Source of the DNA: Clostridia bacterium
GTDB taxonomy: Bacteria > Bacillota > Clostridia > Christensenellales > DTU072
Length of the DNA stretch: 64,000 nt
Reading direction: 5' to 3'
Assembly (NCBI GenBank): GCA_017476265.1
Contig: JAFVAC010000002.1
Location: forward strand, 2,344 to 66,343
The position numbers were made by a program, and so were the translations under genes. Within the stretch, counting starts at the first letter, position 1. The number at the start of each line of letters is the position of its first letter. The notes under the pieces were generated by a model that was not told where the DNA came from, ran no database searches, and worked only from the letters and a program-made list of their open reading frames with translations. Positions 1-64,000 of this stretch are shown piece after piece.

Positions 1-46
1 GGACAGGGAGACCGAGGCGGTCACCTTGTTTACATAGGAGGGAATT

Positions 47-478
47 ATGCCGACAAAACCATCATCTTGGGGAATACAAGAGTACGTCCCGGCAGGGAAC
101 GGAGACGCGAGCGGAGAGTACGCGGACGGGGAAGGAAGTAACAGGCGCTTTACGGCGTTTAAGAAACCGGAAAATAGATATTCGGAACAGCAGAAGGCAA
201 GAGTAGATCGTTTTCAAAGTGTGCTCAATAACGATACAGTTCGAGGTTATGTCAAAGGGACGTTCAAGCACTCGCTCTTAGACGATGGTCGTGTTTCGTA
301 TAGTTACGAAACGAAAAAAACCTATGTAAGAGAACATGTTGGGAAAATGCTTTCTCCCGATAAAGCTGATCTTATTGAGCGAACAGAGATAAACTCCGGA
401 TATTTTGGAAAAGACGGTTTGTGGATAAAAAACAAACCGGAAACGACAGAAAAAATAATCAAGAGGGGAAAACGATAG
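47..478 (+). CDS. hypothetical protein, phage/polymorphic-toxin-associated module
   Basis: 143-aa ORF with an AGGAGGG Shine-Dalgarno (SD) sequence upstream. The N-terminus carries YVPAGNGDASGEY, which resembles the PAG..GGxF junction motifs of phage MuF-type proteins. An upstream ORF in the same frame ends at TAG 35-37. No family was recognised for the remaining sequence. Confidence 0.5.
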   Translation: MPTKPSSWGIQEYVPAGNGDASGEYADGEGSNRRFTAFKKPENRYSEQQKARVDRFQSVLNNDTVRGYVKGTFKHSLLDDGRVSYSYETKKTYVREHVGKMLSPDKADLIERTEINSGYFGKDGLWIKNKPETTEKIIKRGKR

Positions 479-479
479 T

Positions 480-1244
480 ATGTGGGACGAAAGCAAACAC
501 CCGAGAGACGATGACGGCAAGTTTACCGACGGGAACGGCACGACCGGATCAAAGGAAAAGATGTTCAGGAGCGGGCGTTTTGCGAAGGAAACCGTAGAAG
601 ACGGACTCACCCACGGAAAAAGGAAGGATAAACAATTTTTTAATCGACAGAAGCCGTTGGGACATCATACCCCTTTACCGCCTTGTCCCGGCTACATCGA
701 TGGCGTAAAACGCAGAGAAGAAGGTATGACACATGAGGAAGCAGACCGTGGAAGTGTAAACCCGAAATACGGAACAAACGATGCGTACAAGCGGAATTGT
801 CAAATATGTGTTGCCACGTATATAGCAAGGCGTAGAGGGTATGACGTTGAGGCACTTCCTTTCATTGAAAACAATAAAGCAATGGAAGAGTATGCGGTAG
901 ACCCGCTGAAATTCTACAAAAAGAGTTTAGAGAAGCCAATAGTTTTTGAAAAAAAGGAAAACGGTGTATCGGACTTTGATTATTTGAAGAAAAGATGCTA
1001 TAATGGAAGTATCGTAGCTCTCAACTTTAATTGGAAAAGTCGTTCAGACAAACACATTATTGTTGCAGAGAATATAGACGGTAAAATCCGGTTATACGAT
1101 CCGCAGAATAATAAAGCAATAGAAAGCGAAAGTGGGATAAAGAAATATCTTTCCAAAACGAACCACTTGCATATTGCCGATCTGACAAAAGCCGACATTG
1201 ATGAGAGAGTGGCGAATAAGACAATGAGGAGAAGGGAGAGATGA
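480..1244 (+). CDS. putative papain-like (Cys/His) toxin domain protein with N-terminal KHPRD..GKF junction motif
   Basis: The protein starts MWDESKHPRDDDGKFTDGNG, a motif typical of junctions in phage SPP1-gp7/MuF polymorphic toxins. The C-terminal part has NC107QIC, then KH192IIV and LYD207PQN in the order of a Cys-His-Asp triad. It resembles Tox-PL/glutamine-deamidase-type domains. Confidence 0.55.
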   Translation: MWDESKHPRDDDGKFTDGNGTTGSKEKMFRSGRFAKETVEDGLTHGKRKDKQFFNRQKPLGHHTPLPPCPGYIDGVKRREEGMTHEEADRGSVNPKYGTNDAYKRNCQICVATYIARRRGYDVEALPFIENNKAMEEYAVDPLKFYKKSLEKPIVFEKKENGVSDFDYLKKRCYNGSIVALNFNWKSRSDKHIIVAENIDGKIRLYDPQNNKAIESESGIKKYLSKTNHLHIADLTKADIDERVANKTMRRRER

Positions 1245-1474
1245 AAGACACGGTAGAAAAGATTATGCAAGAGAAAGGAGCGGTCGATTATATAAAAAGG
1301 GACCATAAATGGAAAGGATATAACATCTACGACCCCATCTTTAACAGACCGGCAGGTTGCTACGGACTACCGGAATATGTTTTAGAAGATGCAGAAGGGA
1401 ATGCCCATAGAGCGTCTTACGACGAAACAATGGAGATTATAGACTTCCTAATTGAAAAAGAAGGGAAGGCTTAA
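1241..1474 (+). CDS. putative cognate immunity protein (hypothetical 77 aa)
   Basis: The start overlaps the toxin stop codon as ATGA. An SD (GGAGAAGGGAGAG) lies upstream. The protein is small and acidic, and a terminator follows it. Confidence 0.45.
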   Translation: MKDTVEKIMQEKGAVDYIKRDHKWKGYNIYDPIFNRPAGCYGLPEYVLEDAEGNAHRASYDETMEIIDFLIEKEGKA

Positions 1475-1500
1475 TTCGGACAAATAAAAGTAGTCAATAG

Positions 1501-1526
1501 AAAAGGCACCTTCGGGTGCTTTTTTC
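1501..1526 (+). terminator. rho-independent terminator
   Basis: AAAAGGCACC-TTCG-GGTGCTTTTTTC hairpin with a T-tract. Confidence 0.65.
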
Positions 1527-1539
1527 GTGGAGAGAGATT

Positions 1540-1623
1540 ATGACTGTAGCGTTATGGATATCTATGTCAATGAGCGTTGCGGCGATCATCATCACGATAG
1601 TAAATCTCATAGTAAACAGATAG
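1540..1623 (+). CDS. 27-aa hydrophobic small peptide (MTVALWISMSMSVAAIIITIVNLIVNR)
   Basis: ATG 1540 sits 4 nt after GGAGAGAG. The peptide forms a single predicted TM helix with a basic C-terminus. The TAG stop at 1621-1623 directly abuts a terminator. The ORF is below the 60-aa ORF-track cutoff. Confidence 0.4.
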   Translation: MTVALWISMSMSVAAIIITIVNLIVNR

Positions 1624-1650
1624 AAAGGCACGGGAAACCGTGCTTTTTTC
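1624..1650 (+). terminator. rho-independent terminator
   Basis: AAAGGCACGG-GAAA-CCGTGCTTTTTTC. Confidence 0.65.
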
Positions 1651-1737
1651 TTGTACTTTGGAGGAGAATATGCTCTCTACTCTTGACAACCAAAAATTTA
1701 AACAGAAAATAAAGCTTATAGAATTGACTAAGCAATT

Positions 1738-1768
1738 AGAAAGAGAGCCGTGCGACTCTCTTTCTTTT
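1738..1768 (+). terminator. terminator-like hairpin
   Basis: Perfect 10-bp stem AGAAAGAGAG / CTCTCTTTCT with an 8-nt loop, followed by TTT. Confidence 0.4.
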
Positions 1769-1966
1769 ACTCATCGGATAAGAGACGATGCGGTCTCGTC
1801 TTCCGTATTTGTGACCCGGAAATCACATCTCTCCGCAAGGGGGAAGGGAGAGGCTGTGTCGAGCGACTTGTTGTTGTAAACTTGACAGCAAGGTTCAAGA
1901 AGCTTAGTATCGGATAGATTGAAGTGATAGTCGAATCAATTATGAGTAAAAACTTATTGCCAATAA

Positions 1967-1995
1967 TTGACATTGACAAAAACACGACGTATAAT
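1967..1995 (+). promoter_or_regulatory. sigma-A type promoter
   Basis: TTGACA (1967-1972), 17-nt spacer, TATAAT (1990-1995). Confidence 0.55.
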
Positions 1996-2007
1996 AGGGT
2001 CGAACAG

Positions 2008-2080
2008 AAAACAAACGGGGTGCCGAAAGGCTGAGATCATACCCGCTGAACCTGTAAGGTAATGCTTGCGCAGGGATTTT
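2008..2080 (+). promoter_or_regulatory. TPP (THI-box) riboswitch aptamer
   Basis: Contains the conserved GGGGTGCC..GGCTGAGA..ACCC..TGAACCTG..TAATGC..GCAGGGA elements. The aptamer boundaries are approximate. Confidence 0.85.
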
Positions 2081-2089
2081 GATTTTTTC

Positions 2090-2114
2090 CTACCGTGCAA
2101 GCGGTAGTTTTTTT
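2090..2114 (+). terminator. riboswitch expression-platform terminator
   Basis: CTACCG-TGCAAG-CGGTAG followed by TTTTTTT, immediately upstream of the thiT SD. Confidence 0.7.
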
Positions 2115-2131
2115 CATTAAAGGAGGTTTTT

Positions 2132-3265
2132 ATGTTAAGTGCTTCTAAGTTTGAACAATACTTTTTCAACTTCAAAAGTACAACCACGACTGCAATATCG
2201 GTGATGCTGTGGATATTCTTCGCATTGTTGATATGTTTCGTCGTACTGTCTCTTACGATGAAAGACAAGAGCAAAGTGATCAACAAAGTGTTTGCCATCT
2301 TGGGGACTTTGTACGTCGCTACCGCTATTGTTTTGTTCGCCGTGCTGAAAGGCATAGAAAACAACGAAGACGGCGGCGTCAATGCTTTGATTTTGTACCC
2401 GATGATCACTCTTGCTATCGTTTTGATCGCATCGGCATTGATCGCGGTCTTTGTCCCCAATAAGATCGTCCGAATCCTATCTTATGCTCTGTCCGGCGGC
2501 GCATTGGTCGCGGTGATCGTGTGTCTTTCGGTCTACTATGCATCGGGAGAGGCGAGTGAATTTAACTGGATAGACCAAGAGAACGTAAACTCCGTAGCTT
2601 TGTGGATAACTTCGGTGGTCCTCATTTTAGTCATCGGAGGGCTTACTTTCCTCGATAGAAGAAAACTGAAGTTCGATACCAAGTCATTGACATACGCCGG
2701 GATCACCCTTGCGCTTGCGTTTGCTTTGTCGTACATTCGTATCATCAGAATGCCGATGGGGGGAGGGATCACTCTTGCGTCCCTGCTGCCGATCATGCTA
2801 TACTCTTATATGTTCGGGACGAAAAAGGGCGTGTTGGTCGGCGTGTTGTACGGTGTATTGCAAGCGATCCAGGATCCGTGGATATTGCATCCGGCACAGT
2901 TCTTACTGGACTATCCGGTGGCTTTTGCCGGAGTGGGACTCGTCGGATTGATGCGCGATCAAAAGCGTGAATGGGATCCGAAGTTGAGTTTTGCGGTAGG
3001 TGCGATTGTCGCCGCATTCGCGAGACTTTTGGCACACTTCTTATCCGGCGCATTCGCTTTCGGCGTTTATGCCGGCGATTGGAATATGACCTCGCCATAT
3101 TTGTATAGCATCGCGTATAATGCGGCTTACGTTCTGCCGGACGCTGCGCTTGCGATCATCGCCGGGATCCTTTTGATGCTCTCGAAGACCTTTACGGGAT
3201 TGGTCTTAAAAACGGAAGATAAGCCTATCGACAATACGGCAACAATATCGCAAGGAGAAGAATAA
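2132..3265 (+). CDS. thiT: thiamine transporter ThiT (ECF S-component-like) with about 180-aa N-terminal multi-TM extension
   Basis: The C-terminal half (about aa 185-350: LALAFALSYIRI..GGGITLASLLPIMLYSY..FLLDYPVAFAGVGL..LAHFLSG) resembles the ThiT/YuaJ family. The gene is under a TPP riboswitch. The N-terminal half has about five extra hydrophobic helices. Confidence 0.7.
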   Translation: MLSASKFEQYFFNFKSTTTTAISVMLWIFFALLICFVVLSLTMKDKSKVINKVFAILGTLYVATAIVLFAVLKGIENNEDGGVNALILYPMITLAIVLIASALIAVFVPNKIVRILSYALSGGALVAVIVCLSVYYASGEASEFNWIDQENVNSVALWITSVVLILVIGGLTFLDRRKLKFDTKSLTYAGITLALAFALSYIRIIRMPMGGGITLASLLPIMLYSYMFGTKKGVLVGVLYGVLQAIQDPWILHPAQFLLDYPVAFAGVGLVGLMRDQKREWDPKLSFAVGAIVAAFARLLAHFLSGAFAFGVYAGDWNMTSPYLYSIAYNAAYVLPDAALAIIAGILLMLSKTFTGLVLKTEDKPIDNTATISQGEE

Positions 3266-3275
3266 CAACGTAAGA

Positions 3276-4187
3276 ATGAAAAGGCTGACCGTCAAAAATC
3301 TAAACGTCAAGTACCGATACGGTGCGCTAGCCGTATCGGACTTGACTTTTTTTGCGGAAAAAGGCGTGACCTGTATTCTCGGAGCGGAAGAGAGCGGAAA
3401 GACTTCTCTTTTGAAAGCGATAGCCGGGTTGATCAAGCCGATCTCCGGGGAAGTATATTTTGATGAGACGCCGTCGGAGCAGCTTCGTTTGAGAGACAGG
3501 AACGTCTGCCTGATCTATGAAGACGGTGGTTTTTTTGAGCGAAAGACAGCATTGTATAATCTGCAATATCCGCTGAAAGTGAGAAAAACGACGGAAATGG
3601 ATATGGCGCAAGCGATCGAAGCCGCGACCGAGATCGTAGGGTTCAAACCGGAAGATCTGAATACTCCCGTCAACAAACTCACGAAAGAAAAGAGAGTTCT
3701 ATTGGGGTATGCAAGGGCGTTTTTACGGAAAGCGGACGTATATCTGATCGACGACGTAATCAAAGACGCGACGGATAGAGACGCATTGTTTTTACAGATA
3801 AAACCACTTGTGGAAAGGCTGGCGGATAATTCGATCGTACTATATGCGACGGACAGAGCGTCGGAGTGCGAGGCGTTAGGGGGGAAGAAGATCGTATTTT
3901 TGAACTACGGTATTCCGATCCGACAAGGGACTTATGCGGAGATCAAAGAGAACCCGACTGATCTAATGACGGTGGAAAAGTTCTTACCCGAAGCCGAGCG
4001 GGAAGGAACGGTCCTTTTTACGGACAAAAACGGTATTTATATTGAAGCATTCGGTAAAAAGTCCTATTTAAGTCAGGAAAAACTGCTGAGCGATATTTTT
4101 CTGAACAAGGAAGTCGTCGTCGTCAAAACGGGAGACGGGATAAAAGTCTTCGACCAAAAAAGCGAGCGATTGATCTATTTCGGTTGA
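3276..4187 (+). CDS. ABC ATPase-like protein with degenerate catalytic motifs and a C-terminal regulatory-type domain
   Basis: Walker A is present (GAEESGKTS). The Q-loop Gln is replaced (IYEDGG). The signature LSGGQ is replaced by LTKEK. Walker B reads LIDDV and lacks the catalytic Glu. The switch His is absent (YATDR). The gene starts 10 nt after thiT. Confidence 0.7.
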   Translation: MKRLTVKNLNVKYRYGALAVSDLTFFAEKGVTCILGAEESGKTSLLKAIAGLIKPISGEVYFDETPSEQLRLRDRNVCLIYEDGGFFERKTALYNLQYPLKVRKTTEMDMAQAIEAATEIVGFKPEDLNTPVNKLTKEKRVLLGYARAFLRKADVYLIDDVIKDATDRDALFLQIKPLVERLADNSIVLYATDRASECEALGGKKIVFLNYGIPIRQGTYAEIKENPTDLMTVEKFLPEAEREGTVLFTDKNGIYIEAFGKKSYLSQEKLLSDIFLNKEVVVVKTGDGIKVFDQKSERLIYFG

Positions 4188-4212
4188 CATCGACAATTTT
4201 TTTATTTATAAT
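4184..4212 (+). promoter_or_regulatory. sigma-A type promoter
   Basis: TTGACA (4184-4189), 17-nt spacer, TATAAT (4207-4212). It overlaps the stop codon of the preceding gene. Confidence 0.5.
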
Positions 4213-4282
4213 ACGTAAGTATTCTGAAATCGATGACGCGTCGGAGATGAAGTCTATTTCATATTTTTGCGATTATGTCAAG

Positions 4283-4313
4283 ACTCCGATCACGTCGGAG
4301 TTTTCTTTTATTT
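4283..4313 (+). terminator. leader terminator (candidate attenuator or riboswitch expression platform)
   Basis: ACTCCGA-TCACG-TCGGAGT 7-bp stem followed by TTTTCTTTTATTT. It ends just before the SD GGAGG at 4315. The 3' arm octamer CGTCGGAG is duplicated upstream at 4239-4246. Confidence 0.45.
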
Positions 4314-4327
4314 CGGAGGTAAATACT

Positions 4328-4585
4328 ATGAAGAGGATCGGCGTAGTCGGGATCGTGGTGACGAATCGCTCGGCGGTGGCAGAACTGCAAGCGTTATTGT
4401 CGGACTTTTCCGACATCATCATGGGGCGTATGGGGATACCTATGCCGGAAAATAAACTGAACGTAATCAGTCTGATCGTAAAGGGGTCGACCGAGCGCGT
4501 GAGCGCATTGACCGGGAAGATCGGCAGACTGAACGACGTAAACGTAAAATCGGTACTGAACACGATCGATATTGAGGAGGCATAA
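4328..4585 (+). CDS. TM1266-like small regulatory protein (NikR C-terminal/ACT-like fold family)
   Basis: The 85-aa product MKRIGVVGIVVTNR..IIMGRMGIP..NVISLIVKG..ALTGKIGRL resembles the family annotated as putative iron-only hydrogenase system regulator. The start was chosen at the ATG with GGAGG 8 nt upstream. Confidence 0.55.
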   Translation: MKRIGVVGIVVTNRSAVAELQALLSDFSDIIMGRMGIPMPENKLNVISLIVKGSTERVSALTGKIGRLNDVNVKSVLNTIDIEEA

Positions 4586-4586
4586 C

Positions 4587-5591
4587 ATGAAAAAAAGATT
4601 TTTTAGCGTACTATTGCTTGTGGTCGTCGCTCTGACGGCGGTATGTCTTGTCCTGACCGCATGCGGCGATCAGGGATCGCAGGAAGAAACGCAGACCTTG
4701 CGTTTTTCCGCGCCGGAAGGGACTCCCGCGCTGGCGATGCTGAGACTGGTCACCGACAACAAGACGATCGGCGGTAAGAATATGACGTATGAAGTGGTAA
4801 GTCCTTCCAACATAGCTGTGGAGATGTCCGCGGAGAAGTCCGATATTGTGATCATGCCCATCAATGCCGGAGCCAATCACATTCGTCAAGGCGCGGACTA
4901 CAAACTGGTCAGCGTCGCCGTAGACGGGAGTTTGTTTATGGTCGGCAAAAAGGAGACGGCTGGAGAGATCACCATCGACGAAATCAAAGGCAAGACGATC
5001 GCTTGTATCGGGAAAGCGGCGGTGCCCGGGCTGGTCTTCCGTTATGTGATGAACGGTAACGGTATCAAAATGATCGAGGAAGGGACACCTAATGCGGAGA
5101 ATAGCGAAGTTTTGGTCAAATACGTCGCGGATGGGAACGCGGCAAGGACGCTTCTTGTCGGCGGACAAGCCGACTTTGCGGTCGTAGGCGAACCTGCGGC
5201 GACTGCATTCAAAGGCGCGCTGAAACTCAATGCGGAAATGAACATGCAGACGGCTTATACTGCTTTGAGCGGAAAAGAAACTTATCCTCAGGCGGGGCTG
5301 TTTGTCAAAAAGAGTTTATCCGACAACGAAGCCTTTATGAAAGAACTCTTCACGGCGCTGCAAGCGAGTAAAGAATGGGCGATCAACAACGCGGCAAGCG
5401 TAACGGAATATGCAAAAGCGAACCTTTATGAAAGTGCGGTTTTCCCGGAGCCGAGTATAGCCCGTTGTGCAATCGACGTACAAGTTTTGACCGAAACAAA
5501 AAAGACGGAAATCGTGACGTTTTTACAGACGATCATGCCGAAAGACTCGCAAGGGAATGCGATCGACTGGACAAAAGTCGCACTGTTTTAA
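4587..5591 (+). CDS. ABC transporter substrate-binding lipoprotein, NitT/TauT (NMT1/ThiY-like) family
   Basis: Signal peptide with lipobox LTAC. Periplasmic-binding-protein-like sequence. GGAGG SD upstream of ATG 4587. Confidence 0.8.
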   Translation: MKKRFFSVLLLVVVALTAVCLVLTACGDQGSQEETQTLRFSAPEGTPALAMLRLVTDNKTIGGKNMTYEVVSPSNIAVEMSAEKSDIVIMPINAGANHIRQGADYKLVSVAVDGSLFMVGKKETAGEITIDEIKGKTIACIGKAAVPGLVFRYVMNGNGIKMIEEGTPNAENSEVLVKYVADGNAARTLLVGGQADFAVVGEPAATAFKGALKLNAEMNMQTAYTALSGKETYPQAGLFVKKSLSDNEAFMKELFTALQASKEWAINNAASVTEYAKANLYESAVFPEPSIARCAIDVQVLTETKKTEIVTFLQTIMPKDSQGNAIDWTKVALF

Positions 5592-5597
5592 CGTAGG

Positions 5598-6380
5598 GTG
5601 AAGTCGAAGAAAGAAAAGCGGGAATGGATAGCGGGCGCCGTCAAGAACGTCCTCTATCCACTTCTTGCTTTGGCTGTAATCATAGGCATGTGGGCGATAC
5701 TCGCAGCCGTAAAAAACAAACCGCTGCTATTACCTATGCCGAGCGACGTTTTCGAGCGGTTTTTTTTGTTGTTCGGTGAACAAAACTTTTGGACAAGCGT
5801 TTTTTCTTCTTTGGGACGGACGTGTTTAGCTTTTGCTTTGTCGTTTATCCCGGCATACAGTTTGGCTTTGGCGGCAATCAAAGTGCAGGCTCTATCAAAA
5901 ATATTCGATACCGTCGTAGCCGTCCTGCGCGCGGCGCCTACGGTCGCTGTTATTCTCATTGCGTACGCCTTTATGCAAGCTCGCACGATGACGGTCGTAG
6001 TCGGGGTCCTGATCGCTCTTCCTATCCTGTATTCCGCTTTTTCAAGCGCGCTCAGGGGGGTGGATAAGAATCTTCTGTCAATGGCGCGGACCTATCAGGT
6101 GAGTCGATCGAGGATCCTATTTCACGCCTATTTTTGTTCGATTCTTCCTTTTATGTTCGACATCTCTCGCTCGACGATATCGCTTACGCTAAAAGTAGTG
6201 ATTGCGGCGGAGATATTGACTCTGGTCTCAAAAAGTGTGGGCGGAGCCATACAGGTAGCGAACGCAACTTTTGAGATGAGCTATCTGCTGGCATGGACGA
6301 CGATGGCGATCGTTCTCAGTTTCGCACTCGAGATCATAGTCGCGGGTATGAAAAAATTCTTCGTGAGGTGGGAAAAGTGA
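5598..6380 (+). CDS. ABC transporter permease, NitT/TauT family
   Basis: Six hydrophobic segments with a BPD-transporter-like loop. It sits between the substrate-binding protein and the ATPase. GTG start. Confidence 0.8.
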   Translation: MKSKKEKREWIAGAVKNVLYPLLALAVIIGMWAILAAVKNKPLLLPMPSDVFERFFLLFGEQNFWTSVFSSLGRTCLAFALSFIPAYSLALAAIKVQALSKIFDTVVAVLRAAPTVAVILIAYAFMQARTMTVVVGVLIALPILYSAFSSALRGVDKNLLSMARTYQVSRSRILFHAYFCSILPFMFDISRSTISLTLKVVIAAEILTLVSKSVGGAIQVANATFEMSYLLAWTTMAIVLSFALEIIVAGMKKFFVRWEK

Positions 6381-7066
6381 TCGTAAAAGACTTAACCGTT
6401 CGCTACGGAGAAAAGCCGGTATTACTTGATTTTTCCATCGAGATCGAGGAAAGGAAAATAACTTGTATTTTGGGTCCGTCCGGATGCGGCAAGACGACAC
6501 TCTTAAACTGCATTGTCGGGACTGTGCCGTATGAGGGAAGAATTGAGCGTAAAGAAAATCGGATAGGGTACGTCTATCAGGATCCGACCCTTTTTCCGCA
6601 TCTGACGGTTGGGAAAAATATAGAGTTGGTCCTGAAAAAACGATATCGTGACAAAAAAGAGAGATGGGATAAAGTCGATCGAATATTGAAAGACGTTGGT
6701 CTTTTTGCGGAAAAGAATGCCTATCCCGATACTCTTTCCGGGGGAATGGCGCAAAGAGTGTCTTTGGCAAGAGCGTTTGCTTATGAAAGCGATCTTTTAT
6801 TGCTGGACGAACCGTTCAAGGGTTTGGATATATCTTTGAAAAAACGCCTGATAGACGTCTTTTACGATCTATATTCCAAAACCGAACCGACGACTGTCTT
6901 TGTCACCCACGACGTGGAAGAAGCGATCCAACTTGCCGATACGATCATCGTACTGGACGGCACGGGAAAAATCGTATACAGGGTATCGCTTGACGACGCG
7001 ATCCATTCGAGAGACCCGATCAAATATGCGCCGATAAGAGCCGCGGTTTACGATAGCATACGTTAG
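6377..7066 (+). CDS. ABC transporter ATP-binding protein (canonical motifs)
   Basis: Carries GPSGCGKTT, YVYQDP, LSGGMAQRV, LLLLDEP and VTHD. GTG 6377 overlaps the permease TGA. The longer ORF-track start at 6293 lies inside the permease gene. Confidence 0.85.
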   Translation: MIVKDLTVRYGEKPVLLDFSIEIEERKITCILGPSGCGKTTLLNCIVGTVPYEGRIERKENRIGYVYQDPTLFPHLTVGKNIELVLKKRYRDKKERWDKVDRILKDVGLFAEKNAYPDTLSGGMAQRVSLARAFAYESDLLLLDEPFKGLDISLKKRLIDVFYDLYSKTEPTTVFVTHDVEEAIQLADTIIVLDGTGKIVYRVSLDDAIHSRDPIKYAPIRAAVYDSIR

Positions 7067-7145
7067 CGGTTTGTCTGTCGGATTCGTTGTATTTTAGTCA
7101 GTCGTAGAGATTGACTATTTTTTTATTATTTAGTATGATATATTT

Positions 7146-7637
7146 ATGATTATTTTAGGAATTGACCCTGGGTACGCCACGGTAGGATTCGGCGTTATCG
7201 AGACCATCAACGGAAGGAACAAAGCGGTTGAATACGGCGTTATCCTTACACCCAAAGAGGACTCTTTGCCAAAGCGTTTGGCAAAAATCGCGGAAGGATT
7301 CGATCAGTTGATAGAAAAGTATCATCCCGACGCAGTGGCGATCGAAGAATTGTTTTTTCAAAACAATCAGAAGACGGCGATCTTAGTCGCCGAGGCTCGA
7401 GGCGCGATCCTCCTCACCGTCTACGGAAAGGTAAAAAACTTGTACGAATATACGCCTTTGCAGATCAAGCAGGCGATGACGGGGTATGGGCGAGCGGACA
7501 AAAAGCAGATCCAACAAATGGTGACGACGTACTTGAATTTGAAGTCCATTCCTAAACCGGACGACGCGGCGGACGCGCTCGCCGTCGCGCTTACACACGC
7601 ACAAACGAATCGTTTGGCGGGACTTTTTGGGATATAA
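7146..7637 (+). CDS. ruvC: Holliday junction resolvase RuvC
   Basis: ILGIDPGYATVGFGVI N-terminus, and its position upstream of ruvAB. Confidence 0.93.
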   Translation: MIILGIDPGYATVGFGVIETINGRNKAVEYGVILTPKEDSLPKRLAKIAEGFDQLIEKYHPDAVAIEELFFQNNQKTAILVAEARGAILLTVYGKVKNLYEYTPLQIKQAMTGYGRADKKQIQQMVTTYLNLKSIPKPDDAADALAVALTHAQTNRLAGLFGI

Positions 7638-7646
7638 GGAGGAGAT

Positions 7647-8255
7647 ATGATAGGCTACATTAAGGGCGAGGCGATCATCATCGATGAAAATACCGTCATT
7701 ATGGAATGTAATGGTCTCGGCTATGAAGTAACGGTCAGCGGAAATACGGTCGTAAAAATCCAAAATGGGACGCCCTACATTTGTCTTTATACCTATCTTA
7801 AGGTCAGTGAAGACGACGTGACTTTGTACGGTTTTTACACGAAAGAAGAGAAGAATATGTTTCTGAAGCTCCTTTCGGTCAATGGGATCGGACCTAAAGC
7901 GGCGATCGGTATTTTGTCCGGAATAGAGCTGAACGACTTGATGATAGCCATTATGTCTTCTGATGTAAAGCGGCTTTCTAAGGTCAAAGGGATAGGAAAG
8001 AAGACCGCCGAAAGGATCGTTCTCGAACTGAAAGAAAAGATCGACGCAGGAAGTGCGGAATTGATGGAATCCATACCGACGGGCATCGGAGTATCGACGA
8101 AAGAGGAAGAAATCGACAAGGACTCCGCCGACGTCATCATCGCTTTACGAGGCTTGGGACTGAAGCAAGAGGAGGCATTGGAAGCGGTCAGACAGGCGAA
8201 GCCGCACTGTAATACCGCGGAAGAAATGCTCGTCTACATACTTAAAAACAGATAG
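7647..8255 (+). CDS. ruvA: Holliday junction branch migration protein RuvA
   Basis: MIGYIKGE.. N-terminus and the helix-hairpin-helix segment [12 protein letters not shown]. Confidence 0.93.
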
Positions 8256-8263
8256 GGGGAATT

Positions 8264-9277
8264 ATGGAAGACGAAGAACGGTTGATATCTTCGGTCAAGC
8301 TGGAGAACGACGATAACGAAAACTTACTCCGCCCGAAAGAGATCGACGAGTACGTTGGGCAAGAAAAAGTCAAGGCAAACTTAAAGGTCTTTATGCACTC
8401 TGCAAAAAAACGCGGAGAAAGTCTTGACCACGTTCTTTTATACGGTCCGCCGGGACTGGGTAAGACCACATTGTCTCACATCATCGCCAACGAGATGCAT
8501 GGCGACATTAAAATAACAAGCGGACCGGCAATAGCGCGAGCGATGGACCTTGCCGCGATCCTGACCAACTTACGGGACGGAGATATCCTTTTTGTGGACG
8601 AGATTCACAGATTAAACCACAGCGTCGAAGAGATATTGTATCCGGCGATGGAAGACTTTATGCTGGATATGGTCTTGGGTAAGGGGCCTTCCGCCAGGAC
8701 GATGAGGATCCCGTTGTCCAAGTTTACGCTGGTCGGTGCCACGACCAAAGCGGGTATGCTTGGAGCGCCACTACGCGATCGTTTCGGCGTGGTCTGCCGG
8801 TTGGAACTGTATACGCCGGAGGAATTGGCGATCATCATCAATCGCTCTGCCGGCATCCTCAATATCGATATCGAACCCGCTGCGACGGAAGAGATAGCAA
8901 AGAGGTCCAGAGGGACGCCTCGTATCGCCAATCGACTTTTGAAGAGGGTCAGGGACTTCGCCGAGTTTGCCGATAGCAAAATCATCACTCACGAAATAGC
9001 AAAATCCGCATTGAACAGTCTGGAAGTGGACGAACTCGGTCTGGATAAGACGGATAGTTTGATCTTGCATACGATCATCGAAAAGTTTAACGGCGGTCCT
9101 GTCGGGTTGGAAACTCTTGCGGCGGCAAGCGGCGAAGAGACCAATACGATCGAAGACGTCTACGAACCCTTCTTGATACAGCTCGGATTTATTGCAAGGA
9201 CGCCGCGCGGACGGATATGCACGATCAACGCTTACAATCATCTTGGGGTGCCGTATCCCGGTAGCGTGAACAAATAG
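8264..9277 (+). CDS. ruvB: Holliday junction DNA helicase RuvB
   Basis: [16 protein letters not shown], Walker [10 protein letters not shown], and FVDEIHRL. Confidence 0.96.
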
Positions 9278-9284
9278 GAAGACT

Positions 9285-11440
<2,156 letters not shown>

Positions 11441-11523
11441 AAAATTTTGTTGGGCAATAATACTTGCGAAACTCTGTTTTTTATTGTATGATTATATAAA
11501 ATCCAATTATCAGGAGAATAATT

Positions 11524-11817
11524 ATGGTAAATTTTTTGGCAATCGATACTTCTCAGTGGCTCATGCCCGTGATCCTCGGCGTCTTCTTTATTCTGATGAT
11601 CGTGATGACGATCGTCCCGCAGAGGAAGCAAAAGAAGAAGATGCAGGATATGATGAACAGCATTCAGATCGGCGATAAGATCATGACTATCGGTGGGTTT
11701 ATCGGCACAATCGTGGAATATGACGCTGCTACCGAAAACTATACTCTCAACGTCGGGACGGAAGAAAATCCGACTCTGGTCGTGATCGTCAAGAACGCGA
11801 TCCGTTCCAAAATGTAG
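11524..11817 (+). CDS. yajC: preprotein translocase subunit YajC
   Basis: A single TM segment followed by QRKQKKKMQDMMNSIQIGDKIMTIGG. Confidence 0.85.
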   Translation: MVNFLAIDTSQWLMPVILGVFFILMIVMTIVPQRKQKKKMQDMMNSIQIGDKIMTIGGFIGTIVEYDAATENYTLNVGTEENPTLVVIVKNAIRSKM

Positions 11818-11839
11818 TTTTCATCAAAAAAATCAATGT

Positions 11840-11862
11840 AAAGGAGCCTAACGGCTCCTTTT
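11840..11862. terminator. bidirectional terminator
   Basis: AAAGGAGCC-TAAC-GGCTCCTTTT between convergent genes. Confidence 0.6.
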
Positions 11863-12268
11863 ACTTTTGTACGCGAGAAAGTGACTTTTTACCCACGTTG
11901 ACGGCGATGACGCCGCTGATCGCGCCAATCACTATACCGAGAGCAACGTCGATAAGGCTCATTGCGTTAAAACGAACGCTATTGGAAATCAGTCCGAAGA
12001 TCAAGATAGACAACAGCGTATAGGACAGTCCGACGATGGCTCCTTTGAAGGCGCCCCGGCGTTTTTCTTTTATGCCGATCAAGCAACCTACAAGTACACT
12101 GAGGATCTTGATCACTTGATTGACCGGGGCGATCAGTACGTCCGGAACTTCAGTCAAATTGACGATCAAAGCAAATACCAAGACCAGCGCAAGTGAGATC
12201 AAAACGGCAATGATCGCGCTACGAATCAAATCGAATAAAAAGTTTTTATTGAAGCTGAGTTTTTTCAT
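11861..12268 (-). CDS. TIGR04086/YrzE-like membrane protein
   Basis: Four-TM small protein. ATG at 12268 with a GGAGGT SD. It neighbours the SCIFF locus. Confidence 0.6.
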   Translation of the reverse strand: MKKLSFNKNFLFDLIRSAIIAVLISLALVLVFALIVNLTEVPDVLIAPVNQVIKILSVLVGCLIGIKEKRRGAFKGAIVGLSYTLLSILIFGLISNSVRFNAMSLIDVALGIVIGAISGVIAVNVGKKSLSRVQK

Positions 12269-12333
12269 GCTACCTCCATCGGCTATTCTATTCGACATTT
12301 TTCAGAATATGTCATAGTGCAGGATAAAAAGAC

Positions 12334-12362
12334 TTGCGTTATTGTCAAAGTTTATGTATAAT
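12334..12362 (+). promoter_or_regulatory. sigma-A type promoter for SCIFF operon
   Basis: TTGCGT, 17-nt spacer, TATAAT. Confidence 0.45.
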
Positions 12363-12395
12363 AAATGAAGAAATACAAACGGAGGATAGGTTTTT

Positions 12396-12566
12396 ATGAA
12401 ACATATCGAACAAGTTTATAAAAAAGCACTTTGCAAAAATCACGAGACGGGATGCGGCGAATGCCAATCCAGCTGCCAATCTGCTTGCAAAACCAGTTGC
12501 ACCGTAGGCAATCAATCCTGCAAACAGGAAGAAAAGATCAACACCATCGTCAAAAAGCCCGAATAG
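12396..12566 (+). CDS. scfA: SCIFF six-cysteine ribosomal peptide precursor
   Basis: 56-aa product MKHIEQVYKKALCKNHETGCGECQSSCQSACKTSCTVGNQSCKQEEKINTIVKKPE with a GGAGG SD. It is below the ORF-track cutoff. The tracked minus-strand ORF 12345-12602 is its shadow. Confidence 0.9.
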   Translation: MKHIEQVYKKALCKNHETGCGECQSSCQSACKTSCTVGNQSCKQEEKINTIVKKPE

Positions 12567-12575
12567 TTTTATAAA

Positions 12576-13934
12576 ATGGTTCATCCGTTCCGATACGTCC
12601 ACGAAGGAAAACCGTATTATCTCCTTTGGGACGTAGAGAGTGCGAGTCTTTCCGTAATAGACTACGCGGCATATTTATTTGCAAAAAAGCGTTACGCCAC
12701 TTTGACCCCGCAGGAAGAGGAGGCGTATTTTTTGTTGTCCGAAGAAGACCGACGGGAACTGTCGGAAGAATTTGACGAACTGGAAAAAGACGGCTCGCTG
12801 AATGCGGAACCGATTATTAAGGAGTTCTCAAAGTCGGCGGATGAAGTCAAAGCTCTTTGTCTGCACATTTGCCACGACTGCAATCTCGCGTGTGAGTATT
12901 GTTTTGCCGGTGGAGGGACCTATCATACCGCTCGCGACTATATGTCCGCAGAAGTGGGTAAAAAAGCAATCGACTTTTTGATTGAGCACTCCGGCAAGCG
13001 AAAAAATCTCGAAGTCGACTTCTTTGGCGGCGAACCATTGATGAATATGGGACCCGTAAAGGAGATCGTCGGTTACGCAAGAGAGCAGGGAGAAAAATTC
13101 GGCAAAAGATTTGCGTTTACGATGACGACGAATTGCCTATTGCTCGACGATAAGACTGTGGAGTACCTCAATGAGGAGATGGAGAACGTCGTATTGAGCA
13201 TAGACGGCAGAAAGACAGTGCATAATGCCGTGCGTCACACCAGAAACGGTAAGGATGCATACGACGTTATTTTGCAGAATGCACTTAAAATGCGCAAGGC
13301 AAGAGGGGATAAAAAGTATTATGTCCGAGGGACTTTTACGGCAAAAAATCTCGATTTTTCCGAAGACATTCTTGCTTTGAATGACGCCGGATTCGATCAG
13401 ATCTCCGTCGAGCCGGTCGTTTTGCCCGAAGAGCATCCGTTGGCTCTGAAAAAAGAACACTTGGATAAGATCCTTGCCGAATACGATCGTTTTACCGAAG
13501 AGTATATCACTCGAAGAAAAGATGGGAGATGGTTCAATTTTTTCCATTTTATGTTGGATCTTGAGCATGGACCTTGTCCCAATAAGCGTTTGACCGGTTG
13601 CGGCGCGGGGACGGAATATCTTGCCGTGACTCCGACAGGGGATATTTATCCTTGTCACCAATTCGCGGGACTGCCGGACTTTTTGATCGGCAACGTCTTT
13701 TCCGGTATCCAAAAGCAATCGATCCGAGATACCTTTGCTAAAAACTGCGTCTTGGCGAAGGAGCATTGTAAAAAGTGTTTTGCCAAATATTATTGCGGAG
13801 GCGGTTGTGCTGCGAACGCGTATAACTTCACCGGATCGATCGACGGCCAATACGAAATGGGGTGCGAGTTGACCAAAAAGCGGTTGGAACTCAGTCTTGC
13901 CGTCGCAGCATTGGAAAAGAAAGGCAAAAATTGA
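12576..13934 (+). CDS. scfB: SCIFF radical SAM maturase (thioether-forming, SPASM domain)
   Basis: CNLACEYC radical-SAM cluster motif and a C-terminal Cys-rich SPASM region (CGAG..CHQF, CKKC..CGGGC). It lies immediately downstream of SCIFF. Confidence 0.9.
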   Translation: MVHPFRYVHEGKPYYLLWDVESASLSVIDYAAYLFAKKRYATLTPQEEEAYFLLSEEDRRELSEEFDELEKDGSLNAEPIIKEFSKSADEVKALCLHICHDCNLACEYCFAGGGTYHTARDYMSAEVGKKAIDFLIEHSGKRKNLEVDFFGGEPLMNMGPVKEIVGYAREQGEKFGKRFAFTMTTNCLLLDDKTVEYLNEEMENVVLSIDGRKTVHNAVRHTRNGKDAYDVILQNALKMRKARGDKKYYVRGTFTAKNLDFSEDILALNDAGFDQISVEPVVLPEEHPLALKKEHLDKILAEYDRFTEEYITRRKDGRWFNFFHFMLDLEHGPCPNKRLTGCGAGTEYLAVTPTGDIYPCHQFAGLPDFLIGNVFSGIQKQSIRDTFAKNCVLAKEHCKKCFAKYYCGGGCAANAYNFTGSIDGQYEMGCELTKKRLELSLAVAALEKKGKN

Positions 13935-13994
13935 TTTTTATTTATTGATTTCTTTATTTTCGCCTATAAAATTATTAATAGTAATTAAATTAAG

Positions 13995-14023
13995 TTGACT
14001 TCTTTGTAAGATATCGGTATAAT
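13995..14023 (+). promoter_or_regulatory. sigma-A type promoter (secDF)
   Basis: TTGACT, 17-nt spacer, TATAAT. Confidence 0.5.
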
Positions 14024-14108
14024 GTATAAGTCAAACTGTATACTACGCCGTAATTTGACGTAAAAGTTTGATTGGAAGTTATTCGACAAACACACGGAGG
14101 CAAACCAA

Positions 14109-15398
14109 GTGAGTAAGAAAGCAGCAATTATTGTTCTTTCCATCCTCATCATACTGATCCTCGGATTGGCGGCGATGATGATACCCTGGAACGGAAAGGA
14201 GTCCATACCTATCGGCGACTCGAATTATGATTATTATTGGGTGCCGTATGCTATATCGCAAGGTCTTGACTTAAAGGGCGGAATGTACGCCGAATATGCC
14301 GCGAAAGTGCAAGCGACCGGAGAGGACGCGTCTTCTGATGAAATCGAGGGTGCAATAGCCAATCTGGAAGATATCCTTTTCGGCAAGGGGTATACGGAAG
14401 CGGTTGTGACCAAACAGGGAAACAGCCAGATCAGAGTCGAGGTCCCCGACGTGGACAACGTGGAAGAACTGATGCAGTTGATTGGGAAGTCCGCGACTTT
14501 GGAATTCCGCGACAGCGATGGAAACGTACTTATTACCGGTTCTGAACACTTAAGCGACTGCTATGCTGCAGTAAACGACGGACAATACGTCATAAAGCTT
14601 GAGTTTAACTCCAAAGGTAAATCCGCTTTTTATGAGGCGACGAACAACAACATCGGTAAGAAAATCGGTATATATATCGACGACGTCCTTATTATGAACC
14701 CGAGCGTTAACTCCGCCATCGCCGACGGTAACGCGATCATCACCGGGAACTACGATTATTCCTCCGCAAATGCATATGCCGTTCGTATCAAGGCGGGTAT
14801 CAGTACTGTCAAACTGACGCTGCTTACTACTGAGACCATCTCTCCGACCCTTGGCGATGAAGCGCTCAGTCGCAGCCTTCTTGCCGCGTCTATCGGTATT
14901 TTGGTCATTATCGCGTTTATGATCCTCTATTACAGAGGGTTGGGTATCTGTGCTTCTCTTGCTCTTGTCTTTTACGTCGAATTGCTGATTTTGGCACTTG
15001 CGATCGTGCCATGGGTACAGTTGACTTTGACCGGTATCGCCGGCGTCATACTGAGTATCGGTATGGCGGTGGACGCGAACATTATCATTTTCGAAAGAAT
15101 TAAAGAAGAGAAGGCAATAGGAAACAAACTTGTGCCGAGTGCGGTTCAAGCAGGCTTCAAAGGTGCTTTGATCACCATCGTTGACGCAAACGTGACGACG
15201 ATTTTCGGTTCGATCGTTATGATCATCTTCGGATCGTCTGCGATAAAGAGCTTCGCTATTACGCTTCTTATCGGTATCATCTTGTCTATGTTCACGTCAC
15301 TGCTTGTGACAAGATTGTTCGTCAACAGTTTCGTAGCGTTCAACGATGAAAGCGAAGCGTTTTATGGGTTGAAGACGAAGGAGGCGACAAATGACTAA
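14109..15398 (+). CDS. secD: protein translocase subunit SecD
   Basis: GLDLKGG motif, a C-terminal 6-TM RND-like domain, and its position upstream of secF. GTG start. Confidence 0.9.
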   Translation: MSKKAAIIVLSILIILILGLAAMMIPWNGKESIPIGDSNYDYYWVPYAISQGLDLKGGMYAEYAAKVQATGEDASSDEIEGAIANLEDILFGKGYTEAVVTKQGNSQIRVEVPDVDNVEELMQLIGKSATLEFRDSDGNVLITGSEHLSDCYAAVNDGQYVIKLEFNSKGKSAFYEATNNNIGKKIGIYIDDVLIMNPSVNSAIADGNAIITGNYDYSSANAYAVRIKAGISTVKLTLLTTETISPTLGDEALSRSLLAASIGILVIIAFMILYYRGLGICASLALVFYVELLILALAIVPWVQLTLTGIAGVILSIGMAVDANIIIFERIKEEKAIGNKLVPSAVQAGFKGALITIVDANVTTIFGSIVMIIFGSSAIKSFAITLLIGIILSMFTSLLVTRLFVNSFVAFNDESEAFYGLKTKEATND

Positions 15399-16482
15399 AT
15401 TTTTCGGGAAAGTGAAGAACTTCGTCAAAAACTTCGATATTTATGACAAATCTAAGATTTTGTTTATTGTGCCTTTGGTCGTTGTGCTCGTCATGATCGT
15501 CTGCGGTCTTTGCTACGAATTCAATACCTCGTCGTATGATAAATTCGCTAATATCGGCGTTGACTTTCAGGGGGGTACTCTTCTGACCGTTGACTTCAAA
15601 CAGCCCGGAATGAACAGCGGATCCAAGTACAACGACAACCTTGCTCTTATTAACGAGGCGTTGGAAGAGAACGGTTTGACCGCTTCCGTTGTGCAGTCTT
15701 CCGGTGACAGCGCGATCATCGTACGCTATTTGAATACAGTCAAGGTAGGGGGACAACTCGTCGATTATAGCACCGATGAAAAGGTCGCCGAGATGAACAC
15801 CATCAACGACAAAGTGAAGTCCGATATTTCGGAAAAAGTAGCCGTCAAATATGCCGGAGCCGTAGAAGTCGAGTCTACGACGAGTTTGATCGGTAATACG
15901 TCCAGTATGCGTTTACTTCGCACGGCGCTTATTTCCGTAGCGGTCGCGCTTGCTTTGATGTTGGTGTACATTGTCATTCGATTCGACTTGTATTCGGCTC
16001 TTGCCGCTATCGTTGCTTTGATCCACGATATTTTGATCATGATGTGCTTTACCGTCATATTCTATGTGGAGATCGGCTCGACGATCGTCGCTGCTATTAT
16101 CACAATTGTTGCTTACTCTATCAACAACACGATCATTGTGTTTGACAAGATCAGAGCTACCGTCAAGCCTTATAAGAAGAGCCATGAAAAATTCGATATC
16201 GGCTTAGTCATCAATAAGTCGGTTAGAGCTACGCTCACCCGTACATTGTTTACGACTTTCACGACTTTGATCGTCATCGTATTGTTGGCCGCGCTTGGCG
16301 TGGCGTCTATCAGGACGTTTGCTTTGCCGATTATCTTTGGTTTGATCGGTGGTTTCTATTCATCTGTTTTCCTTGCCGGACCGATGTGGGGTATCTTCAA
16401 AGGTTGGGGCGAAAAGATAAAGGTCGCTTACAAAAACAGGAAATTCAAAAAGGCGAAACAGTTAAAAAAGGCTGTTGCGTAG
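15391..16482 (+). CDS. secF: protein translocase subunit SecF
   Basis: GVDFQGGT motif and a 6-TM domain. Confidence 0.9.
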   Translation: MTKFFGKVKNFVKNFDIYDKSKILFIVPLVVVLVMIVCGLCYEFNTSSYDKFANIGVDFQGGTLLTVDFKQPGMNSGSKYNDNLALINEALEENGLTASVVQSSGDSAIIVRYLNTVKVGGQLVDYSTDEKVAEMNTINDKVKSDISEKVAVKYAGAVEVESTTSLIGNTSSMRLLRTALISVAVALALMLVYIVIRFDLYSALAAIVALIHDILIMMCFTVIFYVEIGSTIVAAIITIVAYSINNTIIVFDKIRATVKPYKKSHEKFDIGLVINKSVRATLTRTLFTTFTTLIVIVLLAALGVASIRTFALPIIFGLIGGFYSSVFLAGPMWGIFKGWGEKIKVAYKNRKFKKAKQLKKAVA

Positions 16483-16500
16483 AAAGCATTGTTATTACGA

Positions 16501-16528
16501 AAAGCCCGCACGAATTGCGGGCTTTTTT
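16501..16528 (+). terminator. rho-independent terminator
   Basis: AAAGCCCGC-ACGAATT-GCGGGCTTTTTT. Confidence 0.7.
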
Positions 16529-16549
16529 GAAAAAATATGAAGGCTCGAA

Positions 16550-18841
16550 ATGAAGATCGTACAGAAAAACAATTTTGATGAAAAAAGGGTCTATGAGTAT
16601 GCCAAGTCTTTAAAGGTGACTGACTTTGCCGCGAGACTCTTATTATCACGCGGTTTTGACATAAAATCCGCGGAAAAATATATGTACGGCACTTTGAACG
16701 ATCTCACGGATCCTTTTGCCTATTCAGGCATGAGACTCGCTGTCGACATCGTCAGAAAATGTATAGATTCAGGGAAAAAGATCGTCTTCTATGGGGACTA
16801 CGATTGCGATGGCATTGGCGCTGTATCTATCTTGACGCGCGCTTTCTCCGCTAAAGACATTTGCTGTGACTATTACGTTCCGGTCCGTTCGGACGAAGGG
16901 TATGGTCTACACTGCGAAGCGATCAAGAAGATCAAAACCGAGAAAAAAGCCGATCTTATCGTCACTGTGGACTGTGGGATCACTTCTGTAAGAGAAGTCG
17001 AATATTGCAAACAACTCGGAATGGAGATCATTGTGACCGATCACCATCGTCCGGGAGAAATATTACCCGATTGTATCGTAGTAGATCCTTGTTTGGATGA
17101 AACGTTGACCCCGTTATGCGGTGCAGGAGTAGCACTTTATCTTGTAAGAGGATTATTCGGTGATGATGAAGGAAAGAACTATTTGGATATATGTGCTTTG
17201 TCCACTGTAGCCGATATCGTTCCTCTTGTCGATGACAATCGCATTATTGTCAAGTATGGAATCGAGCTGATAAGGATGGGGTTAGGAAAAGTCGGAATAA
17301 AAGCGCTTTTGCAAGCCTCGGAGATTCCGCAAAAAGCGTTATCAACTGTTGATATCGGGTTTAAGATCGGTCCCAGGCTCAATTCTGCGGGCAGATTATC
17401 TACGGCTGAAAACGCAATCAGAATATTGATCACTGATGACCCGACAGAGGCAATGCTTATTGCTCGGGAACTCAGCATGCAAAACGGCGATAGGCAGACT
17501 ATAGAAAAACAGATCGTCGAATCTGCCATGAAAAAGTTACAGAGTTATGACTTTGGAAAATACAAAATCATAATCCTATATGATGAAAGTTGGGACGAAG
17601 GGGTCAACGGGATCGCAGCGGCTAAGTTGACGGAATATTTCAATCTTCCGACCATCCTTTTGACAAAAGGACAGGACGGTCGTCTGAAGGGTTCAGCTCG
17701 AAGTATAGCGGGCGTAAATATTCATGAGGCGATATCCACGCAAAAAGAAAAATTATACTCTTTCGGCGGTCATGCAATGGCAGCGGGAATCAGCCTTTTC
17801 GAAAAAAATTTAGCTAGTTTTATTAATGGCATAAATTCTGAAATTAGCAAAAAACCTATTGAAATATTTGAGCGTGTTTTTTATTACGACTTACCTTTTT
17901 CAATGTTTGACGTTACGCCGAATATTGTAAAAACTCTACGATATTTCGAGCCATTCGGATACGGTAATCCGACTCCCGTTTTTTGGGATCCTGCGCCAAG
18001 CGTTAAGTTTTCCAGATTAAAAGGAAGACACTTGAAAGGTAAAACGAAGATCGGCGACGTGATATCCTTCGGGAATGGATATGCTTGCGATGAATTTAAT
18101 ACAGCGTTGGGGAAAAGCGCTTTGTATACGATAGATAAGAACTTTTTCAATGGATCGGAATACGACCAGATCAAGATCAAGAAACTGTTTTTTGATCGAT
18201 TCAAATTAAAGAAAGTTAATCAAATAGAGCGGTTTTGCGCTTTTTCTGTAAATATTTCGGTAGCGGACATTCCGGGGAAACAAACCGCGCGTTCTATGAC
18301 GGATCCTCGTTTGGACGTCTTTTTCGATAAAGAAAGCTTTGATGAATTTTGTGAGAACAATGAGGAATATGTTCGTATATTCGGCGAGACGGAATTCTTT
18401 ATACAGGGGAAAATCGCCGTACTTTTGCCGGACGCAAACTTTCCTTTTTCGTATTACAATTCAATAACAATTCATGGAAAAACGACCGATTCCGTAAGAG
18501 AGTATTTTTCCGCATTAGGAGCGTCTTTTTCTGACAATAGTTGTGATTCGTTTTTGCCTCGTTTTTCAATAGAAGAGATGCGAAAGACGTATGTTGACAT
18601 TGTTCAACATTTCAGGATTGACTATGTAAAACGATATTTTACGACGAACGATATTTTTGAAGTTTTGAAAAAAAACGGATATCTTTACGATGAAGAACGA
18701 TTCGTTTTGTATTTCTTTATATTGCTCGACTTGAAGTTGCTAAAATGGGAAAACGGTGCTATACTATTGGGAAAAGGAGAAAAGGTGGACCTCAACGCCT
18801 CCTCTTTATATCGATTTGTCAATGGAAATATCGCTTACTGA
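16550..18841 (+). CDS. recJ: single-stranded-DNA-specific exonuclease RecJ
   Basis: DHH motifs (YGDYDCDG, VTVDCG, VTDHH) and the DHHA1 motif GGHAMAAG. Confidence 0.92.
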   Translation: MKIVQKNNFDEKRVYEYAKSLKVTDFAARLLLSRGFDIKSAEKYMYGTLNDLTDPFAYSGMRLAVDIVRKCIDSGKKIVFYGDYDCDGIGAVSILTRAFSAKDICCDYYVPVRSDEGYGLHCEAIKKIKTEKKADLIVTVDCGITSVREVEYCKQLGMEIIVTDHHRPGEILPDCIVVDPCLDETLTPLCGAGVALYLVRGLFGDDEGKNYLDICALSTVADIVPLVDDNRIIVKYGIELIRMGLGKVGIKALLQASEIPQKALSTVDIGFKIGPRLNSAGRLSTAENAIRILITDDPTEAMLIARELSMQNGDRQTIEKQIVESAMKKLQSYDFGKYKIIILYDESWDEGVNGIAAAKLTEYFNLPTILLTKGQDGRLKGSARSIAGVNIHEAISTQKEKLYSFGGHAMAAGISLFEKNLASFINGINSEISKKPIEIFERVFYYDLPFSMFDVTPNIVKTLRYFEPFGYGNPTPVFWDPAPSVKFSRLKGRHLKGKTKIGDVISFGNGYACDEFNTALGKSALYTIDKNFFNGSEYDQIKIKKLFFDRFKLKKVNQIERFCAFSVNISVADIPGKQTARSMTDPRLDVFFDKESFDEFCENNEEYVRIFGETEFFIQGKIAVLLPDANFPFSYYNSITIHGKTTDSVREYFSALGASFSDNSCDSFLPRFSIEEMRKTYVDIVQHFRIDYVKRYFTTNDIFEVLKKNGYLYDEERFVLYFFILLDLKLLKWENGAILLGKGEKVDLNASSLYRFVNGNIAY

Positions 18842-20984
18842 ACATATCAATCATTTTTTGGATAAAGTCCGAACTAATTATTCGCCCGAGGACTATATGG
18901 CGATATCTTTTGCTTGCCAGTTCGGTGAGAAAGCTCATGACGGGCAGAAGAGAGTCTCCGGAGAAGATTATTTTAATCATCCTTTATCTGTTGCTGAGAT
19001 CCTTGTCGATATGGGTTTGGATACCGAGACCATCATTGCGGGGTTACTGCACGATGTGATCGAGGACACCGATGTGACTCCGGATGTGTTTCGGGCAAAG
19101 TTCGGTGCGTCCATTTTCAGTTTGGTCGAGGCTGTCACGAAACTGACCAGGATCAATTTTAATTCTACCGAAGTAGAGCAAGCGGAAAACATACGAAAAC
19201 TCTTTTTTGCGATGTCGAAGGATATTCGCGTGCTTTTGATCAAACTTGCCGACCGACTGCACAATATGCGCACGTTGGATCCTCTACCTAAGGAAAAACA
19301 GATCAAAAAATCAAAAGAAACTCTCGATATATACGCGCCGCTTGCCGGAAGACTTGGTATATCTTGGATAAAGTGCGAGATGGAAGATCTTTCAATGAAA
19401 TATCTCTATCCTGAAGATTATGCCTATCTGACCGAAAGATTGAAGTATCAACGCGGTGAGAGAATGAAACTCGTCAATAAAGTCAAAGACGAACTGAGTG
19501 CGGCGTTGAAAGACTTGAATATGGAGTTTGAGATCAAGGGGAGACCAAAACACTTTTACTCCATATACAAGAAGATGAAAAATCAAAACAAGACCTTTGA
19601 GCAGATATACGATCTTGTCGCGGTCAGGGTGATCGTCAATACAATAGGCGACTGTTACACTGTACTTGGTATCATTCACTCGATGTGGAAGCCGATCCCG
19701 GGGCGCTTTAAGGACTATATCGCTTCTCCTAAGCCGAATATGTATCAGAGTTTACATACGACGATCGTAACGAACTTCGGTCAAGTTTTTGAAATACAGA
19801 TCCGTACAGTAGAGATGAACCGCGTGGCGGAATACGGTATTGCCGCACACTGGCGCTATAAAGAGGGGAACACTTCGCCGGAGACCGAGTATGATCGCAA
19901 ACTCGGCTTTATTAAAGAAGTAATGGACGTACAAGGGGACCTGAAGGACTCGCTTGAATTCATTGATACGCTGAAGACCAGCGTCTCTACCAACGAGATC
20001 TATGTGTTTACGCCGAAAGGCGACGTATTCGATCTACCTGTCAATTCTACCTGTATCGATTTTGCTTATCGCATACACAGTGAGATCGGGAATAAGTGTA
20101 CGGGTGCCAAAATTAACGGCAAATACGTCTCACCTATGACGACGCTCGAAAATGGCGACGTCGTGGAAGTCGTGACGCAAAACAATGCAAAACCATCTAG
20201 AGACTGGCTAAAATTCGCTGTGACGCCGACAGCAAAGGCAAAAATACGCAGCTATTTCAAAAAGCAGATGAAGGAGGAGAACGTCAAACTCGGCAAAGAC
20301 ATGTTGGAGCACGAGGCGGCAAGAAAAGGGCATACGCTTTCCGACCTTCTGACGCCCGGCGCAACGAAATACGTCTTGAATCGCTACAACTTCACCGATC
20401 TTGACGATATGTACGCGACTGTCGGATTTGGGGGGATGAAGACGAACCAAGTCCTCTTTAAGCTACTCGATTATGACAGAAAACTGCATGAAAGTGATAC
20501 GCCGACAGTCAAGACCGTCTCCGATACAACGAGAAGAAGATCGCATAGCGGTATCCTGATCGATGGATATGACGACTTTTTGATCCGCTTGGCAAAATGT
20601 TGCAACCCCGTCCCCGGGGACAAGATCGTCGGATATATCTCACGAGGGAGAGGAGTGACCGTCCATAGACAAGACTGCCCCAATATGTCCAATATGGAGC
20701 CGGAAAGACTCATGGCTGCGCAGTGGGCGAATATGGACAACACCGTCTACAATGCTCCCGTGTATATCGAGTGCGAAAACAGTCCGGCATTTTTGTCGAA
20801 AATAACTTCTCTTGTCGCCAATATGGGTTATGCCATTTCGAGCTTGAACGCGCACCCGACGAAGACGAAAGACAGACTACAGATCAATATCGGTCTGGAG
20901 ATCAAACAATCGTCGGACCTTGCCAGTGTGATCAAGAAACTGGAGGCGGTCAAAGGCGTCTATAAAGTGGAGCGTGGACTATAA
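18822..20984 (+). CDS. relA: bifunctional (p)ppGpp synthetase/hydrolase Rel
   Basis: HD domain (HPLSVA..LLHDVIEDT), synthetase motifs (RPKHFYSIYKKM, DLVAVRVIV), and TGS and ACT tails. ATG 18822 overlaps the end of recJ. Confidence 0.93.
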   Translation: MEISLTEHINHFLDKVRTNYSPEDYMAISFACQFGEKAHDGQKRVSGEDYFNHPLSVAEILVDMGLDTETIIAGLLHDVIEDTDVTPDVFRAKFGASIFSLVEAVTKLTRINFNSTEVEQAENIRKLFFAMSKDIRVLLIKLADRLHNMRTLDPLPKEKQIKKSKETLDIYAPLAGRLGISWIKCEMEDLSMKYLYPEDYAYLTERLKYQRGERMKLVNKVKDELSAALKDLNMEFEIKGRPKHFYSIYKKMKNQNKTFEQIYDLVAVRVIVNTIGDCYTVLGIIHSMWKPIPGRFKDYIASPKPNMYQSLHTTIVTNFGQVFEIQIRTVEMNRVAEYGIAAHWRYKEGNTSPETEYDRKLGFIKEVMDVQGDLKDSLEFIDTLKTSVSTNEIYVFTPKGDVFDLPVNSTCIDFAYRIHSEIGNKCTGAKINGKYVSPMTTLENGDVVEVVTQNNAKPSRDWLKFAVTPTAKAKIRSYFKKQMKEENVKLGKDMLEHEAARKGHTLSDLLTPGATKYVLNRYNFTDLDDMYATVGFGGMKTNQVLFKLLDYDRKLHESDTPTVKTVSDTTRRRSHSGILIDGYDDFLIRLAKCCNPVPGDKIVGYISRGRGVTVHRQDCPNMSNMEPERLMAAQWANMDNTVYNAPVYIECENSPAFLSKITSLVANMGYAISSLNAHPTKTKDRLQINIGLEIKQSSDLASVIKKLEAVKGVYKVERGL

Positions 20985-21014
20985 AAAAATTTTTTTGTAA
21001 ATGGTCCAAAATAA

Positions 21015-21043
21015 TTGACACAAATAAGAAATTGTTGTATATT
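21015..21043 (+). promoter_or_regulatory. sigma-A type promoter of tRNA operon
   Basis: TTGACA, 17-nt spacer, TATATT. Confidence 0.5.
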
Positions 21044-21067
21044 GTTAAAGTCGCTTAGGTAATCAAA

Positions 21068-21144
21068 TGGGGTGTAGCGCAGTTTGGTAGCGCACGTGGT
21101 TTGGGACCATGGGGTCGGGAGTTCGAGTCTCTTCACCCCGACCA
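21068..21144 (+). tRNA. tRNA-Pro (UGG)
   Basis: Hand-folded cloverleaf. The anticodon loop is TTTGGGA and CCA is encoded. Position 1 is T opposite G72. Confidence 0.85.
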
Positions 21145-21164
21145 TTTACTTTAATGTGATATAA

Positions 21165-21238
21165 GGGCCTTTAGCTCAGTTGGTTAGAGCGGTCGGCTCA
21201 TAACCGATTGGTCCGCGGTTCAAGTCCGTGAAGGCCCA
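21165..21238 (+). tRNA. tRNA with CAU anticodon (elongator Met or lysidine-dependent Ile2; the body looks Ile2-like)
   Basis: Cloverleaf with anticodon loop CTCATAA. GGGCCTTTAGCTCAGTTGGTTAGAGC resembles Bacillus tRNA-Ile(CAU). No CCA is encoded. Confidence 0.8.
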
Positions 21239-21289
21239 GCAAGTTGCCTTATGGCCAAAGGAACGAATATTAAAAACTTAATATAATAC

Positions 21290-21366
21290 GGTCCGGTAGT
21301 TCAGCTGGTTAGAACGCTAGCCTGTCACGCTAGAGGTCGTGGGTTCGAACCCCATCCGGATCGCCA
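21290..21366 (+). tRNA. tRNA-Asp (GUC)
   Basis: Cloverleaf with anticodon loop CTGTCAC. CCA is encoded. Confidence 0.9.
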
Positions 21367-21371
21367 AATCA

Positions 21372-21447
21372 GCCTTGGTAGCTCAGTCGGTAGAGCAGGG
21401 GACTGAAAATCCCCGTGTCGGTGGTTCAATTCCGCCCCAAGGCACCA
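21372..21447 (+). tRNA. tRNA-Phe (GAA)
   Basis: Cloverleaf with anticodon loop ACTGAAAAT context. CCA is encoded. Confidence 0.9.
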
Positions 21448-21454
21448 ATCTCCT

Positions 21455-21531
21455 GCTGGCTTAGCTCAACTAGGCAGAGCAGCTGATTTGTAATCAGCAG
21501 GTTGATGGTTCGATTCCATTAGCCAGCTCCA
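21455..21531 (+). tRNA. tRNA-Thr (UGU)
   Basis: Cloverleaf with anticodon loop TTTGTAA. CCA is encoded. Confidence 0.88.
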
Positions 21532-21537
21532 CTATTT

Positions 21538-21623
21538 GGAAGGATTCCCGAGTGGCTAAAGGGAGCAGACTGTAAATCTGCCGTCCGTCGACTTCGGTGG
21601 TTCGAATCCACCTCCTTCCACCA
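21538..21623 (+). tRNA. tRNA-Tyr (GUA)
   Basis: Cloverleaf with a long variable arm and anticodon loop CTGTAAA. CCA is encoded. Confidence 0.9.
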
Positions 21624-21625
21624 AA

Positions 21626-21662
21626 AAACAACCTATGACGTAATGTCGCAGGTTGTTTTTTT
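21626..21662 (+). terminator. rho-independent terminator of tRNA operon
   Basis: AAACAACCT..AGGTTGTTTTTTT. Confidence 0.65.
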
Positions 21663-21770
21663 ATTGACTTTTGCAGGTAAAGAGAAAAAGTCGAGTCACC
21701 TTGAATTATAACAATAGTTTGGAGTTAAATTTTGGATTAATCAAACAAAAACGCTTAAAAATACTCATAT

Positions 21771-21790
21771 TTCGTCAAAATAATTCGTCA
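21771..21790 (+). promoter_or_regulatory. two candidate Spo0A boxes upstream of spoIIAA
   Basis: TTCGTCA occurs at 21771-21777 and 21784-21790. It is the reverse complement of TGACGAA, which matches the 0A-box consensus TGNCGAA. Confidence 0.3.
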
Positions 21791-21822
21791 TTTTTTCGGT
21801 ATACTCGACCTTCGGAGGCAAT

Positions 21823-22128
21823 ATGAAAGTCAACGCAAAAATGAATAATGAGAACTTGTATCTTTACTTGTCCGGGGAGATAGACCAATCTGTTGCGGGA
21901 GATCTTCGTATTAAAATAGACGACTACTTGGAGTCAGTCAAAGTTAAGAACGTGATCCTTAACATGCAGGAATTGACCTTTATGGACAGTACGGGGGTAG
22001 GACTCATTTTAGGCAGATATAAAAAACTGAGACAAAAACATGTGGGAATGTTTATTGACAAACCCAACGAGCAAATAGACAAGGTCCTGAAAGTAAGCGG
22101 ACTGTATCGGATCATACCCAAACTATGA
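21823..22128 (+). CDS. spoIIAA: anti-sigma-F factor antagonist SpoIIAA (STAS domain)
   Basis: FMDSTGVGLILGRYK phosphorylation-site region, and operon context. Confidence 0.9.
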   Translation: MKVNAKMNNENLYLYLSGEIDQSVAGDLRIKIDDYLESVKVKNVILNMQELTFMDSTGVGLILGRYKKLRQKHVGMFIDKPNEQIDKVLKVSGLYRIIPKL

Positions 22129-22137
22129 GGTGAATAT

Positions 22138-22560
22138 ATGGAAAATCACATGAGCATACGAGTAAAAGCAATACCGGAGAACGAATCTTTGGCGCGTAGC
22201 ACGATAGCGGCATTTTGTCTGTCGAGCGACCCGACTGTGGACGCGGTCAACGACGTCCGCACGGCAGTATCCGAAGCGGTCACCAATAGCATTGTGCACG
22301 GATATGACGGTAAAGAGGGGGACGTCTTGATCGAGGCGCAACTGACAGGAGACGTTCTTGCATTGGAAATAGTCGATTACGGCGTAGGTATAGCCGACGT
22401 GGAAATGGCAATGGGCGACTTTTTTACCACAAAAGAGGAGGAAGAGAGAAGCGGACTTGGGTTTACGATCATGCGGACCTTTATGGACGAACTGTCGGTA
22501 GAAAGCAAGATCGGCGTAGGGACGACTGTCCGTATGAAAAAAAGGTTGCGCAATGCTTAG
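22138..22560 (+). CDS. spoIIAB: anti-sigma-F factor SpoIIAB (serine kinase)
   Basis: HATPase_c motifs (EAVTNSIVHGY, DYGVGI, GLGFTIM). Confidence 0.92.
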   Translation: MENHMSIRVKAIPENESLARSTIAAFCLSSDPTVDAVNDVRTAVSEAVTNSIVHGYDGKEGDVLIEAQLTGDVLALEIVDYGVGIADVEMAMGDFFTTKEEEERSGLGFTIMRTFMDELSVESKIGVGTTVRMKKRLRNA

Positions 22561-23266
22561 TCAGGAAGAGACTGCACAACTCATCGAAAGGGCGCAACAA
22601 AATGACGACGAAGCAAAGACGATCCTTTTGCAGAATAATTTGCCTTTGATCAAGAGTATCGTGCGACGGTATAAAAATAAGCAAACGGAGACCGATGACC
22701 TGATACAGCTCGGTACCCTTGGATTTATCAAAGCGATCAACAATTTTGATCTTACTTTCGGCGTCAAATTTTCGACGTATGCTGTTCCTATGATCGCAGG
22801 GGAGATCAAACGGTTTTTGAGAGATAACGGGGCGATCAAAGTCAGTCGTTCGATCAAGTCCCAACATCAGGAACTGAACGCTTTTGTAGAAAGATATCGA
22901 CAGGAGAAACAAAAAGACCCGACGATATCCGAGATCGCTGCGCATCTGAACGTCGATGAAACCGACGTGGTTTTTATTATGGATAGTGCGAGGTACCCGG
23001 TCAGCATTTATGCGGAGAGCGACGAAGACGGGTTGAGCCTGGTCGATAAAATAAGCTCGAAGGACGATCAGGACGATTATATTGAAAAAACCGTCTTGAG
23101 AGATATCATAGCCAAGTTCGATGAGCGCGACAAAAAAATTATATATTTGCGCTACTACCGCGATAAAACTCAAAGTGAAATAGCAAAAGTACTCGGTGTG
23201 TCTCAAGTCCAAGTGAGTCGACTGGAAGCGAAGATATTGGAAAGGATAAGAAAAGAGATGTCTTGA
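22553..23266 (+). CDS. sigF: RNA polymerase sporulation sigma factor SigF
   Basis: Sigma-70 regions 2-4 (DLIQLGTLGFIKAINNFD, TQSEIAKVLGVSQVQVSRLE), and its position downstream of spoIIAB. Confidence 0.9.
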   Translation: MLSQEETAQLIERAQQNDDEAKTILLQNNLPLIKSIVRRYKNKQTETDDLIQLGTLGFIKAINNFDLTFGVKFSTYAVPMIAGEIKRFLRDNGAIKVSRSIKSQHQELNAFVERYRQEKQKDPTISEIAAHLNVDETDVVFIMDSARYPVSIYAESDEDGLSLVDKISSKDDQDDYIEKTVLRDIIAKFDERDKKIIYLRYYRDKTQSEIAKVLGVSQVQVSRLEAKILERIRKEMS

Positions 23267-23274
23267 GACAAGGT

Positions 23275-23298
23275 AAAACACCCATATCGGGTGTTTTT
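23275..23298 (+). terminator. rho-independent terminator
   Basis: AAAACACCC-ATATC-GGGTGTTTTTAT. Confidence 0.65.
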
Positions 23299-23317
23299 AT
23301 TTAGGGAAAAAACCGAT

Positions 23318-23347
23318 GTATAAAAAAACAGATACGGGCGACAATAC
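23318..23347 (+). promoter_or_regulatory. candidate forespore (sigma-F/G type) promoter of spoVA operon
   Basis: GTATA, then spacer, then GGGCGACAATAC. This resembles the GTATA..GG..A.AATA forespore promoter pattern. Confidence 0.35.
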
Positions 23348-23426
23348 CTCGGTAGGGCGAATATGAGAAAAGAACATGAAGAATCGACGGAGATATTCAA
23401 TCCGAACGAGAACAGAGAGGTGAATT

Positions 23427-23876
23427 TTGAGGTTAGATAAAGAACAAAGTAAAGAATACCTCGCCGAGATCAGAAAAGATATGCCGAAAACAAAACATGT
23501 CAGGACTATGGTCCGGGCTTTTTTGACAGGCGGCATCATCTGTTGTATCGGGCAAGGGATCGGTGATGCGATAAAGGCGATTTTTCCTTCGATGCAAGAG
23601 GACGAGGTGGGCGGATTCGTAACTATGATGATGATCTTGTTGACCGCGATTCTTACCGGGATCGGGGTTTATGACAAAATCGGCGCATTCGGCGGGGCGG
23701 GGAGCATCGTCCCGATCACAGGATTTGCCAATTCGATCGTCAGTCCTGCGATAGAACACAAGCGGGAGGGGATTGTGCTGGGTTTGTGCGCCAATATGTT
23801 TTCCATAGCGGGTCCTGTGATCGTGTTCGGCATCTCCGCGTCCGTGTTGGTCGGGATCATATACTGTTTTATTTAG
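23427..23876 (+). CDS. spoVAC: stage V sporulation protein AC
   Basis: VRAFLTGGIICCIGQ and the TM pattern. TTG start with a GAGAGGTG SD. Confidence 0.88.
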   Translation: MRLDKEQSKEYLAEIRKDMPKTKHVRTMVRAFLTGGIICCIGQGIGDAIKAIFPSMQEDEVGGFVTMMMILLTAILTGIGVYDKIGAFGGAGSIVPITGFANSIVSPAIEHKREGIVLGLCANMFSIAGPVIVFGISASVLVGIIYCFI

Positions 23877-23884
23877 GAGGGTAG

Positions 23885-24883
23885 ATGGTAAGGACGGTTT
23901 TTTTTGACAGAGACGTTGCGATCACGCAGACTTCGTCAATCGCCGGACCCAAGGAGGGTGAGGGTCCGCTGAAAAAATACTATGACTATATCCTGAAAGA
24001 CGATATCATCGGACAAAAAAGTCACGAGCATGCGGAGATCATGATGCAGCTTCAATGCATCAAACAGCTCTTAAACAAGGCTCATCTATCGCAAAATGAC
24101 GTCGATTGCGTATTCGGGGGGGATCTTTTGGATGAGATCATAGGTTGCAACTTTGCTATGAGGGAGTTAGAAATACCCTTTATCGGTCTGTATAACGCCT
24201 GCGCGACTTTTGGAGAGGCGCTTATTCTCGGTGCGATTATGATACATTCCGATTATATGAGCAAAGTGATCACGACTACGACGAGTCACTATGCAACCGC
24301 GGAGAGGCAGTACCGTTTCCCGTTGGAACTCGGCTCGCAGAGGACTCCTCTGTCACAATGGACCGTGACGGGTGCCGGATGCAGTCTTTTGACGAAAAAG
24401 GAAGAGGTCGGTGTGAAAGTGACGAGCGGGACCATCGGTAAAGTCGTGGACTACGGCGTAAGCGACGCCAACGATATGGGGGCGGTCATGGCTCCCGCAG
24501 CATTGAATACGATCGTGTCGCACTTGTCGGACACCGGGAGGGACGAGACTTATTACGACCTGATCGTTACAGGAGATCTCGGACACGGCGGAAGCAGACT
24601 CTTGCAGATATTAGCTAAAAAAGAAGGATTGAACCTCGGCAAAAACTATTCCGACTGCGGTATTTTGATTTTTAACCGAGAGGGGCAAGACGTCGGTCAA
24701 GGCGGAAGCGGAGCGTGTTGCTCAAACCTTGTCTTCAATGCATATTTGTATAAAATGCTATCGCAAGGAACACTCAAAAAAATACTTTTTGTGCCGACGG
24801 GTGCGCTGTTAAGTAAAGTCTCTTCATTGCAGGGGGAAACTATCCCGGCAATCGCGCATGCGGTAGCGATCGAGGTGGTGTAA
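23885..24883 (+). CDS. spoVAD: stage V sporulation protein AD
   Basis: Thiolase-like fold sequence typical of SpoVAD, located between spoVAC and spoVAE. Confidence 0.88.
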   Translation: MVRTVFFDRDVAITQTSSIAGPKEGEGPLKKYYDYILKDDIIGQKSHEHAEIMMQLQCIKQLLNKAHLSQNDVDCVFGGDLLDEIIGCNFAMRELEIPFIGLYNACATFGEALILGAIMIHSDYMSKVITTTTSHYATAERQYRFPLELGSQRTPLSQWTVTGAGCSLLTKKEEVGVKVTSGTIGKVVDYGVSDANDMGAVMAPAALNTIVSHLSDTGRDETYYDLIVTGDLGHGGSRLLQILAKKEGLNLGKNYSDCGILIFNREGQDVGQGGSGACCSNLVFNAYLYKMLSQGTLKKILFVPTGALLSKVSSLQGETIPAIAHAVAIEVV

Positions 24884-25251
24884 TGGATATGTTTTTGACC
24901 TATCTGATCGTTTTTGCGATCGGAGGCGGAATCTGTATGGTGGGACAGGTGATCATCAATTTGACAAAGCTGACATCGGCGAGGATCCTTTTGATCTTCT
25001 TGCTCCTTGGTGTGCTTTTGGAGGCAATAGGCGTATTCGGATATATGAAGGACTTTGCCAAAGCGGGCGTGACTATTCCCATTATGGGGTTCGGGAGCAA
25101 TTTGGCAAAAGGGGCGATCGAAGGCGCAAGAGAGAGTGGACTATTCGGGGCAATAACAGGAGGAGTAAAAGCTGCGGCGGCAGGGCTAACCGGTGCGATA
25201 TTTATTGGATTTGTCGTGTCTTTAATCAGTAAACCGCATTCTAAATCCTGA
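24883..25251 (+). CDS. spoVAE: stage V sporulation protein AE (SpoVAEB)
   Basis: 122-aa membrane protein whose start overlaps the spoVAD stop (ATG/TAA junction). Confidence 0.85.
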   Translation: MDMFLTYLIVFAIGGGICMVGQVIINLTKLTSARILLIFLLLGVLLEAIGVFGYMKDFAKAGVTIPIMGFGSNLAKGAIEGARESGLFGAITGGVKAAAAGLTGAIFIGFVVSLISKPHSKS

Positions 25252-25308
25252 GATGGGGAACGATCTAGAGACTTGACAAAAAAGGGCAAACGGTAGTAGA
25301 ATACCGAT

Positions 25309-26328
25309 ATGAGAAAAATTTCATATAAGGGTGACGTTTGCATCATCAAGTCACAATCCAATTTGTTTTATCTGACCGGGTACGATACGGCGGACGCAAT
25401 AATAGCGCTGGTGGGAGGCAAGGCGTATTATTTTACCGACGCAAGGTACTTTGAAGAAGTCGATTATTTGAAGACCGATTTCGTAATTGAGAGCGTAGAA
25501 AAGTACGGCGCATTTTTACGTGAAAGCGGATTCCGATCCGCCGCTATCGAAAAGTCTATGCCTGCATATGACTATGAAGAGTTAAAAAACGCCGGAATAA
25601 CCGATTTTTCCTATATTGACGAAGAGATGACCTCTTTGCGTATGATAAAGAGCGCGGAAGAGATCGAAGTGATGCAGAAGGCGCAAGACGTGTCCGATCG
25701 CGCCTTTTTGGAGATACTTCCGAAAATCCACGAAGGTATGACCGAAAGAGAGCTCGCCGGGCAGCTGGAAGGTCTGCTCTTTGCCTGTGGAGGAGATGCT
25801 TTGGCGTTTACGTCCATTGTCGCCTTCGGAGAAAACACGTCAAAACCGCATGCTCATCGTACTGAAAAGAAGTTGGGAAAGGGGATGCCCGTGACGATGG
25901 ACTTCGGTGCGAAGTACGCGGGGTATTGCTCGGATATGACGAGGACCGTCTTCTTCGGCGAACCGTCGAATGAGATCAAGAAGACCTATATGATGGTCAA
26001 AGAGGCACAAAGCATGGCTATCGCCGGTGTTCACCCCGGCATGACGGGAAGAGAGTGCGACGAGATCGCCCGCGGCTATTTCAGGCGCAACGGCGTAGAT
26101 AAGTACTTTTTGCACTCTTTGGGGCATAGCCTTGGAATAGATATCCACGAAAGTCCCAACTTTTCGCCGAGATGTGAGTCTGTCATTCGCACGGGAATGA
26201 CCTTGAGCGTAGAACCCGGTTTGTATTTTGATAAAAAATTCGGCATCAGAATAGAAGATGTAATTTATTTTGCGGAAACAGGCGTAAGAAACTTGACAAA
26301 AAGTGCCAAAGATATGATAATATTATAG
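25309..26328 (+). CDS. Xaa-Pro aminopeptidase, M24 family
   Basis: Metal ligands in [24 protein letters not shown] and SVEPG..RIED contexts. It sits in the usual position upstream of efp. Confidence 0.88.
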
Positions 26329-26359
26329 AAATAATTTTACATTTTCGGAGGACGAATAT

Positions 26360-26923
26360 ATGGCATACATTATGGCGGGTGATTTCCGCAAAGGTATTAC
26401 TTTCGAACTGGATGGGACCGTTCAGGTCATCGTTGATTTCCAACACGTCAAACCCGGTAAGGGCGCGGCTTTTGTGAGAGCGAAGATCAGAAACGTAATG
26501 ACCGGCGGCGTTATTGAACGTACCTTTAACCCCAGTGAAAAGTATGAACTTGCTCATATTGAGCGCAAAAAGATGCAATATAGCTACAATGACGGCGATT
26601 TGTATTACTTCATGGACACCGAGACCTACGATATGGTCCCGCTCAACAAGGACATCGTCGCCGACGCGTTGCGCTTCATTAAAGAAGAAGATATGTGTGA
26701 CATCGCTTTTTACAAAGGGAGCGCTTTCTCTTGCGAACCGCAGAATTTCGTCGAGTTGAAAGTCGTCGACGCAGAGCCCGGGATCCCCGGTGCAACCGCT
26801 CAGCCCGGATCCAAGTCCGCTACGCTTGAGACCGGATACGTCATCCAAGTGCCTTTGTTTGTCAACGCCGGCGAGACCATCCGAGTGGATACGAGAGACG
26901 GTTCTTATATGAGCCGCGTATAA
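26360..26923 (+). CDS. efp: elongation factor P
   Basis: [19 protein letters not shown] motif; 187 aa. Confidence 0.95.
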
Positions 26924-26952
26924 TCGACATTTTATTTAAGTACTAAAATCAA

Positions 26953-26986
26953 AACGCCTCGGATAGAATATTCCGAGGTGTTTTGT
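26953..26986 (+). terminator. terminator-like hairpin after efp
   Basis: CGCCTCGGA-loop-TCCGAGGTGTTTTGTT. Confidence 0.5.
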
Positions 26987-26987
26987 T

Positions 26988-27776
26988 ATGGAAAACCTGT
27001 TGGATAAAGAATTGTTCAGAGAAGTCTCTTCTTTAAGGAAAGACGTCTGTGAGATACGTTTGCGCATTGGTCAAAATACGCAAGTCCGTACAAAAAGTGA
27101 AAAATTTTTCTTACAATACCGAGCGACAAGAGAGAAGATGAGCCAGATCATCAGACGGGCGACTGATGACGCGTTGTATGCCTATGAAGATCAGATCAGC
27201 GCTGGATATATCGGATATAAAAACGGTATTCGTATAGGGATCGCGGGAGATTGCAAATGGAACGGAGAAAAGGTCGTCGTACGAGAAGTGTACGCTCTTT
27301 GCGTCAGAATCCCTCAGGAAATCATCGGGTGCGCGTCGAGGCTCGCGGAATCCGACTTTGAAAATACGATCATTGTTTCTGAGCCAGGTGCCGGCAAGAC
27401 GACCCTATTGCGTGACTATATACGACTTCTTTCGATGAGATACGACGTACTCGCTATTGATGAGAGGTATGAACTGTTTGGCGAAGGGATCACGATGCGG
27501 ACAGGACCTTGTTGTGACGTAATACAAGGCGTCCCTAAAGAAAAAGTATACGAGATGTCGATACGAACGATGTCGCCGCAAATTGTTGCGTGCGACGAAC
27601 TTTTTGGGGCAAAAGATCTGTCCGCGGTACGGAAATTGGTCTCCTCCGGTATTAAAGTGTTGGCTACAATCCATGGAAAAAAATTAGATGAATGCTATAA
27701 AAGAATTTTTCAAAGAAAAGTCTACTTGTCAGACGATCCCCAAATAGGTACGATAGATCGCGTGGAGGGGATGTGA
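26988..27776 (+). CDS. spoIIIAA: stage III sporulation protein AA (ATPase)
   Basis: Walker A SEPGAGKTTLLRD, IDERYEL, and operon context. Confidence 0.85.
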   Translation: MENLLDKELFREVSSLRKDVCEIRLRIGQNTQVRTKSEKFFLQYRATREKMSQIIRRATDDALYAYEDQISAGYIGYKNGIRIGIAGDCKWNGEKVVVREVYALCVRIPQEIIGCASRLAESDFENTIIVSEPGAGKTTLLRDYIRLLSMRYDVLAIDERYELFGEGITMRTGPCCDVIQGVPKEKVYEMSIRTMSPQIVACDELFGAKDLSAVRKLVSSGIKVLATIHGKKLDECYKRIFQRKVYLSDDPQIGTIDRVEGM

Positions 27777-28216
27777 AATATTTAGTCGGGGCGATCCTCT
27801 TTGTATTGTCGGTTGTTGTCGGCAAGCTGATGAATAAAAGCTATAAGGACAAGATCCGGTTTTTGAACGAATACAGAGAATTTTTGAATCGCGTAAGTGG
27901 TGAAGCAGGCATCTTTAAAAGGAAAATGTCGGATATAGAGGAGCGTTTTTGTCAAGAGCGGTCGGGCAAGTTCGAGGATTTTCTGAAAACTTATCGTCAA
28001 AAAGGCGCTAAAACAGAAGAGGAAAAAATAGTCTTCGATTTTCTATCAGAGATAAAGGAAGTGAACGCAAAATCGCAAGATGAATTTATAAAATACTCGA
28101 TAGGATTGTGCGAAAAGATGTTATCCGACAGAGAAGAGGCACAAAAAACGAACGGCACTTTGTCGGAAAGGTTGTGTCCCTTGGTCGGGGCAGTCATGTT
28201 TTTATTGGTTTTGTGA
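27773..28216 (+). CDS. spoIIIAB: stage III sporulation protein AB
   Basis: Position and size in the spoIIIA operon, with terminal TM segments. Confidence 0.8.
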   Translation: MKYLVGAILFVLSVVVGKLMNKSYKDKIRFLNEYREFLNRVSGEAGIFKRKMSDIEERFCQERSGKFEDFLKTYRQKGAKTEEEKIVFDFLSEIKEVNAKSQDEFIKYSIGLCEKMLSDREEAQKTNGTLSERLCPLVGAVMFLLVL

Positions 28217-28222
28217 GGGGAG

Positions 28223-28420
28223 ATGGGCATAGACGTAATTTTCAAAATCGCCGGGATCGGGATCGTGACGGCGGTTATCAATAATATTTTGGAAAAAAGT
28301 GACAAAAAAGAGATCGCTACTCTTGTTACGCTTGCGGCGTTGGTGATCGTCCTGAGTCTTGTCGTCAATATGCTCGGAGACTTTTTCGGTACGCTGAAAG
28401 CGATGTTTAATCTCTATTGA
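28223..28420 (+). CDS. spoIIIAC: stage III sporulation protein AC
   Basis: 65-aa two-TM protein (FKIAGIGIVTAV). Confidence 0.85.
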   Translation: MGIDVIFKIAGIGIVTAVINNILEKSDKKEIATLVTLAALVIVLSLVVNMLGDFFGTLKAMFNLY

Positions 28421-28421
28421 A

Positions 28422-28802
28422 ATGCTCCTAAAAGTGATCGGTGTGGCTTTCGTGACAGTCGTATCGTATGGCGTCGTCAAGAATGTCAAACCGGATCTGT
28501 CCGTTTTTTTGCCGATGGCGGCAGGTGCAATTATACTGATCCTGTTGTCCGATGGGATCATCCGGTCGATTGATTCTTTTCGGACTATTATTGAAAAAAG
28601 CGGAGTTGATGAGCGCGCATACGGAGCGGTGCTGAAAATCGTCGGTATCGGATACATTACTGAGTTTAGTGCAAATTTATGTGAGGACGCCGGTTGTTCC
28701 GCTCTGGCAAAAAAGATCGAACTTGCAGGGAAAATCACCGTGCTCCTGACAGCAATGCCCATTGTGACGGGCGTAATCGACGTAATTGGCGACTTGATGT
28801 GA
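28422..28802 (+). CDS. spoIIIAD: stage III sporulation protein AD
   Basis: 126-aa membrane protein (LKIVGIGYITEF..LAGK). Confidence 0.85.
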   Translation: MLLKVIGVAFVTVVSYGVVKNVKPDLSVFLPMAAGAIILILLSDGIIRSIDSFRTIIEKSGVDERAYGAVLKIVGIGYITEFSANLCEDAGCSALAKKIELAGKITVLLTAMPIVTGVIDVIGDLM

Positions 28803-28807
28803 TCGTT

Positions 28808-29983
28808 ATGAAACGTATATTGACAATATTGACGATCGGTGTCTTTTTATTTGTTTTCCTAATCGGCGTGCAGACAGGCGATAGGGCTTTTGCCGACGAC
28901 CTAGGAGAAGCGGTAGAAGAGACGATGGACGGAGTTGATTCAAGCGCTTTTGACGAGTTGATGGCGCTGTTGCGAGAATACGATCAACAAGGTTTTTTCA
29001 CTACGTCAAGACAATTCGTCGAAGATATATTAAGTGGTAAAAACGACTTCGACACGTCCTATTTTCTGTCGATGGCAAACGATGTCTTTTTAGGAGAAGC
29101 TAAAGTAGTTTTGCCGCAACTTGCTATTATCGTAGTAGTTTGTTTGATCTATGGCGTTCTCAAAGGCTTGACAGATGGATTTATAAGGACCGACGTAAAC
29201 AAGGTCGTCTACGTCATCTGCTACTGTATCGTCCTCGCAGTCATTGCCAATCTGGTTGCCCGATCGATCAAAGAGGCGACAAGCACGTTTATATTGATGG
29301 AAAAGATATCCGAAGGTTGTTTTCCCGTACTTGTGACTTTAGTTGCGGCACTTGGCGGATCGGCTTCGGCGGCGGTATTTCAGCCGTCGGTTCTTATTTT
29401 CGGAAACGTCCTCCTGAGACTATTGACGACTGTTGTTACTCCTCTGTTTTTAGCGTCTTTTGTTTTCGGTTTGATAGGAAATCTTAGCGATCAACTGAAA
29501 CTCGGTCGTCTTTCTTCGGCAATTCGTTCGGGTACGACGCGTATTGTCGGGTTGGTATTCGGTATTTTTTCCACCGTTCTTGTCGCAGAGGGGATCACCG
29601 GCGCAAGTGTGGACGGATTGGCGGTGCGAGGGGCAAAATTCGCACTATCAAGCTACGTCCCGGTCGTCGGGGGCTATTTGAAGGACGGGTTTGACGTCGT
29701 TCTTGCCGGTTGTCTTGCCGTGAAGAACGCGCTTGGGCTCTGTGCCGTCATAATTCTACTTGTATCTGTAATTGTCCCTGTCATAAGACTGCTTCTGCTC
29801 AGTATTTGTATGAAACTGACTTCGGGAATACTGGAACCTGTGACAGACGGAAAGTTCTGTTCTGCCTTAACTTGTGCGGGGGATAGCCTTAATATCCTTG
29901 TAGTGGCTGTCGTTAGCGCGTCTTTTGCCGGGTTATTATTTTTGATGACCGTTCTGTTTGTCATGAATCCGGGTGTTTTATGA
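28808..29983 (+). CDS. spoIIIAE: stage III sporulation protein AE
   Basis: Signal peptide MKRILTILTIG followed by a polytopic domain. ATG 28808 is preferred because the longer ORF start at 28694 lies inside spoIIIAD. Confidence 0.85.
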   Translation: MKRILTILTIGVFLFVFLIGVQTGDRAFADDLGEAVEETMDGVDSSAFDELMALLREYDQQGFFTTSRQFVEDILSGKNDFDTSYFLSMANDVFLGEAKVVLPQLAIIVVVCLIYGVLKGLTDGFIRTDVNKVVYVICYCIVLAVIANLVARSIKEATSTFILMEKISEGCFPVLVTLVAALGGSASAAVFQPSVLIFGNVLLRLLTTVVTPLFLASFVFGLIGNLSDQLKLGRLSSAIRSGTTRIVGLVFGIFSTVLVAEGITGASVDGLAVRGAKFALSSYVPVVGGYLKDGFDVVLAGCLAVKNALGLCAVIILLVSVIVPVIRLLLLSICMKLTSGILEPVTDGKFCSALTCAGDSLNILVVAVVSASFAGLLFLMTVLFVMNPGVL

Positions 29984-30504
29984 AACAATGGATTATGGGT
30001 GTTGTTTGCGTGGCACTATTGTCCATTCTGACGGAAGTCCTTTTGTCGGAAGGCAAAATGAAAAAGTATATCGGGGGATTTGTTCGACTGGCTTTGGTGT
30101 TTGCCATCATATCCCCGGTCATCGGCTATTATACCCACGGTGAGGTGACGATTGACGCGTTTGAAGTATCAACGGACGCTATTGTCGATTCTACCTATGT
30201 ACAGTCTATGACAAGAAGAAGATTCGATCTGGCGGAAAGGACTATAGAAAAAGAACTTAGTACTGAAAATAGAGAGGCTCATGTCAGAATCGATTTATAT
30301 TTTGATGGTACTGATACGATCGTATACTTGGTTGAAGTCAGAATTGATAATATCGGCATAAACGAAAACATGGAGAATACAATATCTACTGAAGAGGTCA
30401 AGCGGACCGTATCAAACCATGTGAACGTCCGAGAGGAGAATATAATCGTCTATGGACTCGATCAAAGCAAAACTGAAGATCCTGATCGAAAAGATCAAGA
30501 ATAA
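29980..30504 (+). CDS. spoIIIAF: stage III sporulation protein AF
   Basis: Two N-terminal TM segments and operon position. Confidence 0.82.
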   Translation: MKQWIMGVVCVALLSILTEVLLSEGKMKKYIGGFVRLALVFAIISPVIGYYTHGEVTIDAFEVSTDAIVDSTYVQSMTRRRFDLAERTIEKELSTENREAHVRIDLYFDGTDTIVYLVEVRIDNIGINENMENTISTEEVKRTVSNHVNVREENIIVYGLDQSKTEDPDRKDQE

Positions 30505-31024
30505 TCGTAAGGCGCAACTCTATCTTGCGATCGGTGTGGTGGCTATCATAATAGGGATATTCCTTTTGCAAAGCGGGATCTTCTCGACTAAGAGTAAGTC
30601 AGATACTTCTTCAACGGTCGTAATAAATGATCAGGACGAGACAGACGCGATCGAGAAACTGGAACAGAAGCTGTCCGATATTCTTTCGGATATGGCGGGT
30701 GTCGGTAAAGCGAAGGTAGTCATAACCGTGACCGGTACAACCGAGAAAATAACGGCAAATACGACGACAACGGGGTCAACCAATACGCAAAATCCCAACG
30801 GAGGGTCAACGACGACGATCAATACTACGACTTCTCCGATCGTCGTTTCGACCGGCGGCAAGTCGGAACCATACGTCGTCAAAGAAGTTATGCCGGAGAT
30901 AGTCGGCGTCCTTGTCGTAGCAAAAGGCGCCGAAAACAGCGTGATTAGACTATCGATTATGCGAGCCGTTGAGACCGCTCTTAACGTACCCGCTAACAAG
31001 GTAGAAATATACGCTATGAAATGA
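30452..31024 (+). CDS. spoIIIAG: stage III sporulation protein AG
   Basis: N-terminal TM segment, a low-complexity T/N-rich linker, and a C-terminal ring-building-motif-like domain (VVKEVMPEIVGVLVVAKGA). Confidence 0.82.
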   Translation: MDSIKAKLKILIEKIKNNRKAQLYLAIGVVAIIIGIFLLQSGIFSTKSKSDTSSTVVINDQDETDAIEKLEQKLSDILSDMAGVGKAKVVITVTGTTEKITANTTTTGSTNTQNPNGGSTTTINTTTSPIVVSTGGKSEPYVVKEVMPEIVGVLVVAKGAENSVIRLSIMRAVETALNVPANKVEIYAMK

Positions 31025-31059
31025 AAACAAATAAAACATATATATATGGAGGCTGTTTT

Positions 31060-31575
31060 ATGAAAGGTACCAATACCAAAACAAAGACCGGAAAAGTGAA
31101 CAAGAAAAAGATCATCGTTCTTGTTTCACTGGTAGCACTGCTTGTCGCAACGGGATGTCTGAACTACTTCCTAACGACGAGAAATGCGAAAACTACGGTT
31201 GCCAGTCAGTCCAACGATGCCGTGACGCCAACCTTCTTTGCGACATACAGGACCGATCGGGAGGCGACACGAGCACAAGAGATGTTGTATCTGGAAGATA
31301 TAATCTCTTCGACCGAAGCGGATGAAAAGACCGTAGCCGACGCGCAGACGAAGAAGCTTTCTTTAGTCGGTATGATGGAGACGGAGTTATCCCTGGAAGG
31401 TCTTATCAAGTCAAAAGGTTTCGACGACTGTGTAGTGACGATCAGCACAGACAATGTGAACGTGGTGGTCAAAGACGCAGAGCTGAGTCTCGACGAAGCG
31501 TCGCAGATCCTGAATATCATTACGTCTGAGACCGATTACAAAGCGTCGAATGTAATAATCATTCCGTACGTCTAA
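31060..31575 (+). CDS. spoIIIAH: stage III sporulation protein AH
   Basis: TM anchor followed by a YscJ/FliF-like domain. ATG 31060 has a GGAGG SD. Confidence 0.8.
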   Translation: MKGTNTKTKTGKVNKKKIIVLVSLVALLVATGCLNYFLTTRNAKTTVASQSNDAVTPTFFATYRTDREATRAQEMLYLEDIISSTEADEKTVADAQTKKLSLVGMMETELSLEGLIKSKGFDDCVVTISTDNVNVVVKDAELSLDEASQILNIITSETDYKASNVIIIPYV

Positions 31576-31597
31576 ACAATATATACAATGAGATATG

Positions 31598-31626
31598 GAC
31601 CGCGATATAATTCGCGGTCTTTTCTT
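31598..31626 (+). terminator. rho-independent terminator of spoIIIA operon
   Basis: GACCGCGA-TATAAT-TCGCGGTCTTTTCTT. Confidence 0.65.
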
Positions 31627-31663
31627 ATAGCGAAAAGCGGGATCGGGGAAAGTGGAGAAAAGG

Positions 31664-31714
31664 CGTGAATTCCCAAAGTAAATTCCACTGTGTAATTTAC
31701 TTTGGGAATTCACG
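31664..31714. repeat. perfect inverted repeat, 21-bp arms and 9-nt spacer
   Basis: CGTGAATTCCCAAAGTAAATT-ccactgtgt-AATTTACTTTGGGAATTCACG, verified base by base. Confidence 0.95.
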
Positions 31715-31876
31715 TTGCCGTTTCTATTGTGTAAACTTATAAAAAATCAGTTTACAGAATGAAAAAAATATGATAATATATACGTTGTACCTAGGCAAGG
31801 GTATTGCCGTTCCTCAATCCAAAACGACGTACACTTTGCTTCAGGCGAATTATTCTTCATTTTTAGGAGGTATATA

Positions 31877-32140
31877 ATGAACGAAATGACAAAAGCAGAA
31901 GTAATGGAAAAATTTGCTCGCAAAGAAGGCGATACGGGTTCTCCCGAGGTACAGATTGCACTTTTGACGCAAAGAATCGCATCTTTGAATGAGCACCTGG
32001 CGCAACACCCCAAGGATCACCATTCACGTCGTGGTTTGCTGAAAATGATCGGTAAGAGAAGAAATTTACTTGCTTACTTGAAGAAAAAGGATATTGAACG
32101 TTACAGAGCAATAATCGCAGAATTGAATTTGAGAAAGTAA
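31877..32140 (+). CDS. rpsO: 30S ribosomal protein S15
   Basis: [31 protein letters not shown]. Confidence 0.96.
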
Positions 32141-32148
32141 TTCGCTTT

Positions 32149-32180
32149 AAGAGGTTGCTGAGGATTGAGCAACCTCTTTT
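32149..32180 (+). terminator. rho-independent terminator/attenuator between rpsO and pnp
   Basis: AAGAGGTTGCT-loop-AGCAACCTCTTTT. Confidence 0.7.
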
Positions 32181-32264
32181 ACATCATTTTCATCGTTATT
32201 CTTAAAAAAAATAAAACATAAATAGAATTTGTTCATCATGGGATGAGCAGAACAAGGAGGATTC

Positions 32265-34346
32265 ATGAAAGAAAGCAGGATTTTTACTACTACGATCGGT
32301 GGTAGAGAAGTCAGCGTGGAAATCGGTGGTTATTGTTCTCACTCAAACGGAGAATGTATAATCAGATGCGGAGATACCGTCGTTATGACGAATGTGACAA
32401 TGGCTAAAGCCCCCAGAGACGGAATCGACTTTTTCCCTTTAGGTGTTGACTTTGAGGAAAAAATGTATGCCGTGGGAAAAATTCCCGGTGGATTCAAGAA
32501 AAGAGAAGGAAGACCCAGCGATAAAGCAATTTTGACCAGCCGTTTGATCGACAGACCTATCAGACCGCTTTTCCCGAAAGGACTCTTTAATGATGTCGCT
32601 GTAGTTGCGACCCCGCTGAGCGTAGATACCGATATCCCGCCTGAAGTTTTTGCCATGTTGGGTAGCAGTATTGCCTTGACGATATCCGATATCCCGTGGA
32701 ATGGTCCTACCGGTTCGGTTATGGTCGGTATGGTCGACGGAAAATATATTATCAACCCGAACACGGAAGAGAGAGAAAAAAGTAGATTGAATCTGGCTCT
32801 TTCCGGGACGAAAGATGCAGTTATGATGGTTGAGGCCGGAGCGAATGAGCTGACCGAAGAAGAAATGCTCGGAGCTATTTTATTCGGTCACGAGGAAATC
32901 AAAAAGATTGTCGCTTGGATCGAGCAAATCAGAGAAGAAGTCGGCAAACCCAAGAAAGAAATTGAACTTCGCCATGCGCCTGAAGAGATGGAAAAGGCGA
33001 TCCGTGAATATTCTGCCGATAAAATTGCGTATATCTACGATACTTTTGACAGAACTGAGAGGGAGGCGCGTGAAGACGCTGTGACGGAAGAGCTCACGGC
33101 TCATTTCGCCGAGATCTATCCTGAAGAAAAAGGCTATATCGGAGACGTGATTTACGCGATGAAGAAAGAATACGTCCGCAAGAGAATCAGTGAACAAGGT
33201 ATCCGTCCCGATGGTCGTTCTTTAAAAGAGATCAGACCGATCTGGTGTGAAGCCGGTATTTTGCCTCGCGTTCATGGTTCGGGTGTATTCACCAGAGGAC
33301 AAACGCAGGTTTTGACGACCTTGACTCTTGGATCCATAACAGAAGTTCAAAAACTCGAAGGATTGGATGATGACTCCTTCAAGAGATATATGCATCATTA
33401 CAACATGCCGCCCTATTCTACCGGCGAAGCAAGACAATTGAAGAGTCCGGGTCGTAGAGAAATTGGTCATGGTGCCCTTGCCGAGCGTGCTTTGGAACCC
33501 GTTTTGCCGAACACCGAATGCTTCCCGTATGCGATACGAACAGTCAGCGAAGTTATCAGTAGCAACGGATCGACTTCTCAGGCGAGCGTATGCGGATCAA
33601 CTCTTGCTCTTATGGACGCCGGTGTGCCGATTAAAGCACCTGTCGCCGGTATAGCTATGGGATTGATCAAAGATGAAGCTAATCATAAGATCTCCGTTAT
33701 GAGCGATATCCAAGGACTGGAAGACTTTTATGGAGATATGGACTTCAAAGTTGCGGGAACTGCCGAGGGGATCACTGCTATCCAAATGGATATCAAGATC
33801 AAAGGAATTGATGAAGAAATCCTTCGTACGGCTTTGGCGCAAGCGAGAGAAGGTAGAATTTTTATCTTGGGTAAGATGCTTGAAGTATTACCTGAAAGCA
33901 GACCGCATCTGAGCAAATATGCCCCGAAGATCATTCGCTTTACTATTGATCCCGATAAAATCAGAGAGGTCATCGGCAGCGGCGGGAAAGTGATCAATAA
34001 GATCATCGAAGAGACCGGTGTTAAGATCGACATTGATGATGACGGAAAGGTCTTTATTGCGTCTACTGATGATGAGATGGCGGAGAAGGCGAAGAAAACC
34101 ATTCTTACAATTGCAAAGGATCCCGAAGTCGGAGAAGAGTTTGTAGGACCTGTCGTCAGAATCATGTCTTTTGGTGCATGGGTAGAGCTTGCTCCCGGAA
34201 AGAGTGGAATGATCCATATTTCTAAGCTTGCCAAAGAGCATGTAGAAAAAGTTGAAGATGTGGTTAATATCGGTGATATCGTCAAGGCAAAAGTCATTAA
34301 GATCAGCGATAAAGGAATTGATTTAAAACTGATTAAAAAGATGTAA
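32265..34346 (+). CDS. pnp: polyribonucleotide nucleotidyltransferase (PNPase)
   Basis: Two RNase PH domains, plus KH and S1 tails (GGKVINKIIEETG; GMIHISKLA). Confidence 0.96.
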   Translation: MKESRIFTTTIGGREVSVEIGGYCSHSNGECIIRCGDTVVMTNVTMAKAPRDGIDFFPLGVDFEEKMYAVGKIPGGFKKREGRPSDKAILTSRLIDRPIRPLFPKGLFNDVAVVATPLSVDTDIPPEVFAMLGSSIALTISDIPWNGPTGSVMVGMVDGKYIINPNTEEREKSRLNLALSGTKDAVMMVEAGANELTEEEMLGAILFGHEEIKKIVAWIEQIREEVGKPKKEIELRHAPEEMEKAIREYSADKIAYIYDTFDRTEREAREDAVTEELTAHFAEIYPEEKGYIGDVIYAMKKEYVRKRISEQGIRPDGRSLKEIRPIWCEAGILPRVHGSGVFTRGQTQVLTTLTLGSITEVQKLEGLDDDSFKRYMHHYNMPPYSTGEARQLKSPGRREIGHGALAERALEPVLPNTECFPYAIRTVSEVISSNGSTSQASVCGSTLALMDAGVPIKAPVAGIAMGLIKDEANHKISVMSDIQGLEDFYGDMDFKVAGTAEGITAIQMDIKIKGIDEEILRTALAQAREGRIFILGKMLEVLPESRPHLSKYAPKIIRFTIDPDKIREVIGSGGKVINKIIEETGVKIDIDDDGKVFIASTDDEMAEKAKKTILTIAKDPEVGEEFVGPVVRIMSFGAWVELAPGKSGMIHISKLAKEHVEKVEDVVNIGDIVKAKVIKISDKGIDLKLIKKM

Positions 34347-34363
34347 CTCCATCATAATGAGAC

Positions 34364-34405
34364 AGAAATCGCCCGGTCGAATCCGGGCGATTTCTATTTG
34401 TTTTT
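34364..34405. terminator. bidirectional terminator
   Basis: AGAAATCGCCCGG-TCGAAT-CCGGGCGATTTCT 13-bp stem flanked by T/A runs. Confidence 0.75.
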
Positions 34406-34504
34406 AACGATTTTTTTGAAATATTCGCTGAAGTGCGATCTGTGGATAATGTAGCCGGTACTCACTGCTCCGGCGATAACTCCTATCAAAAAGCTTTTTT
34501 TCAT
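34394..34504 (-). CDS. 36-aa small membrane peptide (MKKSFLIGVIAGAVSTGYIIHRSHFSEYFKKIVKNK)
   Basis: ATG preceded by GGGAGGA at 5-nt spacing. It has one hydrophobic helix and a basic tail. It lies downstream of the GDPD gene on the same strand. The stop codon sits inside the terminator stem. It is below the ORF-track cutoff. Confidence 0.45.
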   Translation of the reverse strand: MKKSFLIGVIAGAVSTGYIIHRSHFSEYFKKIVKNK

Positions 34505-34555
34505 AGTATCCTCCCGCATTAGTATGATATAAAGCTACGGAAGAATACAATTGAG

Positions 34556-35293
34556 CTATTGAATGGGCTTAACTTTCGACATATCGAACTTTAAGGCGTC
34601 AAGATCGAGCTTTTCGTATATAATATTATTAACGCCAAACGATAATGCCTTATCTAAGAGTTCAGGCGTACGTATTGTCCAACTTAGCAGGTTTATATTC
34701 TTTTTAGTAATAAACTTAACGACGGAATTATTAAGACTCTTAATATCATATGCCAAAAAGTTGGGGTTCATCTTCTTGTACATCGTTTTTCCCAGTTGAA
34801 GGACAGCAGGGACAGCCAATAAACCACGATAAAACTCAGGAGCATTTTCAGAAAACCAAGCAACAGTCCATGGATTAAAAGACTGAACAGCAATAAAACT
34901 TTCTTTCCCCTTTATGAGAGAGTATACCGCTTTCTCTAAATCATAGTTTGCGCCATTAATCTTGAGTTCCAAAAGGATCCCGGACTGTGTACCTTCAACC
35001 AATTGCAACAAATCGACAAGGAGGGGGATATGTTCTTTATTGGGAAGGAGATATTCGTCTCCTTGAATATCATCAAGAGTGAGGTCTTTAATATTAACTT
35101 TTTTTCCGCAAACACGAGTCAGCGTGTTATCATGGAATATTACGACTTCACCGGATTTCAGAAGATGAACGTCAGTTTCGATATTGTAACCGCTTTCGAT
35201 CGCTTTGCGGAAAGCAGCCATAGAATTTTCAGTGCGGACGTCTATGTCGTCGTGTTGTCCGCGATGGGCTATAGGTTTTTCAAAAAGCCACAT
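34556..35293 (-). CDS. glycerophosphodiester phosphodiesterase family protein
   Basis: IAHRG..ENS..AF..A...G...ETDV..LKSGEVVIFHD GDPD signature. Confidence 0.85.
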   Translation of the reverse strand: MWLFEKPIAHRGQHDDIDVRTENSMAAFRKAIESGYNIETDVHLLKSGEVVIFHDNTLTRVCGKKVNIKDLTLDDIQGDEYLLPNKEHIPLLVDLLQLVEGTQSGILLELKINGANYDLEKAVYSLIKGKESFIAVQSFNPWTVAWFSENAPEFYRGLLAVPAVLQLGKTMYKKMNPNFLAYDIKSLNNSVVKFITKKNINLLSWTIRTPELLDKALSFGVNNIIYEKLDLDALKFDMSKVKPIQ

Positions 35294-35312
35294 TTGTTGA
35301 TCCTCCCAATAA

Positions 35313-35912
35313 TTAATAACCTAAATTTTTATTGATTAAAACGATATGCACTTTTGTCCCCGTCATTGGATGATGTAAAATGACGGTTGCATTGCAAATC
35401 GTGTCAATACTGTTGCAGTGGCAACATTTATCGAGTGTTGCGCAGGGTGTATTTTTATGAAGTCTACGGCAGTTTTTTGGACTGGCTATATTTCTGGTCC
35501 GTTCAATCCCTTCAGAGATGTCGTTGACTATTTTGTTTATTCCGGCTATGATAAGAATATTTTTTGGGCCGTTGACGATCTCTCCGACACGGTTACCTCT
35601 TCCGTCGATATTAACGATATCACCGGTAGAGCATAATGCGTTCGCGCTGGAGACATACCAGTCGCAAAAATGCATTTTATCAAGAATCTCCTGTTTTCTT
35701 TTAGGGTCAAACAAGTCTCGGTGTAATACTATTCGATTTGGGAGCGCGTTCAGCAATCCGATCTCTTTAACCGTCTCGCTTCCGCCAAAGCCAATAGAGG
35801 AACCTTCCGGAATCAAATTTTGTATATAGTCGATCGCAGATGACTCATCGTCGAAGAAAGAAAAGTCAAAGCCGCGTCGTTCATAGTTAGATTGTATGGT
35901 AACAATATTCAT
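35313..35912 (-). CDS. LUD (lactate utilization, YkgG/LutC-like) domain protein with C-terminal Cys cluster
   Basis: IGFGGSETV, ANALCSTGDIVNIDGRGNRV, and a CxxLxKCCHC tail. ATG 35912 has a GGAGAA SD. Confidence 0.7.
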   Translation of the reverse strand: MNIVTIQSNYERRGFDFSFFDDESSAIDYIQNLIPEGSSIGFGGSETVKEIGLLNALPNRIVLHRDLFDPKRKQEILDKMHFCDWYVSSANALCSTGDIVNIDGRGNRVGEIVNGPKNILIIAGINKIVNDISEGIERTRNIASPKNCRRLHKNTPCATLDKCCHCNSIDTICNATVILHHPMTGTKVHIVLINKNLGY

Positions 35913-36037
35913 TTTTTCTCCAACGTGTCTATTATACATTATAATTTTTTTAAAAGGAATACAATTAAAAAATTTTATTGATTATTTTCTAAATTTTTTA
36001 TATAATGTAGGTCAATAAAACAGTAAAAGGAGTCTGT

Positions 36038-37843
36038 ATGGACGACAGACAAAAGCACATCAGGAATTTCTGCATTATTGCGCATATAGACCATGGCAAG
36101 AGCACTTTGGCCGACAGAATTATGGAAATGACAGGTCAAGTCAGTGAGCGTGAATTGAAAGATCAAATGCTGGATTCAATGGAGATAGAGCGGGAACGTG
36201 GAATAACGATAAAACTGACTCCGGTAAGAATGTTTTATAAACACAACGGAGAAGAATACACTCTGAATCTTATTGACACACCCGGACACGTTGACTTTAC
36301 CTATGAGGTCAGTAGGTCTTTGGCTGCGTGTGAAGGCGCTGTTTTAGTCGTAGACGCTTCTCAAGGAATAGAAGCTCAGACGTTAACGAACGTTTATCTT
36401 GCTTTGGATAACGATTTGGAGATAATACCTGTTATTAACAAAATAGATTTGCCATCTGCCCGACCGGATGAAGTTAAGACCGAAATTGAAGACGTGATTG
36501 GATTGGACGCTTCTGACGCACCTTTGATCAGCGCAAAAGAAGGGATCAATATTCACCAGGTTATTCAAGCGGTCATCGAAAAACTCCCCGCACCGACGGG
36601 GAAAGAGGACGCTCCGCTGAAAGCATTGATTTTCGATAGCCTGTATGACAATTATAAGGGTGCCATCTGTAATGTTCGTATTGTTGACGGTGAGGTAAAA
36701 ACAGGAGATAAGATCATGTTTATGAGTAACGGCAAGGAATTTGACGTTACGGAAGTAGGCGTTTTCGCCCCCGGGATGTTACCGGTGGCATCTTTACGCG
36801 CAGGCGACGTAGGTTATATCGCGGCAAGCATCAAAAATGTCAAAGATACTTCGGTAGGGGATACCATAACAAATGCATTGACACCGACCCAAAAACCGTT
36901 GAAAGGTTATAAAAAAGTCAATCCTATGGTTTTTGCCGGGGTGTATCCTGCGGACGGCAGTAAATACAATGACTTGCGCGACGCTTTGGAGAAGCTGAAC
37001 CTAAACGATGCATCTTTGATTTTTGAACCGGAAACATCAACGGCTTTGGGATTCGGGTTCCGATGCGGTTTTTTAGGGCTGTTGCACATGGAGATAATCG
37101 AAGAACGACTGGAGCGGGAATTTGATCTTGATTTGATTACCACTGCACCGAGCGTATCGTATATTGTCAAAAAGACAGATGGAGAAATCGTTCAGGTAGA
37201 CAATCCGTCTCATCTGCCTCCGGTAGGAGAAATCGAAAGCATTGAAGAGCCGATCGTAAAAGCCAATATTTTCTCTCCTCCCGATTACGTTGGGGCAATT
37301 ATGGATCTATGTCAAGACAAGAGAGGGGTGTTTATCGATTTATCGTATATCGACGCAACCAGAGTTAAAATCGAGTATCGGATTCCCTTAAGCGAGATCG
37401 TTTATGACTTTTTCGACTCACTGAAATCTCGTACAAGAGGATATGCAAGTTTAGACTATGAATTGGATGGGTACACTGCCGATGATTTAGTCAAATTGGA
37501 TATCTTATTAAATGGAGAGGTTTGCGATGCGCTGAGTCTTATCGTCCATCGTGATAAGGCATATGCGAGAGGAAGAGGAATAGCCGAAAAGTTGAAAGAC
37601 GTGATCCCTCGGCAGCTTTTTGAGATACCTATTCAAGCGGCAATAGGGAGCAAAATAATTGCAAGAGAGACGGTAAAAGCTCTACGCAAAGATGTCTTGG
37701 CAAAATGCTATGGCGGGGACATAACGCGCAAAAAAAAGTTGCTGGAGAAACAAAAAGAGGGCAAGAAGAGGATGCGTCAGGTGGGGAGTGTTCAGATCCC
37801 GAGTGAAGCGTTTATGACGATTCTTAAGTTTGATAACAAGTAA
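36038..37843 (+). CDS. lepA: translation elongation factor 4 (LepA)
   Basis: [20 protein letters not shown] and DTPGHVDF. Confidence 0.96.
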
Positions 37844-38965
37844 ATGCAGCCCGGGATTGGTATCTACATTCATGTTCCGTTTTGTGAGGCTAAATGCAGG
37901 TATTGCAGTTTTTATTCTTTACCCATTCACTTAACCGAAGAACTTGTTGAAAAATATGTCAACGAAGTAATTTGGGAGTTGATCGCGGCGTCGAGAGTCT
38001 ACGCAGATAAGACTGTTTCGACAGTCTATATCGGCGGAGGAACGCCAAGCGTATTGAATCTTAAACAATTGTCTAAAATTGTGAATACCGTATATAGGTA
38101 TTATCACGTTTATCTATCGGAATTTACGATTGAAGTCAATCCGAGTTCATCCAAAAACATAACAGAATACGCGAAGCTGGGAATTAACAGAATCAGCGTC
38201 GGAGTACAAAGTACAGACGACGGCATTCTTAAAAAATTAGGGCGCATTCATACGGTAAAAGAGGCGCTTCAATGTCTGGAAGCAGCGGCTTCAAGCTACG
38301 ATAAAATCAGTGGCGACATTATTCTGGGGGTAGAAGACGAGCAAAATGTTTTACGGGATGTGAAAACGATTTTGCCTTACGTAAATCATATTTCGACGTA
38401 TATCTTAACTTTAGAGAAAGGGACGCCTCTTTATTCTGATGTGATTACAAAAAAAATAAGTGTCGCATCGGAAGACGCCGTTGTCAAACAATACAACGAT
38501 GTCTATGACTTTTGTGTGAACAATCGCTTATATCGGTACGAAGTCAGTAATTTTGCTTATTTGGGCGCGGAGTCAAAGCATAATCTTAATTATTGGTCAT
38601 TAGGAGAATATATCGGGTTCGGACCGGGGGCGCATTCCTATATGAATGGATTACGGTTTTTTAACGAATCGAACCTTCAGGGGTATTTAGCAGGCAACCA
38701 TTTTGCCAATCACAGACAAAAGGAAGAAAGACCTTTTTCTATCGAAGAGGACAGAAAAGAATTTATTATGCTTGCCATGCGTACGGCTCATGGTATTGAC
38801 GCTACTGAATATGGGAGAAGGTTTGGAGATGATTTTTGGGTCCGCTATAAAAAAACGATTGACAAATTGAAAGAATATATGATCGTCACGGAAAGAAGAA
38901 TCAGGATAAAACCGCAGTTTTTTTTGGTGCAAAATGCAATTATCGGTGAATTTTTGGATGAATAA
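37844..38965 (+). CDS. hemW: radical SAM heme chaperone HemW (HemN-like)
   Basis: YIHVPFCEAKCRYCSF, and its conserved position after lepA. Confidence 0.9.
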   Translation: MQPGIGIYIHVPFCEAKCRYCSFYSLPIHLTEELVEKYVNEVIWELIAASRVYADKTVSTVYIGGGTPSVLNLKQLSKIVNTVYRYYHVYLSEFTIEVNPSSSKNITEYAKLGINRISVGVQSTDDGILKKLGRIHTVKEALQCLEAAASSYDKISGDIILGVEDEQNVLRDVKTILPYVNHISTYILTLEKGTPLYSDVITKKISVASEDAVVKQYNDVYDFCVNNRLYRYEVSNFAYLGAESKHNLNYWSLGEYIGFGPGAHSYMNGLRFFNESNLQGYLAGNHFANHRQKEERPFSIEEDRKEFIMLAMRTAHGIDATEYGRRFGDDFWVRYKKTIDKLKEYMIVTERRIRIKPQFFLVQNAIIGEFLDE

Positions 38966-38981
38966 TCTTTTTAAATATTGT

Positions 38982-39022
38982 AAACGAATCGCCGATACTG
39001 TCATATCGGCGATTCGTTTTTT
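38982..39022. terminator. bidirectional terminator
   Basis: AAACGAATCGCCGATA-CTGTCA-TATCGGCGATTCGTTTTTT, a 16-bp stem between convergent hemW and clpB. Confidence 0.8.
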
Positions 39023-39031
39023 AAAGGGAAA

Positions 39032-41632
39032 TTACTTCTTTTCTGCGGTGAAAGCTTTTTCGGAGATGTCATAATCTACCAATATCGTATCTCCCGCTGA
39101 AAGTTCATCTGCAATGATCGTTTTTGCAACGAGTGTTTCTATATGAGCTTGAATATAGCGTTTGAGCGGACGAGCGCCATATTGAGCATCGTAACTGTTG
39201 GCAGCAATTGCATTCTTTGCAGTGCTTGTTATTTCCAGATGGAGCTGTTTGTCCGACAAGCGTTTGGATAAGTTATTCGTCAATAAATCGATAATTTTAA
39301 CGATATTTTCACGAGTGAGAGGTTTGAAGTAAACGATTTCATCCAATCGATTCAAGAACTCGGGACGGAATGATTGTTTCAATAATTCATCTACATGTTC
39401 TCGCGCGTTGGCGCTTATTTCGCCTTTGCTGTCAATACCTTCGAGCAAATAAGAAGAACCGAGATTACTCGTCATAATGATAATGGTGTTTTTGAAATCA
39501 ACGGTTCTTCCTTGAGAATCGGTTATTCGGCCGTCGTCAAGTACTTGCAAAAGGATATTGAAGACATCAGGGTGGGCTTTTTCAATTTCGTCAAACAAAA
39601 CTACGGAATAAGGGCGTCTTCTTACAGCTTCCGTTAACTGTCCTCCTTCATCATAGCCGACGTATCCCGGAGGAGCTCCGATCAGTCTGGATACACTGAA
39701 TTTTTCCATATATTCACTCATATCTATTCTGACAATGTTATGTTCATCGTCAAACAGGCTTTCGGCTAGAGCTTTAGCCAATTCGGTTTTTCCTACGCCG
39801 GTCGGTCCAAGGAACATAAAGGAACCGATAGGACGATTCGGGTCGGATATACCTGCGCGAGATCGTAAAATTGCTTCGCTGATGAGTCGTACAGCTTCGT
39901 TTTGACCAATAACTCTCTTGTGCAAAGTGTTCTCCAACTGTAAAACCTTTTCACGTTCGCCTTCGACTAGTTTTGAGACGGGGATTCCTGTCCAACGCGA
40001 TACGATTTTTGATATTTCTTCCTCTGTCACTTTGTCGCGCAAAAGAGTGTTCGTTGTCTTTTGCGGATGTGATTGGAGCTCCTCTAGCTGTTTTTCAAGA
40101 CTCGGGAGTTTCCCGTAGCGAAGTTTGGCTGCCTTTTCATAGTCAAAGTTGCGTTGTGCGATTTCGATTTCGGAATTAACTTTTTCAATCGCTTGTTTTA
40201 CTTCATGTACGGAATTGATACCTTGTTTTTCATTATCCCATTGCGCTTTCATCTCGTTAAATTTTTCACGCAATTCGGATAATTCTTTCCGAATGGCGGA
40301 AAGTCGTTCTGCCGAGAGATTGTCGGTTTCCTTTTTTAGCGCCATTTCTTCTATTTCCAACTGCATTATTTTTCTTCGGATTTCGTCCATTTCGGTAGGC
40401 ATTGAGTCGATTTCAGTACGGATCATTGCACAAGCTTCATCAACGAGGTCAATAGCTTTATCCGGCAAGAAGCGATCGGTAATGTACCTATTGCTGAGAG
40501 TTGCTGCTGCGACCAGCGCGGCATCTTGGATCTGTACGCCATGGAACACTTCATACCGCTCTTTCAGTCCTCTGAGAATACTGATCGTGTCTTCCACTGT
40601 GGGTTCTGTGACCAAAACAGGTTGAAAACGTCTTTCCAACGCGACGTCTTTTTCGATATATTTACGGTACTCATCCAAAGTCGTAGCACCGATACAGTGC
40701 AATTCGCCTCGTGCCAGAAGCGGTTTTAAGAGGTTCCCTGCGTCCATTGCTCCGTCTGTTTTCCCTGCGCCGACTATCGTATGGAGTTCGTCAATGAAGA
40801 GGATGATCTGACCATTGCTTTCTTTAATTTCATTTAGGACCGCTTTCAAACGCTCCTCAAATTCACCGCGAAATTTTGCTCCGGCGATCAATGCGCCCAT
40901 ATCCAAAGAAAAGATCGTTTTTTCTTTTAATCCTTCCGGCACGTCGCCACGAACGATACGAATAGCGAGTCCTTCTGCGATTGCGGTTTTGCCCACGCCG
41001 GGTTCACCGATCAGAACGGGATTGTTTTTTGTTTTCCTGGATAGGATACGAATCACGTTTCGTATTTCGGCGTCTCTGCCTATGACGGGATCAAGTTTTT
41101 GTTCACGAGCGCGTTGAGTCAAGTCAGATCCGTACTTTTGCAAAGCGTCGTAAGTGGCTTCGGGGTTGTCGCTCGTCACTCTGTTTCTGCTCTTGGTTTT
41201 GTTCAATTCGGTTACAAACTTTTCATTATCGGCTCCATTTTTTGCGAAAATATCGGCAATTTCAGGACATTTCTCATATAAGGCTAACATAATATGTTCT
41301 ACACTCACATATTCGTCCTTGTTGTCTTTCGCCAATTTCTCCGCATAAGACAGGGTTTTATCGACAAGAGGGGAGACATATATTTTATTGGGCTCTCGTC
41401 CGGTTCCGCCCACCTTAGGCATTCTTCTGATTTTATCATCCAAAGCGGCGGAAACGGAATCCGGGTTGGCTCCGCACTTTTTTAACACGGAGGGGATCAA
41501 ACCTCCTTCGGAGTCAACCAGACTATAAGCGATATGTTCCGGTTGGATCTCCATATTTTGATTTTCAATCGCTATATTTTGAGCGTTTTGGAGCGCTTCC
41601 AGGCTTTTTTGCGTTAATTTTTGAGTGTTCAT
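39032..41632 (-). CDS. clpB: ATP-dependent chaperone ClpB
   Basis: Two AAA+ modules (GEPGVGKTA; GPTGVGKTE) with a long coiled-coil M-domain; 866 aa. Confidence 0.96.
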
Positions 41633-41648
41633 ACTTCTACCTCCTTCT

Positions 41649-42299
41649 TTAAATGATCACACATTCATTCAAATATTGTAAATAACGGTTTTCAATCTCC
41701 GTAACAGATTGGTACTTGTCAGACAGAAAACCTTTGATAATCTCGTCAAATACTTTAATATAATCGCTGATCGCTTTGGCGATTTCCTCGGTGTTATATT
41801 CCTTGCCGCTTGGGATAGAGAAAGTTCGGACAAATTTGCCGTTATCGAAAGAATAAGTTACGGGATTATTGCGAAAATAATTACCTAAATATATCTGTTC
41901 CAATTTAGTCCACAGATTAAAGAAATCTTTCAGCCGCAAAAGCAATTCCGAGGATTGGGTTCGGAAAATGATTTTCAGCTCACCGATCGTTTGCTCCGTG
42001 GTTCGATACAGTTCAACTTCATATCGGATCGTTGGTCGATATTTGAAGTCCAGCGAGCTTTTGACGCTCATCGTTCGATCGTGTGGTTCGATAAACGACA
42101 CAAACGTGTTTGTCCCCAACAAATTCTCTATATAATTAAAAATATTATTGATCCTTTTTTCCGGTGTAACCAGCGATACATACTCTGCCAAAATTTGATT
42201 GACCATATTACTTCGGTTTGTATTTTGCTGGGCGGCGAGCATATCGATTTCTCTTACCACGTCGTCCATCAATATTAGACTGTACATGCTTTTTTTCAT
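41649..42299 (-). CDS. ribbon-helix-helix (CopG/Arc-like) domain protein with about 170-aa uncharacterised C-terminal domain
   Basis: The N-terminus [36 protein letters not shown] fits the strand-helix-helix pattern (..SRSelI..Al.ey). The stop is 16 nt upstream of the clpB ATG. Confidence 0.6.
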
Positions 42300-42336
42300 A
42301 CAATCCTCCTAAGAATTGTTTTTTCCTATCGTCATC

Positions 42337-42365
42337 AGTATAAACCCACACTTAGAATTTGTCAA
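42337..42365 (-). promoter_or_regulatory. sigma-A type promoter for the RHH-clpB operon
   Basis: On the minus strand: TTGACA (42365-42360), 17-nt spacer, TATACT (42342-42337). Confidence 0.5.
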
Positions 42366-42420
42366 CAATTTTATATAAATTTTAAAGTGAGTTTTGTCCA
42401 ACTTTGTTAAGGGTAAATGC

Positions 42421-42448
42421 TTGACATCTAGAAAAAACAGAGTATAAT
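42421..42448 (+). promoter_or_regulatory. sigma-A type promoter abutting ylxM start
   Basis: TTGACA, 16-nt spacer, TATAAT. The -10 element ends 1 nt before ATG 42450. Confidence 0.4.
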
Positions 42449-42449
42449 T

Positions 42450-42812
42450 ATGATGTCAAGGGAAATTACTTTACAGACGAATATGGACAAGATTTATTGT
42501 GGTGAGCTCAACGCGTATTACGGCAGTGTACTAAACGATCATCAAAGAGAAGTTCTGCGTTTGTATTATGACTGTGATATGAGTCTGGCGGAGATAGCCG
42601 AATTATATGGAACCAGTCGTCAAGCCGTGCGAGAGGGGATAGCCAGATCCACGGAAAAGCTTCGTCAATATGAAGAAAAACTCGGCTTGATAAAGAAAGT
42701 CAAATCATTATCGGGGCGTTTGGAACACATCATTAAAGTCATAGATAATGAGGAGAAAGCGGAGATCAAGTCAAAACTTAGCGCGCTGTTGAAAGATATA
42801 AAGGAGATATAA
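42450..42812 (+). CDS. ylxM: YlxM/UPF0122 helix-turn-helix protein
   Basis: YYDCDMSLAEIAELYGTSRQAV, and its conserved position upstream of ffh. The start codon is uncertain (42450, 42453 or 42483). Confidence 0.8.
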   Translation: MMSREITLQTNMDKIYCGELNAYYGSVLNDHQREVLRLYYDCDMSLAEIAELYGTSRQAVREGIARSTEKLRQYEEKLGLIKKVKSLSGRLEHIIKVIDNEEKAEIKSKLSALLKDIKEI

Positions 42813-43750
42813 TGGCATTATTCGGGACACTGAGTGAAAAGATCAATCACGCCTTTTCAAAATTAAGGAATAAGGGTGCTTTGACCGAACTCGAAGTCAA
42901 AAATGCGATGAGAGAAGTCAGGATCGCGTTGCTGGAAGCGGACGTCAATTTTGCCGTAGTCAAAAATTTCATCAACACAGTCAGTGAAAGGGCCTGCGGG
43001 GAAGACATTCTGAAAGGGTTGGAGTCTTCGCAACAGGTTATTAAAATAGTGAATGAAGAGTTGGTTCGGCTTATGGGATCTACCCATGCGAAATTGGAGA
43101 TTGCCGATCGCCCGCCAACTATTATTATGATGTGTGGATTGCAAGGAGCAGGGAAAACCACAATGTGTGGGAAACTTGCTCTTCTGCTGAAAAAACAAGG
43201 AAAGAAACCACTTTTGGTCGCAGGCGATATCTATCGTCCCGCCGCTATCAAACAGCTCCAAGTGGTCGGGAAGAGCGTTGATGTCCCGGTGTTTGAAATG
43301 GGACAAATCTCTCCGATCAAGATTGCTAAAGAGGCGGAAGAATACGCTTTAAAAAACGGTTTTGACACCATTATTCTCGATACTGCCGGTCGTTTACAGA
43401 TCGACGAACAGTTGATGCAAGAACTTTCGGAGATCAAAGAGAAGGTCAAGCCTACGGAGATTTTGCTGGTGGTCGACGCTATGCTTGGGCAAGAGAGTGT
43501 AAACGTTGCAGGGACATTTAATCAAAAACTGGATATAACGGGCGTCATTTTAACCAAGCTGGACGGCGACACCCGAGGCGGCGCCGCACTTTCGATCAAG
43601 GCAATATTGAATAAACCGATTAAGTTTTGCGGTATTGGCGAAAAAATGACGGACATAGAGCCTTTTTATCCGGACAGGATGGCGTCCCGCATACTCGGGA
43701 TGGGGGACGTACTGACCTTGATTGAAAAGGCAGAGCAAGCGATTAGCTAA
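42812..43750 (+). CDS. ffh: signal recognition particle protein Ffh, N and G domains, ending at an in-frame TAA
   Basis: GLQGAGKTT, DTAGR, TKLDGD and ILGMGDVLTLIEKA. The ORF stops at TAA 43748-43750, where full-length Ffh continues. Confidence 0.85.
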   Translation: MALFGTLSEKINHAFSKLRNKGALTELEVKNAMREVRIALLEADVNFAVVKNFINTVSERACGEDILKGLESSQQVIKIVNEELVRLMGSTHAKLEIADRPPTIIMMCGLQGAGKTTMCGKLALLLKKQGKKPLLVAGDIYRPAAIKQLQVVGKSVDVPVFEMGQISPIKIAKEAEEYALKNGFDTIILDTAGRLQIDEQLMQELSEIKEKVKPTEILLVVDAMLGQESVNVAGTFNQKLDITGVILTKLDGDTRGGAALSIKAILNKPIKFCGIGEKMTDIEPFYPDRMASRILGMGDVLTLIEKAEQAIS

Positions 43751-43777
43751 GAAGAATCGCAAAAACTTGCTCAAAAA

Positions 43778-44134
43778 ATGAAAAATAATACCTTTGACTT
43801 GGATGATTATCTATCACAATTGCAATCGGTGAAAAAGATGGGAAATCTAACCGATATGATCGGGATGATTCCCGGGATAGGCAACAAGATGAAAGGAATG
43901 GATCTGACCGTCGATGAGAAACAACTCGATAGGACTAAGGCGATCATACAATCAATGACGCCAAGGGAGAGAGCCCATCCGGAGATTCTGAATGCAAGCA
44001 GAAGAAAAAGAATTGCCGCAGGAAGCGGAACGACGGTGCAGGATGTCAACAGACTATTGAATCAATTCAATCAAGCAAAGGATCTTATGAAAAAAATGAG
44101 TTCCGGCAAAAGGAAATTACCATTCGGTTTTTAA
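43778..44134 (+). CDS. ffh: Ffh M domain, in the same frame as 42812-43750
   Basis: [32 protein letters not shown] and [10 protein letters not shown]. The codons between the TAA and this ATG (EESQKLAQK) also look like Ffh linker sequence. Confidence 0.8.
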
Positions 44135-44175
44135 CCGTTGATAATAAAAAAGAAAAAATTTTTCGGAGGACAAAA

Positions 44176-44427
44176 ATGGCAGTAAAACTCAGATTAACCA
44201 GAATGGGTGCGAAAAAAACACCTTTCTATCGTATCGTTGCGACGGATTCTCGCAAAGCAAGAGACGGACAGTATATCGAACAGATCGGATACTATGATCC
44301 CACCAAAGATCCCGCCGACGTCAAGATCGATGCTGAAATCGCGAAGAAATGGCTCGCTTGCGGAGCGCAACCGACTGATACCGTTCGTGATTTGTTTGTC
44401 AAATACGGTGTAATTGAAAAGAAGTAA
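44176..44427 (+). CDS. rpsP: 30S ribosomal protein S16
   Basis: [21 protein letters not shown]. Confidence 0.96.
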
Positions 44428-44431
44428 AGCG

Positions 44432-44662
44432 ATGTACGATTTAGTAGATTATATTGTAAAACAGTTCGTCGGTCCGGACCATTACGAAATAGTTGTTGTT
44501 GAAGACGGCGATAAAGTCGATATCAAAGTGATGGTCGATGCTGATTATGTGGCGAAAATTATCGGAAAATCCGGAAAGATCGCCAAGGCTATTCGAACCA
44601 TTGTTCGCGCGGCCAGCCACGGAATGGAACAGGAGTACTCTGTTTACGTTGAGGAGCGGTAA
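44432..44662 (+). CDS. KH-domain RNA-binding protein (YlqC family)
   Basis: IGKSGKIAKAIRTIV, and its position between rpsP and rimM. Confidence 0.85.
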   Translation: MYDLVDYIVKQFVGPDHYEIVVVEDGDKVDIKVMVDADYVAKIIGKSGKIAKAIRTIVRAASHGMEQEYSVYVEER

Positions 44663-45163
44663 GTGATCTCTGTCGGCAAAGTGCTCAAGGCGCATGGCGT
44701 ACACGGAGAGATAAAAGCGGAGTGTTATACCGACACTCCGTCTTGTCTTGTCCGTTGTAAAAGGCTTTTTATTGACAAAAAAGAATATGCCGTAGTAAAA
44801 AGTCGCATTCAAGGAGACTTCTTGTTGATAAAATTCAAGAATGTCGACGATATGGACAGCGCAGAACGGCTACGGAATCAAGAGATTTTTGCCGAAAAAA
44901 GCGATATGCCAAAACTGCCCCAGGGGAGATATTACATTGGTGATCTTGTCGGATCGAGTGTTATTTTGTCGGATCGCATCATAGGAAAATTAGTGGACGT
45001 GTTACAATATGGCGCCGCCGATGTTTTTGTCATGAGATCTGTCGAAGGGAAAGAGATTATGTTCCCGTATGTCGGAGAGGTCATTCATTCAATCGATCTT
45101 GAAAAACAACAAATCTTTTTAAATAAAGAAGAATGGGAAAGGGTTGCAGTGTATGAAGATTGA
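44663..45163 (+). CDS. rimM: 16S rRNA processing protein RimM
   Basis: VGKVLKAHGVHGEIK. GTG start. Confidence 0.9.
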   Translation: MISVGKVLKAHGVHGEIKAECYTDTPSCLVRCKRLFIDKKEYAVVKSRIQGDFLLIKFKNVDDMDSAERLRNQEIFAEKSDMPKLPQGRYYIGDLVGSSVILSDRIIGKLVDVLQYGAADVFVMRSVEGKEIMFPYVGEVIHSIDLEKQQIFLNKEEWERVAVYED

Positions 45164-45821
45164 CGTATTGACGTTGTTTCCGGAAATGTACGATGTTTTG
45201 CACGTCGGCATAATCGGAAAAGCGATACAAAATGGTACGTTCTCTTTGCGTGTCACAAACATACGCGACTACTCGATTGATAAACACAAACGATGCGATG
45301 ACGCGCCTTATGGCGGTGGAGCCGGGATGGTAATGACTCCACAGCCATTGCATGACTCGATCGAAGCGGTTGATCCTAACAGAAAGTATACCCGCATATA
45401 CCTCAGCCCAAAAGGGGAAAGATTGTCGCAACAAATTGTCGAAGAGCTCGCTAAGGTCGATAATCTTTTATTGGTAAACGGTAGTTATGAGGGCATTGAC
45501 CAAAGAGTGATAGACTTGGATATCGATAGGGAGATATCCATAGGCGATTATGTATTGACCAGCGGTGATTACGCTTCTCTTGTTTTGATCGATGCTGTGG
45601 TCAGATACGTCCCGGGCGTACTCGGGAGTGAAGAGTCGACCGATGAAGAGAGTTTTGCCAATGGATTATTGGAGTATCCACATTACACGAGACCGCAAGA
45701 ATTCTTGGGACTGAGTGTGCCGGAGGTTTTGCTCAGCGGGAATCACGCGGAAATCGCTAAATGGAGATTTGAACAAAGCAAGGCGATCACGGCGAGAAAC
45801 CGACCGGATCTATTGGAATAA
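45153..45821 (+). CDS. trmD: tRNA (guanine37-N1)-methyltransferase TrmD
   Basis: MKIDVLTLFPEMY, DDAPYGGGAGMVM and SIGDYVLTSGD. Confidence 0.95.
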   Translation: MKIDVLTLFPEMYDVLHVGIIGKAIQNGTFSLRVTNIRDYSIDKHKRCDDAPYGGGAGMVMTPQPLHDSIEAVDPNRKYTRIYLSPKGERLSQQIVEELAKVDNLLLVNGSYEGIDQRVIDLDIDREISIGDYVLTSGDYASLVLIDAVVRYVPGVLGSEESTDEESFANGLLEYPHYTRPQEFLGLSVPEVLLSGNHAEIAKWRFEQSKAITARNRPDLLE

Positions 45822-45824
45822 GAT

Positions 45825-46673
45825 ATGTTTATACACTGGTTCCCGGGTCATATGACCAAAGCTATGCGTATGATGAATGAGCAAATGACGCTTGTCGAGA
45901 GCGTCGTTTACGTTTTGGATGCCAGAGCACCTTTATCGTCTATCAATCATGCGTTTGACGAAGTCATTGGCGATCGTCCGATTTTGTTCGTCTTAAATAA
46001 AAGCGATACGGTTCCCGCTGATGAGTTGACAAAATGGCAATCTTTTTTCAATCAGGGGAACAGTCGTTGCGTGACAGCGAATTCCACAATAAACGGCGGA
46101 GCAAAGAAGGTCATTGCCGCATTAAATGAATTAAATGCAGATACCATAGAAAAATATCGCAAAAAAGGTGTCAAAAAAACAATACGAGCTATGGTTATAG
46201 GCATTCCGAATTGCGGTAAGAGTACACTGATAAATTGTTTGAAAGGAAAAAAGCAGGCGACAACCGGAAATAGGCCGGGCGTAACAAGAGGGAAACAATG
46301 GATAGCTATTGACGAATATCTTGAAGTCCTCGATACACCGGGAACGCTTTATCCTGATTTTTCCGATCAAGAGAAAGCTGTTCATTTGGCGATCATCGGA
46401 AGCATTCGCGAACAAGTGGTTGATATGATTGATCTCAGTAATGAGATATTGAAGTTTTTAAAGAACCACTATCCGAAAGAATTATGCGCTCGGTATAAAT
46501 TGAGTGATCTCCCCGATGAAAAACAATTATTAGAAACGATCGCGCAAAAACGCGGATATGTATTACGCGGAGCGGAAATAGATTACGATAGAACGGCACA
46601 ATCGGTTGTTACTGATTTTCGAAAACAAGCATTTGGTAAAATAATCTTAGAAAAATATGAAAGAAGCGATTGA
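45825..46673 (+). CDS. rbgA: ribosome biogenesis GTPase A (YlqF/RbgA)
   Basis: WFPGHMTKA and a circularly permuted GTPase (NKSD..GIPNCGKST..DTPG). Confidence 0.92.
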   Translation: MFIHWFPGHMTKAMRMMNEQMTLVESVVYVLDARAPLSSINHAFDEVIGDRPILFVLNKSDTVPADELTKWQSFFNQGNSRCVTANSTINGGAKKVIAALNELNADTIEKYRKKGVKKTIRAMVIGIPNCGKSTLINCLKGKKQATTGNRPGVTRGKQWIAIDEYLEVLDTPGTLYPDFSDQEKAVHLAIIGSIREQVVDMIDLSNEILKFLKNHYPKELCARYKLSDLPDEKQLLETIAQKRGYVLRGAEIDYDRTAQSVVTDFRKQAFGKIILEKYERSD

Positions 46674-47262
46674 TTTGTTCCGATATGAGAATGAACTTCT
46701 GCAAGAAGGATATACGTTGATCGGGGGAATGGACGAAGTTGGAAGGGGACCTTTAGCCGGACCGGTTACGGTCGCTTGTTGCGTGATGGATTTGTCCAAA
46801 CGAATCCCGGGTGTAAACGACTCAAAAAAATTGAGCGAGAAAAAGAGAGAAAAACTCTATCCGGAAATTATCGAAAATACTATTAGTTATTCCGTCGTCA
46901 GTATCGACAACGAGGAAATAGATCGACTGAATATTTTGAATGCCACAAAAAAAGCAATGAAAAAATGCGTTGTGGCGATGGTGCCCCAACCGCATTTTTT
47001 GTTGGTAGATGCAGTTGACGAGGATTTCGGCGTTCAGTACAAATCCATCATTCACGGTGACGCGCTGAGTTATTCTATTGCCGCGGCGTCGATCATTGCT
47101 AAAGTTACAAGGGATGAGATGATGAAGACGTACGATTCGATTTATCCCGAGTATGGTTTTGCCAAACACAAAGGTTACGGGACCAAAGAACATATAGAAG
47201 CAATAAAAAAATATGGGCCTTGTCCTATTCACAGAAAGACGTTCATCAAGAATTTTGTTTGA
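46657..47262 (+). CDS. rnhB: ribonuclease HII
   Basis: GMDEVGRGPLAGPV and DSKKLS. Confidence 0.93.
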   Translation: MKEAIDLFRYENELLQEGYTLIGGMDEVGRGPLAGPVTVACCVMDLSKRIPGVNDSKKLSEKKREKLYPEIIENTISYSVVSIDNEEIDRLNILNATKKAMKKCVVAMVPQPHFLLVDAVDEDFGVQYKSIIHGDALSYSIAAASIIAKVTRDEMMKTYDSIYPEYGFAKHKGYGTKEHIEAIKKYGPCPIHRKTFIKNFV

Positions 47263-47268
47263 TTTTAT

Positions 47269-47622
47269 ATGGATAAGTATGGTGAAGGAATAAAAGGGGA
47301 AGAACTGGCAAAAAAATATCTAATTGAAAAGGGATATGAGATTATTGCGCAAAATGTCAACTATCCAAACGTAGGAGAACTAGATATTGTAGCTATGCAA
47401 GGCGGGATCCTGGTTTTCGTTGAGGTCAGGACAAGAAGCGATAATGTTTTTGGACATCCATTCGAGACGTTCACAAAAACGAAAATCAATAAAGTCGTTA
47501 AGGCAAGCAGGCGATTTTTGATGGACCACAAAATCAGATGCAGCGGTTATAGATATGACGCAATCGCCGTATTTCGTGGGAGAGTAGAACACATTGAGTC
47601 AGCTTTTTTTGCCCATTGGTAA
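47269..47622 (+). CDS. YraN family endonuclease-like protein (UPF0102)
   Basis: GEELAKKYL..GYEIIAQN..GELDIVA..LVFVEVRTR. Confidence 0.88.
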   Translation: MDKYGEGIKGEELAKKYLIEKGYEIIAQNVNYPNVGELDIVAMQGGILVFVEVRTRSDNVFGHPFETFTKTKINKVVKASRRFLMDHKIRCSGYRYDAIAVFRGRVEHIESAFFAHW

Positions 47623-47833
47623 CGATATTCCCAAGTTAATGTATAAAAAGGAAGCCGGATAATAAGGTAAAGCATAATTTTTAATAAAAAATGCTTGATA
47701 TATAAGATATTTTTTGGTACTATAATATAGACTTGCAACAGTCCTATGCAGGTACACGGTGTTTTGTTCTTTGTTTTGTTGCCGTGTTAATTTCAGCCCT
47801 GTACGAATGTTGTTATAATTATGGAGGTAAGTC

Positions 47834-48202
47834 ATGTCCAACATTATCGATGTTATTGAGCAAGAAGGTTTGCGAAAAGATCTTCCCGAGTTCCGCGTGG
47901 GCGATACCGTTAAGGTTTTCGTAAAGGTCGTCGAAGGAACGAAAGAAAGACTTCAGGCGTTTGAGGGCGTTGTTATCGCTAAAAAGAACGGTTCTATCAG
48001 AGAAACGTTTACTGTAAGGCGTCTCGCTTCCGGTGTCGGCGTTGAAAGAACGTTCCCGTTGCATTCTCCGAAGATTGATCATATTGACGTAATTCGCAGC
48101 GGTAAAGTTCGCAGAGCGAAGTTGTATTATCTTAGAGGACGCACCGGAAAAGCTGCCAAGATCAAATCGCGTGACAATTCAAGCAAAAAGACGAACGCGT
48201 AA
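47834..48202 (+). CDS. rplS: 50S ribosomal protein L19
   Basis: [27 protein letters not shown]. Confidence 0.96.
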
Positions 48203-48222
48203 TCTCAAAGATACCAAGAATG

Positions 48223-48260
48223 ACAACCGTTCCGCTTTTACGGAATGGTTGTATTCGTTT
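48223..48260 (+). terminator. rho-independent terminator
   Basis: ACAACCGTTCCG-CTTTTA-CGGAATGGTTGT followed by a T-rich run. Confidence 0.65.
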
Positions 48261-48309
48261 TATAGTATATTTTTATCAAACCGATGAGTTTCGCAATAAC
48301 GAGGTTGAA

Positions 48310-50448
48310 ATGAAGAAAAAAATTATTTTAGCTGTAGTTGTTTTGGCAGTATCCGTTTGCGTCTTGTGCGCTTGCACGACGGACGCAAATATGCTGAAAA
48401 CAGGAGAGAACGACTCGTTTTTATACTCCACCTTAGCTTCTTTACAGAATGACTGGGATCTTTCGACTGAAGATTCTTACTCGATCAGTAATGTTTTTTC
48501 TTTAGAAGATAATGCACTGGTCATAAATACCGCTTCCTCAGGATGGGCTAAAGCGGAACAAGAAGTGGAGTTAAAAGCCAATAGTTTTTATTTGGTTGAG
48601 TATCATTACAGTGCGACTACATTTACTTCTTATGGGGATAAAGGGTATGACGGATTGTATATTTCTTTCCGGGAAGACGATGATTTTAACTCGGGGGATA
48701 ACGAAGTTCATCATCGTTCTGCCAATAGTGGGACGGTCGGTAAATTTTACTTCCGCTCGAATTCTTCCGGAATGGCTACTTTTACAATTAACGTCGGTTC
48801 GGAAGAATATCCCGTTAAAGTCAGTGAGGTAAAAATATCCGATATCAAACTGATCAAAGTTACCGCAGCGCAAGTCGAGTCCGACAATGCTTCATACTTT
48901 GTTTATGAGAGCGATTACTATGGTGTGCCCGGACCGCAAAATGTCGTGTGGGTCGTTCTTGGCGGCATCGCTGTTTTACTCTTGGGGTACATTGCATATG
49001 TGCTCTTCCGCAGAAACCTTGTGAAGAATCAAGAATATAAAAGCAAGTTTTTGCAAAAAATCAGAGACAGCAAATATTTGGGTATTTTTTTGGTTGGTGC
49101 GGTGGCGATTATAATTCGTTTGATGATTGACCTTTTGACCACATTCTTAGCAGGTGCAAAAACGTACTCTTCTTTAGGGTATACTGTGGAAGGATTTGCT
49201 TCTCAAGCACTGTTTATCGGTAGATATGGAACTGTATATTTGAGCGAGTCTTTGGCTAGATTTTGTACGGATAACGGTTTTACCTACATGGCTGTCGGCA
49301 GCAATCCCATACTCTTGTATTTGCTCGGTTCGATTGGTCTTATCAGCAGAATATTTGATCCGGGTAGTCAGTACCTTGCCGCGACTTTCCTTGTGAAACT
49401 CCTGGCGTCGATAGCCGATATAGGTACGGCGGTTCTTATTTTTGCACTTATCAAAAAGCATGCCGGGAACGTCGGTGCTTCGATCATTTCGTTGCTTTAT
49501 GTTGCGTTGCCTACCGTATTTGGATTAAGTGCGCTTTGGGGCTTTGCCGAGAGCATTACGGTATTCTTTATCGTGCTAAGCGTTTACTTTATGCTCAAGA
49601 ACAATTATTATGGCGTGTCGATTTCCTACTTTGTAGCGTTCTTGTGTTCTTATTCGGCATTGATTTTCGCTCCGATCGTTATCTTCTACTCGATCCAACA
49701 GGCGATCAATCAGCCCAAACTGCGAATCGCTGCACCGGTTGCGTTTGTAACGGGCTTCATATTGTTCTATTTGTTGAACTTGCCGTTCGATATTCGTTCG
49801 GTAAGCAGTGGAAGTCCCTTTGTTTGCGTGACGAATTATTGGAATGCTATCTTCCATAATTTACTGTATACTCGGAATGCATTTAATTTCCAGGCACTAT
49901 TGGGCAACAACTTCGGAGAAGTCACCAATGAGTCGTTGATCGTTACTATCGTTTTCGTTGTATTTATGTTGGCTCTGGTCGGCTTTGGGTACTTCAAAAA
50001 TAAGAACAGAATGAACCTTCTGTTGTTGGGGACGGCCTTCATCAATATGTACTACATGTTTGCCAACAACATGACTCCGGAAGTGATGGCAATGAGTTTG
50101 GCTTTGATGTTGATCTATGCGATCATGGCTAAAGACAGAAGGATTTATTTCGCCTTTGTATGCTATGCCGCTATCAGTTTCGTCAATCTCTCAATCGGCG
50201 AGCTTCTGTATGCGTATACTACTACCGGTATTTATAGAATTGCATATGATACCGCAACGATTTACGTTTTCAGCGCACTTGCCTTGTTAGTGACTCTGTT
50301 GTATATCTATTTTACTTATGAAGCTGTCGTAAGTAAAAATGTAAAGAAGATACAACCGATGCCCATGAACTATCTGAACTGGTGCAAGAGCGTCTTGCTC
50401 AAAGTTCGTAGATCTTACTACAAACTGCGCAATAGGAGAGCCAAATAA
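48310..50448 (+). CDS. large polytopic membrane protein with lipoprotein-type signal and beta-rich N-terminal ectodomain (possible GT-C type glycosyltransferase)
   Basis: MKKKIILAVVVLAVSVCVLCAC lipobox, an ectodomain of about 200 aa, then at least 12 hydrophobic helices. ATG 48310 was chosen because the longer ORF start at 48220 overlaps the rplS terminator. Confidence 0.55.
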   Translation: MKKKIILAVVVLAVSVCVLCACTTDANMLKTGENDSFLYSTLASLQNDWDLSTEDSYSISNVFSLEDNALVINTASSGWAKAEQEVELKANSFYLVEYHYSATTFTSYGDKGYDGLYISFREDDDFNSGDNEVHHRSANSGTVGKFYFRSNSSGMATFTINVGSEEYPVKVSEVKISDIKLIKVTAAQVESDNASYFVYESDYYGVPGPQNVVWVVLGGIAVLLLGYIAYVLFRRNLVKNQEYKSKFLQKIRDSKYLGIFLVGAVAIIIRLMIDLLTTFLAGAKTYSSLGYTVEGFASQALFIGRYGTVYLSESLARFCTDNGFTYMAVGSNPILLYLLGSIGLISRIFDPGSQYLAATFLVKLLASIADIGTAVLIFALIKKHAGNVGASIISLLYVALPTVFGLSALWGFAESITVFFIVLSVYFMLKNNYYGVSISYFVAFLCSYSALIFAPIVIFYSIQQAINQPKLRIAAPVAFVTGFILFYLLNLPFDIRSVSSGSPFVCVTNYWNAIFHNLLYTRNAFNFQALLGNNFGEVTNESLIVTIVFVVFMLALVGFGYFKNKNRMNLLLLGTAFINMYYMFANNMTPEVMAMSLALMLIYAIMAKDRRIYFAFVCYAAISFVNLSIGELLYAYTTTGIYRIAYDTATIYVFSALALLVTLLYIYFTYEAVVSKNVKKIQPMPMNYLNWCKSVLLKVRRSYYKLRNRRAK

Positions 50449-50470
50449 TAGGTATTGACAAATAAAGAAT

Positions 50471-50498
50471 AAGCGCACCCCACGATGGGTGCGCTTTT
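50471..50498. terminator. bidirectional terminator
   Basis: AAGCGCACCC-CACGAT-GGGTGCGCTTTT between convergent genes. Confidence 0.7.
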
Positions 50499-50520
50499 CA
50501 TATTCTAAAGAGAAAAAGCA

Positions 50521-51717
50521 TTAAATAAGTATCATTTTTCTATTGGTGTAATCGTTTCGATTAATCATATTAAGGACTCCTTGCGCTTTAAAATCCAATT
50601 TTATATAGGGGCGTAATCTTTTGTCTACTTTTTCTATATCGGAATATTTAACCAGCACATTTACTTCGTTGGCATTTAATTCGGCCAAAATGTCTTTCCG
50701 ATCTTTTTTCATAGCTAAGACAAATATATAAGGCGGAAGATTTTTTGACTCATCAAAGAAGTCTTGTGTTATATCAAATAAAACGTATAGAGAGATTCGT
50801 TTTAATCTTGCCATTGTGTATCTTTTCGTTTTGGCGTTTTCAAGAAACTGTTCGTACGTTACGGCGCTGAGCGCGGCGAGTTTTATACGATTGTGGAGTC
50901 CTCCGATCACGTCATAATACTTTTCCAAATCATATCCGCTTATATCTTTTATCTTGAAGAGACAAAGATCGCCTAGGGGAGTGCCTCCTATTTTAACAGA
51001 TCGGAGATGATTATAACATAAATCCGGAACCGCTTTTTTGACCTCTTCGAGTTTTCCGACGGCTACAGCTTTGCGAATAGCACCGGCGGACGGATACTCG
51101 GAATGAATATCAGTATCATTGTAATTTGAGATGCGTTTAATGGTATGAAGCTTGATCTTGTGTTGCAATCCCATCGATCGAATTGCTTGTATATAGCAAA
51201 CGGCAAGAGTATTGTTGGCACCATCCAAAATGGCGGAAATATCGGTAAATTCGGGATTGAGCTTAGCGTATTCACTAAGTGCCAAACTTCTTGCTTTTGG
51301 GTAAGAAAGGCCTTGTGAAAGGAATTGACTCAGGCATTGTTTGTATTGTTCCGGTTCATTGCTCAAGAAATCCGCGGTTTTTTCGAGTAGAGCAATATCT
51401 CCACATTCGCTCCCAAAACTTAAATATTCGATCCCGGGCAAGTTTGAAATTAGTCTTATAGCACCGAACGCAAAGTTATCCGCAGGAGATATGGAGTAGA
51501 TAAGAGGAAGTTCAACAACCATATCGGCCCCCATGCGGACAGCAATTTCGGCTCGGTCATATTTATCCAGAACGGCGGCATCGCCTCTTTGAGTAAAGCT
51601 TCCGCTCATCACACAGATCACAGTATCTGCGTTCGTATCCGACTTGGCTACAGTCAGATGATGTAAATGACCATTTGTAAAAGGGTTATATTCGCATATT
51701 ATTGCAACAGTTTTCAT
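50521..51717 (-). CDS. tmcAL: tRNA(Met) cytidine acetate ligase TmcAL (UPF0348/YlbM nucleotidyltransferase)
   Basis: ICEYNPFTNGHLHHL HIGH-type motif; about 400 aa. ATG 51717 sits 7 nt after AGGAAGG. Confidence 0.8.
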   Translation of the reverse strand: MKTVAIICEYNPFTNGHLHHLTVAKSDTNADTVICVMSGSFTQRGDAAVLDKYDRAEIAVRMGADMVVELPLIYSISPADNFAFGAIRLISNLPGIEYLSFGSECGDIALLEKTADFLSNEPEQYKQCLSQFLSQGLSYPKARSLALSEYAKLNPEFTDISAILDGANNTLAVCYIQAIRSMGLQHKIKLHTIKRISNYNDTDIHSEYPSAGAIRKAVAVGKLEEVKKAVPDLCYNHLRSVKIGGTPLGDLCLFKIKDISGYDLEKYYDVIGGLHNRIKLAALSAVTYEQFLENAKTKRYTMARLKRISLYVLFDITQDFFDESKNLPPYIFVLAMKKDRKDILAELNANEVNVLVKYSDIEKVDKRLRPYIKLDFKAQGVLNMINRNDYTNRKMILI

Positions 51718-51839
51718 AAACACCTTCCTAATTTTTTTATACGCTTGATTTATTCTTAAGAAAGAGTATAATTATTTAAGGAATATTTACATTATAGTAT
51801 ACTCCAACCAAAAAATAAAGTAAAAAACGGAGGCTCAAA

Positions 51840-52841
51840 GTGTCAAAACTAATGGATGAAGTGTATGTTAAAGCGATTTCTTTGAAAAAACATATTGTTC
51901 TTGCCGAAGGGGAAGAACTTCGTATCATTAACGCAGCGAAGAAAATCGTAGAAAAAAATATTGCTCGGATCACTCTGATTGGTAGACAATCCGTGATTGA
52001 AGAAAAAGCAGGCAAATTAGAGGGTATAGCAATCATTGATCCCGCAAAAAGCGAAAAGACTCCCATTTATGCTAATTTGTTGTATGACCTCAGAAAAGCT
52101 AAAGGTATGACGCAAGAACAGGCCGAGAATTTGGCTTTGCACAATCCTCTTTATTTTGGAGCTTTGATGGTCAAAAACGGAGACGCCGACGGTATGGTTG
52201 CCGGCTCGATCAGCGCAACGGGCGACGTGTTACGTCCCGCACTTCAAATCATTAAGACCAAACCCGGAGTTAATACGGTGTCCAGTTGCTTTGTGATGAG
52301 TATGCCCGAAAATTCCGTGGGAGCGACTTATGGGCAAAAGGGCGTATTGGTTTTCGGAGATTGCGCCGTCAATCCGAATCCTACCGCCGAACAGCTTGCC
52401 GACATAGCGATTGCCAGTGCTGATAGTGCAGCTAAAATTGCCGGAATCAAAAATCCCAAAGTTGCGTTGCTCAGCTTCTCTACGAAGGGTAGCGCGAAGC
52501 ACGAATTAGTAACCAAAGTGGCTGAAGCGACAAAAATCGTTCACGAAAAGGCTCCGGACTTGTGTTGTGATGGTGAATTGCAAGCGGACGCTGCTCTTAT
52601 TGAGAGCGTAGGTGCGTTGAAAGCGCCCGGAAGCTCTGTCGCAGGGAAAGCGAACGTTCTGATTTTCCCAGACCTTCAAGCGGGGAATATCGGCTACAAG
52701 CTCGTTCAACGTCTTGCCGGGGCAGAAGCAGTAGGGCCTATTTGCCAAGGCTTTGCACGTCCGGTTAACGATCTCAGCCGCGGTTGTTCGGTAGACGATG
52801 TAGTAGGTGTCGTGGCTATGACGGCTCTGCAATGTGAATAA
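51840..52841 (+). CDS. pta: phosphate acetyltransferase
   Basis: [14 protein letters not shown] and [17 protein letters not shown]. It lies upstream of ackA. GTG start. Confidence 0.93.
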
Positions 52842-52855
52842 TAAGGAGACAAAGG

Positions 52856-54055
52856 ATGAAAGTATTAGTTATTAACGCAGGTAGTTCTTCACTGAAGTAT
52901 CAGGTCATTGATATGGATAATGAGCAGATGCTATGCAAAGGGTTGGTTGAGCGTATAGGAGACAGCACAAGGAGCAACATTTGCCACGAAAAAGTCGGAA
53001 TGGACAAAAAAAAGAGTGTTCAACCGATTATGGATCATACGGAGGCCCTTCGCTGTGTGCTTTCGGTATTAGTAGATCGTGAGTATGGCGTCATAAGTGA
53101 CGTATCCGAAATATCCGCAGTCGGACATAGAGTTCTACATTCCGGCGAAGACTTTACTGAGAGTGTGGTGATCAATGACGAGGTCATTGCCATATGCAAA
53201 AAGAATGCTGTTCTTGGACCGTTGCATATGCCTGCTAATATATCGTGTATTGAGTCTTGCAAAGAGGTTATGCCCGGCACGCCGATGGTCGCCGTATTTG
53301 ACACGGGTTTTCATTTGACAATGCCACAATATGCCTACATGTACGCCATCCCTTATGAAGACTACGAAAAGCTTAAAATACGCAAATATGGTTTTCATGG
53401 GACCAGCCACAAGTTTGTCAGCGGTGTGGCGAGAGAGTATTTGGGTGAGGAGAATTCTGCTCGGATCATTACTTGTCACTTGGGCAACGGCAGCTCTTTA
53501 GCAGCGGTTAAGGATGGAAAATGTATTGATACATCTATGGGCTTAACTCCGTTGGAAGGCCTGGTAATGGGTACAAGATCGGGTGACGTCGATCCTGCGG
53601 TTGTAGAATTTATGGCAAATTCGAAGAAAAAAACAGCCTCTGAAGTTTTGACAATCCTCAATAAAGAAAGTGGGTTTTTGGGGATCGCAGGCGAGTCGGA
53701 TTTTCGTGAAATTACACGAATGGCAGGCGAAGGAAATGAACGGGCTCAACTAGCTTTGGAGATGTTCGGATATCGGGTCCGGAAATACATAGGTAGCTAT
53801 TATCTCGCGTTAGGCGGGTTAGATTGCTTGGTCTTTACCGGCGGCATCGGTGAAAACAGTGCGATAGGAAGAGCCGAAGTTATGAAAGGACTTGAGACGA
53901 TCGGAATAGAGTTTGACTATAAAAAGAACCAAAAGTTTGATAGAGCGGCTGTTGTAGAAATGTCTAAGCCAAACAGCAAAGTTAAAGTATTGGTAATTCC
54001 GACGAATGAAGAACTGGTTATTGCCAGAGACGCGGTTCGCTTAACAACAAAATAG
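52856..54055 (+). CDS. ackA: acetate kinase
   Basis: MKVLVINAGSSSLKYQ, GHRVLHSG and GFHGTSH. Confidence 0.96.
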   Translation: MKVLVINAGSSSLKYQVIDMDNEQMLCKGLVERIGDSTRSNICHEKVGMDKKKSVQPIMDHTEALRCVLSVLVDREYGVISDVSEISAVGHRVLHSGEDFTESVVINDEVIAICKKNAVLGPLHMPANISCIESCKEVMPGTPMVAVFDTGFHLTMPQYAYMYAIPYEDYEKLKIRKYGFHGTSHKFVSGVAREYLGEENSARIITCHLGNGSSLAAVKDGKCIDTSMGLTPLEGLVMGTRSGDVDPAVVEFMANSKKKTASEVLTILNKESGFLGIAGESDFREITRMAGEGNERAQLALEMFGYRVRKYIGSYYLALGGLDCLVFTGGIGENSAIGRAEVMKGLETIGIEFDYKKNQKFDRAAVVEMSKPNSKVKVLVIPTNEELVIARDAVRLTTK

Positions 54056-54085
54056 GAGTGATTCTGGCTTTTTGTCTATAATCAG

Positions 54086-54114
54086 TTGACAAAAGAAGAT
54101 TATTTCTTTATAAT
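54086..54114 (+). promoter_or_regulatory. sigma-A type promoter (rpmF)
   Basis: TTGACA, 17-nt spacer, TATAAT. Confidence 0.55.
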
Positions 54115-54149
54115 GTACAAGCAAAGTTAAAAAACAATGGAGGTGCGAA

Positions 54150-54335
54150 ATGGCAGTACCCAAGCGTAAAGTATCTAAACAAAGAGGCAACAAGCGTTTT
54201 GCCAACTGGAAGTTGGCGCCCCTTAATTTGTCCGAATGCCCGCAGTGCCATGAGCTTAAGAAAAGCCATGAGGTATGTCCCAATTGCGGCTACTACAATG
54301 GAAAGCCCATCGTAGATAAGAGCGACAAGGAGTAA
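54150..54335 (+). CDS. rpmF: 50S ribosomal protein L32
   Basis: MAVPKRKVSKQRGNKR and a zinc ribbon CPQC..CPNC. Confidence 0.95.
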   Translation: MAVPKRKVSKQRGNKRFANWKLAPLNLSECPQCHELKKSHEVCPNCGYYNGKPIVDKSDKE

Positions 54336-54364
54336 GCGGTATCTATTTGTTTCAGTAATTGAAG

Positions 54365-54391
54365 TAGAGGAATTTTATTCCTCTATTTCTT
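54365..54391 (+). terminator. rho-independent terminator
   Basis: TAGAGGAA-TTTTA-TTCCTCTATTTCTT. Confidence 0.6.
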
Positions 54392-54409
54392 GTATAAAAA
54401 AGGTGTTAT

Positions 54410-55408
54410 ATGAAGATAGTATTGGATGTGTTCGGCGGGGACAATTCTCCCGCAGAGATTTTGAAGGGTGCACAAGAGGCACTTGCTGAATCTACTGGTT
54501 TTTCTTTGGTTTTGGTTGGGGATAAAAAGGTTATTCAACAATTCGTTGAGGAAAATGGCCTTGATGTTTCAAGAGTTGAAATCGTTGATGCTGAGGAGAT
54601 TATTACCAATGATGATGTCCCGACTGAAGCTATTCGTAATAAAAGGAACTCGTCGATTGTCAAAGGATTGGAGTATTTGAATGACAACGAGGATGCGAAA
54701 GGATTCGTTTCGGCAGGTAGCACCGGAGCTGTTTTGACCGGGGCTGTGTTGTTATTGCGGAGGATCCGGGGGATTAATAGACCGGGGCTTTGTCCGGTTT
54801 TACCGACAGTTACGGATAAAAACGTCGTCTTGATCGATTGTGGCGCGAATGTAGAACCTAAAGCTTTGAATTTACTTCAGTTTGCAAAAATGGGAAGCGC
54901 TTATATGAAGAGCGTCCAAGGAATCGATAACCCTGCGGTCGGGCTTCTAAGCAATGGAACGGAGGACAAAAAGGGTAATTCTTTAACAAAAGAGGCCTTT
55001 CCGATGCTTGAAGAATCTGAATTGAATTTCATCGGGAACATTGAAGCAAGAGATATTCTGTCCGGAGCGGTAGATGTCGTTGTTAGTGACGGTTTTTCCG
55101 GCAACGTCGCCTTAAAATCATGCGAAGGGACCGCTGTAGCGATGTTTAAAATCATTAAAGATGCCATTTTGGCAGGGGGGCTCAGAGCAAAACTTGGATA
55201 CTTGTTATTGAAACCTGTATTCAAAGGGGTAAAACACAGATTGGATTATAATGACAATGGAGGAGCGATCCTCTTGGGTTTGGAAAAAATTGTTGTGAAA
55301 AGCCATGGAAGCAGCAAAGCAAAATCAATCAAAAACTCAATTTTACAAGCGAAGAATTTGATTGAAAAGGATGTTGTCGGCAAGATAAAAGAGGAATTAG
55401 GTGCATAG
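54410..55408 (+). CDS. plsX: phosphate acyltransferase PlsX
   Basis: MKIVLDVFGGDNSP, SAGSTGA and GFSGNVALK. Confidence 0.95.
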   Translation: MKIVLDVFGGDNSPAEILKGAQEALAESTGFSLVLVGDKKVIQQFVEENGLDVSRVEIVDAEEIITNDDVPTEAIRNKRNSSIVKGLEYLNDNEDAKGFVSAGSTGAVLTGAVLLLRRIRGINRPGLCPVLPTVTDKNVVLIDCGANVEPKALNLLQFAKMGSAYMKSVQGIDNPAVGLLSNGTEDKKGNSLTKEAFPMLEESELNFIGNIEARDILSGAVDVVVSDGFSGNVALKSCEGTAVAMFKIIKDAILAGGLRAKLGYLLLKPVFKGVKHRLDYNDNGGAILLGLEKIVVKSHGSSKAKSIKNSILQAKNLIEKDVVGKIKEELGA

Positions 55409-56069
55409 TTCGGATTTGCAGGAAATAGAGCGTATTATTGGGTACACTTTTAAAAACAAAGAACTTCTGATCAGAGCATTCACGCACTCTTCATATGCAA
55501 ACGAACACAAAAATGAAGAGAGCTACGAAAGATTGGAATTTTTAGGTGATGCCGTCGTCAACTATGTTGTTGGCTTATTCTTATATGAGACGTTTCCGAC
55601 TTTCGGAGAGGGTAAGTTATCAAAGATCAGGGCCGGAACGGTCGATAGACAAACGATAGCCGGCGTCGTTGACGACTGTGGTCTAATGAAGTATATGAGG
55701 ACCGGAAGAGGTAGCATTAACCTTCAAAACGGCTTCTCTACAAAAGTTAAATGCGATCTATTTGAATCTATAATCGGTGCGGCGGTTATTGATAATAATG
55801 AGGATCTTACGGTAGCGAAACGCTTAGTGGATCGTTTTTTATCGGATAAAATCAAATTAAATAATACAGACTATAAATCTCTATTGCTTGAACACTGCGC
55901 TAAAACATCAAAGAATGCAGAGTTTATACTTCTAAAAGAGGGGAAGACCGGAGACAATCGGTTTGCGATGGCGTTGTTGATTGACGGTCAAAAAGTATCC
56001 GAAGGGTCCGGGCCCAGCAAAAAGGAAGCGGAAAGAGAAGCCGCAAAGATATACCTAAAAACTTTATAA
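55401..56069 (+). CDS. rnc: ribonuclease III
   Basis: ERLEFLGDAV signature and a C-terminal dsRBD (GPSKKEAEREAA). GTG start overlaps the end of plsX. Confidence 0.94.
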   Translation: MHSSDLQEIERIIGYTFKNKELLIRAFTHSSYANEHKNEESYERLEFLGDAVVNYVVGLFLYETFPTFGEGKLSKIRAGTVDRQTIAGVVDDCGLMKYMRTGRGSINLQNGFSTKVKCDLFESIIGAAVIDNNEDLTVAKRLVDRFLSDKIKLNNTDYKSLLLEHCAKTSKNAEFILLKEGKTGDNRFAMALLIDGQKVSEGSGPSKKEAEREAAKIYLKTL

Positions 56070-56129
56070 AATTTTTTTTACGTTTTCAGCATAAAACACT
56101 TGACAGCGGTTATAATTTGTTATATCATT

Positions 56130-56156
56130 TTAGCAGTCGATGGATAAGATTGCTAA
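56130..56156 (+). promoter_or_regulatory. CIRCE operator (HrcA binding site)
   Basis: TTAGCAGTC-N9-GATTGCTAA compared with the consensus TTAGCACTC-N9-GAGTGCTAA. It lies downstream of a TTGACA at 56100-56105. Confidence 0.8.
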
Positions 56157-56187
56157 CAATGATTCATCGAATCTGCTAAGAGGTGTT

Positions 56188-57234
56188 ATGAAGGCGGATA
56201 AATTATCCGAGCGGAAACAAAAAATATTGAAAGCAGTTGTTGATGAGTACATCAACAACGCTTCTCCTATTTCTTCCGGAGAAATCAAAGCAAAATACTT
56301 TGACGATATCAGTTCCGCTACGATCAGAAACGAGCTTTCCGCATTGGAAGAGATGGGCTATTTGATTCAGCCACATACCTCAGCGGGAAGGATCCCGTCC
56401 AAAGAGGCCTATGCGCTATATGTGGATCGGTTTTTGGACAAACAACCTTTACGCAAAGAAGAGATTGCTCTTATCGAGAATGCCTTTAAGGATAGATTTG
56501 ATGAGATCGAAGACATTGTGCGAAGAACGGCTCGAGTCATCAGTGACGTAACTAATTATACATCGGTAATTGTTTTAAAAAACATCAATAAAGTCGTATT
56601 GAAAGAGATCAAATTAATTGATCTTGATCAGCATACGGTTTTATTAGTGATCATAACGGATAGCGGAATCATACGAGATAAAGTAATAACTCTACGATCG
56701 GATGTCAATTTGGATTATGTCCGCGATGCCAATATTATGTTGAATCGTATATTTGCCGGAAAGACGATCAGTGAGATAAAAATGCCTGACGGTATGATCG
56801 AAGAAAACATGGCTGAGTTTCGTGAGTTATATGAGAGCGTTATCGCGATTTTGGAGAGCTACGCGGAATCGGCGGAAGATACTGTCTATATGGATGGTCA
56901 ATCTAAGTTCTTGGAGTATCCCGAGCACGATCTGAAGACGACCAGAGATTTTTTACAGATTGTCGATACGAAAGAGCGTCTTGCAGAAATCATTGAAGAT
57001 GACACCGATATCGAGTTTTCCGTAAGGATAGGAAAGGATGAAAAAGGCGGCATTGATAAATGTGCTATAGTAACCGCTAAATATATGTTGAATGGAAAAG
57101 AAATAGGACATGCCGGTGTGATTGGACCGGAGCGTATGGACTATTCCAAAGTGATGAGAGTATTGAAGTATATCACAAAGGCTCTCGGGGAGATCGCTGA
57201 CGGAGGGAATAATGACAAAAAAAGAATCGACTGA
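56188..57234 (+). CDS. hrcA: heat-inducible transcription repressor HrcA
   Basis: LSERKQKILKAVVDEYI..PISSGEI. ATG 56188 has an AGAGG SD. The longer ORF start at 56140 lies inside CIRCE. Confidence 0.92.
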   Translation: MKADKLSERKQKILKAVVDEYINNASPISSGEIKAKYFDDISSATIRNELSALEEMGYLIQPHTSAGRIPSKEAYALYVDRFLDKQPLRKEEIALIENAFKDRFDEIEDIVRRTARVISDVTNYTSVIVLKNINKVVLKEIKLIDLDQHTVLLVIITDSGIIRDKVITLRSDVNLDYVRDANIMLNRIFAGKTISEIKMPDGMIEENMAEFRELYESVIAILESYAESAEDTVYMDGQSKFLEYPEHDLKTTRDFLQIVDTKERLAEIIEDDTDIEFSVRIGKDEKGGIDKCAIVTAKYMLNGKEIGHAGVIGPERMDYSKVMRVLKYITKALGEIADGGNNDKKRID

Positions 57235-57745
57235 CAATAAAATCGAAACAAGAGAGGAATCAATCGATTTTGTTGCTGAAGAAACAGATTCCATCGATAA
57301 AGATGAATTTGCACAGCAGCAACTGTCGATAGCGCAAAAGGAAGCAGATGAATACAAAAATCTGGCCCAAAGGGTACAAGCGGAATTTGACAACTACCGA
57401 AAGAGAAATTTGGAATCGACCAAAATTGCAAGAGAAGATGGGAAAGAAGACGTTTTGATGGCTCTACTCCCTGTCCTTGATAATTTTGAGAGAGGGCTAA
57501 ACATAGTAGAAGAAAGTGCAAGAGCTGGGGTCGAATTGATCTATAAACAGACTCTCGCAATTCTCGAGAAATTTGAAGTCAAAGAAATCGAGGCTCTTGG
57601 ACAAGAATTCGATCCCAAGTATCACCATGCGATAGCTCAGTGTGAAGATCCGGACCAAGCGAATATCGTAGTAGAGGTATTCCAAAAAGGATATATCAGA
57701 AAAAATAAAGTGCTCAGACCTTCTTTGGTTAAAGTAGCACAATAA
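57212..57745 (+). CDS. grpE: nucleotide exchange factor GrpE
   Basis: [12 protein letters not shown] and [11 protein letters not shown]. Confidence 0.94.
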
Positions 57746-57773
57746 AATAAATATAAAAAGGAGATTATGTATT

Positions 57774-59591
57774 ATGTCTAAAATAATCGGTATTGATTTA
57801 GGTACAACTAATTCCTGCGTAGCCGTTATGGAAGGCGGCGAAGCTGTGGTTATCCCCAATGCTGAAGGTTCTAGGACGACGCCTTCGGTAGTGGGGTTTG
57901 CAAAAGACGGCTCCCGTCTTGTTGGTCAAATTGCCAAGAGGCAGGCGGTCGTTAACGCGGATAAAACCATTTCCAGTATCAAGAGAGAAATGGGTACTTC
58001 CTATAAGGTTCATATTGACGATAAGAGCTATACTCCGCAAGAGATTTCCGCAATGATTCTAGCAAAGTTAAAGACAGACGCGGAGGCTTATCTCGGACAG
58101 AAAGTGACGCAAGCGGTCATTACCGTTCCCGCCTATTTCTCCGATAGCCAACGTCAGGCGACCAAGGACGCCGGAAAGATTGCCGGACTGGATGTCCTTC
58201 GTATTATCAACGAGCCTACAGCCGCAGCTTTGAGTTATGGTCTCGATAAAGAGGGCAAAGCGCAGAAGATCCTTATTTACGACCTTGGCGGCGGTACGTT
58301 CGACGTTTCCATTCTTGAGTTGGATGACGGTGTTTTCCAAGTGCTTGCAACCAACGGTGATACCAGACTCGGCGGTGATGATTTTGACAATGAGATCATC
58401 AAATGGATCGTCAATGAGTTCAACAAAGCCGAAGGGATTGATTTGTCGAAAGACAAAATGGCTATGCAGAGAGTCAAAGAAGCGGCGGAGAGAGCCAAGA
58501 TCGAATTGTCCGGCGTACAAAAAGCGAATATAAATTTGCCTTTCATAACGGTTGGACCCAACGGACCTTTGCACATTGATATGGATCTGACCAGAGCTAA
58601 ATTCGACGATATGACAGCCTTTTTGGTCAAAAAGACCATTGCACCGACGGAACAAGCTTTAAAAGACGCCGGATTGAAGGCGACCGATATCGATAAAGTT
58701 GTCCTTGTGGGCGGCTCGACTCGTATCCCCGCTGTTTATGAAGCAGTAAAAAAGATAACCGGGAAAGATCCCTACAAAGGAATCAATCCTGACGAATGCG
58801 TTGCATTGGGCGCGGCAATTCAAGGGGGTGTATTAGCGGGCGACGTTAAAGATGTCTTGCTTTTGGATGTTACGCCGTTGTCACTTGGTATTGAGACTAT
58901 GGGCGGGGTATTTACCAAATTGATCGACAGAAATACAACGATCCCAACCAAGAAGAGTCAAATCTTCTCTACCGCCAGCGACAATCAGACGAGTGTTGAT
59001 ATTCACGTACTGCAAGGTGAAAGAGCCATGGCGGCCGATAATAAGACTCTTGGGCGCTTTGAATTAACGGGGATCCCTCCCGCTATGCGTGGTATTCCGC
59101 AGATTGAAGTAACCTTTGATATCGATGCGAATGGTATCGTCAGTGTAACTGCTCTTGACAAAGGAACGGGCAAGACGAACAATATCACGATCACGGCTTC
59201 CAGCAATTTGACGGAAGAAGATATTGACAAGGCTGTCAAAGAGGCTGAGAAGTATGCCGAAGAGGATAAGCATCGTAAAGAAATGATTGATATGCGCAAC
59301 AACGCGGAGCAACTGATTCTTGCGATAGATAAGACCGTGCGGGAGTCCGGTGATAAGTTGTCAGAGGAGGACAAACAAACGCTTGAGAACGCGAGCAAAG
59401 ATGCAAAAGAAAAGCTCGACAAGGCTCAGACTGTCGAAGAAATACACGCTCTGACAGAAGAATTGAGCAAAGCAACGAATCCGATCTTTACAAAACTTTA
59501 TCAACAGGAACAAGCGGAAAATCCTAACGCCGGAGCTACTACAGGAGATGATGGTTCTTCCATCAATATTGATCCGGACGATATTAACTAA
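57774..59591 (+). CDS. dnaK: molecular chaperone DnaK
   Basis: [14 protein letters not shown] and [12 protein letters not shown]. Confidence 0.98.
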
Positions 59592-59602
59592 TCAGGTAAG
59601 GT

Positions 59603-60748
59603 ATGGCTAGTCAAGATTATTACGCCATTCTCGGCGTATCAAAAGAGGCGAGTGCGGACGACATAAAGTCCGCATATCGCCGTATGGCAAAAAAATATCA
59701 CCCGGATGTCTATGCGACTGCGGATGAAAGCAAAAAAAAGGAAGCGGAAGAAAAATTTAAGGAAGTTCAGCACGCCTATGACGTTTTGAGCGATCCGGAC
59801 AAAAAAGCGGCATATGACCAATATGGCAGCGAGGAAGGGCCTACTATGGGCTCCGGCGGATTCGGGTTTAATCCTTTTGGAGAAAACGCAGGCGGATACG
59901 ACGATCTTTTCAGCAATATTTTTTCTGCTTTTACCGGTGGAGGACAACGTAGTGCTGCCGACAGAGATGGAGATGATATTGAATATGAGCTGAATTTGTC
60001 CTTCAAAGAGGCTGTTTTTGGCGTCAAAGATAAAGAAATTGTATTCAATAGAATAGAAAAATGCTCCACCTGTAAGGGAACGGGAGCCAAAGATCCGTCC
60101 AGTATAAAGAAGTGTACAAAATGCGGTGGGCGCGGCGTAGTGACTGTTCAGCAGCGTACACCTTTTGGTGTAATGCAAACACAAAAACGATGTGATGATT
60201 GCGGTGGTTCCGGAAAGATCATTGGTGAAAAGTGCAAAGACTGTAGCGGAAAGGGTCGCGTGCGCAAGCAGAGGTCAATCAAAGTCAATATTCCCGCAGG
60301 CGTGGATAACGGACAGATGTTAACGATGCGCGGGGAAGGCTCTGCGCCTCGCGGAAACGGAAACAACGGAAACCTGATTTTGATTTTCAATGTGAGACCG
60401 CATCCTGTATTCCATCGAGACGGAGTCAATGTCAGCTTGGACTTTCCAATTACTGTCTCGGACGCAATCCTGGGAGCGACAGTAAAAGTCCCGACGATGG
60501 ACGGAAACACCGTAGATTTGAAAATACCGGAAGGGACTCAAAGCGGGACTGTACGGACAATTCGAGGAAAAGGCGTAAAATACTTGCGTCGTGACGCATA
60601 CGGTGATATGCTTGTACGTATCATCGTAGATATTCCCAAAGATTTTTCTTTGCGCCAAAAAGCCACTCTTAAAGAACTGGAAGAAACGCTGAATAAAGGG
60701 AAATACGAAGGAATTGAGCGATTTAAGAAATCTCTCAAGGATATGTAA
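59603..60748 (+). CDS. dnaJ: molecular chaperone DnaJ
   Basis: J domain with KKYHPD, a G/F region, and four CxxCxGxG zinc motifs. Confidence 0.97.
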
Positions 60749-60750
60749 AA

Positions 60751-61671
60751 ATGAAATGGTATGAGATTACCGTCAATACGAATACTGAAGGCGCCGACCT
60801 TATCGCGGACGCCTTCTTTTCGATTGGCTGTGTTGGTGGAGTAAAAATTATTGATAAAAACGATGTAATTGACATCATAAAACACAATAAAATGTGGGAT
60901 TACGTCGACGAAGCGCTTTTACAGTCTATTGATACCGTCCAAGTAAGCGGATATGTCAGTCAAGACGAAAAAGATCGAAAACTGGACGAGCTGAAAGGTA
61001 GGCTAAATGAGCTGACCCAATTCGGTGTTATGTACAGTGAAATCGTCATTGTGGAGATAGACGATGAGCTTTGGCATGAAACGTGGAAAAAGTACTATAG
61101 ACCGATCGATGCAGGTCGTTATGTGGTTATACCTAAATGGATCAAGTATGAAACGTCCGATCGAATCAAAATACTCATGGATCCGGGAATGGCGTTCGGA
61201 ACCGGAGAGCATGAAAGTACACGGATGTGCTTAGAGTTGATGAGTGAAATCGACTTTGTCAATAAAGATGTAATTGACGTCGGGACAGGCAGCGGAATTT
61301 TGGGAATAGGCGCAATAAAATCCGGCGCAAAGTCTTGTTATATGTGTGATATTGATTCCGTTGCGGTCAAAGCGGCACAAGAAAATGCAGTATTAAATGA
61401 GATTGCCGATAAGGTAGACATAGAACTCGCAGATCTTTTACAGAAGGACATAGTCGCAGATGTGGTGTTAGCCAACCTTACCGCTGGAATTCTGAAGAGA
61501 CTGGCTATTGGCTTGTCTAAGCATATGAAGGCAAACGGCGTGTTAATTTGTTCGGGAATCATCCACGAACGGAAAGAAGCAGTCATTCAAGCATTTGAAG
61601 AAAACGGCTTCCATTTGGAAAAGTCCATTACCATGGGAGAGTGGAACGCTCTAAAGTTTTTATGGATCTGA
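60751..61671 (+). CDS. prmA: ribosomal protein L11 methyltransferase
   Basis: DPGMAFGTGEHESTRMCL and DVGTGSGILGI. Confidence 0.93.
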   Translation: MKWYEITVNTNTEGADLIADAFFSIGCVGGVKIIDKNDVIDIIKHNKMWDYVDEALLQSIDTVQVSGYVSQDEKDRKLDELKGRLNELTQFGVMYSEIVIVEIDDELWHETWKKYYRPIDAGRYVVIPKWIKYETSDRIKILMDPGMAFGTGEHESTRMCLELMSEIDFVNKDVIDVGTGSGILGIGAIKSGAKSCYMCDIDSVAVKAAQENAVLNEIADKVDIELADLLQKDIVADVVLANLTAGILKRLAIGLSKHMKANGVLICSGIIHERKEAVIQAFEENGFHLEKSITMGEWNALKFLWI

Positions 61672-62369
61672 AACGCTTTTTTACAGACGATACAGATGAG
61701 GTGAATTCTTCCATTAAGATATGGGGAGAGGAGTTCGTCCATGCCGTAAAAGTGACTCGACATAAAGTCGGCTATAAGCTTATTGTCAATAATAATACCC
61801 CATTCGATTATTATTGCACGATAGTCAAGATCAATAAAGATCATCTGGAAGCAAAGATAGATAAAATAATAAAGAATGATTCGGAAAATGCCATTCCCGT
61901 TCGTCTTTACATCGGTGTAAATAAGGACCTTGATACAGTTGTACAAAAAGCGGTGGAATTGGGTGTTCAGGAAATAATCCCTTTCTATTCGGCGCACTCA
62001 AATGTATCAACCATTCATTATGACAGAATCAACAAAATAATTCTTGAAAGCGCAAAACAATGCGGTAGAGCCGTTTTACCGACTTTACATACAATGGTTT
62101 CTTTGTCACAGGCATTAAAAGAAGCGGAAGGGACGGATATTTTATTCTTTTACGAAGGGGAGAGATCGAATAGAGTTTCTGACGTAAGACTGATTCATAA
62201 TGAGGTTAGTATATTTATCGGTCCGGAAGGTGGTTTTTCTTGCGAAGAAGTACAGATGTTTTCGGGGGCCGAAAGTACTGTGTTAACTCTTGGAAAACGT
62301 ATTCTTCGAGTAGCGACGGCGGTAGTATCAGCATTTACGCTCGTCAATCAAAAATTAAGTGAGTTATGA
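61662..62369 (+). CDS. rsmE: 16S rRNA (uracil1498-N3)-methyltransferase RsmE
   Basis: MDLKRFF N-terminus, IGPEGGFS motif, and conserved position after prmA. Confidence 0.88.
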   Translation: MDLKRFFTDDTDEVNSSIKIWGEEFVHAVKVTRHKVGYKLIVNNNTPFDYYCTIVKINKDHLEAKIDKIIKNDSENAIPVRLYIGVNKDLDTVVQKAVELGVQEIIPFYSAHSNVSTIHYDRINKIILESAKQCGRAVLPTLHTMVSLSQALKEAEGTDILFFYEGERSNRVSDVRLIHNEVSIFIGPEGGFSCEEVQMFSGAESTVLTLGKRILRVATAVVSAFTLVNQKLSEL

Positions 62370-63595
62370 GGGCAGTCGTCTTTAATCTCGGATGCAAAGT
62401 CAATCGATATGAAAGTGATGTCCTTGCGCAAGAATTGCGTAGCGCAGGATACGATGTTTTTGACGAACTGGTTCCCGCTGACATTTACGTCCTCAATACT
62501 TGTGCGGTTACGGCGGAAGCAGAACGTAAATCGCGACAATCCATCGCCAGATGTAGAGCCCTTAACGCAAATGCTAAAATATTTATTTGCGGTTGCGCAT
62601 CGCAAAAATCGCCCGATTCTTTCAAAAAAGATAATGTTGTTTTTATTGGTGGAACTTCGGCTAAGAGCGTGTTATTGACTCATCTTGAAGACGCCACGTT
62701 ATTATCGGAAATCAAAGAGAACCCGAGTACCTATGAAGATTCTTTCTTGACTACCGCTAACAGAACGAGAGCTTACGTCAAGATACAAGATGGGTGCAAT
62801 AGTTTTTGTTCGTATTGCATTATACCATTTCTCAGAGGACGAAGTCGTTCCAGAGGAATCGATTCGATCGTAAAAGAAGTGGACGTTCTTTCAGCTCAAA
62901 CGTCAGAAATTGTTTTGACCGGCATTAATTTGATGGAGTACGGCAAAGATATTGGGACGAGTTTAGCTAAACTCGTACGGGCGCTTTCTTCCGTGAACGT
63001 CCGAATCAGGATCGGTTCTTTCTATGCGGAGGGGATCACTGAAGAATTTTTGGATGCACTGTTTTCTCTGAAAAAGTTCTGTCCTCATTTTCATCTTTCT
63101 CTTCAAAGCGGAGATGATCGAATCCTAAAAGATATGAATCGTAAATACACTGCGGATATTTATCGTAAAAAAATAGAAATGATCCGCTCGTATGATCCCA
63201 ATGCCTGTATAACGACAGATATTATTACCGGGTATCCCACAGAGGGAGAAATCAACCACCGTAATACTGTCACTTTTGTACGAGACTTATGTTTTTCCGA
63301 TATTCACGTTTTTCCTTTTTCGGCGCGAGTCGGAACTAAGGCAGCTTCATTACCCGTCCTATCTCCCGGCGTCGTAAAGGAAAGGAAAGATGAGTTATTG
63401 ATCCTGAAGAAACGTCTCCAGCAGAATTATCTGAGTCAAAATATCGGCATGCCGCAACATGTATTAACCGAAGAAAAAGACGGTGATTACTATGTAGGGT
63501 ATTCGCAATACTATATCAGGGTATATACTCGTCGTGAAGGCGAGATTACTTGTATTCCGACACAACAACATAAAGACGGTTTAAAGGAGGTATAA
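62366..63595 (+). CDS. mtaB: tRNA (N6-threonylcarbamoyladenosine37) methylthiotransferase MtaB
   Basis: LGCKVNRYES UPF0004 domain and radical SAM motif CNSFCSYC. Confidence 0.9.
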   Translation: MRAVVFNLGCKVNRYESDVLAQELRSAGYDVFDELVPADIYVLNTCAVTAEAERKSRQSIARCRALNANAKIFICGCASQKSPDSFKKDNVVFIGGTSAKSVLLTHLEDATLLSEIKENPSTYEDSFLTTANRTRAYVKIQDGCNSFCSYCIIPFLRGRSRSRGIDSIVKEVDVLSAQTSEIVLTGINLMEYGKDIGTSLAKLVRALSSVNVRIRIGSFYAEGITEEFLDALFSLKKFCPHFHLSLQSGDDRILKDMNRKYTADIYRKKIEMIRSYDPNACITTDIITGYPTEGEINHRNTVTFVRDLCFSDIHVFPFSARVGTKAASLPVLSPGVVKERKDELLILKKRLQQNYLSQNIGMPQHVLTEEKDGDYYVGYSQYYIRVYTRREGEITCIPTQQHKDGLKEV

Positions 63596-63934
63596 ATGGA
63601 CTGTTTATTTTGTAAAATCATTGCCGGAGAGATCCCTTCAACAAGGGTATATGAGGATGAGGATTGTATCTTGATCAAAGACATCAATCCGCAGGCAAAG
63701 ATTCACTATCTATTGATTCCAAAAGGACATTTTGAAGATATCGGGGATATAGCGCACAAAGATCCCGATCTATTGTCGAGATGTTTATCGAAAATAACCG
63801 CTTTGGCAGATTCGCTTGGGCTGGAGGGCGGTTATCGCTTAGTAACGAATAAAGGGAAGAATGGCTGTCAAAGTGTGAAGCACATTCATATACACGTTTT
63901 AGGCGGAGAAAAACTTTCAGAGAAAATGAGTTAA
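63596..63934 (+). CDS. HIT family protein (histidine triad nucleotide-binding)
   Basis: CLFCKIIAGEIP and HIHIHVLGG. Confidence 0.92.
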   Translation: MDCLFCKIIAGEIPSTRVYEDEDCILIKDINPQAKIHYLLIPKGHFEDIGDIAHKDPDLLSRCLSKITALADSLGLEGGYRLVTNKGKNGCQSVKHIHIHVLGGEKLSEKMS

Positions 63935-64000
63935 ATTATTTCAATATAAAAAGGATGGCAAGTTAGTGCTGTTCCATTAGGGATTTTATAAAAAAATAAA

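Follow-up and report, generated by a model that had tools for sequence, protein, structure and literature searches.

The left edge of the 64,000-nucleotide stretch of DNA from a Clostridia bacterium analyzed here (hereafter, the window) probably carries a phage-head effector-immunity cassette that has been kept in a prophage remnant. We predict that this cassette is a tightly coupled operon of four genes, encoding a 143-aa protein with a conserved N-terminal motif (the PAG leader), a 254-aa toxin, a 77-aa antidote and a 27-aa membrane peptide. The DNA from position 1 to ~1880 of the window would represent the right-hand part of a ~3.8-kb decayed prophage (C7:424 to ~4220 in the coordinates of contig C7) that is flanked by the host genes pgi and thiT. 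The phage origin of the element, already proposed in a reading made without database searches (hereafter, the sequence-only reading), is borne out by remnants of MuF2, scaffold and tail genes that match the metagenomic contigs L103 and L080.

All features of the cassette lie on the forward strand. The window opens with the 3' end (1..37) of an 88-aa ORF (C7:2114-2380) that appears to be the N-terminal piece of a phage tail protein truncated at the cassette insertion. The sequence-only reading had pointed out that this ORF shares its frame with the next one; the ORF indeed stops at the TAG at 35-37, but the shared frame is a coincidence; since the upstream ORF derives from an unrelated tail gene, read-through into the 143-aa ORF was dismissed. 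The 143-aa gene (47..478), which encodes the PAG leader and a C-terminal domain of ~100 aa, has its own GGAGG ribosome-binding site at 37-41. The toxin gene (480..1244) consists of the segment coding for a second leader (480-542), a linker predicted to be disordered (to ~686) and the portion for the papain-fold domain (687-1244), and is followed by the gene for the 77-aa antidote candidate (1241..1474), which overlaps the toxin stop by 4 nt as ATGA and is thus probably translationally coupled to it. When the sequence was re-read, the coordinates of these three ORFs and the residues of their motifs proved to be as first claimed. Downstream of the antidote candidate, inspection of the sequence and a terminator scan revealed a terminator-like hairpin, GGCACCTTCGGGTGCC, followed by a T-run (1501..1524), which is kept in L103 and in the prophage remnant L084. 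Next comes the ORF for the 27-aa single-helix hydrophobic peptide MTVALWISMSMSVAAIIITIVNLIVNR (1540..1623), with its own GGAGAGAG ribosome-binding site; this ORF is intact, with conservative substitutions, in phage L103 and in L084, which suggests that the peptide gene travels with the cassette. A 27-nt terminator element with the hairpin GGCACGGGAAACCGTGCC and a T-run (1623..1649) has a 100% identical copy 3' of the 85-aa gene of the island's other cassette (C7:1428-1454) and a related copy in L103. The remnant ends on the right with a 69-aa tail-protein fragment (1670..1879), in which the tail reading frame resumes with its own ribosome-binding site and ATG.

Comparison with close homologues yields dN/dS values of 0.08 for the 254-aa toxin, 0.06 for the 77-aa protein and 0.13-0.22 for the 143-aa protein, where the comparison partners are copies in phages or other remnants. 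Judging from these values, the three ORFs are real genes under purifying selection, which may have acted while they were still part of a phage, not in the bacterium that now contains them. Block 479-1601, including most of the 27-aa ORF, is ~95% identical in contigs from two other metagenomes, and the left edge of this match is sharp, one base ahead of the toxin ATG.

The sequence-only reading had tentatively assigned the C-terminal half of the 254-aa protein to the papain fold of the Tox-PL/glutamine-deamidase type, and both profile and structural comparisons point to the same assignment, namely a Tox-PL1/PF15644 papain-fold protein with a Cys-His-Asp triad. In an HMM search, residues 106-211 of the protein aligned with positions 2-113 of the 114 in the PF15644 (Gln_amidase) profile with a score of 31.4 bits (E = 4.4e-7; the curated gathering cut-off is 24.1 bits). 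The NC-H-DxQ signature that defines Tox-PL1, a domain for which fusion to MuF has also been described (Zhang et al. 2012, PMC3482391), is present as N106-C107 (codons at 795-800, with C107 at 798-800), H192 (1053-1055) and D207-P-Q209 (D207 at 1098-1100), and is at least 90% conserved in the alignment of homologues. The AF2 model has an overall pLDDT of 77.7, with values of ~80-96 for residues 60-254 (exceeding 90 in the core) and <50 for residues 15-59; residues 1-59 are predicted to be disordered. A Foldseek search of the PDB with this model, a check proposed in the sequence-only reading, retrieved papain-like structures, including YopQ (2e-6), AvrPphB, OspI, CHBP and Josephin-like proteins, as well as 9l5u, a 'papain-like cysteine protease toxin/immunity pair', and the search of BFVD produced models of 'Papain fold toxin 1' of phages (TM up to 0.63) along with minor capsid proteins of phages, at E-values of 1e-14 to 1e-9. 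The Pfam label 'glutamine deamidase' is itself a prediction for the PF15644 family. A search of 1.84 billion proteins gave 1,521 matches, in which the domain either forms the C-terminus of a 450-650-aa protein or makes up a short protein that stands alone. Profile searches detected no MuF-type domain in either the 254-aa or the 143-aa protein. Among 81 genomes of the bacterium's family, no other contains the toxin; given the bimodal G+C content of the metagenome bin, this absence carries little weight.

The 77-aa protein, singled out in the sequence-only reading for its ATGA overlap with the toxin gene, is a very good candidate for the immunity protein of the Tox-PL1 toxin, to judge from its genomic position. 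In 11 loci, distributed over two phyla and including MuF-fused toxins and Actinobacteria, a member of its family is encoded immediately 3' of a gene of this Tox-PL1 clade. The protein is 100% identical to the product of the gene that follows the toxin gene in L103, 95% identical to that in L084 and 43% identical to that in L004. Its AF2 model (pLDDT 92) has an alpha/four-strand beta/alpha fold without a significant match in the PDB (best Foldseek E-value 0.68), and the protein matches no Pfam family and no PHROG, nor any HTH or RHH domain. The locus thereby supplies an unannotated candidate immunity family for Tox-PL1 toxins.

The genes around the cassette suggest descent from a temperate, siphovirus-like phage that infected gut Clostridia and was akin to L103 and L080. 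A gene of the MuF family, which the sequence-only reading had thought might lie just outside the window, is present upstream as a remnant at C7:424-795; the 107-aa ORF corresponds to MuF2 residues 271-375. A frameshift fusion of this MuF2 stub with the upstream HPRD-leader ORF, considered in view of a 118-nt overlap of the frames, found no support, as L103 and L084 have an ordinary stop codon at this junction and then a ribosome-binding site with its ATG. The 186-aa ORF joins residues 2-156 of the scaffold protein to residues 81-158 of a 158-aa tail-side protein, a fusion produced by deletion. The 88-aa ORF is 61.5% identical to residues 1-91 of the L103 tail protein (at least 772 aa), the one protein from which its assignment to a tail gene is drawn; its similarity to the tail proteins of the more distant L101 and G001 is not significant. 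In a tblastn search, window positions 1619-1813 matched residues 82-143 of the same L103 protein at 55% identity. The tail frame resumes at 1670..1879, and therefore the cassette appears to lie inside a split tail gene. A comparable split-tail arrangement is found in L004, where an 89-aa ORF that is 47% identical to the 88-aa ORF precedes the toxin gene, followed by a terminator, a ribosome-binding site, an ATG and then MLDRLKNQKFKSQINTIELTKQ. The terminase, portal, capsid and connector genes have been deleted, along with most of MuF2 and almost the whole tail region, and two effector cassettes are intact in the island, the one upstream of the window containing a second HPRD module (a 114-aa ORF). 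The 114-aa and 85-aa proteins match nothing in Pfam or PHROG, and none of the island proteins has a meaningful match in NCBIfam or PADLOC.

The assembly, a metagenome bin, contains no other structural genes similar to those of L080 and L103 and no Phage_Mu_F domain; as an indication that there is no helper phage elsewhere in the genome this is weak, because the G+C content of the bin is bimodal (44% for contig C7, against 52% for the bin on average). An independent 53.6-kb contig from this species carries the island, bordered by host genes at either end, with 99.98% identity. A clean empty insertion site was not obtained from relatives: in same-genus genomes, pgi is not upstream of thiT but faces it in convergent orientation, and no pgi was seen within the flank in the two most closely related genomes.

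The native setting of the cassette genes can be seen in related phages. L103 encodes, in this order, the large terminase, portal, MuF2 (375 aa), toxin, antidote, scaffold, capsid and tail proteins; its toxin gene, whose product begins with MWDESKHPRD and is 92% identical to the 254-aa protein, stands as an ORF of its own, preceded by a ribosome-binding site. In L080, MuF2 is followed by a 98-aa gene, a homologue of the 143-aa gene (86% identity), a 37-aa stub with the HPRD leader, the scaffold and the capsid. Thus, in L103, L080 and L084, the cassette genes belong to the packaging/head module, beside the portal and MuF genes, and a free-standing toxin with its antidote next to MuF2 is the native arrangement in live phages. 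By the same comparison, WDESKHPRD is the native N-terminus of the toxin.

Both the toxin and the 143-aa protein start with short conserved leaders behind which the C-terminal domains are swapped. The leader of the toxin, which begins with MWDESKHPRDDDGKF, conforms to WDESKHPRDxxGKF, and the exact WDESKHPRD peptide was found in 41 IMG/VR contigs. At least eight clusters defined at 50% identity consist of proteins of ~235-265 aa that open with this motif. The protein P0007 is 78% identical to the toxin over its first 49 residues and has an unrelated C-terminus, and DNA identity to the toxin gene ends at codon 20 in L080 and at codon 49 in L082. Carriers of this HPRD leader include the 254-aa toxin, P0007, the 37-aa stub of L080 and the upstream 114-aa ORF. 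In long phage proteins, WDESKHPRD follows portal or ADP-ribosyltransferase modules, for example behind a Phage_portal_3 domain or inside a 1,024-aa protein that contains an ADP-ribosyltransferase domain; the motif is accordingly not the specifically MuF-type junction for which it was taken in the sequence-only reading. It is absent from all 27 more distant Tox-PL1 proteins from named genomes, many of which are long and some of which are confirmed MuF-type fusions. Literature searches for KHPRD, and for HPRD in a phage context, retrieved no description of the motif.

The PAG leader of the 143-aa protein comprises 42 aa (MPxKPNxxGxxQEYVPAGNGDASGEY..GSN..F..FKKP, nt 47-172), with YVPAGNGDASGEY at residues 13-25. 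It is invariant in 18 database homologues with unrelated C-termini. In IMG/VR phages, it is fused to ADP-ribosyltransferase, Gln_amidase and weakly ATLF-like domains, always at the N-terminus and always in the head module. The earlier description of this motif as junction-like does not hold, considering that it occupies residues 13-26 in all 18 homologues and in six of six IMG/VR genes and is never internal. The C-terminal domain of the 143-aa protein itself has no match in Pfam, as the HMM search envisaged in the sequence-only reading showed, nor in PHROG, NCBIfam or PADLOC, and no evident antidote gene accompanies it. The two leaders could be merely conserved recombination junctions or linkers.

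We propose the following explanation. In the living phage, the enzyme would be made late and held harmless by the 77-aa protein, which would bind and neutralize it; carried inside the capsid, the enzyme would enter the next cell along with the ejected DNA and might then deamidate or cleave a host protein. The short leaders would replace the covalent MuF fusion of other phages and serve as a loading or docking tag, a role in capsid loading that we regard as doubtful rather than probable. The broader proposal, put forward tentatively, is that WDESKHPRDxxGKF and MPxKPN..QEYVPAGNGDASGEY..FKKP are two undescribed, portable N-terminal address tags with which tailed phages of gut Firmicutes could load exchangeable effectors into capsids by docking on MuF2, portal or scaffold proteins, to be released into their next host, that the tagged free-standing effectors are the split, non-covalent counterpart of MuF-fused polymorphic toxins, and that bacteria keep the matching antidote genes of dead prophages as a shield against such phages. 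In the present bacterium, where the phage appears to be dead, the pair would most likely persist for protection, with the antidote shielding the cell from L103-like phages in circulation, whose toxin is identical, and/or for addiction, whereby loss of the toxin-antidote pair would be harmful.

Several other explanations of the locus have to be considered. The Tox-PL1 protein could be a virion assembly or processing peptidase that trims head or cargo proteins, with the 77-aa protein as its inhibitor or chaperone. An assembly role for Tox-PL1 in MuF neighborhoods has been raised previously (Zhang et al. 2012, PMC3482391) and is compatible with the placement of the toxin gene in the late head operon of L103, as well as with the fact that no prohead protease family was flagged in the head modules of L103 or L080. 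Nevertheless, this explanation appears unlikely: unrelated domains replace Tox-PL1 behind the same leader in P0007 and in the L080 stub, which argues against an assembly peptidase because an essential maturation enzyme would not tolerate such a swap, and L080 has a complete head module, yet only the 37-aa HPRD stub. Moreover, the Tox-PL1 domain is also found in T6SS, T7SS and RHS toxins (PMC3482391), and toxins typically have a dedicated neutralizing partner that varies together with the enzyme. The sequence-only reading favored a fragmented array, that is, orphan or displaced C-terminal modules of a MuF toxin gene that start at internal junctions and are not expressed as such. The surrounding prophage is truly degraded, the same island holds the second HPRD module upstream, and WDESKHPRD is internal in most of the long phage ORFs that carry it. 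However, the toxin and 143-aa ORFs are not orphan fragments, given that an identical free-standing gene with its own ribosome-binding site follows a complete MuF2 in the intact L103; eight diverged clusters have WDESKHPRD at the N-terminus, the three ORFs are tightly coupled with dN/dS of 0.06-0.22, and the PAG leader is never internal, all of which makes displaced modules very unlikely.

A different possibility is that the cassette now serves the host, either as an addiction or abortive-infection module or as an antidote shield with the toxin gene hitch-hiking. This possibility bears only on the present role and does not conflict with the origin and mechanism proposed above. Both cassettes have outlasted all the structural genes that lay between them and on either side, the island is fixed in this species in two independent samples, and the phage whose antidote is 100% identical is present in bovine gut metagenomes at a word depth of up to 96x. 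Against such a role, there is no PADLOC match to known defense systems, no regulatory antitoxin features were seen, and retention could simply reflect recent decay, so that we consider it possible but on the whole doubtful.

MuF-type phage toxins are abundant in gut microbiomes. The locus and its live relatives add to them toxin-antidote pairs that are separate genes with only a short conserved leader; if these leaders are indeed loading tags, they would amount to a simple and transferable means of directing any protein into a phage head. The remnant is also a clean example of prophage decay around toxin-immunity cassettes, which bears on why bacteria retain such remnants.

The closest known systems are the MuF polymorphic toxins of temperate phages (Zhang et al. 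2012, PMC3482391; Jamet et al. 2017, PMC5576092), including the MuF-fused 'glutamine deaminase' toxins with predicted immunity genes of Bacteroides prophages (Alexei et al. 2024, PMC11699363). Shared with these are the Tox-PL1/PF15644 domain, the location in a head-morphogenesis module beside portal and MuF genes (seen in the relatives L103, L080 and L084, and here represented by only the MuF2 3' stub), the small (<150 aa) immunity ORF directly 3', in this case the 77-aa ORF with its position kept in 11 loci, C-terminal domain swapping and frequent survival in prophage remnants. As in polymorphic toxins generally, a constant N-terminal part is combined with unrelated, exchangeable C-terminal domains. 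Unlike in the MuF toxins, the toxin polypeptide contains no MuF-superfamily domain (PF04233, PF06152, MuF3, MuF4): it is encoded by a separate gene, its N-terminal part consists of only a ~20-aa motif and a linker predicted to be disordered, the neighboring gene has a leader of a second family (PAG) in the same role, and one cassette position is inside a split tail gene. The locus does not conform to a type II toxin-antitoxin system either, in which the operon is autoregulated by a DNA-binding antitoxin whose gene usually comes first, with the 77-aa gene located downstream and its product lacking a match to a DNA-binding domain in Pfam. Phage polyvalent and portal- or MuF-fused effectors, which have been proposed to be packaged and injected (Iyer et al. 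2017, PMC5512222), resemble the present case in that WDESKHPRD also occurs between modules of long phage proteins, but here the modules are encoded by separate small genes and not joined as domains in one giant polypeptide. The internal proteins and Alt of phage T4 carry a capsid targeting sequence that is removed by the prohead protease (PMC9026906), likewise a short N-terminal peptide on unrelated small head-region proteins; the HPRD and PAG leaders have no sequence similarity to it, so the relationship is one of analogy, not membership. The locus is thus of a known kind, the MuF-associated polymorphic toxins, in an undescribed split, leader-tagged form.

The left edge of the window (C7:2344-66343 of a 2.0-Mb metagenome bin) was analyzed together with the adjacent sequence as locus L003 (C7:1-4500; window coordinate = L003 coordinate minus 2343). 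Re-reading of the sequence returned three forward-strand ORFs that match the sequence-only reading exactly, namely a 143-aa ORF (47-478), whose GGAGG ribosome-binding site overlaps the stop codon (TAG, 35-37) of the preceding ORF; a 254-aa ORF (480-1244), a putative toxin (hereafter the toxin), which starts one base past the 143-aa stop with the N-terminus MWDESKHPRDDDGKF; and a 77-aa ORF (1241-1474), the candidate antidote, joined to the toxin stop by an ATGA overlap. Selection, estimated by the Nei-Gojobori method from comparison with the prophage remnant L084, gives a dN/dS of 0.08 for the entire toxin (0.15 for leader and linker, 0.06 for the domain) and 0.06 for the antidote; for the 143-aa gene, compared with the related phage contig L080 and the remnant L082, the range is 0.13-0.22. 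A 27-aa hydrophobic, single-helix peptide is encoded between two terminator hairpins (1540-1623), with its own ribosome-binding site; since this ORF is also intact in phage L103 and remnant L084, its changes there being conservative, it can be considered a companion of the toxin-immunity cassette.

The papain fold predicted for the C-terminal half of the 254-aa protein was borne out by sequence profile, residue conservation and structure model alike. Residues 106-211 match Pfam PF15644 (Gln_amidase, 'Papain fold toxin 1') with 31.4 bits (cut-off 24.1), and aligning the protein with ten homologues shows conservation of at least 90% for N106, C107, H192, D207 and Q209; NC-H-DxQ is the signature that defines Tox-PL1 (Zhang et al. 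2012, PMC3482391). AlphaFold2 models residues 60-254 confidently (pLDDT 76-96 in ten-residue blocks) and residues 15-59 as disordered; Foldseek matches of the model in the PDB are papain-like, including YopQ (E = 2e-6), a Josephin-like clippase, AvrPphB, MCF, a CdiA-CT, the 'papain-like cysteine protease toxin/immunity pair' 9l5u, and the deamidases OspI and CHBP. The BFVD matches (E = 1e-14 to 1e-9) include a phage 'minor capsid protein', 'Papain fold toxin 1, glutamine deamidase' and 'capsid maturation protease and MuF-like fusion protein'. The enzyme class and the catalytic residues are thereby established. YopQ (YopK) of Yersinia (PDB 8brf) is the closest solved structure and the sole significant PDB sequence match (profile E = 3.4e-5); it keeps the LYDP-x-N motif, has Tyr at the position of the catalytic His, and seems to be a Tox-PL1 relative that has lost catalytic activity. 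When 1.84 billion representatives were searched exhaustively with HMMER, 1,521 matches were obtained, many with the domain at the C-terminus of 450-650-aa proteins and many others short proteins. Among GenBank phages searched by tblastn, MuF or minor-head proteins from Bacteroides phages and from actinophages end in the Tox-PL1 domain, and the fusion of this domain to MuF in prophage remnants was observed by Zhang et al. 2012 (PMC3482391).

In live phages, the toxin gene lies in the head module of the late operon. The 92%-identical homologue P0180 is encoded on L103, a 33.4-kb contig that is an intact phage, in the order large terminase, portal (512 aa), Phage_min_cap2 (375 aa; 'MuF2' in Jamet et al. 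2017, PMC5576092), 254-aa toxin, 77-aa protein (100% identical), scaffold (208 aa), capsid (521 aa) and tail genes. In the HK97-like phage contig L009, the interval from the portal gene to the prohead-protease gene is occupied by a stand-alone 228-aa Gln_amidase and a 95-aa partner; an Ntox50 protein and a 62-aa ORF separate the small terminase gene from the large one, and a BrnT/BrnA pair separates the terminase and portal genes.

The WDESKHPRD motif that opens the toxin had been taken for an internal junction of MuF-type proteins. It is, however, the native N-terminus in eight 50%-identity clusters (proteins of 236-266 aa), which align to the toxin from residue 1-2 and begin with MWDESKHPRD, MFDESKHPRD, MRLWDESKHPRD or a near variant, and in L103, where the toxin gene is preceded by a ribosome-binding site of its own, TAGGAG, and opens at an ATG 12 nt past the MuF2 stop. 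Internal positions do occur, and they are not confined to MuF proteins: the exact motif is present in 41 IMG/VR contigs, nearly always within long ORFs and at widely different positions, and among ten sampled ORFs, one has it after a Phage_portal_3 domain and another within a protein of 1,024 aa that includes an ADP-ribosyltransferase domain. None of 27 more distant Tox-PL1 proteins of named genomes contains it, many of these being long and two, inspected at full length (L055 and L074), being MuF-type minor-capsid fusions. On these distributions, WDESKHPRD is a widespread phage module boundary, not specific to MuF, which in the toxin's lineage marks the start of a separate gene.

Domains are exchanged behind this leader. 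The 205-aa homologue P0007, on L082, has residues 1-49 in common with the toxin (78% identical) and an unrelated C-terminus, and L080 has no more than a 37-aa stub, in which a short tail comes after MWDESKHPRDVDGKFTDGNGSF; the DNA identity of the window stops at toxin codon 20 with L080 and at codon 49 with L082. Contigs of two bovine-gut metagenomes match window positions 479-1601 at about 95%, with a sharp left edge one base 5' of the toxin ATG and different sequence upstream. A second HPRD cassette is located in the island upstream of the window (C7:809-1413, L003 coordinates), where a 114-aa ORF (C7:809-1153), combining the WDESKHPRD leader with a small C-terminal domain that has homologues in three IMG/VR contigs (L022, L044, L015), is followed by an 85-aa ORF and a 27-nt terminator element 100% identical to window 1623-1649. 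In the L082 remnant (1580-3317), the 143-aa gene (83% identical) and P0007 lie beside a divergent NADAR-domain gene and HTH regulators, and phage structural genes were not seen around them.

The PAG..G.Y motif of the 143-aa protein, likewise read as an internal junction, proved to be N-terminal throughout. The first 42 residues, MPxKPNxxGxxQEYVPAGNGDASGEY..GSN..F..FKKP, are (nearly) invariant in 18 database proteins of 82-249 aa with mutually unrelated C-termini, and PAGNGDASGEY, found in six genes on five IMG/VR contigs, is always at residues 15-18. These six genes are always in the head module, downstream of the portal and before scaffold and capsid, and in L101 the leader gene follows a recognisable MuF2-like gene (Pfam PF06152). 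Their C-terminal domains include an ADP-ribosyltransferase (E = 5e-22), a Gln_amidase (E = 1e-10), with an 86-aa ORF downstream of its gene, and a weak ATLF-like match. The 86%-identical orthologue of the 143-aa gene in L080 is situated between MuF2 and scaffold; the 100-aa C-terminal domain of the 143-aa protein has no match in Pfam, PHROGs, NCBIfam or PADLOC. By its fixed N-terminal position, head-module location and swapped C-termini, PAG represents another family of N-terminal leaders, carried by exchangeable effectors of the phage head, rather than an internal junction.

The ORF directly downstream of each Tox-PL1 gene among the loci compared was extracted, and two families emerged; the pairing of enzyme and partner is conserved. 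The family of the 77-aa protein (alignment A3) occurs behind stand-alone HPRD toxins (window, L084, L103, L004), other stand-alone Tox-PL1 forms (L007, L009) and longer Tox-PL1 proteins (L053, 561 aa; L059, 367 aa), extends to Actinobacteria (Thermophilibacter; Coriobacteriia MAG L068), and mostly overlaps the toxin gene by 4 nt. This recurrence strengthens the case for the overlapping ORF as an immunity candidate; small immunity proteins have been predicted for MuF-fused glutamine deamidases in Bacteroides (Alexei et al. 2024, PMC11699363). The 77-aa protein has no Pfam family, and its model (pLDDT 92; helix, four strands, helix) has no Foldseek match in the PDB. A 366-aa ORF (L051:8597-9697) combines a domain of the immunity family, an acidic linker, the HPRD-like peptide KFNPYHDRLGRFAS and a domain with the zincin motif HESGH, joining a candidate antidote to the next effector through the junction peptide. 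The second, unrelated family, with the pattern ~MI..EEA...(K)tGkv..ffPPdh.ee, is found downstream of other Tox-PL1 clades (L055-L058, L062-L064, L067, L069, L071, L073, L074, L076) and behind the PAG-leader Gln_amidase gene of L100 (5529-5789), and is probably a second immunity family for this domain.

Comparison of the remnant with L103 and L080 located a remnant of the MuF gene that had been suspected just outside the window: C7:424-795 contains only the last 105-116 codons of a MuF2 gene (52-67% identical), which begin directly after the pgi terminators without a credible start codon. A 186-aa ORF is a deletion fusion: its residues 4-132 correspond to residues 2-156 of the scaffold, its residues 109-186 to residues 81-158 of a tail-side protein of 158 aa, and about 4-5 kb, capsid gene included, have been lost between the two parts. 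The 88-aa ORF ending at window position 37 corresponds to residues 1-91 of a large tail protein, whose frame is back at 1619-1813 (tail residues 82-143), with a ribosome-binding site and ATG at 1670, and then ends; the cassette is therefore inside a split tail gene. L004, whose toxin is only 45% identical, is arranged alike: an 89-aa ORF precedes the toxin, antidote and terminator, after which the tail gene continues from a ribosome-binding site and ATG. The position is thus an inherited or recurrent cassette site. Thus, the notion of a fragmented array holds for the surrounding prophage, with its MuF2 stub, deletion fusion and split tail gene; it fails for the toxin and the 143-aa gene, which are native free-standing genes in phages.

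An independent 53.6-kb contig from another sample (L105) carries the same island, 99.98% identical, between host genes (transketolase through pgi on one side, thiT through ruvABC on the other), and hence the remnant is chromosomal and stable in the species. Several genomes of the same genus (L086-L093, compared with window 2132-3265) have pgi downstream of thiT, convergent; here pgi is upstream of thiT on the same strand with the remnant between them, which suggests a rearrangement at the old integration site. The G+C content is bimodal across the assembly (C7, 44.1%; C7 and eleven other contigs, 41-46%; most contigs, 50-57%), and the bin may be a mixture of two organisms, so that claims on the rest of the genome and on taxonomic relatives are weak; this applies to the result that other structural genes of the L080/L103 type and a Phage_Mu_F domain were not found in the assembly.

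The phage is dead in its present host. Both cassettes outlasted the deletion of all that lay between them, and a phage that is abundant in bovine gut samples encodes a 100% identical antidote, which suggests that the antidote is under selection in this host or that the host is addicted to the pair. Extrapolating from the literature on MuF and polyvalent proteins, the toxin would travel inside the virion and be ejected together with the DNA, and the 77-aa partner would neutralise it in the producing cell and in lysogens. The short leaders could conceivably, if on balance improbably, serve as loading or docking tags instead of a covalent MuF or portal fusion, in functional analogy with the capsid targeting sequence of phage T4 (PMC9026906).

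Follow-up and report, generated by a model that had tools for sequence, protein, structure and literature searches.

A private in-frame TAA in ffh on a Clostridia metagenome contig, probably a consensus error

The gene for the SRP protein Ffh is interrupted by a single in-frame TAA in a 64,000-nt stretch of DNA (the window) that comes from an uncultured Christensenellales-like Clostridia bacterium, probably of the ruminant gut. Does this stop codon belong to the living organism, as part of a recoded, split or freshly inactivated gene, or did it arise during sequencing and assembly? On the forward strand, the entire ffh reading frame covers positions 42812–44134 (440 codons plus the final stop). 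As the first-pass annotation had described, this frame is occupied by two ORFs. The first (42812–43750) encodes the N and G GTPase domains (312 aa), has the C-terminus ..GMGDVLTLIEKAEQAIS and ends at the premature TAA (43748–43750), which is codon 313; the second (43778–44134) encodes the M domain (118 aa, SRP_SPB). The nine codons between the TAA and the next ATG (43751–43777) read EESQKLAQK and are ordinary coding sequence of the GM linker.

The genes around ffh come in the standard order of the usual Firmicutes operon, ylxM–ffh–rpsP–KH–rimM–trmD: the full series is clpB, a 216-aa ORF, ylxM/srpM, ffh, rpsP, the gene of a KH-domain protein, rimM and trmD, all features cited here by position being on the forward strand. 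The ylxM/srpM gene (42450–42812; UPF0122, 120 aa) was taken from the ORF list and is supported by the Pfam PF04297 match of the identical gene in another contig, L001. It lies directly 5' of ffh, its stop codon overlapping the ffh start codon. On the other side, the next operon gene is rpsP (44176–44427, from the ORF list), which encodes ribosomal protein S16 and whose exact product was used as the query for fetching further contigs.

The two ORFs are one ffh gene cut in the GM linker and not chance ORFs, because their matches to TIGR00959, the NCBIfam Ffh equivalog model (428 positions, curated cutoff of 473.2 bits), are colinear and in one frame. Indeed, the NG ORF aligns with positions 2–310 of the model (459.9 bits, E = 7.5e-138) and the M-domain ORF with positions 322–428 (135.6 bits, E = 2.1e-39), both fragments scoring under the cutoff with the TAA separating them. 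Consistently, a product identical to that of the 312-aa ORF has recorded matches to Pfam SRP54_N and SRP54, and the 118-aa counterpart in L001, one residue away from the M-domain product of the window, has one to PF02978. The locus therefore has what characterizes a bacterial ffh (TIGR00959; SRP54_N, SRP54 and SRP_SPB), namely the same domain order, 440 codons, the Firmicutes operon and an acidic/lysine-rich GM linker, and departs from it by the internal TAA, which leaves only fragments below the cutoff.

Direct evidence on the origin of the stop came from a near-identical contig, k141_647242 (ENA ERZ27256838, 108.7 kb), which was compared as four overlapping pieces spanning the whole window and matches it at 63,990 of the 64,000 positions (99.98%), with no indels. 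In this contig, the first base of codon 313 (position 43748) is a G instead of the T found in the window, so that the codon reads GAA (Glu). Nine nucleotides 3' of this change stands a second private G-to-T difference, at position 43757: codon 316 (43757–43759) is GCG (Ala) in k141_647242 and TCG (Ser) in the window. The product of k141_647242 is an intact 440-aa Ffh (P0001), which spans TIGR00959 positions 2–428 with 618.4 bits, above the cutoff. P0001 is the best match to the protein obtained by reading through the TAA, has the sequence ..AISEEEAQKLAQKM.. at the linker, and differs from the read-through protein only at codons 313 and 316. The earlier impression that EESQKLAQK is coding is thus borne out, this segment being two G-to-T steps away from the intact allele.

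The stop is also absent from more distant relatives. The best 120 homologues of the read-through protein (74–100% identity) are all full length, with 437–441 aa. An alignment of ffh with its relatives had been proposed in the first-pass annotation, which held that a sense codon at this position would point to a base-call error, and a sense codon is what this alignment returned: of the species representatives of 80 related Clostridia and Christensenellales, 64 have GAA at the homologous codon, 9 have GAG, 4 have CAA, and one each has CAG, ATG and GAT; none has a stop. Likewise, position 316 is Ala in 71 of the 80, Met in 8 and Leu in one, and never Ser. At the position of EESQKLAQK, the linker of close relatives reads EEEAQKLA(Q/K)K or EEDALKLAKK, the nearest named relative being the rumen MAG RUG11213 (86% identity). 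Pattern scans for either allele (GCGATTAGCKAAGAAGAAKCGCAAAAACTTGC) gave no match in GTDB species genomes or JGI metagenome contigs, and a second protein search, centred on the linker, returned only fragments of at most 82% identity and no new near-identical alleles. The TAA is a derived, private and non-conserved G-to-T substitution, and the ancestral state is GAA.

The absence of the stop from the near-identical contig and from all the relatives leaves programmed readthrough, an altered genetic code and a conserved split of the gene without support. The first-pass annotation had listed four explanations for the TAA; an error and a recent private nonsense mutation remain, while readthrough and a genuinely split Ffh do not stand up to the comparison. 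In the first of the two discarded readings, full-length Ffh would be made by programmed readthrough of the TAA or by its reassignment through a suppressor tRNA or an altered code. The locus does resemble known cases of recoding in that coding potential runs on past the in-frame stop. It is unlike them in that the stop is not conserved, no stimulatory structure accompanies it, TAA is an ordinary stop here and a sense allele is found in a near-clonal contig. The RNA fold of 43730–43850 is not significant (z = -1.58, with 17 of 200 shuffles folding at least as well), and the Rfam search gave no match in the region and no recoding element. No stop codon is used more often in the window than TAA, which ends 39 of the 74 non-overlapping ORFs; the anticodons of the six tRNAs of the window are all ordinary, with no suppressor tRNA within these 64 kb, and no other gene of the window is interrupted, as judged against the gene calls of k141_647242. 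The initial view that TAA is used normally and that a reassigned code is unlikely is therefore confirmed, and the GAA allele already refutes readthrough and recoding for practical purposes; we give them next to no weight.

The second discarded reading is a functional split Ffh, in which the 312-aa NG protein and the 118-aa M protein, the latter made by termination–reinitiation at ATG 43778, act jointly with the SRP RNA. Both ORFs are intact and in frame, the ATG lies only 28 nt 3' of the premature stop, and the M domain alone binds 4.5S RNA, nascent chains and ribosomes (PMC2921155). Nevertheless, the M-domain part has no start signal of its own. As noted in the first pass, no Shine-Dalgarno sequence precedes ATG 43778: the 20 nt upstream (CGCAAAAACTTGCTCAAAAA) have an anti-SD energy of +1.9 kcal/mol, that is, no pairing, compared with -8.8 kcal/mol at the ffh start and -9.5 kcal/mol at that of rpsP. 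Pairing as weak as this is seen in 2% of the long ORFs of the window, the other 98% pairing more strongly. In addition, given the established mechanism of SRP, we know of no route other than the covalent GM linker that would bring NG to the SRP RNA and the cargo, and a limited literature search found no report of NG and M complementing each other in trans. Finally, the split is absent from the 99.98%-identical genome, from the best 120 homologues and from the 80 species, which argues that it has not been selected for. We regard a functional split as very improbable.

We then turn to the assemblies that carry or border the site. The exact 312-aa NG product is encoded on one other contig of the public collection, XIEF21-1_SAMN15829995_METAG-scaffold_2065 (ENA ERZ28654170, 49.8 kb; hereafter scaffold_2065), which starts at about window position 21090. 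Over positions 32812–64000, four substitutions separate scaffold_2065 from the window (38806, 41249, 43862 and 63803). The two have in common the TAA, the TCG, 59447C and 63936T, and k141_647242 differs from them at all four sites; a Logan contig of run SRR12529321 has 59447A, like k141_647242. The window is a third assembly, since its own 118-aa M-domain product is absent from the public collection. A further contig of 1.8 kb (L004), from the sister sample SAMN15829990, starts at window position 43773, 16 nt 3' of the second G-to-T site, and has private changes at 43920 and 45496. Its starting point is compatible with poor coverage or a break of the assembly graph at this very spot. In a cluster look-up, the truncated NG protein, the intact P0001 and the M-domain variant of scaffold_2065 each came out as singletons.

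The differences between these sequences have an unusual spectrum. When the window, k141_647242, scaffold_2065 and L004 are pooled, there are 15 substitutions and no indels, and all 15 substitutions are transversions. Divergence among near-clonal bacteria is normally rich in transitions, and 15 transversions with no transition are thus unlike natural near-clonal divergence. Note that the first-pass annotation had seen neither this bias, nor the second private G-to-T change, nor the presence of the TAA in another assembly. The substitutions are also unevenly distributed: five fall within 17 nt (21239–21255) and two within 10 nt in the ffh linker, the remaining eight being singletons (38806, 41249, 43862, 43920, 45496, 59447, 63803 and 63936). 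The nine coding SNVs comprise one nonsense, six missense and two synonymous changes. The ffh gene accounts for four of them: besides the stop and A316S, these are G351W, seen only in scaffold_2065, and K370I, seen only in L004. None of the 69–80 relatives compared has the derived residues Ser316, Trp351 or Ile370 in Ffh, or Ser118 in TrmD.

The five-base cluster begins directly after tRNA-Met, where the window reads GGCCCA-GCA and k141_647242 reads GGCCCA-CCA. Because an encoded CCA end is present both in k141_647242 and in the other five tRNAs of the window, the window version is once again the damaged one. An inversion was considered as the cause of the 21239–21255 cluster and rejected, the segment not being a reverse complement.

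Taken together, the transversion-only spectrum, the tight clustering, the damage to conserved features and the contig starts or breaks located beside two clusters favour errors of the consensus. We consider that base-call errors that entered a short-read metagenome consensus at a thinly covered spot are the likeliest origin of the TAA, with a probability of about 0.6, and that the living organism most likely lacks the TAA. The miscalls would come from a few poor reads and would have been fixed into the consensus at thin spots; the reads behind the window would have been assembled a second time to give scaffold_2065, and the organism itself would make a normal 440-aa Ffh. The source of the miscalls would be the two-colour Illumina chemistry of the NovaSeq. 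The contig label XIEF21-1_SAMN1582999x most probably stands for the study by Xie et al. 2021, who sequenced 370 samples of the ruminant gastrointestinal tract (PCR-free NovaSeq, 2x150) and assembled them singly with MEGAHIT and IDBA-UD as well as by co-assembly (PMC8199421). In the two-channel chemistry of this instrument, A gives a signal in both colours, C and T each give one, and G gives none (PMC10415152). With such a dye scheme, a miscall in a single channel should always produce a transversion (G–T, A–C, G–C or A–T), as a transition would need both channels to fail.

Part of the evidence nevertheless goes against an artefact and suits a real, very recent nonsense mutation, present in a clonal sub-lineage or a subpopulation of the sampled animal(s), a reading that we hold to be possible but doubtful. 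The haplotype combining TAA and TCG is found again in scaffold_2065, in spite of the four other positions at which this contig differs from the window. Should scaffold_2065 derive from other reads than the window, the bases common to both could not be put down to random error; the two TAA-bearing assemblies may, however, not be independent. The alleles shared at 59447 and 63936, in opposition to k141_647242, look like the mark of two real sub-lineages, the more so as the k141_647242 allele at 59447 is seen a second time, in the SRR12529321 contig. Moreover, contigs of 50–64 kb normally need a coverage of about 10x or more, at which errors present in a single read rarely win the consensus.

The spectrum itself could be mimicked by a mutator lineage. 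G:C-to-T:A and A:T-to-C:G changes are the two classes that result from defects in the repair of 8-oxoG, and 8 of the 10 non-clustered SNVs belong to them; an all-transversion spectrum would then reflect a mutY- or mutT-type background, and GAA to TAA is a typical G:C-to-T:A route to a nonsense codon. On the other hand, the A-to-T, G–C and T–A changes are not of the 8-oxoG types, and it would be very unusual for natural microdiversity in bacteria to yield 15 substitutions without a single transition. The clustered changes also destroy the CCA end of a tRNA, and the survival of a living lineage with this damage is hard to picture. A similar balance applies to ffh. Four of the 10 SNVs, including those responsible for G351W and K370I, are located in this gene, which represents 1.3 kb out of 64 kb, as would fit a relaxation of selection after a knockout, but this enrichment rests on four sites.

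If the mutation is real, the allele may be a fresh loss-of-function or hypomorphic one, perhaps deleterious and transient. Alternatively, it may be tolerated, either because trace readthrough or reinitiation supplies some product or because the cells can do without SRP under some conditions. Termination is more efficient at UAA than at the other stop codons, and the M-domain ATG is without a Shine-Dalgarno sequence. As for dispensability, Streptococcus mutans is reported to survive the loss of SRP (PMC8546722), and its viable ffh, ftsY and scRNA mutants would provide a parallel, that of a Firmicutes lineage with a truncated Ffh. The parallel would hold only if the TAA is real, and ffh, together with ftsY, is essential in Clostridioides difficile, also a member of the class Clostridia (PMC12548448). 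We think it unlikely that a viable Christensenellales lineage of the gut has a genuine TAA fixed at this site, with SRP being dispensable or NG and M being made separately by termination–reinitiation. In that event, the surplus of missense changes private to single contigs (G351W and K370I) would mark ffh as a gene that is decaying or under selection, and a member of the Clostridia would offer a natural case of a knocked-out or split ffh, relevant to the question of SRP dispensability.

A template switch (quasi-palindrome correction) was also considered as the origin of both G-to-T changes. Position 43757T completes a 6-bp inverted repeat (GCGATT/AATCGC), but a random G-to-T change does equally well in 4.8% of trials; 43748T creates TTAGCTAA, a match equalled in 34% of trials. 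The effect is not significant, and the two changes have different symmetry centres, so this candidate was rejected.

Whatever the origin of the TAA, the species to which the window belongs clearly has a normal Ffh, and there is no sign of recoding. If the preferred reading, a consensus error, is right, the locus joins the MAG genes that are broken by errors of consensus or assembly. It resembles them by its private lesion, by the existence of near-identical genomes devoid of it and by the other unlikely substitutions that accompany it, and is unlike them in that the lesion is a clean base substitution present in two assemblies, whereas indels, gaps and contig ends play no part in it. When an essential gene of a MAG contains a single in-frame stop, comparison with near-identical assemblies should come first, and differences that are clustered and all transversions can serve as a flag for consensus errors of two-colour Illumina data. 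Other split ffh calls exist on long metagenome contigs, and the possibility of recurrent splits of this gene was discarded after examination of two of them (L091 and L092). Both are plain assembly artefacts, at a different site from the TAA of the window: the first is due to a scaffold gap of 10 N, and the second to a deletion between direct GTTAACGTT repeats.

When the near-identical assemblies available for this organism (four or five) are compared, their substitutions belong to a single class: all 15 are transversions, and indels are absent. Ten of these changes are isolated (positions 38806, 41249, 43748, 43757, 43862, 43920, 45496, 59447, 63803 and 63936), eight of them being G-T or A-C changes, and the others form a cluster at 21239-21255. 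Such an all-transversion spectrum fits single-channel miscalls in two-colour Illumina chemistry; alternatively, it could be the product of an 8-oxoG-type mutator. Only one variant, at 59447, has each of its alleles present in two assemblies: codon 558 of dnaK reads CAC (His) in the window and in scaffold_2065, the contig that carries the same ffh TAA, and CAA (Gln) in k141_647242, the ENA contig with an intact ffh, and in a Logan contig of SRR12529321.

The ffh gene (1.3 kb) holds 4 of the 10 isolated variants, an enrichment that rests on small numbers. Besides the two G-to-T sites of the linker (43748 and 43757), these are private missense changes in the M domain, namely Gly351Trp in scaffold_2065 (43862), within the ..MIGMIPG.. 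segment, and Lys370Ile (43920) in L004, a 1.8-kb contig from sample SAMN15829990. The first nucleotide of L004 corresponds to position 43773 of the window, i.e. 16 nt downstream from the second G-to-T site, which suggests that in this other sample coverage lapsed, or the assembly graph broke, at the ffh linker.

The cluster at 21239-21255 comprises five substitutions in 17 nt between the window and k141_647242, which are otherwise near-identical (window/k141_647242: G/C, T/A, G/T, G/C and C/A). It lies directly 3' of a tRNA-Met gene (21165-21238), whose encoded 3' end is CCA in k141_647242 versus GCA in the window; the five remaining tRNAs of the same cluster all encode the CCA end. An inversion was ruled out as the origin of these differences, the segment not being inverted, and the substitutions have the look of errors clustered locally when the window was assembled.

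Split ffh calls are a recurrent artefact of assemblies. The gene is interrupted inside the G domain in two other metagenome contigs, at 2380-2560 in both L091 and L092: the split results from a 10-N scaffold gap in L091 and, in L092, from a deletion that removed about 15 codons between direct repeats (GTTAACGTT).

Elsewhere in the window, a TPP riboswitch (2006-2094; Rfam RF00059, 59 bits) precedes a 377-aa ThiT/YuaJ-type thiamine transporter ORF (2132-3265). The organism appears to be a spore-former, as judged from the sporulation genes of window region 21823-31575 (spoIIAA/spoIIAB/sigF-like, spoVAC/D/E and the spoIIIAA-AH operon), which were called with Pfam on the identical contig. Pfam gave no match for two conserved ORFs: one on the plus strand after rplS (48220-50448; protein of 712-742 aa) and one of 216 aa on the minus strand between clpB and ylxM (41649-42299). 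The relative represented by L091 has, at the corresponding position between clpB and ylxM, a 210-aa ORF that also lacks a Pfam match.
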